Positions 1 to 34,517 of a DNA stretch of 34,517 bases are shown here, piece by piece. Under the pieces are notes generated by a model. That model was not told the DNA's origin, made no database searches, and worked only from the letters and a program-made list of their open reading frames with translations. Both the position numbers and the translations under genes were made by a program. The stretch lies in sequence record SRR20825006_2834, one strand, 5' to 3'. How positions within the stretch are numbered: position 1 is the stretch's first letter; every line of letters starts with the position of its first letter.

Positions 1-1
1 G

Positions 2-1012
2 GAAATCTGCCTGCATCAGCTGAAGATGTCGGGCGTGCAAAGCGATGAACGCCTCATCGTACTGACCCAAGGCAATGAGCGCCTCGATTATGCCGATGCG
101 TTTATGGCCGCCGGGCGGATGCTTGGCGCGAGCATGTATCACATGCGCCTGCCCGCACCGCCGATCATCGGGGAATGGGCCGTGGGTCAAACCGGGCTGG
201 CCGCCCTGCCCGATGCGGTCGAGGCGCTTAAAAATTGCGATATGTTGATCGACTGTATCTTCTTGTTGTTCTCGCCGGAACAATTTGCGATTCAGGCGGC
301 TGGCACCCGGATTTTGACCGCAGTCGAGCCACCCGAACTTCTGGCGCGGATGTTGCCAACGCAGGAAATCAAAGAGAAAGTGACTATTGCCGGAGAGATG
401 CTCTCGAAAGCCAAGGTCATGCGCATCACATCAAGGCATGGCACCGATGTGACCTACAAACTCAACACCTATCCGGCAGTGACAGAATATGCCTGCACCG
501 ATGAACCGGGGCGTTGGGATCACTGGCCGTCGGGTTTTGTGTTCACGGGCGGCGATGATGACGGGGTAGACGGGACGATCGTCGTGGCCCCTGGTGACGT
601 GCTTTTGCCGCAGAATATGTATGTCAGCTCGCCGATCACCTACACGATCAAAAAAGGTTGGATCACGGATATGCGTGGCGGTCTCGATGCCGAACTGGTG
701 AAGTCCTACATGGATGCGTTTAACGATCCGCGCGGGCTTGGCATGAGCCATATCGGCTGGGGGATGAACCCGAACGCAAAGTGGCACAACATGGTGCCAG
801 GGGCTTTCCCGGGTGGAATGGGCATGGAACCGCGCAGTTTCTACGGCAATGTCATGTTCTCCACCGGGCCGAACAACGAGTTGGGCGGGCCGAACGACAC
901 CGCCTGTCACCTCGACATCCCGATGCGCAATTGCTCTTTGTTCTTAGATGACGAACCGGTCGTGATCGACGGCGACATCGTGGTCAAAGAGATTCAGATG
1001 GAGCGGCACTGA
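2..1012 (+). CDS. nicX: 2,5-dihydroxypyridine 5,6-dioxygenase (Hpo/NicX type), 5' end outside the window
   Basis: Frame is open from base 2 (EICLHQLKMSGV...). Motifs TRILTAVEPPELLARMLP, DEPGRWDHWPSGF, SHIGWG and FSTGPNNELGG...CHLDIPMRNC match NicX/Hpo as I recall them, closer to the Hpo subtype. Confidence 0.92.
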   Translation, partial: EICLHQLKMSGVQSDERLIVLTQGNERLDYADAFMAAGRMLGASMYHMRLPAPPIIGEWAVGQTGLAALPDAVEALKNCDMLIDCIFLLFSPEQFAIQAAGTRILTAVEPPELLARMLPTQEIKEKVTIAGEMLSKAKVMRITSRHGTDVTYKLNTYPAVTEYACTDEPGRWDHWPSGFVFTGGDDDGVDGTIVVAPGDVLLPQNMYVSSPITYTIKKGWITDMRGGLDAELVKSYMDAFNDPRGLGMSHIGWGMNPNAKWHNMVPGAFPGGMGMEPRSFYGNVMFSTGPNNELGGPNDTACHLDIPMRNCSLFLDDEPVVIDGDIVVKEIQMERH

Positions 1013-1048
1013 GGCTTCCCCGGTCTCAGACGCATCCGGGGCGGCCTC
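1011..1048. other. Intergenic stem-loop
   Basis: GAGGC-tt-CCCCGG...CCGGGG-cg-GCCTC right after the stop codon. No strong U-tract, so possibly an mRNA stabiliser. Confidence 0.4.
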
Positions 1049-1094
1049 TTGCTTACCACTTTGTGGTCGCCCCATTTTTTCCGAAGGAAACACT

Positions 1095-1715
1095 ATGTCC
1101 CAGACAGACATCTATAAGGCCGCAGGGTTTGGCGCGCCGGTTCCGCGCGGGATATGCCCCGGCATCGTCGTGGTGGATTTCTCCTACGGGTTCACGGATG
1201 TGCAATATCCGACCGCCTCGGATGCCAGCGCTCAGATGGCTCGAACCAAAGAGATTTGCGATCTGGCGCGGACCAAGGGCTTTCCGGTGATCTTCACCAC
1301 CATCGCCTACCATCCTGGCGAGTTGGACAAGCTCCCGTGGTTGAAAAAGGCCACTGGCATGCGCGCACTGATCGAGGGCACACGGTTGGTGGAGATCGAC
1401 GCCGCCACTGGCATTCAGCCCAAGGATGCGATTGTCACCAAGAAAGGCGCCTCATCGTTTTTCGGCTCAACGCTGAATGCGCTGTTGACCGGCGCGGGTG
1501 TGGACACTGTCGTGGTGACTGGAGCGACCACATCAGGTTGTGTGCGTGCGACTGTCGTCGATGCGGTGCAGGCGGGCTATAATGTTCTGGTGCCGCGCGA
1601 TTGCTGCGCGGATCGCGCCAAGGCACCGCATGAGGCCAACCTCTACGACATGGATCAGAAATACGCCGATGTCACCGACAGTGCCGATATTCTAACTTGG
1701 CTGAACCACTTATAA
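1095..1715 (+). CDS. nicF: Isochorismatase-family cysteine hydrolase, probable maleamate amidohydrolase (NicF/Ami-like)
   Basis: Catalytic triad motifs VVDF, KKGASSFFG and TGATTSGCVRATVVDA. RBS AAGGA upstream. Lies directly after the 2,5-DHP dioxygenase. Confidence 0.82.
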   Translation: MSQTDIYKAAGFGAPVPRGICPGIVVVDFSYGFTDVQYPTASDASAQMARTKEICDLARTKGFPVIFTTIAYHPGELDKLPWLKKATGMRALIEGTRLVEIDAATGIQPKDAIVTKKGASSFFGSTLNALLTGAGVDTVVVTGATTSGCVRATVVDAVQAGYNVLVPRDCCADRAKAPHEANLYDMDQKYADVTDSADILTWLNHL

Positions 1716-1837
1716 ATCGTCTCTCAGCCAGCCTGAAAGCCGGGCACATCCCACAAAAAGGGTGGCCCCAATCGGACCCGAAACGGGCCATACCGCGCCA
1801 TCTTGCGCGCTCCCTTCCCCAACATGGAGATGAAAAC

Positions 1838-3511
1838 ATGCACACCAAAGGTGTCCTTATCACAGGACTTATATCGGCGCAGTTATGCACAGCAACAGAC
1901 GCATTTGCCTTTGAATGTTCGGTATCAGCCCTACAATCTTACGATATTGACGGGGTGACGGTCACCGAGGTAACCGCGACAGCCTCGGGAACCCCTGCTT
2001 GTCTGGTTGACGGTACGGTCATTACCAAAGGCAATAACATCGGCGAAGGGCTTGCAAAATTTCAGATTCGCCTGCCGCAAAAATGGAATAACCGATTTTT
2101 AATGCTGGGCAACGGCGGCCTCGCGGGCACTGTTAAAGCTTCGGCCAACACGGTTGATGTGGCCTACGCCAATGACTCTGGCTATGTCACCGCCATGACC
2201 GATCTTGGCCACACCGCCGAAAGCGGTCTTGACGCAAGCTTTGCCCTGATCGAAGACGGCAGTCCGAATGCGCCCGCCATCGCCGATTACTACTATCGTG
2301 CCTCACATGTTGTGACCAACACGGCTAAAGCTTTTGCCCAAGCGGTTTATGGCGAGAGCCCCGGCTATTCCTATTTGAGCGGATGCTCGACAGGTGGCCG
2401 CATGGCACAAGTCGCCGCCGCCCGGTATCCCGACGACTTCGATGGGGTCATCTCGGGCGCGGCTTTCATGGATGTCTCATCCATGCTGAAAATCCAGCAT
2501 TTCCAGATCAATCAGCTTCTCGCCGACGATGCCCAGATCCTCCCCAACACGCTGCCCGTAATCCAGAACGCAGTCATGGCATCTTGTGATGCAGTCGACG
2601 GGGTGACAGACGGTATGATCCAGAATCCGGCGGCGTGTTCCTTTGCGCCCGAAAGCCTGATTTGCGATGGCGCGGACAGTGATAATTGTCTGACGAAACC
2701 GCAGGCCGCAGCGCTTCGCGCTTATTTCACAGCGCTTCATACCGACGATGGCCGTCTGGTCTATCCCGGCTATGCGCCGGTCCTCTTTGACGGCGGCTTC
2801 AGCCTGTTCCAAGGCGGCAGTGTTTCAGCTGACGACATCACGGCGGCGGAGCCTTGGGGCAATGACGGCAACCCGCCTGCGCCGATCGAATGGGCGTTTT
2901 CTGACCACATCATCCAGTATCTCGTGATGCAGGACCCCGATTACAATGTGCGCGATTTTGGCATTGATGCCGACGGGACCATCCCGTCCGATGCCCTCGC
3001 ATATTTCATCAAGATGACACAGGATGGCAACGGTTCCGGCCTTGATGAGACAGAAGCCTTTTTCGATCAGGGCAAAAAGATGATCCTCTACCACGGTTGG
3101 GGCGATCATGCGCTCAGCCCGTTCCGCACCGTTCGGTTCGTGGATGATCTCGCCCGCCGCAAAGGCGGCTATGACGCACTCTCACAAAGCGCGCGCCTCT
3201 TTATGGTGCCGGAAATGGGTCACTGTTCCGGCGGGACGGGCCCCGACAGCTTCAACACGCTGGCAGCCCTTGAGAACTGGGTGGAAAACGGCGTGGCCCC
3301 TGCAACCATCGCCGCTGAAAAGCTGACTGAGGCCGGGGACGTCACCCGCTCGATGCCCCTGTGTCCCTATCCGGCACAGGCGCACTATTCGGGCGAGGGC
3401 GATGTGAACGACACCTCAAATTGGAGCTGCCCCAGTGCGCCGTCCGAGGTGATCTTGGGCAGCGTCGGTATCTCAGCGGGCCTGCTGTCCGCCGGAGAAC
3501 CGACCCAGTAA
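1838..3511 (+). CDS. Secreted tannase/feruloyl-esterase family alpha/beta hydrolase
   Basis: GCSTGGR (CS), YHGWGDHAL (D) and VPEMGHCSGG (HC) form the CS-D-HC motif; C-terminal SMPLCPYP. ATG 1838 has RBS GGAGA and a signal-peptide-like N-terminus ending AFA-FE. Confidence 0.92.
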   Translation: MHTKGVLITGLISAQLCTATDAFAFECSVSALQSYDIDGVTVTEVTATASGTPACLVDGTVITKGNNIGEGLAKFQIRLPQKWNNRFLMLGNGGLAGTVKASANTVDVAYANDSGYVTAMTDLGHTAESGLDASFALIEDGSPNAPAIADYYYRASHVVTNTAKAFAQAVYGESPGYSYLSGCSTGGRMAQVAAARYPDDFDGVISGAAFMDVSSMLKIQHFQINQLLADDAQILPNTLPVIQNAVMASCDAVDGVTDGMIQNPAACSFAPESLICDGADSDNCLTKPQAAALRAYFTALHTDDGRLVYPGYAPVLFDGGFSLFQGGSVSADDITAAEPWGNDGNPPAPIEWAFSDHIIQYLVMQDPDYNVRDFGIDADGTIPSDALAYFIKMTQDGNGSGLDETEAFFDQGKKMILYHGWGDHALSPFRTVRFVDDLARRKGGYDALSQSARLFMVPEMGHCSGGTGPDSFNTLAALENWVENGVAPATIAAEKLTEAGDVTRSMPLCPYPAQAHYSGEGDVNDTSNWSCPSAPSEVILGSVGISAGLLSAGEPTQ

Positions 3512-3709
3512 GCGATACAACTTTATACCCTGAAAAGACTTTGGTCGGGCTCCGCTCGACCAAGGCCCCTGACCGGAGTTGCCCGCGCCGCTGCCACCGA
3601 CCGAACGCGCAGGGGCCTGAGCCGACAAGCGCTGTGCAGTTTCGCCCCTATCGCATAGGTGCCGAGCACGAGATAATTCCCTGAATATCTTCGACACAGG
3701 AGTAAAGTG

Positions 3710-4318
3710 ATGTTCTACCTGACAAGAGATGGCTCCGGTCTGCCGCGTGATCCGTTTTCTGCCATCGTGTCCCCCCGCCCGATTGCTTGGATATCCACGC
3801 GTGGCAGCAGTGGCGCGACCAACCTTGCGCCCTATTCCTTTTTCAACGCCGTGGCCTATACGCCGCCGCAGGTGATTGTCTCGTCCATTGGTGGCAAATC
3901 GGATCGGGACAAGGGCAAGGACAGCTACAGTCATATTCTGGAAACGGGCGTATTTTGCATCAACATCGCCGGGCTTGCCGACCGCGACGCGTTGAATGCC
4001 TCCTCTGCGCCCTATGCCGCGGATCAAAGCGAATTTGAGGTGCTGGGATTGCCGATGGCGGAATGTGAGACCATAGATTGCCCAAGGCTCGCCCATGCCC
4101 CTGCGTCAATGGAGTGCCGCCTGACACAGCCGATTGATCTTGAGGGTGAGGGCAATCTGATGATCCTCGCGCGGGTCGAGGCCATCCATTTGCGCGACGA
4201 CTGCCTGACCGAAGACGGCCGCTTTGACGTCTTGTCCTACGCCCCTCTGAGCAGGCTTGGCTACCAGGATTTCGCCGCGATTGAAACGGTATTTCAAATG
4301 CGGCGGCCTAAGCTTTAA
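3710..4318 (+). CDS. Flavin reductase family protein (DIM6/NTAB type)
   Basis: PRPIAWIST, NLAPYSFFNAV, APASMECRL and PLSRLG motifs. RBS CAGGAG; alternative GTG start at 3707. Confidence 0.88.
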   Translation: MFYLTRDGSGLPRDPFSAIVSPRPIAWISTRGSSGATNLAPYSFFNAVAYTPPQVIVSSIGGKSDRDKGKDSYSHILETGVFCINIAGLADRDALNASSAPYAADQSEFEVLGLPMAECETIDCPRLAHAPASMECRLTQPIDLEGEGNLMILARVEAIHLRDDCLTEDGRFDVLSYAPLSRLGYQDFAAIETVFQMRRPKL

Positions 4319-4346
4319 TCCTCTGACCTAACTCTCTGGTCCACAT

Positions 4347-4376
4347 AAAAGCAGCCCCGTTTCCGGGGCCGCTTTT
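4347..4376. terminator. Bidirectional intrinsic terminator
   Basis: AAAAGCAGCCCCG-tttc-CGGGGCCGCTTTT between convergent genes. Confidence 0.75.
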
Positions 4377-4377
4377 G

Positions 4378-5559
<1,182 letters not shown>

Positions 5560-5571
5560 TTAGTATGCTAA
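5560..5571. promoter_or_regulatory. Imperfect palindrome TTAGTATGCTAA, candidate repressor operator of nicC
   Basis: About 40 bp upstream of the nicC ATG in an AT-rich patch. A related site lies at 13185-13196. Confidence 0.55.
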
Positions 5572-5685
5572 TGAATAAAAGCGGATCACGAAAGCATTTT
5601 CGAACGCGAAACACCGATATTTCACGGGTTTGCGCAAAAAACCCCCAAGAACCTCCAGCAAAAGACAGAGCATGACCTCTTCCCC

Positions 5686-7074
5686 TCACAGCCGCGGCGC
5701 GGCAAGAAGCCACAGCCCGAGCGAGGTATATCCGACCATCAAAAGCGCCAACGGCACCTGGCCCAAAACCGCATCGCGCGGACGGCGATGAGTGTCCAAG
5801 GCGACGGCATGAGCCATGAGCACGGCGACGATATGACCAAGCGTAATCACCCCGGTCTGAAACGCCCAGATCAGATGAATACCCGATTCGGTGTTGAACA
5901 TGGATTGGCTCGGATGGTTGTAGGCGGTGCCGAAAATATCCCAGCCTTTGTGCAAAGGATCAGAGAGCACAATCCACAGATATTGCGCATCCATGATCAG
6001 GCGGGTGGCAAAATGCGACAGCATATAGGCCACATAGATCGGCACCAATGTATAGACACAGCGTCCCGCGAGCACAGCAAAGGACACGGTGCTTTGGACC
6101 ATGCAACCGCCCAGCCAAATCGCACCGAAAAACACCAAAGCGACCAAGACAAAGGCCCCGACCAGCCCCAAAGAATTGGGCCACATCACGCTAGAACGGC
6201 CATGAAAATCAAGCGGGTTCACGCCCAAAAGCTGCAACCATTTAAACGTGGACGACACCCCATCGAACGTGCCGGAGGCCAGCATAAAAATGACAAAGGC
6301 ACTGGCACTCAAAGAGAGCGGCGCGTCACGCAACACGCGCGCACCGGGGAACACCAAACCCAACTTACCACCTTGCGTACAGGCAAAGGGCGAGAGGATC
6401 GCGAGCAGGGAAAAAAGCACATGCAAAGGCTCGGCGCGCCGTGTCCATTCCTCTGTGCCAAACAGGATCATGCCAAAACCATTGAGCACCAAAAACCACA
6501 ACACATGCACGAACAAGGCCTCTGGATCGGTGGCATGGAGCGAGATCAGATCAATCCAGACCAGGTAGAACATCTGCACCAAGGCGACGCCAAACCCGAT
6601 CTGCTTGGGTAGGGTCAAAATGGGCCGTTTGCCAAGTCCCAAAATCTGTAACAGGCCGGTCCATGGATTGAGCCAAAGCCAAAGATTGCCAAACACGACC
6701 GTCATCACAGACAGGACGATCCATCCCAAGGTCCACACCCCGAGGGTGATCGGATTGGTCAGCGGATCATCCGGACCCGCCAGTGCAGCATAGAGCAAAA
6801 ACAGGGTGAAGCCGAGCGACAGGAGCGACAGGAGCGACAGCGGCGCAGTTGGGATGCGGCACGGAGCGGTTGAGACGCGGACCTCTAAGGCAAACAGGCG
6901 ATGAAACCGGGCGGCGGGCACGATTGCGAGGATTAGGAAACTGGCCAAAACCGCAAGACCCGCACCGAAGATATAAATCTCCGTTGGCATCAACAGGATG
7001 AACCCACCCGCCGCCTCATGGGCCATGGCGGCGGCAGGCATGGCGCAGAGAAACGCGGTCATGGCGCGAGTCAT
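5686..7074 (-). CDS. Polytopic membrane protein of unknown function
   Basis: Long ORF with roughly 10-12 hydrophobic segments. Motifs AHEAAGGFILLMP, WLWLNPW, LSDPLHKGWDIFGTA and GHIVAVLMAH. Start uncertain (7155, 7074 or 7062). Confidence 0.8.
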   Translation of the reverse strand: MTRAMTAFLCAMPAAAMAHEAAGGFILLMPTEIYIFGAGLAVLASFLILAIVPAARFHRLFALEVRVSTAPCRIPTAPLSLLSLLSLGFTLFLLYAALAGPDDPLTNPITLGVWTLGWIVLSVMTVVFGNLWLWLNPWTGLLQILGLGKRPILTLPKQIGFGVALVQMFYLVWIDLISLHATDPEALFVHVLWFLVLNGFGMILFGTEEWTRRAEPLHVLFSLLAILSPFACTQGGKLGLVFPGARVLRDAPLSLSASAFVIFMLASGTFDGVSSTFKWLQLLGVNPLDFHGRSSVMWPNSLGLVGAFVLVALVFFGAIWLGGCMVQSTVSFAVLAGRCVYTLVPIYVAYMLSHFATRLIMDAQYLWIVLSDPLHKGWDIFGTAYNHPSQSMFNTESGIHLIWAFQTGVITLGHIVAVLMAHAVALDTHRRPRDAVLGQVPLALLMVGYTSLGLWLLAAPRL

Positions 7075-7220
7075 GGCGCGTAGAAACCGATGGTCAAACG
7101 ACACAGGGACTGTGTTCTGCGACCCACGAAGATGCAAAAGGGTCATGGCCCTCATCCTGTAGAAACAAAGGAAAGCCAGAGCGATCCGAGAGGACCCTAA
7201 CGCCCTGACCTTGGTCCGGC

Positions 7221-7705
7221 TTAGAGTGCGGCACAGACGGTTTAGACTTCGGTGAAGGTGCAGAAGGCTTCAGAGCCCTCCTCACGTCCCCAACCGGATT
7301 GTTTGTAACCGCCGAACGGCAAGGCCGGATCATAAAAGTTATGTTGGTTGATCCAAACGGAGCCCGCTTTGACCTTTTTCGCCAGCTTATGCGCGATGGA
7401 AATGTCACGGGTCCAGATCGAGGCCGCAAGACCGAAATCGATGTCGTTGGCTTCGGCGGCAACTTTATCGAGAGAGGCGCCGCAAAGGCCTGACAGGCCA
7501 GAACCGGGCCAAAGATTTCGCCACACAACACGGACATGTCATCTGTAGTGCCCGCAAGGATCGTCGGCTCCATGAAAAAACCGCTCTCACCAATGCGCCC
7601 GCCGCCGATCACGGTTTCTGCCCCGACGGTTTTGCCTTCGTCGAGATAGCCCATGACTTTTTGCAACTGACACGACGAGCTCAGCGGTCCCATTGTGGTT
7701 TCCGG
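7221..7705 (-). pseudogene. Aldehyde dehydrogenase C-terminal fragment with frameshift and nonsense codon
   Basis: TTMGPL...GFFMEPTIL...EIFGPVL, then a frameshift near 7482 into ANDIDFGLAASIWTRD...PFGGYKQSGWGREEG. Premature TAA at 7242-7244 in TEV*TVCAAL*. The N-terminus and catalytic Cys region are missing. Confidence 0.88.
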
Positions 7706-8257
7706 CTCAGCGCCTTTGATCAGACCTGCAACGAGCGGAAACGGATTTTCCGGCTGAAGGATGTTCAACAACCCACCCTGGCCGCGGCGTTTCGCCTCCG
7801 GGGTGCCTTGCCAATCTTCGATCTTGCAATAGACCTTGAAGATGTTGTCGTAATTCCAGTCCTCTTCGCCCGAGGCGGCGGCCCAGTTGTTAAAGTCGTT
7901 CATATGGCCGCGCGCCCAGACCGAGCTGTTGATCGACGAACCGCCGCCCAAGACTTTGCCCATCGGCAAAAGCGGTGTGCGACCGTTGACGGTTTTGGAG
8001 GAAGCCGCTTTATAGCCCCAATCGCGCGATGTGCCGATGTTCCACATCCATTGCGTGCTGTCGATCACCTGCGGCACACGATCTGATCCGCCCGCTTCAA
8101 TCAACAAGACCGAGACGTTTGGATCTTCGGCGAGGCGCCGCGCCACCACGCTGCCGGTGGTGCCACCGCCACAGACGATAAAGTCATATCTAGAGCGCAT
8201 CGATTCCGACATAAGTTCGCCATCCGGGGACAGCTCGGCAGGGCTAAACTGGTTCAT
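7706..8257 (-). pseudogene. GMC (choline dehydrogenase-like) oxidoreductase N-terminal fragment, fused in frame to the ALDH remnant
   Basis: YDFIVCGGGTTGSVVARRL, VLLIEAGG and GKVLGGGSSINSSVWARG. Similarity stops after about 184 aa. Good RBS (GGGGAG). Confidence 0.88.
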
Positions 8258-8294
8258 ACTTTACTCCCCTTTTGGACGACGGAGGGAGGACGGC

Positions 8295-9002
8295 CTAACG
8301 ACCGACCCCCACATAGTGGTGGAGAAGCTCCGGGTTGGCGCGCACCTCTTCGATATCGAATTCGGCTTTAATTTCGCCGTGGTCCATAAAGGCGACGCGA
8401 TTGGCGATGGAGAGGACGGCATCGACGCGCTGTTCTACCAAAAGTACGGCGACACCTTCGTCACGCAACCTGATCACCGCATCGCGGATCCCGGCAATGG
8501 CGGAGGGCATCAGGCCTTCGGTCGGCTCATCAAGCATGATCACCGAGGGATTGATGCACATGGCGCGCGCCATGGCCAACATGGTCTGTTCGCCGCCCGA
8601 CAAAGTGCCGGAGCGCTGAGTCATCCGCTCTTTGAGCACCGGAAAAAGTTCCAACGCATGATCGAGCGCGCTGACGTTGGTGTTGCGGGTCCACAGGCCG
8701 ATTTCGAGGTTTTCCCAAACCGTCAACTCGGTAAACAACCGCCGTCCCTGCGGCACATAGCCGATGCCCGCGCGGGGAATGTCCTTGGCTGGCACGCCAG
8801 TCAAATCCTTGCCGTCGAGCATCAGCGTACCCGCCGCCGGGCGCACCGTGCCCATGATGGTTTTCAGCGCTGTGGTTTTGCCCGCGCCATTGCGCCCCAA
8901 AAGGCAAAGCACCTCGCCACTGTTCAACTCAATCGAAAAATTGCGCAACGCCTGACTGCGGCCATAGAAGGCGTCAAAACCTTTAACAGACATCATACTC
9001 AT
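8295..9002 (-). CDS. ABC transporter ATP-binding protein (LivF-like)
   Basis: Walker A GRNGAGKT, signature LSGGEQ, Walker B MLDEPTEGL, VEQ. Confidence 0.93.
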   Translation of the reverse strand: MSMMSVKGFDAFYGRSQALRNFSIELNSGEVLCLLGRNGAGKTTALKTIMGTVRPAAGTLMLDGKDLTGVPAKDIPRAGIGYVPQGRRLFTELTVWENLEIGLWTRNTNVSALDHALELFPVLKERMTQRSGTLSGGEQTMLAMARAMCINPSVIMLDEPTEGLMPSAIAGIRDAVIRLRDEGVAVLLVEQRVDAVLSIANRVAFMDHGEIKAEFDIEEVRANPELLHHYVGVGR

Positions 9003-9742
9003 GCCGGTTCTCCCAAATAGGCGGCCTGCACGGCAACGTTTTCGACGATTTCATCCGGCGTGCCTTCGGCCAAAAGACGACCGCGTTCGAGCACGGTAAT
9101 GCGGTCGGCCAGCGCCAAAACCACGTCCATATTGTGTTCGATAATCAAAACGGTGGCGGTTTCATTGACCCGTTTCACCACCTCGATAAAGTTCTTGATT
9201 TCGGCATCAGAGAGGCCCTGCGTGGGTTCATCGAGGATCAACAATTTCGGTTCAAGCCCAAGCCCCATCGCCACTTCCAACAGACGCTGGTGACCATAGG
9301 CAAGGTTGCCCGCCGTGTCGCCGATCCGGTCGCCAAGCCCGACAGCCTGTGCGGCGAGGGCCGCCTCGGACTGAATTTGCGCTTCGCTCGCACCGCCAAA
9401 CAGCGACGGTTTAAGCCGGTTTTGAACCGCGATTTCGATGTTTTCCAACACGGTCAGGCTGGGGTAGATGTTGGTGATCTGAAACGTATAGGCGATGCCG
9501 AGACGCACGCGTTTGAACGCCGGAAGATTGGTGACATCTTTGCCGTCAAAGAACACCTGACCTGCAGAGGGGGGGATGCGCCCGGAGAGCAGGCTCACGA
9601 AAGTGGATTTGCCCGCCCCGTTTGGCCCAATGATGGCGCGAATCTCCCCGACTTTGAGGGTGAAATCCACCCCGTCCACCGCTTTGAGCCCGTCGAAATG
9701 GCGCGCAAGACCACGCGTTTCAAGAAGAGTTACTTCAGCCAT
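8999..9742 (-). CDS. ABC transporter ATP-binding protein (LivG-like)
   Basis: GPNGAGKST, LAYGHQR, ILDEPTQGL, IEHNMD, VQAAYLG. Confidence 0.93.
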   Translation of the reverse strand: MAEVTLLETRGLARHFDGLKAVDGVDFTLKVGEIRAIIGPNGAGKSTFVSLLSGRIPPSAGQVFFDGKDVTNLPAFKRVRLGIAYTFQITNIYPSLTVLENIEIAVQNRLKPSLFGGASEAQIQSEAALAAQAVGLGDRIGDTAGNLAYGHQRLLEVAMGLGLEPKLLILDEPTQGLSDAEIKNFIEVVKRVNETATVLIIEHNMDVVLALADRITVLERGRLLAEGTPDEIVENVAVQAAYLGEPA

Positions 9743-10767
9743 GGGACCCACCTTTCACGAATGGTGCCAAGAATGCCTTTGGGGAACCACATGTTCACAA
9801 CGATGAGGATGATCCCGATGATGATCAAATAGGCGGTGGTGATGCCGCTCAGACGGTCGATGAGCATGGTCATGATGCCGGTGCCCAAAAGCGGACCCAA
9901 AAGCGTGCCGGGACCACCGACGAGAGTGAACAAAAGCGCCTCGATCGAGTAGTGAAACCCAGCAAAGGCCGAGCCAATATAGCCAAACATCAGGGCGTAG
10001 AGCGCACCGGCAAGACCACAAACGGTGCCCGACAGGGTAAAGGCCGCGAGGCGCACGCGGTAGGTGTCAAAGCCCAACATCTGGGTGCGCGGTTCGTTTT
10101 CGCGCACGGCGGTGAACAGGCGGCCAAGTGGGCCTTGGGTCACGAAGAAGAAGAAAATCAGCACCACGGCAAAGATACCGAACGCCAGATTGAAGCGCAC
10201 CACATCCGAGGTCATGTCGAAATTGGCCCCGAGCAAGGAGAAGGAACGCGCATCGGTCGGCAGGGTCAGGCCCTGATCACCGCCTGTGATTTTCGAGAAG
10301 TAGAGCGTTGCCAAATAGGCCGCCTGGGCGAACATCAAGGTGACGATCATAAAGGACACGCCCTCGGTGCGCAGCGCCAAAAGCCCGATGACAAAGGAGA
10401 ACACCAAAGAGGCGGCAATCGCGATGACAAAGGACACGGGCAGAGAAGTGCCGAAATAGTAGCTCGACAACCCGGCCGCATAGAGCCCAAAACCAAAGAA
10501 CATCGCATGTCCGAGGCTCAGGAGACCCGTGTAGCCCATCAACATATTATATCCCATGGCGAAGATCGACATGATCAAAATACGCGTCAAAGCGAGAATC
10601 AAATAGTCACTCAAGGCAAACTGCAACACGAAAATCACGAAAAGCGTGGCGAGGGACAGGGCAAGTAGCCTGCCGTTGTGGATGATCATGAAGCGATCCC
10701 TCCCTTTCTTCGCCTCAGCCGCTTTCGCGGCCTTGACAGAGGAAATTTCTGTGGAGTGCAGGCTCAT
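9730..10767 (-). CDS. ABC transporter permease (LivM-like)
   Basis: GYTGLLSLGHAMFFG, TGGDQGL, AVRENE, GGPGTLLGP. Confidence 0.92.
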   Translation of the reverse strand: MSLHSTEISSVKAAKAAEAKKGRDRFMIIHNGRLLALSLATLFVIFVLQFALSDYLILALTRILIMSIFAMGYNMLMGYTGLLSLGHAMFFGFGLYAAGLSSYYFGTSLPVSFVIAIAASLVFSFVIGLLALRTEGVSFMIVTLMFAQAAYLATLYFSKITGGDQGLTLPTDARSFSLLGANFDMTSDVVRFNLAFGIFAVVLIFFFFVTQGPLGRLFTAVRENEPRTQMLGFDTYRVRLAAFTLSGTVCGLAGALYALMFGYIGSAFAGFHYSIEALLFTLVGGPGTLLGPLLGTGIMTMLIDRLSGITTAYLIIIGIILIVVNMWFPKGILGTIRERWVPWLK

Positions 10768-11651
10768 GCGCGCGCTCCTTTTCCGGAGAACAGGCCCTGC
10801 GGTTTGAACACCAGAACGATGGCGACGAGCAGTGTCGATACGATTTTGGCCAGTGTCGGAGAGAAGAACACAGAGAGCAAACCATCCGAGAGGCCGATGA
10901 GAACGGCGGCGGCAATGGTGCCCGGAATCGAGCCCAGTCCGCCGACGATGACGACCACAAAAGACAGAAGCAGCGGATCGGTGCCCATCAGGTAGTGCGC
11001 CTGTTGGTTCGGCACGACGAGCACCCCCCCGATGGCGGCCAGCATGGCGCCAATGGCGAAGACAGCGGAGTAGACCTTGTCCACGGGAATGCCAAAATTC
11101 TGCGCCGTTTCTTTGTCAAACTGAGTGGCCCGCATCAGCAAACCGACTTTGGAGCGGCGCAGCATGAACCACAGGCCGGCGACAAGCGCCAAGGCGATCA
11201 CAATGATAAAGAGCTTGTAACTTGAATACCCAAACCAAGGCGTGCGGATCGTGTAGTAGAATGGCGCATCGACGGCGCGCGCATCGGGACCAAAGGTCAA
11301 AAGCGCGAATTGTTGGATGATATAGAGCATCCCGATCGTCGAAACGATGGTGCCCTCGGGGTTGTAATTGATGCGTTTGAGAACGGCCCAGTCGGCCAAC
11401 CAGGCAAGCCCCCCAACGAACAGCGGCGCGACCACCAAGCCGATGACAAAGCCTACAGCAGGCGGGCCCGGGATATAGACCCCACAGGCCCAGGCGATCA
11501 GCGCACCGACCATGAAGAATTCGCCGTGCGCGACGTTCACAACGCGCATCACGCCGAACACCAGCGAAAGACCAAGCGCCGTCAGCATCAAAACGGAGGC
11601 CTGAACCAGCCCTTCCAATGTGGCGAGCAAGAGATATGGAGCGATGTCCAT
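10764..11651 (-). CDS. ABC transporter permease (LivH-like)
   Basis: LGLSLVFGVMRVVNVAHGEF, GGLGSIPG, KPQGLF. Confidence 0.92.
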   Translation of the reverse strand: MDIAPYLLLATLEGLVQASVLMLTALGLSLVFGVMRVVNVAHGEFFMVGALIAWACGVYIPGPPAVGFVIGLVVAPLFVGGLAWLADWAVLKRINYNPEGTIVSTIGMLYIIQQFALLTFGPDARAVDAPFYYTIRTPWFGYSSYKLFIIVIALALVAGLWFMLRRSKVGLLMRATQFDKETAQNFGIPVDKVYSAVFAIGAMLAAIGGVLVVPNQQAHYLMGTDPLLLSFVVVIVGGLGSIPGTIAAAVLIGLSDGLLSVFFSPTLAKIVSTLLVAIVLVFKPQGLFSGKGARA

Positions 11652-11761
11652 TGTGCGTACTCCAATCGGTTCGTTCCTGCCGATGAAAGCAAACCCGTCC
11701 GATTTTTTTGAAGTTTAAGGGGCGAAGGCCGTCATGAATCAGCCTTCGCAGAGAGATGAGA

Positions 11762-13054
11762 TCAGAACGACATCTGCGTGTAGTCGGTCTCGTCCGGGTA
11801 GAGCGTTTCTTCGATCGTGGTGCGATACACCACATCGAGTTTGCCGTCCGTGACTTTGGAGATGTTCTGATGCCCGAAGGACTGGTGCGTTTTGCCGTTG
11901 AACAGCTTGTCACCCTGCGGGAACTCGTTCGATTCTTCGAAGCCGGTGATGGATTCCATCGCCTCCAAGAAGTCGATCTTTTGATCCGGGCCTTTGTAGT
12001 CGGCCTTTTCCATCGCCGCCTTCATCGCAAACAAGGTCTCCCAGACGGAGAACATATGCGCGTAGGTCGCGATGTCTTTCGGATCGCCAAGCGAAGCGCC
12101 ATTGGAATCCACGCCAACTTTTTCGCGGAAGAACTTGTCAAACTCGGATTGATTTGCCTGTGCATAGCGCGGCATGGCCTCCCAGAAGTAGGTGCCTTCG
12201 AGGTACTCAAGCTGTGGAATATTCATATCCACACCTTCGAGACTGTCGATAAAGCCAAAGATTTCCGGGCGGTTCCTGCCAAGATGCTCGCCCAGTTCTT
12301 TCACAAAGGTCAGAACAGCCGGGCCCACCATCACGTGATAGATCGCTTCGGTGTTGAACGGAATTTTTGGCATGTAGCGGGTAAAGGAGGTCTCGGTCGG
12401 CGGAATCGCGATCGATGCCACAACTTCACCACCCTGCGCTTCAATCGCGGCAGTCATGTTGTCGCGATGATCATAGCCAAAGTTGAAATCCGGGTAGATC
12501 AGGGTGATTTTCTTGCCCAGATTGTTGGAAATCCACGGTGCCATCGAGACGACTTGGCTTTTCACATCGGTGATCGAGGGCTGAAAACAATAGCGGCTGA
12601 AGGCGCCAGACGCGAGAGTGTGCGCCTCGGAGCAAAGGAAATACGGCATTTTCAATTCGCCCGCGCGCGGCGCCGTGGCAGCGACGACGTGGGAATAGAG
12701 GTGACCGAAAACTGCGTCGACTCTGTGTTCGGTTGCGAATTTCTCCATCACCTCCACGCCACGCTTCGGGTCGGTACCATCATCCTCAACGATCATTTCG
12801 ACCGGCATACCGTTGATGCCGCCCTGTTCGTTGATCAATTGAAGGGCGGCGTTTGCTGTGCGTTCATACCAGCGCCCATAAGAGGCACCGATGCCGGTGC
12901 GGTGGAACGGGGCTCCGAGGCGAATAGCGTCGCCGGACTGTGCATGCGCGCGACCAATGAGGCCGGGCGCTGACAGTAAAAGCCCAGCCCCGGCAACACC
13001 GCGCAGCAGCGAACGGCGGGATAGGGAAGATTGGGAAACGATGTCCTTCTTCAT
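11762..13054 (-). CDS. ABC substrate-binding protein (Liv/periplasmic binding type 1) with Tat signal
   Basis: ATG 13054 has RBS CAGGAG. Twin-arginine SRRSLL and AHA-Q cleavage site; INEQGGINGMPVEMIVEDD. Confidence 0.9.
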   Translation of the reverse strand: MKKDIVSQSSLSRRSLLRGVAGAGLLLSAPGLIGRAHAQSGDAIRLGAPFHRTGIGASYGRWYERTANAALQLINEQGGINGMPVEMIVEDDGTDPKRGVEVMEKFATEHRVDAVFGHLYSHVVAATAPRAGELKMPYFLCSEAHTLASGAFSRYCFQPSITDVKSQVVSMAPWISNNLGKKITLIYPDFNFGYDHRDNMTAAIEAQGGEVVASIAIPPTETSFTRYMPKIPFNTEAIYHVMVGPAVLTFVKELGEHLGRNRPEIFGFIDSLEGVDMNIPQLEYLEGTYFWEAMPRYAQANQSEFDKFFREKVGVDSNGASLGDPKDIATYAHMFSVWETLFAMKAAMEKADYKGPDQKIDFLEAMESITGFEESNEFPQGDKLFNGKTHQSFGHQNISKVTDGKLDVVYRTTIEETLYPDETDYTQMSF

Positions 13055-13184
13055 AGTGCGCTCCTGTTGGATATGTACATCACTTGGCCAATTGAGACTG
13101 GCTGTGTTTTTGTTCGTATAACAACGATCTCTAAGCAAACTGATTCAGACAAGTAAAAATTACGGTTGCCTGTAAATAAATTAT

Positions 13185-13196
13185 TCAGTCGACTAA
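13185..13196. promoter_or_regulatory. Palindromic site TCAGTCGACTAA (flanked by AATTAT/TAATT), candidate operator of the ABC operon
   Basis: Near-perfect inverted repeat about 130 bp upstream of the SBP start, with the same TTAGT-NN-ACTAA pattern as the nicC site. Confidence 0.55.
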
Positions 13197-13249
13197 TAAT
13201 TGGGCGAAATTGCCCCATATGTGGCTACAATTCACCCAGGCTCCCGCTT

Positions 13250-13502
13250 GACGTCTGCTTCTGCGGCCTGCAAAGCCACTGGCGGTGCAGCAGCAACGAG
13301 AACACCAATGGTTTGCGCCGACAATGCTTCCGCACAGAAACGGAGCTCGATCAGCATCACACAGACGAATGGAATGCGGTTGCCCATGCCCTGAACACGC
13401 GACCACGCAAAACACGCGGCTGGCGAACACCAGCAGAAGTACTCGACCAACTGCTCAAACTGGATATGATCAATGGTGCTGCGACAACCGGTTGAATCTG
13501 CT
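13250..13502 (+). mobile_element. Degenerate IS30-family transposase 3' remnant with probable right end
   Basis: FCGLQSHWRCSSNENTNGLRRQCF...LNTRPRKTRGWRTPAEVL resembles the IS30 C-terminus (FCDP.SPWQRGSNENTNGLLRQYF...LN.RPRKTLGW.TP). It ends in GTTGAATCTGC. Confidence 0.85.
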
Positions 13503-13524
13503 TTGCCCGCTGCGATCGTTGAGG

Positions 13525-13580
13525 ATGGCCAGGTCGCGTTTCATCCGGTCGCTGACAGCCCAACCGATGACGCGCCGGTG
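13525..13580 (-). mobile_element. Short IS3-family transposase fragment
   Basis: RRVIGWAVSDRMKRDLAI matches the rve core segment of IS3-family transposases. Confidence 0.7.
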
Positions 13581-13614
13581 GATTCCATCGGCAGTCTCTC
13601 GGGACAATCGCCGT

Positions 13615-13646
13615 TCCGAAGCCACGGAACACACTGTGGCTTCGGA
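13615..13646 (-). terminator. Strong hairpin downstream of the RidA gene
   Basis: TCCGAAGCCAC-N10-GTGGCTTCGGA, about 27 bp after the stop. No clear U-tract. Confidence 0.5.
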
Positions 13647-13672
13647 GGTTGTCATAGACTTGACGCGTCAGA

Positions 13673-14164
13673 TCAAGGACGGACAGCCGTCACTTCAAGT
13701 TCGACAAGAAAGCCCGGATTTGCCAAAGCATCGACAACCAGAGCAGACCGCACAGGAAGGTTTGGCTGGTCTTCAGTGCCAAAGAACTGCGTATAGCCGT
13801 CCATAAAGCCGCTAAAATCCACCAGTTTGTCGTCCTCAGCCACAAGGAAAGCCTGCATCTTGATGACATCGCCCATGCTCATATCCAGCGACTCCAAAGT
13901 GGCCTGAATGCGGTTCAGCACGGAGACGGTTTGCTCTTCCATTGTGCCATAGGCCGCGATGGTGCCCTTTTCCGCGTCTGCGTTCAACACACCCGGGACA
14001 GTGCCCGAGAGGTAAACCGTGGTCGCAGTCGCAGGAACTTCCACCGCCTGAAGGATCGGAAAGGTCGAGTTCGGCAGCGGGTGACGCACAGGCTCCTCTG
14101 CAAGAACAGGCACGGCCAAGCTGGACAGAACCAAAGCGGGGAGCAGAGATTTAATGGACAACAT
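13673..14164 (-). CDS. RidA/YjgF family imine deaminase with Sec signal peptide
   Basis: VYLSG, EQTVSVL, DVIKMQAFL, PVRS (catalytic Arg) and LVELEVTA. N-terminus MLSIKSLLPALVLSSLAVPVLA-EE; RBS AAGGA. Confidence 0.9.
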   Translation of the reverse strand: MLSIKSLLPALVLSSLAVPVLAEEPVRHPLPNSTFPILQAVEVPATATTVYLSGTVPGVLNADAEKGTIAAYGTMEEQTVSVLNRIQATLESLDMSMGDVIKMQAFLVAEDDKLVDFSGFMDGYTQFFGTEDQPNLPVRSALVVDALANPGFLVELEVTAVRP

Positions 14165-14225
14165 GTTATATTCCTTTTGAATGTAGGGAGAGAGGACGCC
14201 GGGCGATCACCCGGCGCCAGAAGGT

Positions 14226-14630
14226 TCAGCGGCTCGCCGCAACCAGATCGCTTGTGGCGGGATCTTCGACGTAGCTATTGCCAAAGCTCGTGCGAATGTA
14301 GTTTACGACCTCGGCAATTTGTGCGTCATCAAGTTGGCCACCCAAAGCGGGCATGGCACGCAACCCGTTGAGCACGACGTGGGTGGGGTAGTCCGCGAAT
14401 TCGAGGTTGTGATTTCCCGCCAAGGCCGGATACATCCCCGCCCCTTGCGCGCCCTTGCCGTCAGGCATGTGGCACGCTGCACAGACCGCGCGGTAGATAT
14501 CTTCACCTCCACGTTGATCCAACTTAGCCGGGTTCTCAAACCAGCTAGAAGTGTCAGGACGGACCTCGTCGGCCCAAAGCGGCACAGCAAAAACTGAGAC
14601 GGCAAGGGCAGCCATAAATATATGCTTCAT
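14226..14630 (-). CDS. Periplasmic monoheme cytochrome c
   Basis: Signal peptide ending LWA-DE, CAACH, distal Met in AMPA, VVNYIRTSFGN. RBS CAGGAG. Confidence 0.92.
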   Translation of the reverse strand: MKHIFMAALAVSVFAVPLWADEVRPDTSSWFENPAKLDQRGGEDIYRAVCAACHMPDGKGAQGAGMYPALAGNHNLEFADYPTHVVLNGLRAMPALGGQLDDAQIAEVVNYIRTSFGNSYVEDPATSDLVAASR

Positions 14631-14647
14631 AGATGTCTCTCCTGTTC

Positions 14648-16234
14648 TCAGTTTTCGATGATTGTGGCGTGCAGGCGTTTGATGGCATCGAGAGCAGACA
14701 AAATCGCCCCTTCCTGCCACGCCGGGAGGTAGGAAATATGTTCGCCTGCCATCAATGTGCGTCCGTCCATTTTCGTCGCCTCCATGTAGTCGGCCTCGCG
14801 GTCATTCCACAGGCCGAAACAGCCGAGCGTCCATGGCACGCGGTGCCAACCAACGCCTACGCCGGTCTTGAACTCTTCGGTGTATTGCGGGTGGATCTGC
14901 GCCCCATATTCCAAGGCTTTGGCCACCCGTTCAGAAGGCGGCAAGGCGTTGAACTGATAAGAATACGCGCCCCAGCTATAGGCCGCCAAAAGCACAGCGG
15001 GGCCATCGCTGAAATATCCCGTAGACGGGTAAGAGATTTGCGAGATCGGCAAGTTGGTGTAGCTGATCCCACCATAGATGTGCTCGTCTTGCTCCCAAAA
15101 CCGCCGCTTGAACTCCAAACCAACCTTGGTCGAAGAGGCGTAGGGCATGGTCGAAATGATATGAGACATCCGCGCAGAAAAATCATGATCAATCTGCCCC
15201 AAAACGGAGAAGGGAATGGTGCAGATACAGTAATCTGCACTTTCCACCACCGCGGCCCCTGCCCCATCTGACGGCACCCATGTGACATCGACGCCGTCGT
15301 CGGTGTTGCGAATTTTCACAACCTTGGCGTTGTAGGTGATCAGGTCTTTGATCTGTTTTTCAAAGCCCTGCGCAATCATGTCCATGCCACCCTTAGGTTG
15401 GAACATGGTCGTCTGCATGTGCAGGTGCAGACCGCCCGTGAGGCTCTTCCACAAATCGGAATTGAGAATGGTGGACAAATCATGCGGCTCGGACGGGATG
15501 GGTTCACCGTCGGCACCGCCGCCTTCTGCCTTGGACCAACCGCGATGGGACGACGAGTCCTCGCCTGTGACATAGGCCGCGTTTTCATCCAGGGCGCCAT
15601 AGCGTTTCAAGGCCGAGACAAGGATTTTCGCATCTTCGGCGCTGACCAGCCCATCCAGTTTGCCCTGATCCGCAACCTTGGCCAAAAGTTCGCTGACACC
15701 GCCTCTGAAATCGGCGTCAATTTCTTTGAACCGCTGCGGTTTACCCTCAAAGGCTTCGGTGTTGTGGACATAGGCGTTGTAGTTGACCTGAATGAACGGC
15801 TCCAGCTCCACGCCAAACCGTTTCGCATAATCAAGCACCGCGAAGTGGTCGCTTGGGATGCGCCAAGGACCGGGATTGAGGTAGTTGCCGTCCTCAAACT
15901 CAACCTTTTGCTCAAATCCCCCAAGCTCCGTGTAAGTGTCGCCCCCACGCAGTGTCCAGCATCGCCCGCCAGCCTTTTCACGGTATTCGAGAACCTTCAC
16001 CTCATAGCCAGCATTCCGCAACTCGAACGCCGCAGTCATACCGGCAAGACCAGCCCCAAGGACCAAAATTCGCGTGCCTTTCGGCGCGCCGCTCAACTCC
16101 GGTCGACTTGCCCAATTGGAGGATTGAGCCAACCCCATTTCAGTCATAGCGCTATACATGACCGCGCTGCCAGCAACAGTGCCAATCATGCCGAGCAATG
16201 ACCGGCGGGACATCCCTTGTGCATTAAAAGTCAT
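14648..16234 (-). CDS. Flavin amine oxidase family protein (L-amino-acid oxidase/dehydrogenase-like), Tat-exported
   Basis: SRRSLL twin-arginine signal, VLGAGLAG, E....GGRCWT, NPGPWRIP, GGMDMI, AGEHISYLPAWQEGA. Confidence 0.92.
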   Translation of the reverse strand: MTFNAQGMSRRSLLGMIGTVAGSAVMYSAMTEMGLAQSSNWASRPELSGAPKGTRILVLGAGLAGMTAAFELRNAGYEVKVLEYREKAGGRCWTLRGGDTYTELGGFEQKVEFEDGNYLNPGPWRIPSDHFAVLDYAKRFGVELEPFIQVNYNAYVHNTEAFEGKPQRFKEIDADFRGGVSELLAKVADQGKLDGLVSAEDAKILVSALKRYGALDENAAYVTGEDSSSHRGWSKAEGGGADGEPIPSEPHDLSTILNSDLWKSLTGGLHLHMQTTMFQPKGGMDMIAQGFEKQIKDLITYNAKVVKIRNTDDGVDVTWVPSDGAGAAVVESADYCICTIPFSVLGQIDHDFSARMSHIISTMPYASSTKVGLEFKRRFWEQDEHIYGGISYTNLPISQISYPSTGYFSDGPAVLLAAYSWGAYSYQFNALPPSERVAKALEYGAQIHPQYTEEFKTGVGVGWHRVPWTLGCFGLWNDREADYMEATKMDGRTLMAGEHISYLPAWQEGAILSALDAIKRLHATIIEN

Positions 16235-16282
16235 TGAAAATCCTATGTTTTATTGCCTTTCATGCTGACTTCAGCAGTCAAC

Positions 16283-16296
16283 ATGCAGTACTGTAC
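16283..16296. promoter_or_regulatory. Candidate TetR operator ATGCAGTACTGTAC
   Basis: 12/14 match to the palindrome core at 20431-20444, about 50 bp upstream of the amine oxidase ATG. Confidence 0.6.
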
Positions 16297-16672
16297 TTTA
16301 GCCATTCTGCAGCGCGTCCATGCAAGTCTGACGTAATCAAAATGAGAAAAGCAAAAATGCAAGGGAGGGATGACGAACAGAAAGTAATCACAGGTGCTAA
16401 AAATGGCATCGAAGTGCAAAATCAGTTCCGCTCGAAGCAGGCGTAGTCTCAGTGCTTTCGTCGATCAGCAGGACCACGTTGCGCGGTCGAGTGTGATATA
16501 TTGTGAGAGCCGGGATTTGTCTTTTTGCACACAGCGCTGGGGCGCGCCGTGTCCTACAATGGACACTGCGGGACTGCGGGCGGCACGGCGGCAGCTTTTC
16601 ATCAGGGGCGCAGTGAAGATAAGCCATAGCGGCCAGTCTCACTGTGAAGCGATCACCGGGGTGATCCAACCC

Positions 16673-17479
16673 TCAAAGCACGCGCGACAGAAATTCCCGT
16701 GTCCGAGGCGATTGCGGGTCGCTGATCATCTCTCGCGGATTGCCGCGTTCGACAATTTGGCCTTGGTCCATGAACACAAGCTGATCCCCGATTTCACGGG
16801 CAAAAGCGATTTCGTGGGTCACGACAACCATCGTCATCCCGCTCTCGGCGAGGTCGCGCATCGCGCCAAGAACCTCCCCCACGAGTTCAGGATCGAGCGC
16901 CGATGTCGGCTCATCGAACAGCAGGACTTTCGGTTTCATCGCCAGAGCGCGGGCAATGGCGACACGTTGCTGTTGACCGCCAGACAGTTGGCGCGGATAG
17001 GCGGCCTCTTTGTCGGACAGACCGACACGGGCCAGCAGGGCGGCGGCTTCTTCCTTCGCCTGTTCCACATGCGTGCCCCGCACCTGAACCGGGGCTTGGA
17101 TCAGATTTTCCATCACCGTCATATGTGAGAACAGATTGAACGATTGGAAAAGCATGCCAATTTCCGCACGGCGACGGCACAATTGGTTTTCCCTCAATTC
17201 GTAGAGCTTATCCCCCACCAAATCGTAGCCGACGAAATCCCCATCAACGAGAATAATACCACCCGTGAGCTTTTCGAGGTGGTTCATACAGCGCAGGAAG
17301 GTGCTTTTTCCTGACCCGGACGGGCCGATGATACAGGCGACCGACCCCTTTGGCACATCAAGATCGACGCCTTTAAGAACCTCTAATGCACCGAATGTCT
17401 TGCGGACATTGCGCGCAAAGATCATCGACTCAGCGGGCACACCAAACCGATCTGCGTTCATCTTGCGCGCTTCAGACAT
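16673..17479 (-). CDS. Polar amino-acid ABC transporter ATP-binding protein
   Basis: [43 protein letters not shown]. The start at 17479 overlaps the permease stop. Confidence 0.93.
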
Positions 17480-18443
17480 TGTCGCGTTCCTTTTTCCGCC
17501 CCAAGAAGAGACCGCGCGACACAATAGACAGCAGAGCCTCCGGCTCGTGACCACTGTCGCTACGACCAAAATATCGTTCGATGTAAAACTGGCCGACGGA
17601 CATAATGCTGACCACAGCAAGATACCAAACAGCGACGACAATCAGCAGCGGGATGGTTTCAAAAGTTCGCGCATAAATGCTTTGAGCCGAATAGAACAGA
17701 TCATCGACGGCAATGAAGGTCACGAGGGATGTCATTTTCAATAGGTTGATCGCCTCATTTCCGGTCGGCGGAACGACAAACCGCATCGCTTGCGGCAGAA
17801 TGATTTGTCTTAGAATTTTGCGATATGGCATGCCGAGCGCTCGGGCGGCCTCCGCTTGACCAGACGGCACGGATTTGATGCCTGCCCGGATGATCTCGGC
17901 CATATAGCCCGCCTCACAGAGGGCGAGCGCCACCACCGCCGAGAAAAACGGCGTCATGAAATCATTGGTGCGCACAGAGAAGACCTCGCCAAAAACCGGC
18001 AAGTTCAGAGACACTTCACGGACCAAAAGAGACAGGTTGAACCAAAAGATCAATTGGATGAGCGACGGAACCCCGCGAAAAAACCAGACATAAACACCGG
18101 CGAAGGTTCGTAGAATTGGGCTTGGCGACACGCGCATGATTGCAACCGCGGTGCCAATCAGCGTGGCGGCCGACATGATCAAAACGGTGAGCAACAACGT
18201 GTTGCCGAGGCCACGCAGGATCGACGGATGGAACATGTAGCCCCAGGCTGTGCCCCAAGCGAAAGCCGGGTTGCTGGCGAAGGCTTTGAGGATCAGCGCC
18301 GCAAGGACCAACACCACCACAGTGCCGATCCAGATCGCGTAATTGCGCCTTGGAACCACGGTCAGTGCGTCCACCCCATGGATTTGGGTCTTTTGTCCCT
18401 GTGCGTCTGGCTGAGCCGGTCTGGTCACCACCTGTGCCCTCAT
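17472..18443 (-). CDS. Polar amino-acid ABC transporter permease
   Basis: [27 protein letters not shown]...[11 protein letters not shown] (EAA loop), ILPQAMR. Confidence 0.93.
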
Positions 18444-18490
18444 TTGGTAGATATGTGGACACCCGACCAGACGGGCCGGGTGTTATGGCC

Positions 18491-19342
18491 TTATTCCGCG
18501 CGCAAATCGTCCATGCTGTCGACGCGATACGGCGCGTCAATGGCGTAGGCTCCCATGCCATAGGACTCAAGGATGCCTTGATACGTGCCGTTTTCGAACA
18601 GGGTTTCAAGCGCACTGACCATCATCTCGGCTGTTGCGCTATCGCCTTTGCTCACCGCCAAGCCAAGCGGTGAAACGTTATAGAGCGTGGGCAAGACGAC
18701 AAGTTGTCCCTTGCTGGTCACTTCGAAATAGCTCGACGCGGTTGCGTCATCCATCCGGGCGTCCACCCGGTCGGACATGACCGCCTGAACAATATCGGTT
18801 GAAGAATTGAACACGGATTTGTCGATCGGTTCCAGATCGTTGTCCGCACAGGTCACATTCAATTCGTCCACAAGGAAATCAGAGGCACTGCCAGCCGACA
18901 CGCCAACGCGTTTGCCGCACAAAGGATGATCCCCGGAGAACGTGTCCACCAGACTCGGCAGCGTTGACGCGGCAACACCTGCCTTCAGGAACATCACAAA
19001 TTCAACCTGTTTGAGGCGATCCGGTGTCGCCGAGAAGGTTTCCCACGCGATGTCAAACCGGCCTGCGGCGAGACCGGGGATCATCGAGGGAAACGGCGTG
19101 CGCTGAATGTCAAGTTCTGCACCGACCAAGTCCGCAACCTCTTCTGCAAGCTCAATGATGATCCCGGTCTGTTCACCGGTCTCATCGAGGTATTCGAAAG
19201 GCGCGAAATCAAGCGTGTTGGCCACCGACAGCAATCCACTTTCACGAACGGAATCACTGGGGGTCACCGTCTGAGAAAAGCTCGGCGTGGCCGCAAGGGC
19301 GAGGGCCACAAAGGCGGCCGCCGTGAGTGTTGTATCGTTCAT
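18491..19342 (-). CDS. Polar amino-acid ABC substrate-binding protein (family 3)
   Basis: Signal peptide ending SFS-QT; FAPFEY, FPSMIPGLAAGRFDI, LCGKRVGV. ATG 19342 has RBS GGAGA. Confidence 0.9.
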   Translation of the reverse strand: MNDTTLTAAAFVALALAATPSFSQTVTPSDSVRESGLLSVANTLDFAPFEYLDETGEQTGIIIELAEEVADLVGAELDIQRTPFPSMIPGLAAGRFDIAWETFSATPDRLKQVEFVMFLKAGVAASTLPSLVDTFSGDHPLCGKRVGVSAGSASDFLVDELNVTCADNDLEPIDKSVFNSSTDIVQAVMSDRVDARMDDATASSYFEVTSKGQLVVLPTLYNVSPLGLAVSKGDSATAEMMVSALETLFENGTYQGILESYGMGAYAIDAPYRVDSMDDLRAE

Positions 19343-19409
19343 CTCTTTCTCCATGTTGTGCGTGATGGAGGCGGCCAATTGGGCCGCTCCGGCGGGTGCG
19401 GCTGTTGGT

Positions 19410-20405
19410 TCAGCTCGCTTTTTTTCTATAATGGTAATTTTTGTCGATCCGTTCCATCAGGTAGTCGCCATAGCGCACGGGACCTGACTTTGGCGTTTCT
19501 CCGGTCGGGACGCAGGCCTCAATCGTTTCGATCATCGCGTCCATCGACGGGTCAAAGAAGAAGGGTTGCGAATAGCGCTCCCGGCCTGAGTAATTCACCA
19601 CTCTGTGCGGCGTCGAGACAAACCGATGGTTCGACCAACGCGCAAGAATGTCTCCGACGTTCATCACGAAAGCATTCGGGATCGGCGGGGCCGCGATCCA
19701 CTCATCGTCTTTATTCTTGACCTCAAGCCCGCCGACATCGTCCTGCGCCAGAAGCGTGATAAAGCCATAATCCGTGTGCGGGGCCGAGCCGAACAGCCCC
19801 TCTTCTTTGGGCTGTGTCGGATAATGCAGCAACCGCAGAAAAATTGTCGGGTCTTCGAAATGAGCATCAAGACTGTCCTCAGGCAGCCCAAGCGACAGGG
19901 CAATGGCCCCCACCATCTTGCGGGCCAGCGTGCTCATGCCGTCGACATAGTGCTCAATGGTCGGGCGAAAGTTTGGTAGCAGGTCCTCTGTCGGCCATTG
20001 ATTTGGCCCCTGCAAAGGCTCCCCCGCAAGACAACGCGGGTCGGTCTCATCGACTTCGTGCATGAAAAAGAGGGACTCGCTTTGATTGGGCTTGCTGACG
20101 GCTTCCACCGATGAGGTCACGATGGTTGACCCGGCAAAGGGCAAATATCCCCGAAAGTTCTTGTCAATTTTGACGTCAAGTTTCTGCTCTTCAGGCAAAG
20201 CAAAAAAGGCCTTGCTTGCCTCGCGCACCGCTTCGACGCTTTGTGCCGCGACCTGATGCCCGACCACATAGAGAAAGCCGATATTCTCAAGATAATCGCA
20301 CAACTGCGCTGCGGTTGCGGCAATTTTTTCGCGGTCCGTCCCGTAAAGCGGCGCAACGTCCAGCACCGGAATTTCGGAAAAATCCCCACGATCATTGGTG
20401 TTCAT
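19410..20405 (-). CDS. Isopenicillin-N-synthase-family 2OG-Fe(II) oxygenase
   Basis: IPVLDV, GFLYVVGH, RGY, LRLLHYP, HTDYG (HxD), STPHRV (H), RYS (RxS). Confidence 0.92.
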   Translation of the reverse strand: MNTNDRGDFSEIPVLDVAPLYGTDREKIAATAAQLCDYLENIGFLYVVGHQVAAQSVEAVREASKAFFALPEEQKLDVKIDKNFRGYLPFAGSTIVTSSVEAVSKPNQSESLFFMHEVDETDPRCLAGEPLQGPNQWPTEDLLPNFRPTIEHYVDGMSTLARKMVGAIALSLGLPEDSLDAHFEDPTIFLRLLHYPTQPKEEGLFGSAPHTDYGFITLLAQDDVGGLEVKNKDDEWIAAPPIPNAFVMNVGDILARWSNHRFVSTPHRVVNYSGRERYSQPFFFDPSMDAMIETIEACVPTGETPKSGPVRYGDYLMERIDKNYHYRKKAS

Positions 20406-20429
20406 TTTCGAGCCCCCACTTGAACATAC

Positions 20430-20445
20430 AATACAGTACTGTATT
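20430..20445. promoter_or_regulatory. Perfect 16-bp palindrome AATACAGTACTGTATT, candidate TetR operator in a divergent promoter
   Basis: Lies in the 97-bp gap between the oxygenase and nucleoside hydrolase starts. Confidence 0.75.
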
Positions 20446-20502
20446 TCTACATATCAAAGCGCAGTCGGCAATAGATAATCAGAAAAAAGGACTCATCGGA
20501 TC

Positions 20503-21447
20503 ATGGCAGCCAGAAAAATAATCATTGATACCGATCCCGGTCAGGACGACGCCTTCGCGATCCTCTTTGCTCTGGGCTCCCCCGAAGAGCTTGACGTCAT
20601 CGGCATCACCACAGTTGGCGGAAACGTCCCTTTGGCCCGCACAACGACAAATGCTTTGAAAGTTCTGGAACTTGCACAACGCCCTGACATTCCAGTCTAT
20701 GCGGGCTGCCCTGGGCCGACCGTACGCAAACTGATCACGGCGGAGAATATCCACGGCGAAACGGGGTTGGATGGTGCCGATTTGCCGGAACCCACAACGG
20801 CCGCGCAATCCGAACATGCGGTCAACTATCTGGTCCGGACCATCATGGCAGCCCCCGAAGGCGAGCTGACGGTCTGCACGCTTGGGCCGATGACCAATCT
20901 TGCAATGGCGATGACCATGGAGCCGCGTATCATTCCCCGGATTCGCGAAGTCGTGTCGATGGGCGGCGGGTTCTTTGAAGGCGGCAATGCGACGCCTGCC
21001 GCCGAGTTCAACATCTTTGTTGACCCACATGCTGCCCATAAGGTGTACGCCTCCGGTGTGCCGATCACGATGGCGGGTATCGACTGTACCTATACGGCGC
21101 AGATGACCCCCGGTTGGATCAACAGCTTGCGTGACACGGGTAGCCGCACCGCGACTGAGGCCGCGAACTTGGCCGATTTTTTTCGTATTTATGGCAGCCA
21201 TAAGTTCCCGACAGAGGCCAGACCGATCCATGACGCTTGCATCACCGGTTACTTGTTAAAGCCTGAGATTTTCGAGCAACGCCAATGCCATGTGACGGTC
21301 GACATTTCCTCTCCCGTCACCATCGGCATGACGGTCGTCGATTGGTGGCATGTCACGTGCCAAGAGCGCAATTGCAACGTGCTGCGCCGGATTGATCCTG
21401 AACCGTTCTTTGCCCTTATGGCGGAGCGCATTGGCAGCCTGCCGTAA
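20503..21447 (+). CDS. Nucleoside hydrolase (inosine-uridine preferring family)
   Basis: DTDPGQDD, GGNV, IHGETGLDG, LGPMTNLA, GNATPAAEFNIFVDPHAA, PIHD. Confidence 0.94.
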   Translation: MAARKIIIDTDPGQDDAFAILFALGSPEELDVIGITTVGGNVPLARTTTNALKVLELAQRPDIPVYAGCPGPTVRKLITAENIHGETGLDGADLPEPTTAAQSEHAVNYLVRTIMAAPEGELTVCTLGPMTNLAMAMTMEPRIIPRIREVVSMGGGFFEGGNATPAAEFNIFVDPHAAHKVYASGVPITMAGIDCTYTAQMTPGWINSLRDTGSRTATEAANLADFFRIYGSHKFPTEARPIHDACITGYLLKPEIFEQRQCHVTVDISSPVTIGMTVVDWWHVTCQERNCNVLRRIDPEPFFALMAERIGSLP

Positions 21448-21545
21448 TCCTTCGCGCAGCGATAAAACGCGGTTCCCCCTGTGGGAGGCACAATACCTTG
21501 TGCCCCGCTTGGCCATCCGTATACTCCACCGCAAAGGAGAGTGAT

Positions 21546-22190
21546 GTGTCTGATCTCGATGATAGCCCCGCAGGGGAGGCCGAAGATAAGCCTCAGCGCC
21601 CGAAAGGACGCAAGACACTCTCACGCGAGGCGTGGATTGCCGCCGCTCGAGAGGCGTTCGAAACCGGCGGGATCTCCTCGGTAAAAATTGATCGGCTCGC
21701 GCGCTTGCTCCGCGTGACCCGTGGCAGTTTCTATTTTCACTTTTCAAGTTTGCAGGATCTTCACGACGGCCTCATGGATGTGTGGCGGGCTTCAAATTGC
21801 GCCCCGTTCCTAAAATTGCAGGACACCAAAGACATCGACGGTGTCCAGTTCTTTAGCGACATTGTCCATGTCTGGGTCGACGAGAACCCTTTTAGTCCGC
21901 GCCTTGACCTTGCTGTCCGGGAATGGTCTCGCAGAGATGCGACCGTCGCGCGTGAGATCAAAGACATCGACACTCTGCGCATTGATCTTTTGGTCCGGGC
22001 CTTTTTGGCCATGGGCTATTCCGATGACGAAAGCACAGTGCGGGCGCGCCTCACCTATTTCCACCAAATCGGGCAATATGCCCTGTCCTTTGAAGAAGAT
22101 CAGGACATCCGCAAGAGGTATCAGCCCATCTTTGGCGATGTGCTGCTTGGACCTTTGGTCGAACAACCAGAGCATCTTCGCGTTCTGTAG
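21546..22190 (+). CDS. TetR/AcrR family transcriptional regulator
   Basis: HTH WIAAARE...VKIDRLARLLRVTRGSFYFHF. GTG 21546 has RBS AAGGAG. Confidence 0.9.
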   Translation: MSDLDDSPAGEAEDKPQRPKGRKTLSREAWIAAAREAFETGGISSVKIDRLARLLRVTRGSFYFHFSSLQDLHDGLMDVWRASNCAPFLKLQDTKDIDGVQFFSDIVHVWVDENPFSPRLDLAVREWSRRDATVAREIKDIDTLRIDLLVRAFLAMGYSDDESTVRARLTYFHQIGQYALSFEEDQDIRKRYQPIFGDVLLGPLVEQPEHLRVL

Positions 22191-22395
22191 ACCGGAGCCT
22201 CTTCGAGGGTGCGCTAACCCTGAGAGCGTTGCAAACTTCATGCGTCTGATCGTTTCATTCGTCTGTCTCCTCAATCCGTCATACTGATCGCAGTAGGCGA
22301 CGGACCCGCACGAGAGCCGCAGGGCGTGCAGGTTGTGGTTGTCAACGGCGGCGGCTCGCAATGCCAAGCCAGAATGTTCAGAACCACACCTGCAG

Positions 22396-22434
22396 GGCAA
22401 AAGAGCTGTTGGCCGGTGCAGCAGCTCTTTTGCC
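22396..22434. terminator. Probable bidirectional terminator between tetR and lysR
   Basis: GGCAAAAGAGCTG(TTG)...(CAG)CAGCTCTTTTGCC inverted repeat. Confidence 0.7.
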
Positions 22435-22471
22435 GTCACCCAAAAAGCGCCAAAAATGGCGACAGACGGAA

Positions 22472-23371
22472 TCACATTTTAGGCATTGATTTATCAAATG
22501 CTTCGCGCAGGCGTTTGGCAGCAGGGCTGAGACCCCGGCCTGCGTTCCAAGCGATGCCGACATCCATGGACGGGATGGATTTGGCCAGATCAATCCTCTC
22601 CACCCTTCGCCCGTCCAGTGTCCAAGGGCGGTAGACAACATCGCTCAGGATCGCAACGGCTTGACCGGTGGCGACAAAACTGCGCACGGCCTCAACGGAG
22701 GTGGAGGTCAATTTGATGTCAGGATGGCCGGTTTCTTCTGTCCAATGTGCCAAGCCCTGTTTTTCGGCATCATCTGAATGCAAGACGGCGTAGGGGTATT
22801 TGGCAACATCAGCCAACGTCACCTTCGCCTGTTTTGTCAGCGGGTGATCCAGGCTGGTCCACAGGCGTCGCTGTGACTTATGAAACGTCTTACTTTTCAA
22901 ACCAATGTCAGATGTCAAATTCGAGGTGAGGATCAAAGCCAAGTCGAGCTGGCCATCAACAAGCGCCTGTTCCAGGATCTCTCTAGGTTGCTCTGTGAGT
23001 TGGACGTCGACCTGAGGATGCTGGCGGGTGAAATGTTCTATGACAGGAAAGGCGAAATAGCTTGAAAGCGTCCAACTCATTCCGAGACGCACATGACCCG
23101 AAATCGTATCGCTATCAGCTTCTACACTTTTGACGGCCGCCTCGAAGGACGCGACAATATCATGTGCGTGGTGCCTGAATTTTTGTCCGGCCCGGGTCAA
23201 CCTCAGACCTGTTGGCAAACGCTCAAACAATGCCGTACCAAGAAAAGCTTCCATGTCCTTGATCGAAAGTGTCACGGCCGATTGCGATACGTTCAAGGCG
23301 CGCGCTGCCGCCGACACTTGGCCCGCCTCGGCCACCCCAAGAAAGTACCTAATCTGACGATGCGTGAGCAT
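22472..23371 (-). CDS. LysR family transcriptional regulator
   Basis: RQIRYF...AARALNVSQSAVTLSIKDME...LFER...LTRAG HTH; 299 aa. Confidence 0.94.
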   Translation of the reverse strand: MLTHRQIRYFLGVAEAGQVSAAARALNVSQSAVTLSIKDMEAFLGTALFERLPTGLRLTRAGQKFRHHAHDIVASFEAAVKSVEADSDTISGHVRLGMSWTLSSYFAFPVIEHFTRQHPQVDVQLTEQPREILEQALVDGQLDLALILTSNLTSDIGLKSKTFHKSQRRLWTSLDHPLTKQAKVTLADVAKYPYAVLHSDDAEKQGLAHWTEETGHPDIKLTSTSVEAVRSFVATGQAVAILSDVVYRPWTLDGRRVERIDLAKSIPSMDVGIAWNAGRGLSPAAKRLREAFDKSMPKM

Positions 23372-23463
23372 ATAAGTTTTTCCAATATGATCTATTTTAA
23401 GTCTGAATTTTCAATATTAAGGACGCCATGTCAATCTGAAGGTCAGTTGTTTGGTGACCCGAT

Positions 23464-23763
23464 ATGAAACATGAAAAAATCCCCTCTACCCCCTCCGGAA
23501 CGCTGATTCTGGACTTGAGTGACGAACAGATCGAAACCCGTGCTTTCAGCACCCTTGAGGCAAAACAAGCGGCGTGGGAGAAAGCGCGGGCCGATGCCGT
23601 TGTGATTTTCCGACATCCTGAAAATTGCTCATTCTATCAACGTTTGGCCACATGGTGGTATCTGCGCAAACGCCGATCGCAGCCTGTTGCTTACGACCAA
23701 GGCGGCGACGCCATGGCTGAGCCCATTTGGCAGGGGCATTGGGCGAGCACAAAGTACTTGTGA
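23464..23763 (+). CDS. Small hypothetical protein divergent from lysR
   Basis: 99-aa ATG ORF in the usual LysR-target position. Weak RBS and no recognisable motif. Confidence 0.45.
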   Translation: MKHEKIPSTPSGTLILDLSDEQIETRAFSTLEAKQAAWEKARADAVVIFRHPENCSFYQRLATWWYLRKRRSQPVAYDQGGDAMAEPIWQGHWASTKYL

Positions 23764-24147
23764 CGTTTTCAGCACATGACAAAGCTGCGAAGAGGTCTTT
23801 GATTTCTGTTCAAACGCGCAATTTTAAGTCTTAGTAATTTAGTAAGCTACTCTTGGCCTGCCATCAGAGGTTTTCTATAGAACCGCAAAAGCAAATCGTC
23901 GGACCATCATAGCTTTAGGCCCCGAACCTCGATCAGCCATCACGCCCGACTGCGTTCACATCCGAACCTGTGGGCAGAGTTTTAGGCAAGGTGACCGCAC
24001 GATCCATCGAACATAAAGCATCTGACGACATGGACGTCTTACGGTGATGGTTCATGCCTTTGGCAAATGCCCATACCTTTGCAATGACAAAAGTGAAGGG
24101 CGGCGAATGAACGATTTTTAAAAACACAGCACCAGCCTAGCATAGCC

Positions 24148-25110
24148 TTGGGCACGAGTGCGCGCCAGTTTTGCTGCGCCTTGGTCCTTGCGCTCGCCAC
24201 ACCTGTCAGCACCGCACACGCGCAGGAAACGACACCTCAGCTCAGCACCGCGCCTGAGACGCCCGGCTTTCAACCTCCTGCGTTTCAATCCCCTGCCATT
24301 GATGCCTTGCCCGCCCCTCAGCCCCTCAGCCCCTGTCCGATGGATCGCCTGAAGGCTCTGTTGAAGAACCGGACCAGAGACCTGCGGTCCCTATCCCGCA
24401 CCGGCGCCCTTGGTCAATGCGACATCAGAACCCCCGCCACCGCCCCGACGGGTCTGGTGGCTGCGGCACACAATCGCGCCATGACATTCCTCATCAATGA
24501 TGGCCCTTCGATCTGGGCCATTGCGGCTCTGTCTGTAGCAACGGTAGCGCTGATCCTGTGAAAACTCTGGCGCTATGTTTTGATCGGGGCGTGGTCGCGC
24601 CGCACCTCTGCGCGCGCGGTGACCCGTTGGGAAGCGGGGCAGACCCGAGATGCCCTTGGCATCGTGTCTGGACGCAAGGGCTACCGCAGCCGCCTCGCCG
24701 CCACCGCAATGACAGCCCGGCAAAATCCACCGGATGAGACCGCGCGCGAAGAAACCGCCCGCATCGCCAAACTTCTTTTGGGGCAAGCCTCGGGCGGGTT
24801 GCGCGCGCTGGAACCGATTGCCACGATCACGCCTTTGTTGGGCCTTTTGGGCATGATTTCGGCGTTTCAGGCGCTGCAAGAGGCCGGAAGCAAAGCCGCC
24901 CCTGCACTTTTGGCAGGTGGCATTTGGGAAGCCCTTTTGACCACCGCGGCCGGGATGGCGGTGGCGATCCCCGCGTCTGCGGCACTGACCTGGTTTGAAG
25001 CAGTGCTCGACGCCCTGAGGCAGGATCTTGAAAACCTCGCCGCCCGGATTTTCATAGCGCCGTTGCCACACCCAAGCGCGCGCATTGAAGTGGCAAAGGT
25101 CCATGATTGA
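24148..25110 (+). pseudogene. exbB: MotA/TolQ/ExbB proton channel pseudogene
   Basis: GPSIWAIAALSV...LIL*KLWR has an in-frame TGA at 24559-24561 joining two same-frame ORFs. LEPIATITPLLGLLG(TVLG missing)MI and LAGGIWEALLTTAAGMAVAIPA follow. Confidence 0.85.
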
Positions 25111-25264
25111 TCTCGGCCTCACCGCGCGACCAAAGCGTAAACCCGGTCTGACACCGATGATCGACGTGGTGTTTTTCATGCTGGCCTTACGCTTTGGCGT
25201 AGACACTGTCGTGCCCTTTCCCTTGGCCGAGGGGCTTTTGCATCTGTTCGGAACGGGCGACTAA
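25103..25264 (+). pseudogene. exbD: Truncated ExbD/TolR
   Basis: My translation is MIDLGLTARPKRKPGLTPMIDVVFFMLALRFG...* (53 aa). It has the LTPMIDVVF motif but lacks LLLVF and the periplasmic domain. Confidence 0.8.
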
Positions 25265-25300
25265 AATCAGGCACCGATGATATGATCGTCGGCAACTCCG

Positions 25301-25332
25301 CCGGGCCATGCGCATGCGCTGGCCCGGTTTTT
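25301..25332 (+). terminator. Intrinsic terminator
   Basis: CCGGGCCA...TGGCCCGG followed by TTTTT, between convergent units. Confidence 0.7.
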
Positions 25333-25342
25333 ATGTGCCTCT

Positions 25343-26389
25343 TTAGCCCTCTTTCCGCCAATAACCTGAGAAATAGCTCTGCTCGGGACCGATCCCAAGC
25401 GTCTCCCGAAAATGTTTGCGGGCGCGCTGAACCTGAAACTTTTCCGCTCCGCACCATATGAACGGCATCGGGTCGACAGGCCCATCACCATAGAGCGCAA
25501 ACAGCGTGTCCACAGGCCCAAGATCCCTGCCACGCATGAGCCATGTCACCGTAATGCCTTCGGGCTTGATGAGATCCTGAATATCCTCCGCCCCGTCCAC
25601 TTCGATATAAGCCTGCCCGGCCACTTCCGGCGCGGCCTCCGCCAAAATACGCCGGATCGCGGGCAGTGCGGTTTCGTCACCGACCAGAGTCAGGACCTTG
25701 GCCTGCGGCATCTGCCCTCCCCCCGGTCCCATCATGCCAATCGTGTCACCGACCTGCGCCCCACGCACCCATTCAGTGATCCGGCCACCGTCATGGATGA
25801 ACACATCAAAGGCAAAAATTCCGGTCGCCACATCAATCGACACAAAGGTGTAAACCGGATTGTGGAGCTGATCCTCGCCGGTCGGAAACCGGGTGCGGCC
25901 CGTCGCGTCGATCGCCGGCCAAACCGGGCTGCGCCACTGTGGTGGCAACAACAGACGAAAATGCATCGCACCGCTGGCGAAATGCGCCATGTTGTCGGCC
26001 TTAAGCGTCACGCGATAAAAATGCGGGAAAGGCTGTGTCACCTCCACCACTTCCGCCAGACGAAAATTCGCTGGCGGACCTTGATCCGGCAAGGTGCCGG
26101 ACCATTCGAATTGGGCCAAAAGGTCCGGGTCGGCGTGATCGACAATATGAAGAATCTGATCGCGCAGCATGAACAATGTGTTGGCATCCTTGGCCGAGAG
26201 GGTGATTTTGATTGCCCCCTCCTCGCCCAGAATTTCGAACTGCCCGCGGTCCGTTGCGCCACTCATCCACGCCTCATTGCGCCTTAACTCACATCCGTGT
26301 TCGGACAATTGCAGGGCGATTTTATCAAAGCGGGGCACGGCAAATGCGCCAGCGGCAAGGCCATAGCAGGTTGCAGATGTCTCGGTCAT
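25343..26389 (-). CDS. Siderophore-interacting protein (ViuB-like ferric reductase) with N-terminal extension
   Basis: HFRLLLPP, PVYT, DVFIHDGG, GPGG, LVGDETALPAIRRIL, YIEV, SGYWR. Confidence 0.9.
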   Translation of the reverse strand: MTETSATCYGLAAGAFAVPRFDKIALQLSEHGCELRRNEAWMSGATDRGQFEILGEEGAIKITLSAKDANTLFMLRDQILHIVDHADPDLLAQFEWSGTLPDQGPPANFRLAEVVEVTQPFPHFYRVTLKADNMAHFASGAMHFRLLLPPQWRSPVWPAIDATGRTRFPTGEDQLHNPVYTFVSIDVATGIFAFDVFIHDGGRITEWVRGAQVGDTIGMMGPGGGQMPQAKVLTLVGDETALPAIRRILAEAAPEVAGQAYIEVDGAEDIQDLIKPEGITVTWLMRGRDLGPVDTLFALYGDGPVDPMPFIWCGAEKFQVQRARKHFRETLGIGPEQSYFSGYWRKEG

Positions 26390-27174
26390 GGGTGCTCCTG
26401 TCTCTCTGGAAAAGGCGCGATTTGGTGTATCGCAACGGGAAGGTTTCGAATATTTTCAACGATGATATCGAGGTCAAACACCTGTTTGAGCATCGGGCGT
26501 GTGACGATGTCTTTTGGTGTGCCGATGGCGTGCAAACGGCCGTTTTTCAAGGCAACGATGCGGTCGGCATAGGCGGCGGCGAAATTGATGTCATGGATCA
26601 CGATCACGAAACTTTTGCCCTGCTCGCGGGCAGTATCGCGCAGCCGTTCCATCATCTGGCGGGCGTGTTTCATATCCAGATTGTTCAACGGCTCATCGAG
26701 CAAAACGTAATCCGTGTCCTGAGCCAGAACCATGGCGACAAAGGCGCGTTGACGTTGACCGCCGGAAAGTTCGTCCAAAAATCTTTGGCGCAAAGGCATC
26801 AGTGCCATCGCCGTAAGCGCCTCTTGGACAAGGCGATGATCCTCCGCGTCGGGCCGGCCTTTGTGATGCGGGTAGCGGCCAAAACCCACGAGGTCTTCGA
26901 CCGTGAGACGCGCGGAAACGCTATTGTCCTGGCGTAGGATGGACAGGCGCTTGGCCAGCGCTTGTGTTGGTGTCGTCGACACATCCGCGCCATCAAAGGA
27001 GATTGCGCCGGTTTGCAGTTTACTCAGCCGCGCCATAAGCGACAAAAGCGTGGATTTGCCTGCGCCGTTTGGCCCGATCAAGGCGGTGATCCCACCCTTT
27101 GGCAAGGTGAATGTCACATCGGTGAGGATCGGAAGACCCGAAATCTGATGGCTGACATCGGAGATTTGAATCAT
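26386..27174 (-). CDS. Iron-siderophore ABC transporter ATP-binding protein (FatE/CeuD-like)
   Basis: GPNGAGKST, FGRYPH, LSGGQRQRAFVAM, LDEPLNNLDMKH, HDINFA. Confidence 0.93.
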   Translation of the reverse strand: MIQISDVSHQISGLPILTDVTFTLPKGGITALIGPNGAGKSTLLSLMARLSKLQTGAISFDGADVSTTPTQALAKRLSILRQDNSVSARLTVEDLVGFGRYPHHKGRPDAEDHRLVQEALTAMALMPLRQRFLDELSGGQRQRAFVAMVLAQDTDYVLLDEPLNNLDMKHARQMMERLRDTAREQGKSFVIVIHDINFAAAYADRIVALKNGRLHAIGTPKDIVTRPMLKQVFDLDIIVENIRNLPVAIHQIAPFPERQEHP

Positions 27175-28178
27175 CGCTGCGCGCCTTTGAGCAAGAGGGT
27201 GAGAAAAACGAGACCGCCAAGCAAATCAATGACCACGGAGAGCGTGCCTTTGAAGCCGAGCACGTGTTCAAAAACCGCCTGACCGCCGACAAGGGTGATC
27301 ACCGCAACAAGGCTCGCGGCGATCCATGTCGGCCCAAACCGCGCACCGGGCAAAAGACGATAGGCCAGATGGGTGACCAACAGACCAAAGAACGTGACGG
27401 GCCCGACAAGCGCGGTCGACACCGAAACCAACAGGCCAACCGTCGCAAAGGTGATCAACATGACCCGCCGATAGGGCAGCCCAAGGTTTATCGCCGTGTC
27501 CCGGCCCAAGGCCAGCACGTCAAATTGGTGCCGCAACAGCCACAGAACAGGCACTGTGAACGCACAAAGCACCAGTGAGATCCACAAAAGATCAATGTTG
27601 ACCGTGTTGAACTGCGCGAAGGTTGCGCCTTGAACGACAACGAAATCATTGGGGTCAATCATCCGGGAAATGAAACTGGACAGGCTGCGAAACAGCGTGC
27701 CGAAAATGATCCCAACCAACACCAAAAGATACAGATCGCGCGCCTGCGTGGAAAAAAGCCACAGGAACAGCCCGGTGGAAAACACCATCATCACGATCAC
27801 TTCGAGGGAAAATTTGAGGATCGGGTCAAGATCTTGTGTCGCCATAGCTCCTATAAAAAAGACCGACCCGGCCTGAAGCATCAAATAAAGCGCATCAAAC
27901 CCCATGATGGCGGGGGTAAGAATTTGATTGCGGGTGGCGGCATGGAAAAGCTGGGTAGAGGTGGCGATGGCATAGGCCACAAGCACAAGGGCCACGAGTT
28001 TCCCGGCCCGAAACGGAAGTGCAAACCCCCATGCCCCGCCCGGCACGCCCAGAGTGAGAAAAAGCCCGAGTGCCACCAGAGACAGCGCGCCAAGGATCAG
28101 CACGCGTGCGCGCGCCCGATCCAGTGGAGCCTGACCCGTTTGTGGGAGGGCCATCTGTGCAAACCTATCGGACGGCAT
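27171..28178 (-). CDS. Iron-siderophore ABC permease (FatC/CeuC-like, FecCD family)
   Basis: NQILTPAIMGFDALY, DVLALGRDTAINLG, STALVGPVTFFGLL. Confidence 0.92.
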   Translation of the reverse strand: MPSDRFAQMALPQTGQAPLDRARARVLILGALSLVALGLFLTLGVPGGAWGFALPFRAGKLVALVLVAYAIATSTQLFHAATRNQILTPAIMGFDALYLMLQAGSVFFIGAMATQDLDPILKFSLEVIVMMVFSTGLFLWLFSTQARDLYLLVLVGIIFGTLFRSLSSFISRMIDPNDFVVVQGATFAQFNTVNIDLLWISLVLCAFTVPVLWLLRHQFDVLALGRDTAINLGLPYRRVMLITFATVGLLVSVSTALVGPVTFFGLLVTHLAYRLLPGARFGPTWIAASLVAVITLVGGQAVFEHVLGFKGTLSVVIDLLGGLVFLTLLLKGAQR

Positions 28179-29136
28179 GGCTTTGTCGTCCCAAAAGAAG
28201 CATCAGAAACACAGCCGATCCAAGCACTCCCAGAATTGTGCCAATCGGCACCTCATAAGGGGCGCGCAACACCCGCCCCAAGATATCGCAGAACAACAAC
28301 AGCCCCGCGCCAAGGCTCGCCGCCCATGGCACCGCTGCCCGCAGGTTGTCTCCCACCATCCGGCTGACGATATTCGGCACGATGAGACCGAGAAACGGGA
28401 TCGACCCGACGGTGACAACAACAACGGCAGTGATGACAGAGACGACCAAAAGCCCCAACCACATCACCCCGCGATGGTTCAGCCCCAGTGTGATGGCAAC
28501 ATCGCTGCCCATGCCGATGATCGAAAACCGATCCGCATAGAGATACCCGATCAACGCCAAACCGCCGGTGATCCAAAGGAGTTCGTAGCGCCCACGCAAC
28601 ACGCCGGAAAACTCACCCGTGGTCCAAATGCCGAGATATTGCAGCAAATCGGTCTGATAGGCGAAAAACGTCGCCACAGCCCCAATCACCCCGCCCAACA
28701 TCAGCCCGACCAAAGGCACGAGCAACGGTTGATGCCGTGGCAACCGATCAAGAAGACGCAAAAACAGCACCGTGCCCGCAATGGCAAAGCCGGATGCAAG
28801 GAGCATTTTGGCCAACATCGGTACGGTCGGCAAAAAGAACACCGCAACAAGCAGGCCGAGCCCCGCACTTTCGGCCGTTCCGGCGGTGGCAGGTTCAACG
28901 AATTTGTTGCGCGTCAGCATTTGAAAAATCAGACCGGCAATCGCCATAGACGCCCCGGTCAGGATCAGCGCCATGGTGCGGGGCACCCGGCTTGCCAGCA
29001 GAATGAGCGCATCATCGACTTGACCCTGAAGCACCGCACCAAAAGACATATCAGCGACACCGATGGTCAAAGACAGAAGCGCCATGACCAAAATACTGGT
29101 CAAGGCGAGCCCCATATGAAGATGCAGAGATTTCAC
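28165..29136 (-). CDS. Iron-siderophore ABC permease (FatD/CeuB-like, FecCD family)
   Basis: SRVPRT, RNKFVEPATAGT, GEFSGVLRGRYE, PFLGLIVPN, CDILGR, PYEVPIG. GTG start. Confidence 0.92.
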   Translation of the reverse strand: MKSLHLHMGLALTSILVMALLSLTIGVADMSFGAVLQGQVDDALILLASRVPRTMALILTGASMAIAGLIFQMLTRNKFVEPATAGTAESAGLGLLVAVFFLPTVPMLAKMLLASGFAIAGTVLFLRLLDRLPRHQPLLVPLVGLMLGGVIGAVATFFAYQTDLLQYLGIWTTGEFSGVLRGRYELLWITGGLALIGYLYADRFSIIGMGSDVAITLGLNHRGVMWLGLLVVSVITAVVVVTVGSIPFLGLIVPNIVSRMVGDNLRAAVPWAASLGAGLLLFCDILGRVLRAPYEVPIGTILGVLGSAVFLMLLLGRQSHAVR

Positions 29137-29147
29137 GCTACAAACGC

Positions 29148-30056
29148 TTATTGAGCGGCGCCAAAGGCGGCGATAAATTGGTCTACCGTGTCTTGCAGCG
29201 AACGCACCCCGGTCGTGGCAATGTAAAAATCTGCCGGATGGACATAGATCACCTGCCCTTTTTGCATCGCCGTGGTTTGCGCCACCAGCTCATTGTCCAG
29301 GGTCACATCTGCGGTTGCGCCATCGCCGCGCGTGGCTTTGGTGCGGTCAAAGACGATCAACCAATCCGGGTTGACCTCATGCAGGAACTCGAAACTGATG
29401 GCCTCGCCGTGGGTTTCCGCGTCGACGTTGTCCAAAAGCGGCTCCACGCCAAAGGTCTCATGCACCCATCCAAAGCGCGATCCCGGTCCAAAGGCGGAGA
29501 GTTTCGGACCATTGGTCATGACGATCAAACCTTTCCCCGCATCTTTCGTCAAAGCCCGCAGGGTTTCGAGCGACGTGTGGAGCTGATCGACCAGATCCGT
29601 CGCTTTGGCCTCTTTTCCAAACAGGGCACCAAGCTCGGTGGTTTGGGTTTTGACCACCTTTTCAATATCGTCTGAAAACGGCGACATATCCACGGTTGGC
29701 GCGATTTTCCCCAAGAACTCAATTTGTTCTCGGGTGCGCGGTCCCGCGAGGATGAGGTCAGGCTTGAGGGCAAAGACCTGCTCATAATCCGGTTCAAACA
29801 AGGTACCAATATGGGGCCGCGTGCCGTCATCCAGATGTTCCAAAGCCGGAACATATATCGGCGAGGGAACGCCTGCCACATCAACCTCCAACGCCGTGAG
29901 GGTGTCCAATGTTCCAAGGTCGAATGTGATCACCTCAGTCGGGTTAGGCTGAACCGAGACTGTGCCGGCCAGTGTGGTCAATTGTGTTTCTGCCGCAGCC
30001 GCAGGGGCTGCAAAGGCAATCACACATGCGGCCCCCTTTAGGAGTTGTCCAAACAT
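29148..30056 (-). CDS. Siderophore ABC substrate-binding protein (FatB/CeuE-like)
   Basis: GTLFEPDYE, GPGSRFGW, HGEAISFEF, NPDWL. Sec signal ending AAA-AE. Confidence 0.92.
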   Translation of the reverse strand: MFGQLLKGAACVIAFAAPAAAAETQLTTLAGTVSVQPNPTEVITFDLGTLDTLTALEVDVAGVPSPIYVPALEHLDDGTRPHIGTLFEPDYEQVFALKPDLILAGPRTREQIEFLGKIAPTVDMSPFSDDIEKVVKTQTTELGALFGKEAKATDLVDQLHTSLETLRALTKDAGKGLIVMTNGPKLSAFGPGSRFGWVHETFGVEPLLDNVDAETHGEAISFEFLHEVNPDWLIVFDRTKATRGDGATADVTLDNELVAQTTAMQKGQVIYVHPADFYIATTGVRSLQDTVDQFIAAFGAAQ

Positions 30057-30613
30057 CGCTTTGCTTTCTTTTGAGAAAGACTGACTCGTGGCGGCGGCTG
30101 GGAGGGCAGTCATGATCATAAATATGTAGAAACGATTTAGACGATAAATTAACCGACAAAAAGAGTAAACTTTAAAAAATGGGCGCGGATGATGGACAAA
30201 GGCCTGGCTGGCATGGTCAAGTTAACGGCCTATGGTGACACGTCGGGCTGGATCGCTTCCCACCCCATAATCATCCCCTCCCGGGTCACATGCGGGATAT
30301 TCAGAAGAAAGAGCCGATTCGAAGCGCGCATCCATGACCAGCGCTTGAGGTTCGAGGCTGTTCTCCCACAACATGTTGCGAAACCTCACAAATTACTTAA
30401 AAATTCTATATTATCATAATGTTAACGGAAAAAATTAGAGCACAGCCTTAACACACACCCCCTTCCCCCGATGGGCTAAAGATAAAAAAATATTGCCTCG
30501 TGATAACTTGCGTGTCATGAGTTGAGTTGTCGCAATGTGCCGTAAATAGCGCCGTTTAGCGACGAAACGAGAAAGACCCAGTAAGAGGTCAACAAGGCAG
30601 AGTGAATTTAAAC

Positions 30614-31804
30614 ATGAAAACTGAAGATTCCAGTTCCATCGCAGCTTCCATTGCGTCAAATGCTGCGCGCTTGTCAGAAGCGCTCAATACCCATATGCGC
30701 AATAGCTTTCAGCCCGACAGCCGAAAAGTGCTACGCAAATTCCACCCTGCCGAAGTATCTGAGCTCACTGGCATCAGTATGTCAAATCTCAGAACACGCC
30801 ATCAGGAAGGCGATTTCCCTGATGTCGAGACAGATACCCGAGGCCGTAGGCTCTACACCGCAGAAGAGATCGACCAAATCCGCCATGTGATGGCCCGAAC
30901 AGGTCGAAATGGCGATACCTATCTCCCTGGCCGTCGCGAAAATGACGCTCTTCAGGTGATTTCCATCGTGAACTTTAAAGGTGGCTCAAGCAAAACGACC
31001 AGCGCCATCCACTTGGCGCAACGTTACGCCTTGCGAGGCTATCGGGTGCTGGCCGTCGATATGGATCCGCAGGCCAGCTTGACGACGATGTTCGGATATC
31101 GTCCTGAGATCGAATTTGCGGAGAGCGGCACAGTGTATGACGCGCTCAAATACGATGACCCCGTTCCCTTGAGCCAAGTCATCCGAAAGACCTATTTTCA
31201 CAATCTCGACCTCGCGCCTGCGGGGCTTTTGTTGTCTGAGTACGAGACCGAAACCGCCTATGCGCTTCAGCATAGGGTCGATCCCCCCTTTACTCAGCGC
31301 CTCGCGATTGCGCTCGACGAAGTTGAGGCAAACTACGATCTCGTGATCATTGATTGCCCACCGCAACTGGGCTTCACGACCATGACGGCATTGTTGGCAT
31401 CAACCGGTCTGTTGATCACAGTCGTTCCAAGCATGTTGGATGTCGCCTCAATGGCGCAATTCCTTGAAATGGCTGGAGAAACTGTCCAAACCCTAGAAGA
31501 GGCGGCCGGGCCGATTGACTGGAATTTCCTCAAATTCTTGATTGCCAGATATGAACCAACGGACGTCCCCCAATCGCAAATGGCGGGTTTCCTGAGGTCG
31601 ATTTTGCTCGATCAGGTTTTGACCACGCCGATGCTCAAATCCACGGCGATCTCTGACGCCGGCATGACACAGCAAACCATCTATGAGCTGGAGCCGTCGC
31701 AGGTTGTGAAAAAGACGCTGGATCGCATCCTTGAAAGCGTGAACGGCGTCGCTGACGAGTTTGAAAAGACGATTCAGCACGCTTGGGGAAGGGAGACTGA
31801 CTGA
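30614..31804 (+). CDS. repA: Plasmid partition ATPase RepA (ParA family)
   Basis: N-terminal HTH (GRRLYT), NFKGGSSKTT, DMDPQASLT, IDCPPQLGF, KSTAISDAG, C-terminal AWGR. Confidence 0.96.
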   Translation: MKTEDSSSIAASIASNAARLSEALNTHMRNSFQPDSRKVLRKFHPAEVSELTGISMSNLRTRHQEGDFPDVETDTRGRRLYTAEEIDQIRHVMARTGRNGDTYLPGRRENDALQVISIVNFKGGSSKTTSAIHLAQRYALRGYRVLAVDMDPQASLTTMFGYRPEIEFAESGTVYDALKYDDPVPLSQVIRKTYFHNLDLAPAGLLLSEYETETAYALQHRVDPPFTQRLAIALDEVEANYDLVIIDCPPQLGFTTMTALLASTGLLITVVPSMLDVASMAQFLEMAGETVQTLEEAAGPIDWNFLKFLIARYEPTDVPQSQMAGFLRSILLDQVLTTPMLKSTAISDAGMTQQTIYELEPSQVVKKTLDRILESVNGVADEFEKTIQHAWGRETD

Positions 31805-32781
31805 TGGCCCGTAGAAACCTGTTCCAGCCCCCTGCCCCACCTAATACTGGTAGCGCCGCGACGTCCAGTGGCGAGCAAAAACCGCGCTTTCCCAATACCG
31901 GTGCCATGAGTGGTGTCAAATCGACCTTGAAAGATGTCGCAAGCAATGCTGTGCGAGAAATTTCGGTCGATGTCATTGAAGAGAACGGTCCCAAGGATCG
32001 CCTGTCCTTTACGGATGCCGATGTTTTAGCCCTTGCGGCGAGCATCAAGGCCCATGGTCAACAAGTCCCCATCATGGTTCGACCTCTCGCGGATCGGCCC
32101 GGACATTATCGGATTGTGTATGGCCGCCGCAGATTGCGGGCCTTACGGTCTCTTGGGCTCCCCGCAAAGGCCCTTGTCCGGTCTCTGTCTGACGAGGAGG
32201 CCATTCTCGCCCAAGGCCAGGAAAACACACAGCGCCTGGACCCCAGTTTCATTGAAAAGGCGCTTTTTGCGGCTGAGTTGGCCACAAGCGGCTATGAGCA
32301 AGCGATCATTCTTGATGCCTTGGCCGTCGACAAACCGATGCTGTCGCGCATGACCAAGGTCGCGCGATCCATTCCCCAATCCGTCATCGAGCGGATTGGG
32401 TCCGCCCATGGCATCGGACGGCGTCGCTGGGAAGAGCTTGCCGATCAGATGCGCACCCATGATGTCGATCTTGAACAGATCGCTCACACACTTGACCTCG
32501 ACACTGCCAAGACTTCTGACGACCGGTTTGGATTGATCAGTGATGCGGTTGCACAATCCCTGACGGCCAAAGCGGCGGCAAAACCAGCCCCCTCCCCTAC
32601 CCTGACGATCAAACTGGGTGATGGAACAGTCTCGGCTGAAATTAAAGAAACGGCCCGCGCGTTGACATTTAAACTGTCAAAGTCCGAAGCCCCAGAATTT
32701 GCTCAGTGGATGCGTAACAACGCAGAAGCTGAGCTTACGCGTCTCTATGAGGCGTGGCAGTCGGCGCAAACGCCGGACTAA
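31804..32781 (+). CDS. repB: Plasmid partition protein RepB (ParB family)
   Basis: GQQVPIMVRP, YGRRRLRA, QGQENTQRLDPSFIEKALFA, IGRRRW. Translationally coupled to repA. Confidence 0.96.
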   Translation: MARRNLFQPPAPPNTGSAATSSGEQKPRFPNTGAMSGVKSTLKDVASNAVREISVDVIEENGPKDRLSFTDADVLALAASIKAHGQQVPIMVRPLADRPGHYRIVYGRRRLRALRSLGLPAKALVRSLSDEEAILAQGQENTQRLDPSFIEKALFAAELATSGYEQAIILDALAVDKPMLSRMTKVARSIPQSVIERIGSAHGIGRRRWEELADQMRTHDVDLEQIAHTLDLDTAKTSDDRFGLISDAVAQSLTAKAAAKPAPSPTLTIKLGDGTVSAEIKETARALTFKLSKSEAPEFAQWMRNNAEAELTRLYEAWQSAQTPD

Positions 32782-32827
32782 CCATAAACGAGCAGAACCA
32801 CATCAAAAGGAGCACGACCAACAGCCC

Positions 32828-32880
32828 AAAAAGAAAGAGCCCCCCAAGGTTTCCCTAGGAGAGCCCAATCTGTTCTTTGC
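32828..32880 (-). ncRNA. Counter-transcribed antisense RNA (ctRNA) of the repABC replicon
   Basis: In the repB-repC gap, minus-strand hairpin GGGCTCTCCTAGG-GAAA-CCTTGGGGGGCTC followed by TTTCTTTTT, preceded by a sigma70-like promoter. Confidence 0.8.
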
Positions 32881-32886
32881 ACTTTC

Positions 32887-32915
32887 AGATTTACCAGCTT
32901 CTCCACGTCAGTCAA
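32887..32915 (-). promoter_or_regulatory. ctRNA promoter
   Basis: TTGACT (32915-32910), 17-nt spacer, AAATCT (32892-32887). Confidence 0.65.
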
Positions 32916-33005
32916 CAACAACCGATTCGGTTGACCCATTTTTGTTGCCTTTTTTCTGATTTAGGACCTGACGGGGCCTTTCAGACCAGGTTGTCGTGAA
33001 AAAAC

Positions 33006-34100
33006 ATGGCATTTAAACAGGCAACCGCACCCATTGGGCTGCGGAACACAGAGCTATTGTCCGCGGACAATTCGATTCCAGAGCGCCACATCGTGATTGC
33101 AACCCTCCGAAATGCGGCCCCTCGCCTGGGTCTCAGCGCGTCCGTGATTTCGACCTTGGACGCGATGCTTTCATGCCTCGCACCAAAACGGAATCACCAT
33201 ACCGTCTTTGCATCGAACACAACGCTGACCTTCCGCCTCAACGGCATCTCAGACCGGACAATCAGGCGTCACGCGGCCGTGTTGCAGGATCTCGGTCTCC
33301 TCATCCGCCGTGACAGCCCCAATAGGAAGCGCTTCACAAAACATAACAGCCACGAAGGCACAGCCCTTCGATTTGGCTTTGATCTGTCACCTCTGTTTTC
33401 AAGACTCCACGAGTTTGCCGCCCTCGCCGCCGAGGTCCTCAGAGAAAAAGAGCAAATTGAATACCTCCGCGCCAAAATCAGAGCTGCCGCCAATGATAGC
33501 CTGCGGATCAATCCCGATGATGAGATTGCCCTTCAAACGTTGCGTACGCTTCGTCGTAAATTGTCACTCAAGGACTGCGAAACCCTGTTTGCGGAGCTTA
33601 CCGTCACCACGGTTGAAGCCGAAACAACCGACGATATTCCTGCTCATTCGACAACAACACTGTCCGCCAGTGACGGTCATTTTGTCCGGCACCTTCATAA
33701 GTCAAATAAAGAACATATTGATAAAGAAGAAGGCTGTGTAAAAAAAGAGACATCCCCATCCCAAGCAGAAGAGCCAATCACAGTTCCTGAATTGCTCTCA
33801 GCTTGTCCTGAAGCCGCACAGTTTTCATTGAAGAACATCGAGACAGTGCATGACGTCGTAGCCCACGCAAGGACGCTTGCACCCATGTTAGGCATCAGCA
33901 GCCAAAGCTATGAAGCCGCACATCGACGTCTTGGCGGGCTAAGAGCGGCGGCAACCGTTTGGGCAATTATGCAATTCCACGACAAAATCAAAGCCATCGG
34001 TGCATATTTCCGGGCGATTACTACGGGGTCAAAGAGCGCTGAGTTCAGTCCAGAAAAGCTCATCAGGCGTCTTGCGGCAGCGAAAACCTATGCGGCCTAA
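33006..34100 (+). CDS. repC: Replication initiator RepC
   Basis: VFASNTTL, GISDRTIRRH, IRRDSPNRKRF, FGFDLSPL, ACPEA, GAYFRAI. The AT-rich internal segment near 33695-33750 is consistent with an intragenic oriV. Confidence 0.95.
   Translation: MAFKQATAPIGLRNTELLSADNSIPERHIVIATLRNAAPRLGLSASVISTLDAMLSCLAPKRNHHTVFASNTTLTFRLNGISDRTIRRHAAVLQDLGLLIRRDSPNRKRFTKHNSHEGTALRFGFDLSPLFSRLHEFAALAAEVLREKEQIEYLRAKIRAAANDSLRINPDDEIALQTLRTLRRKLSLKDCETLFAELTVTTVEAETTDDIPAHSTTTLSASDGHFVRHLHKSNKEHIDKEEGCVKKETSPSQAEEPITVPELLSACPEAAQFSLKNIETVHDVVAHARTLAPMLGISSQSYEAAHRRLGGLRAAATVWAIMQFHDKIKAIGAYFRAITTGSKSAEFSPEKLIRRLAAAKTYAA
33056..33071. repeat. Palindrome ATTGTCCGCGGACAAT, parS-like site 1
   Basis: Perfect 16-bp palindrome inside the 5' end of repC. 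The identical core recurs at 34107-34122. Confidence 0.75.
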
Positions 34101-34103
34101 GCT

Positions 34104-34125
34104 AATATTGTCCGCGGACAATATT
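34104..34125. repeat. Palindrome AATATTGTCCGCGGACAATATT, parS-like site 2
   Basis: Perfect 22-bp palindrome 3 bp after the repC stop. Confidence 0.8.
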
Positions 34126-34355
34126 TTAAAAATTACGGACTTAAGATGGCTCGGATAAAAATGCCAACCCTCCAAAATAAGCTGAGACCAAAACCCGCAG
34201 AGCTTTGTGATGTCGTGGAAAAATCCATCCCCATCTCCGTCAAGCTATGTATCGCTACATATGCTGAAAGCCCCAGATTAGGCGAGTGTGAAGCAATTCA
34301 GGGCCGCATGGCGTTCAAACATGGCAACTAGGGTCCTCTCTTTACGGACCATGTG

Positions 34356-34517
34356 CTACAACCCCGCGGCTTTGGTGAGGTTGACGCGAAACCGGTCGCG
34401 GCGGCGTTGGTAGCGGCGGGTCATTTCGGCGCTGGCATGGCCAAGGTGTTTCTGAACATAGCGCTCATCGACCTCCGCCGAACTGGCGAGACCGGCGCGC
34501 AAGCTGTGGCCGGAGAA
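34356..34517 (-). CDS. Tyrosine recombinase/integrase, 3' end (rest outside the window)
   Basis: My translation is FSGHSLRAGLASSAEVDERYVQKHLGHASAEMTRRYQRRRDRFRVNLTKAAGL*, with HxxR, LGH and the catalytic Tyr. Confidence 0.9.
   Translation of the reverse strand, partial: FSGHSLRAGLASSAEVDERYVQKHLGHASAEMTRRYQRRRDRFRVNLTKAAGL

Follow-up and report, generated by a model that had tools for sequence, protein, structure and literature searches.

Gene content and conservation

The window, a stretch of 34,517 nucleotides from sequence record SRR20825006_2834, contains a cluster of nine genes, which a Pfam search of its open reading frames (ORFs) places at the positions given by an earlier sequence-only reading (Table 1). 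Six of them form a core: genes for a TetR regulator, an IU-type nucleoside hydrolase (IUNH), a divergently oriented 2OG-Fe(II) oxygenase, and the binding protein, permease and ATPase of a polar-amino-acid-type importer. Copies of this core, with protein identities of 60–84%, occur in Mesorhizobium and Rhizobium genomes, on Pseudosulfitobacter plasmids and on many metagenome contigs. All six genes are found in 7/7 named loci (genomes and plasmids; six were scored by tblastn and the seventh, L050, from annotation only). A scan of metagenomes yielded 80 loci, which are not independent of one another, 93 tree rows corresponding to 82 distinct sequences. The co-occurrence of importer, oxygenase, hydrolase and TetR across genomes, which the earlier reading had proposed as its own check, is borne out by these data. 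The cluster in the window is an undescribed variant assembled from ordinary families, and it is very probably a real co-regulated unit.

Table 1 Features of the cluster, by position in the window
Feature	Position	Strand	Evidence
RidA-family protein, third gene of the oxidase cassette	13673..14164	-	Ribonuc_L-PSP, 60.6 bits, 1.9e-16
Small c-type cytochrome	14226..14630 (ORF to 14720)	-	Cytochrome_CBB3, 62.5 bits, 4.7e-17
L-amino-acid-oxidase-like flavoprotein	14648..16234	-	Amino_oxidase, 182 bits, 3e-53 (profile positions 1-438 of 443)
Operator-like site ATGCAGTACTGTAC	16283..16296	.	12/14 positions match the TetR palindrome
Non-coding spacer between importer operon and oxidase cassette	16297..16672	.	
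ABC ATPase, polar-amino-acid type	16673..17479 (ORF 16673-17641)	-	ABC_tran, 122.6 bits
ABC permease, single	17472..18443	-	BPD_transp_1, 81 bits
Periplasmic binding protein, family 3 (polar amino acids or opines)	18491..19378	-	SBP_bac_3, 84 bits vs 26.4
2OG-Fe(II) oxygenase, IPNS family	19410..20405	-	Pfam DIOX_N and 2OG-FeII_Oxy, both above gathering scores (96.9 bits vs 23 and 89.5 bits vs 27.3)
14-bp perfect palindrome ATACAGTACTGTAT, probable TetR operator	20431..20444	.	Lies in the divergent promoter region
IU/CU-type ribonucleoside hydrolase, canonical	20503..21447	+	Pfam IU_nuc_hydro, 334.8 bits vs 34.2, 7.7e-100 (profile positions 1-296 of 297)
TetR-family regulator, start codon uncertain	21498..22190	+	TetR_N, 34.5 bits vs 24

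A suggested link to neighbouring nic genes found no support: the genes upstream of the cluster belong to other families (an isochorismatase-family protein, a tannase-family esterase, a flavin reductase and a generic FAD monooxygenase that scores under every NCBIfam cut-off), and other copies of the cluster are flanked by unrelated neighbours. The non-coding spacer at 16297..16672 matched nothing in Rfam (E up to 0.1) and holds one weak terminator-like hairpin, no more than is seen in shuffles; its sole long ORF (16394-17128, plus strand) has no Pfam match.

A palindrome that tracks the regulator

The tetR gene directly follows the hydrolase gene in the same orientation, and alignments to TetR orthologues (60–69% identity) begin at residue 30–37. 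The palindrome ATACAGTACTGTAT precedes the oxygenase start by 25 nt and the hydrolase start by 58 nt, and the related site ATGCAGTACTGTAC lies 48 nt upstream of the oxidase start. That both promoter regions carry the same palindrome, as had been noted before, holds up, the first copy being perfect and the second having two mismatches. Their shared 10-mer CAGTACTGTA, at no more than one mismatch, gives four strand-hits in the window, all at the two sites, compared with a mean of 0.29 in shuffles, 0/100 of which reach four. In G001, a near-identical genome of 4.3 Mb, exact CAGTACTGTA occurs at these two sites only, against 13 occurrences of the reversed control pattern; two more sites at 2 mismatches from the palindrome both fall within ORFs, the reversed control giving 8 sites per strand.

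Beyond this lineage, the palindrome is perfect in all seven named loci, as it is in the window, and occurs once per genome in four others (G799–G802). Among the metagenome loci it is present, with at most one mismatch, in 19/19 that bear TetR, and it is absent (at least 5 mismatches) from 17 loci in which no TetR was detected, the truncated L089 and L136 excepted. The palindrome tracks the regulator across loci and, to judge from this pattern in the sequences, is probably the TetR operator.

These observations contradict the simplest alternative, that the genes are chance neighbours with no common pathway or regulator. The families concerned are all common in alphaproteobacterial replicons of this kind, but gene order and operator are kept across Mesorhizobium, Rhizobium, Pseudosulfitobacter and many metagenomes, and the palindrome is unique in each of the four other genomes; coincidence is thus an extremely improbable explanation.

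An oxygenase paired with a nucleoside hydrolase

The oxygenase has an intact HxD...H metal triad and RxS motif: H210, D212, H267, R277 and S279 are invariant across seven orthologues and align with the corresponding residues of 6jyv and 5c3p, the Arg-x-Ser motif binding the 2OG C5 carboxylate (residue roles as in PMC4787775). Its nearest solved relatives are 9ovh (E 1.4e-71) and PaIPNS (6jyv, E 2.1e-59), followed in third place by the fungal thymine-7-hydroxylase 5c3p (E 6.6e-38, full-length alignment); the ethylene-forming enzyme and arginine hydroxylase match only partially (E about 1e-18, residues 60–230). The uracil-contacting Arg190, Tyr217 and Phe292 of thymine-7-hydroxylase have equivalents in the window oxygenase, but these are not specific because PaIPNS has them too. 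The enzyme is not classed as a thymine-7-hydroxylase, as two other residues that contact uracil, Asn87 and Glu122, lack equivalents: the aligned positions hold Phe84 and a non-acidic residue, respectively. The clusters showed no gene resembling iso-orotate decarboxylase.

In the hydrolase, the segments DTDPGQDD (the N-terminal Asp cluster), EFN and HDA (His-Asp) align with solved RihA, RihB and CU-NH, and we take them to play the roles of these motifs in IU-type hydrolases. Assignment to the RihA or UriH equivalogs failed, the scores being under the NCBIfam cut-offs (296 vs 433 bits and 293 vs 450, respectively).

A divergent, adjacent IUNH is found in 20/21 metagenome loci whose oxygenase is at least 69% identical to that of the window and that extend at least 1.3 kb upstream, and again in 6/7 loci whose oxygenase is 56–62% identical. 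The latter belong to a second arrangement, in which the pair is accompanied by a PotD-like binding protein, a TOBE-domain ATPase, two permeases and a GntR regulator (Thioclava, G776, G506, L120 and L122–L126). Only 3/10 loci in the 62–69% identity band have IUNH, so that the hydrolase is dispensable for some close relatives. Across all loci that reach 62% oxygenase identity and extend far enough upstream, 8/31 have no IUNH within 8 kb (L095, L103, L104, L106, L109, L114, L115 and L117), and in a class-wide genome sample it is found in 0/12 loci of distant oxygenase homologues (at most 52% identity). The placement of the hydrolase also varies: L135 has the order M20–IUNH–oxygenase on one strand, L139 and L148 carry IUNH at the far end of the operon, a γ-glutamyltransferase (GGT) adjoins IUNH in L102, and a flavin amine oxidase occupies its usual place in L156. 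The oxygenase–hydrolase pair is the most persistent link of the cluster, and the two enzymes probably belong to one pathway.

This linkage bears on a reading in which the substrate is a γ-substituted or sulphur-containing free amino acid without a riboside, and in which the real unit is the oxygenase with the importer; the hydrolase would then be a separate salvage function that is often co-located, or would cleave a non-nucleoside bond. The 8/31 loci lacking IUNH favour such a substrate. Against it, IUNH is adjacent in nearly all of the closest loci and of the PotD/GntR type, across four gene arrangements; in loci of the TetR type its gene immediately precedes tetR, sharing its strand and lying behind the common operator region; and at 80–84% identity it is the best-conserved protein of the set.

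An importer of the polar amino acid class

The start of the ATPase was set at the Met where orthologue alignments begin (residue 55 of the ORF). Its best NCBIfam matches, TcyN, GlnQ and EhuA, are all under cut-off, and the permease is above the cut-off of TIGR01726 HEQRo_perm_3TM (59.5 vs 42.2). The binding protein has a hydrophobic, signal-like leader at its N terminus, and its nearest solved relatives are amino-acid binders (E 1e-23 or weaker). R121, S116, T118 and D211 are invariant in six orthologues; R121 and D211 presumably occupy the family-3 positions that bind the α-carboxylate and α-ammonium groups of the ligand. From these profile matches the importer is of the polar amino acid (PAAT) class, with no specific equivalog cut-off reached. 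This class, together with the invariant R121 and D211, fits a substrate with an amino-acid arm. Cystine, glutamine and ectoine systems are the best or nearly the best matches of the ATPase and permease, another point in favour of a free amino acid. The PotD-like importer of the second arrangement is, by family, not an amino-acid binder.

A lineage-specific oxidase cassette

The flavoprotein has L-amino acid oxidase 2jae as its best solved relative (E 2.9e-81, residues 47–525) and carries a twin-arginine leader (SRRSLL). Signal-like hydrophobic leaders are also present on the RidA-family protein and on the cytochrome, whose probable start is the Met preceding that leader. The RidA-family protein matches the Pfam superfamily domain only; membership of the RidA subfamily was rejected (TIGR00004, 45.4 bits vs 106.25). 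In 4/4 other contexts examined, the gene after the homologous flavoprotein encodes a cytochrome c, and on the basis of this gene order the cytochrome is the likely electron acceptor of the flavoprotein.

The sequence-only reading had counted this trio as part of the gene set, but it is not a conserved part. Its co-occurrence with the cluster is confined to the window, G001, L081 and L082 (2/40 close metagenome loci and 0/7 named loci), whereas the same cassette is found by itself, with IS elements on either side, in Paracoccus, Sulfitobacter and Mesorhizobium and behind cytochrome oxidase genes in Dinoroseobacter. By its leaders and contexts, the trio is a periplasmic mobile cassette that joins the cluster in this lineage only. 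Being exported, its proteins would act before uptake and not on the imported compound in the cytoplasm. The operator-like site in front of it is kept in L082, a diverged relative, where it is one base nearer the consensus while the flanks change, and it is missing (at least 6 mismatches) upstream of 4/4 homologous cassettes elsewhere. The mobile cassette has acquired an operator-like site, so it is probably co-induced, and we infer its control by TetR.

A single nine-gene pathway, in which the oxidase trio belongs to the route itself and turns the amino-acid arm of the imported substrate into a keto acid, would account for this lineage-conserved site and for the strand that the trio shares with the importer operon. 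It is nevertheless very unlikely, given the few loci that combine trio and cluster, the export signals on all three proteins, and the cassettes found elsewhere without the cluster. What survives of the proposed TetR-controlled nine-gene pathway is the co-occurring core and the shared palindrome; the trio as a conserved member and the nic link do not.

Accessory enzymes and alternative substrates

Other lineages carry different amino-acid enzymes at the cluster. A DAO-type flavoenzyme is present in L016, L017, L093, L096, L103, L104 and L106, and is closest (in L016, L017 and others) to glycine, sarcosine and N-methyltryptophan oxidases; a PLP enzyme nearest to methionine γ-lyase (389 bits, below cut-off) is present in L001, L002, L050, L095, L098, L105 and L106. 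Amino-acid-deaminating enzymes lie within the operon in at least 14 loci. The LAAO-like trio, the DAO and the γ-lyase-like PLP enzyme are non-homologous and recurring, and they fit an amino-acid arm on the substrate. The similarity of the PLP enzyme to methionine γ-lyase also speaks for a free γ-substituted or sulphur-containing amino acid, as do a true ACC deaminase adjoining the cluster in G776 (549 bits vs a cut-off of 392) and sulphur-related neighbours, namely GST (L095), GGT with glyoxalase (L102), TauD (L118, L135) and a rhodanese fusion (L128). With the hydrolase linkage weighed against them, we regard a free amino acid as an unlikely substrate.

Alternatively, the oxygenase might repair the ribose of nucleosides, by 2'-hydroxylation of deoxyribonucleosides or removal of 2'-O-methyl groups, so that a strictly ribose-dependent hydrolase can cleave them; the importers would have been recruited for nucleoside uptake and the amino-acid enzymes would be bystanders. 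A fungal 2OG-dependent pyrimidine deoxyribonucleoside 2'-hydroxylase exists, which counts for this possibility. So do the canonical ribonucleoside hydrolase residues of the hydrolase, the occurrence of the pair without any importer in L100 and L101, a Bmp/PnrA-type nucleoside importer adjoining the oxygenase in L132 and a SorC-type sugar-binding regulator in L103. However, each of the two importer types comes from a family that typically serves amino acids or amines and not nucleosides, the deaminating enzymes recur within the operon, and more distant members of the oxygenase family adjoin amino-acid-type importers, amidohydrolases and TauD. The accessible part of PMC12709175 describes a 2OG dioxygenase that takes the methyl group off free 2'-O-methyl nucleosides, but it is a PhyH protein, of another family. 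On balance, a sugar-modified nucleoside does not seem a likely substrate.

A proposed pathway for an amino-acid-bearing riboside

We propose that the module serves the TetR-repressed uptake and catabolism of a compound with an α-amino-acid arm on an N-riboside, a substrate that we put forward tentatively as a good possibility. TetR, bound to the 14-bp palindrome, would silence the hydrolase–tetR unit and the oxygenase–importer operon as long as neither the compound nor a product derived from it is present. Import would fall to the family-3 binding protein with its ABC partners, and the IPNS-family oxygenase would hydroxylate a carbon adjacent to the heteroatom linking arm and nucleoside, giving an unstable product that would fall apart into an ordinary ribonucleoside and an arm-derived aldehyde. 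The hydrolase would then split the ribonucleoside into base and ribose. Individual lineages may add differing enzymes that attack the amino-acid arm from the other end, the addition in the lineage of the window being the exported dehydrogenase that resembles L-amino acid oxidases, together with a cytochrome c and RidA of its own. We infer this order of steps, the oxidative dealkylation chemistry and the class of substrate; the PotD-like second importer, the exported trio and the lack of equivalents of Asn87 and Glu122 do not fit the proposed substrate.

Within this class, acp3U in particular is one candidate only, and as such improbable. A more specific and distinctly doubtful version casts the oxygenase as an 'eraser' of free amino-acid-modified nucleosides from RNA turnover, such as 3-(3-amino-3-carboxypropyl)uridine. 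Hydroxylation of the base-attached carbon would yield uridine and aspartate semialdehyde, and the hydrolase would split the uridine into uracil and ribose; in variants with the γ-lyase-like enzyme, the DAO or the periplasmic oxidase, the nucleoside would instead be freed via the amino-acid end. If this version is correct, it would be the first example of a bacterial route dedicated to importing and degrading a hypermodified nucleoside, and would give the bacterial IPNS-family oxygenase clade its first function.

Relation to known systems

The catabolic operons of rhizobia for opines and Amadori compounds combine a family-3 binding protein and ABC importer with a DAO-type oxidase, as do the DAO-bearing variants of the cluster, and the binding protein in the window counts a deoxyfructosyl-amino-acid binding protein among its remote solved relatives, at a weak E of about 3e-10. 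To our knowledge, these operons do not include a nucleoside hydrolase and an IPNS-family oxygenase. Thymine-7-hydroxylase is a 2OG oxygenase that acts on a free pyrimidine in a thymidine salvage route, and its pathway also employs a nucleoside hydrolase.

The oxidase cassette resembles NicA2 and Pnao with CycN of Pseudomonas putida S16, in which flavin amine-oxidase-family enzymes have a dedicated c-type cytochrome and, according to the accessible part of PMC9396064, are dehydrogenases and not oxidases. The window adds RidA, and its flavoprotein is closest to L-amino acid oxidase 2jae and not to nicotine enzymes such as NicA2.

For the oxygenase itself, the closest systems are PaIPNS and Anc357 (9ovh), of the bacterial 'isopenicillin N synthase family oxygenase' clade, which share its fold family, metal triad and 2OG-binding motif. 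The accessible part of PMC12329707 gives PaIPNS no known function and presents Anc357 as a computed ancestor; within it, neither provides a substrate or is linked to a nucleoside hydrolase, and the sources available to us in part gave no close homologue of the window oxygenase with a known function. A precedent for the proposed chemistry comes from the 2'-O-methyl nucleoside demethylases FJS and PHYHD1, as far as the accessible part of PMC12709175 describes them. The insert that carries FJS is about 1.2 kb, so its gene context is not given in that part of the source. Although these enzymes are of the PhyH family and the window oxygenase is of the DIOX_N/2OG-FeII_Oxy type, they show that a 2OG dioxygenase can act on free modified nucleosides, oxidatively removing a group to leave an ordinary nucleoside.

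A conserved oxygenase–hydrolase gene cluster

The core of the cluster is a pair of divergent units, with genes for a TetR regulator and an IU-type nucleoside hydrolase (IUNH) facing away from those for a 2OG-Fe(II) oxygenase, a family-3 binding protein, a permease and an ATPase. This order holds throughout the seven named loci examined, which are three Pseudosulfitobacter pseudonitzschiae plasmids and two genomes each from Mesorhizobium and Rhizobium; the core proteins are 60–84% identical to those of the window in six of them by tblastn, and the core of the third plasmid, L050, was established from annotation only. Co-occurrence of importer, oxygenase, hydrolase and TetR, set beforehand as a check on the sequence-only reading, was thus found at 7/7 named loci and also at many metagenome loci. 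Pfam and NCBIfam scans of the window recovered every gene that this reading had named, and the entire block is present at 99% identity in G001, a near-identical 4.3-Mb genome.

Features of the window, with the profile collections behind each gene assignment
Feature	Coordinates	Strand	Basis
ORF without family match (489 aa)	5686-7155	-	
GMC oxidoreductase/aldehyde dehydrogenase fusion ORF	7094-8257	-	
Branched-chain/urea-type ABC importer	8295-13138	-	
RidA-family protein	13673-14164	-	Pfam/NCBIfam
c-type cytochrome (ORF)	14226-14720	-	Pfam/NCBIfam
Flavin amine oxidase	14648-16234	-	Pfam/NCBIfam
Palindrome copy upstream of oxidase	16283-16296		
Spacer, importer operon/oxidase cassette	16297-16672		
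ABC ATPase (ORF; likely start 17479)	16673-17641	-	Pfam/NCBIfam
Permease	17472-18443	-	Pfam/NCBIfam
Family-3 binding protein	18491-19378	-	Pfam/NCBIfam
DIOX_N/2OG-FeII_Oxy oxygenase	19410-20405	-	Pfam/NCBIfam
Perfect 14-nt palindrome	20431-20444		
IU-type nucleoside hydrolase	20503-21447	+	Pfam/NCBIfam
TetR	21498-22190	+	Pfam/NCBIfam
Siderophore-uptake set	25343-30119	-	
repA, repB, repC	30602-34100	+	

A metagenome scan using an alignment of seven orthologues as query returned 80 loci. Where at least 1.3 kb of upstream sequence was available, a divergent, adjacent IUNH accompanied the oxygenase at 20 of 21 loci when the oxygenase was at least 69% identical to that of the window, at 2 of 10 in the 62–69% range (3 of 10 within 8 kb), at 6 of 7 in the 56–62% range and at none of 21 in the 50–56% range (3 of 21 within 8 kb); the contigs are often near-duplicates, with 93 tree rows representing 82 distinct sequences, and these counts are not independent. 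Searching genome contigs with the oxygenase gave only 4 loci. A class-wide sample held a match at E 1e-60 or better in 54 of 401 genomes, with G001 contributing the sole close orthologue in that sample; of 401 genomes in an order-wide sample, 3 reached E 1e-95 or better, G001 among them. The unit is thus of rare and patchy occurrence among the genomes searched.

The repA, repB and repC genes close the window, indicating that the replicon is a repABC-type plasmid or chromid. They are preceded by the siderophore-uptake set, which consists of a SIP-type reductase, an ATPase, two FecCD-type permeases and a binding protein. The genes just upstream of the cluster encode all parts of an ABC importer of the branched-chain/urea type, with a Peripla_BP_6 binding protein and a pair each of BPD_transp_2 permeases and ATPases; this set is not kept beside the cluster in other genomes. 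The fusion ORF joins an N-terminal GMC oxidoreductase fragment (choline-dehydrogenase-like, residues 24–184) to a C-terminal aldehyde dehydrogenase fragment (profile positions 301–379), and is apparently what a deletion left of a betA/betB-like pair. The 489-aa ORF has zero Pfam or NCBIfam matches; judging from the DNA it appears strongly hydrophobic, which would account for the AT skew of 0.44 at 6001–7000, and it is probably an uncharacterised membrane protein.

An Rfam search of positions 13000–23500 with E up to 0.1 gave no match, and ESM Atlas matches carried generic family names only. Positions 13000–23000 were compared with sequences from four runs, two of marine RNA libraries, one possibly of RNA and one of DNA. 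Short RNA-library contigs, in which DNA carry-over is possible, overlap the RidA, cytochrome, oxidase, ATPase/permease, binding protein, oxygenase, TetR and LysR genes; these matches are contigs, gaps between them carry no meaning, and we draw nothing from them on expression or operon structure.

The oxygenase and hydrolase persist with different partners

In Thioclava, in genomes G776 and G506 and at metagenome loci L120 and L122–L126, the divergent IUNH–oxygenase pair is accompanied by a PotD-like binding protein (SBP_bac_6/8), a TOBE-domain ATPase, two permeases and a GntR regulator. Elsewhere the pair stands without an importer (L100 and L101); M20 amidohydrolase, IUNH and oxygenase genes share one strand, TauD and a second oxygenase being on the other (L135); the oxygenase comes last, with IUNH at the far end of the importer operon (L139 and L148); or γ-glutamyltransferase (GGT) and IUNH genes adjoin those for binding protein, permease and ATPase, with a divergent oxygenase–SDR–glyoxalase run (L102). 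Most IUNH-linked sequences fall within one starred clade of 60 rows in a FastTree tree, on which the presence and absence of IUNH require at least seven changes. Among oxygenase homologues of at most 52% identity in the class-wide genome sample, IUNH was absent at 12 of 12 loci. Because the pair is kept across arrangements with differing partners, the persistent link is that between oxygenase and hydrolase, and importer and regulator are interchangeable.

A predicted TetR operator

The spacer between the divergent oxygenase and hydrolase starts contains a perfect 14-nt palindrome, ATACAGTACTGTAT. The sequence-only reading had noted the same palindrome in both promoter regions; it is present at both, and the copy 48 nt upstream of the oxidase start, ATGCAGTACTGTAC, matches at 12 of 14 positions. 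Across the window, the shared 10-mer with at most one mismatch gives four strand-hits, all within the two palindrome sites (shuffle mean, 0.29), and in G001 the exact 10-mer is confined to these two sites, against 13 hits for the reversed control. The perfect 14-mer occupies the oxygenase–IUNH spacer in the window and in all seven named TetR-type loci, whether or not the flanks agree, and four other genomes have it exactly once each, within the cluster. With at most one mismatch, it occurs at 21 of the 38 close metagenome loci that have a readable upstream region: all 19 at which TetR was detected and two contigs that end short of the TetR position. The remaining 17, where TetR was not detected, have at least five mismatches. 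This tracking of TetR across named and metagenome loci is strong evidence for the palindrome as the predicted TetR operator, and a perfectly conserved 14-bp operator would be a ready biosensor for finding the inducer. Near the oxygenase start, the GntR-type loci of Thioclava, G776 and G506 (L048, L065 and L066) have a different palindrome, built around TGTATACA, which is presumably the GntR operator.

The oxidase trio as an add-on

The flavin amine oxidase, cytochrome c and RidA genes had been read as an integral part of the unit, a view that did not survive comparison: none of the seven named loci carries the trio, and the cassette elsewhere stands apart. Flavoprotein homologues of 48–71% identity are frequent on plasmids. 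All three genes occur alone, with IS elements on both sides, in Paracoccus marcusii and Sulfitobacter faviae, and a flavoprotein–cytochrome pair lies amid transposases in Mesorhizobium huakuii. In Dinoroseobacter shibae pDSHI02 (L080, 1297–8030), the flavoprotein–cytochrome c pair comes immediately after coxB, ctaD and a gene for cytochrome oxidase assembly, a run that suggests a self-contained amino-acid-to-oxygen respiratory branch on the plasmid. The palindrome is absent upstream of these four cassettes, the best match having six mismatches. Judged by these neighbourhoods, the trio is an add-on to the cluster.

The lineage of the window keeps the site upstream of the oxidase; its form in L082, a more diverged relative, is ATACAGTACTGCAT, one base nearer the consensus, and it is retained although the spacer around it has diverged. 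G001 contains two further 2-mismatch sites, both within ORFs, and the reversed control gives eight per strand, so the second site alone is not proof of regulation. It lies 48 nt from the start codon and 4.1 kb from the predicted operator and is conserved in the lineage, which makes recruitment likely, and we lean towards the cassette having joined the TetR regulon. The 376-nt spacer beside it is partly conserved in relatives L081 and L082; it has neither a family-matching ORF nor an Rfam match, and a promoter/terminator scan of it gave no signal above shuffles.

Among solved structures, the amine oxidase is closest to an L-amino acid oxidase (2jae, E 2.9e-81). The oxidase translation has a twin-arginine leader, and signal-like leaders are present in those of RidA, the cytochrome (from an internal Met) and the binding protein; the leaders on its three members indicate that the trio is exported.

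Protein features and candidate substrates

The oxygenase has a complete metal triad and 2OG motif. Its closest solved relatives are a computed ancestor (Anc357, PDB 9ovh) and then PaIPNS (PDB 6jyv), both without an assigned function. Thymine-7-hydroxylase ranks third, and a thymine hydroxylase identity was rejected, as the uracil-contacting Asn87 and Glu122 are not conserved. The hydrolase aligns with RihA, RihB and a cytidine/uridine hydrolase through every catalytic segment, and for this reason is most simply an ordinary ribonucleoside hydrolase. The binding protein has solved amino-acid binders as distant relatives only; its R121 and D211 are invariant, at positions where we take its family to hold the α-carboxylate and α-ammonium groups.

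At L016, L017, L093, L096, L103, L104 and L106, the oxygenase and binding protein genes are separated by one for a DAO-family flavoenzyme; the best NCBIfam matches of this enzyme, all below cut-off, are glycine oxidase, N-methyltryptophan oxidase and sarcosine oxidase β. A Cys/Met-metabolism PLP enzyme, nearest to methionine γ-lyase (389 bits against a cut-off of 550), follows the ATPase at L001, L002, L050, L095, L098, L105 and L106, the last thus having both enzymes. At L156, IUNH is replaced by a flavin amine oxidase. G776 has a true ACC deaminase (L065, 12014–13033, minus strand; TIGR01274, 549.7 bits against a cut-off of 392) convergent with the cluster's IUNH, notable because the oxygenase and ACC oxidase share a broad family. 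From these family assignments, the same place recurrently holds three unrelated chemistries predicted to remove or eliminate at an α-amino acid.

L095, a close TetR-type locus, is without a nucleoside hydrolase; it has a second, distant DIOX_N/2OG oxygenase beyond TetR (2677–3648, minus strand; 31% identical) and a glutathione S-transferase after the γ-lyase-like gene.

The simplest scheme using every conserved part, and the most likely, has four steps. The importer would bring in an amino-acid-bearing riboside, which the oxygenase would convert by oxidative dealkylation to an ordinary ribonucleoside and an aldehyde; the hydrolase would then release base and ribose, and lineage-specific enzymes could optionally attack the amino-acid end. 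Methionine-γ-lyase-type enzymes take γ-substituted 2-aminobutyrates, so a 3-amino-3-carboxypropyl arm would suit the γ-lyase-like enzyme, and oxidative dealkylation of this arm would give aspartate semialdehyde. On these grounds acp3U (3-(3-amino-3-carboxypropyl)uridine), which the sequence-only reading had proposed, is a coherent candidate, and one that the evidence does not single out. Its other suggestion, nicotianine feeding the nic genes, found no backing, with no nic-specific match and no conserved neighbourhood. SAH and SAM were rejected as substrates: oxidative C–S cleavage would yield no ordinary nucleoside, and the hydrolase retains a segment that presumably binds a free 5′-hydroxyl, which we counted against them.

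Counting against the scheme, IUNH is missing at 8 of 31 close loci, the PotD-like importer is of a non-amino-acid type, and the predicted site of action of the trio is outside the cytoplasm. The substrate could instead be an unusual free amino acid, with the hydrolase serving a separate function, but we consider this improbable. Sugar-modified nucleosides, for which there is a PhyH-family precedent (PMC12709175), are likewise a doubtful choice. Were the substrate a modified nucleoside, the cluster would show how bacteria of soil and sea regain carbon and nitrogen from products of RNA breakdown that are beyond the reach of ordinary salvage enzymes.

Comparison with known systems

NicA2 and Pnao are reportedly paired with the cytochrome c CycN, and the flavoprotein of the window resembles them in having a cytochrome gene adjacent. 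Both are reported to be dehydrogenases of the amine-oxidase family (PMC9396064). This analogy suggests that the flavoprotein is a periplasmic dehydrogenase feeding the respiratory chain, not an H2O2-forming oxidase.

The literature searched, which lay mostly outside subscription journals, yielded no pathway pairing an IPNS-family oxygenase with a nucleoside hydrolase and no catabolic route for acp3U. TetR-controlled catabolic operons are commonplace, and every family in the cluster is ordinary. What is new is the conserved pairing of a nucleoside hydrolase with an orphan IPNS-family oxygenase clade, together with an invariant predicted operator and the modular exchange of importer, regulator and amino-acid-attacking enzyme. 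Bacterial IPNS-family oxygenases, the crystallised PaIPNS included, are without an assigned function; gene order links one clade of them both with a canonical ribonucleoside hydrolase and with importers of the amine or amino-acid type, and this tie, spanning four arrangements and two regulator types, gives a short, testable substrate list for this orphan family.
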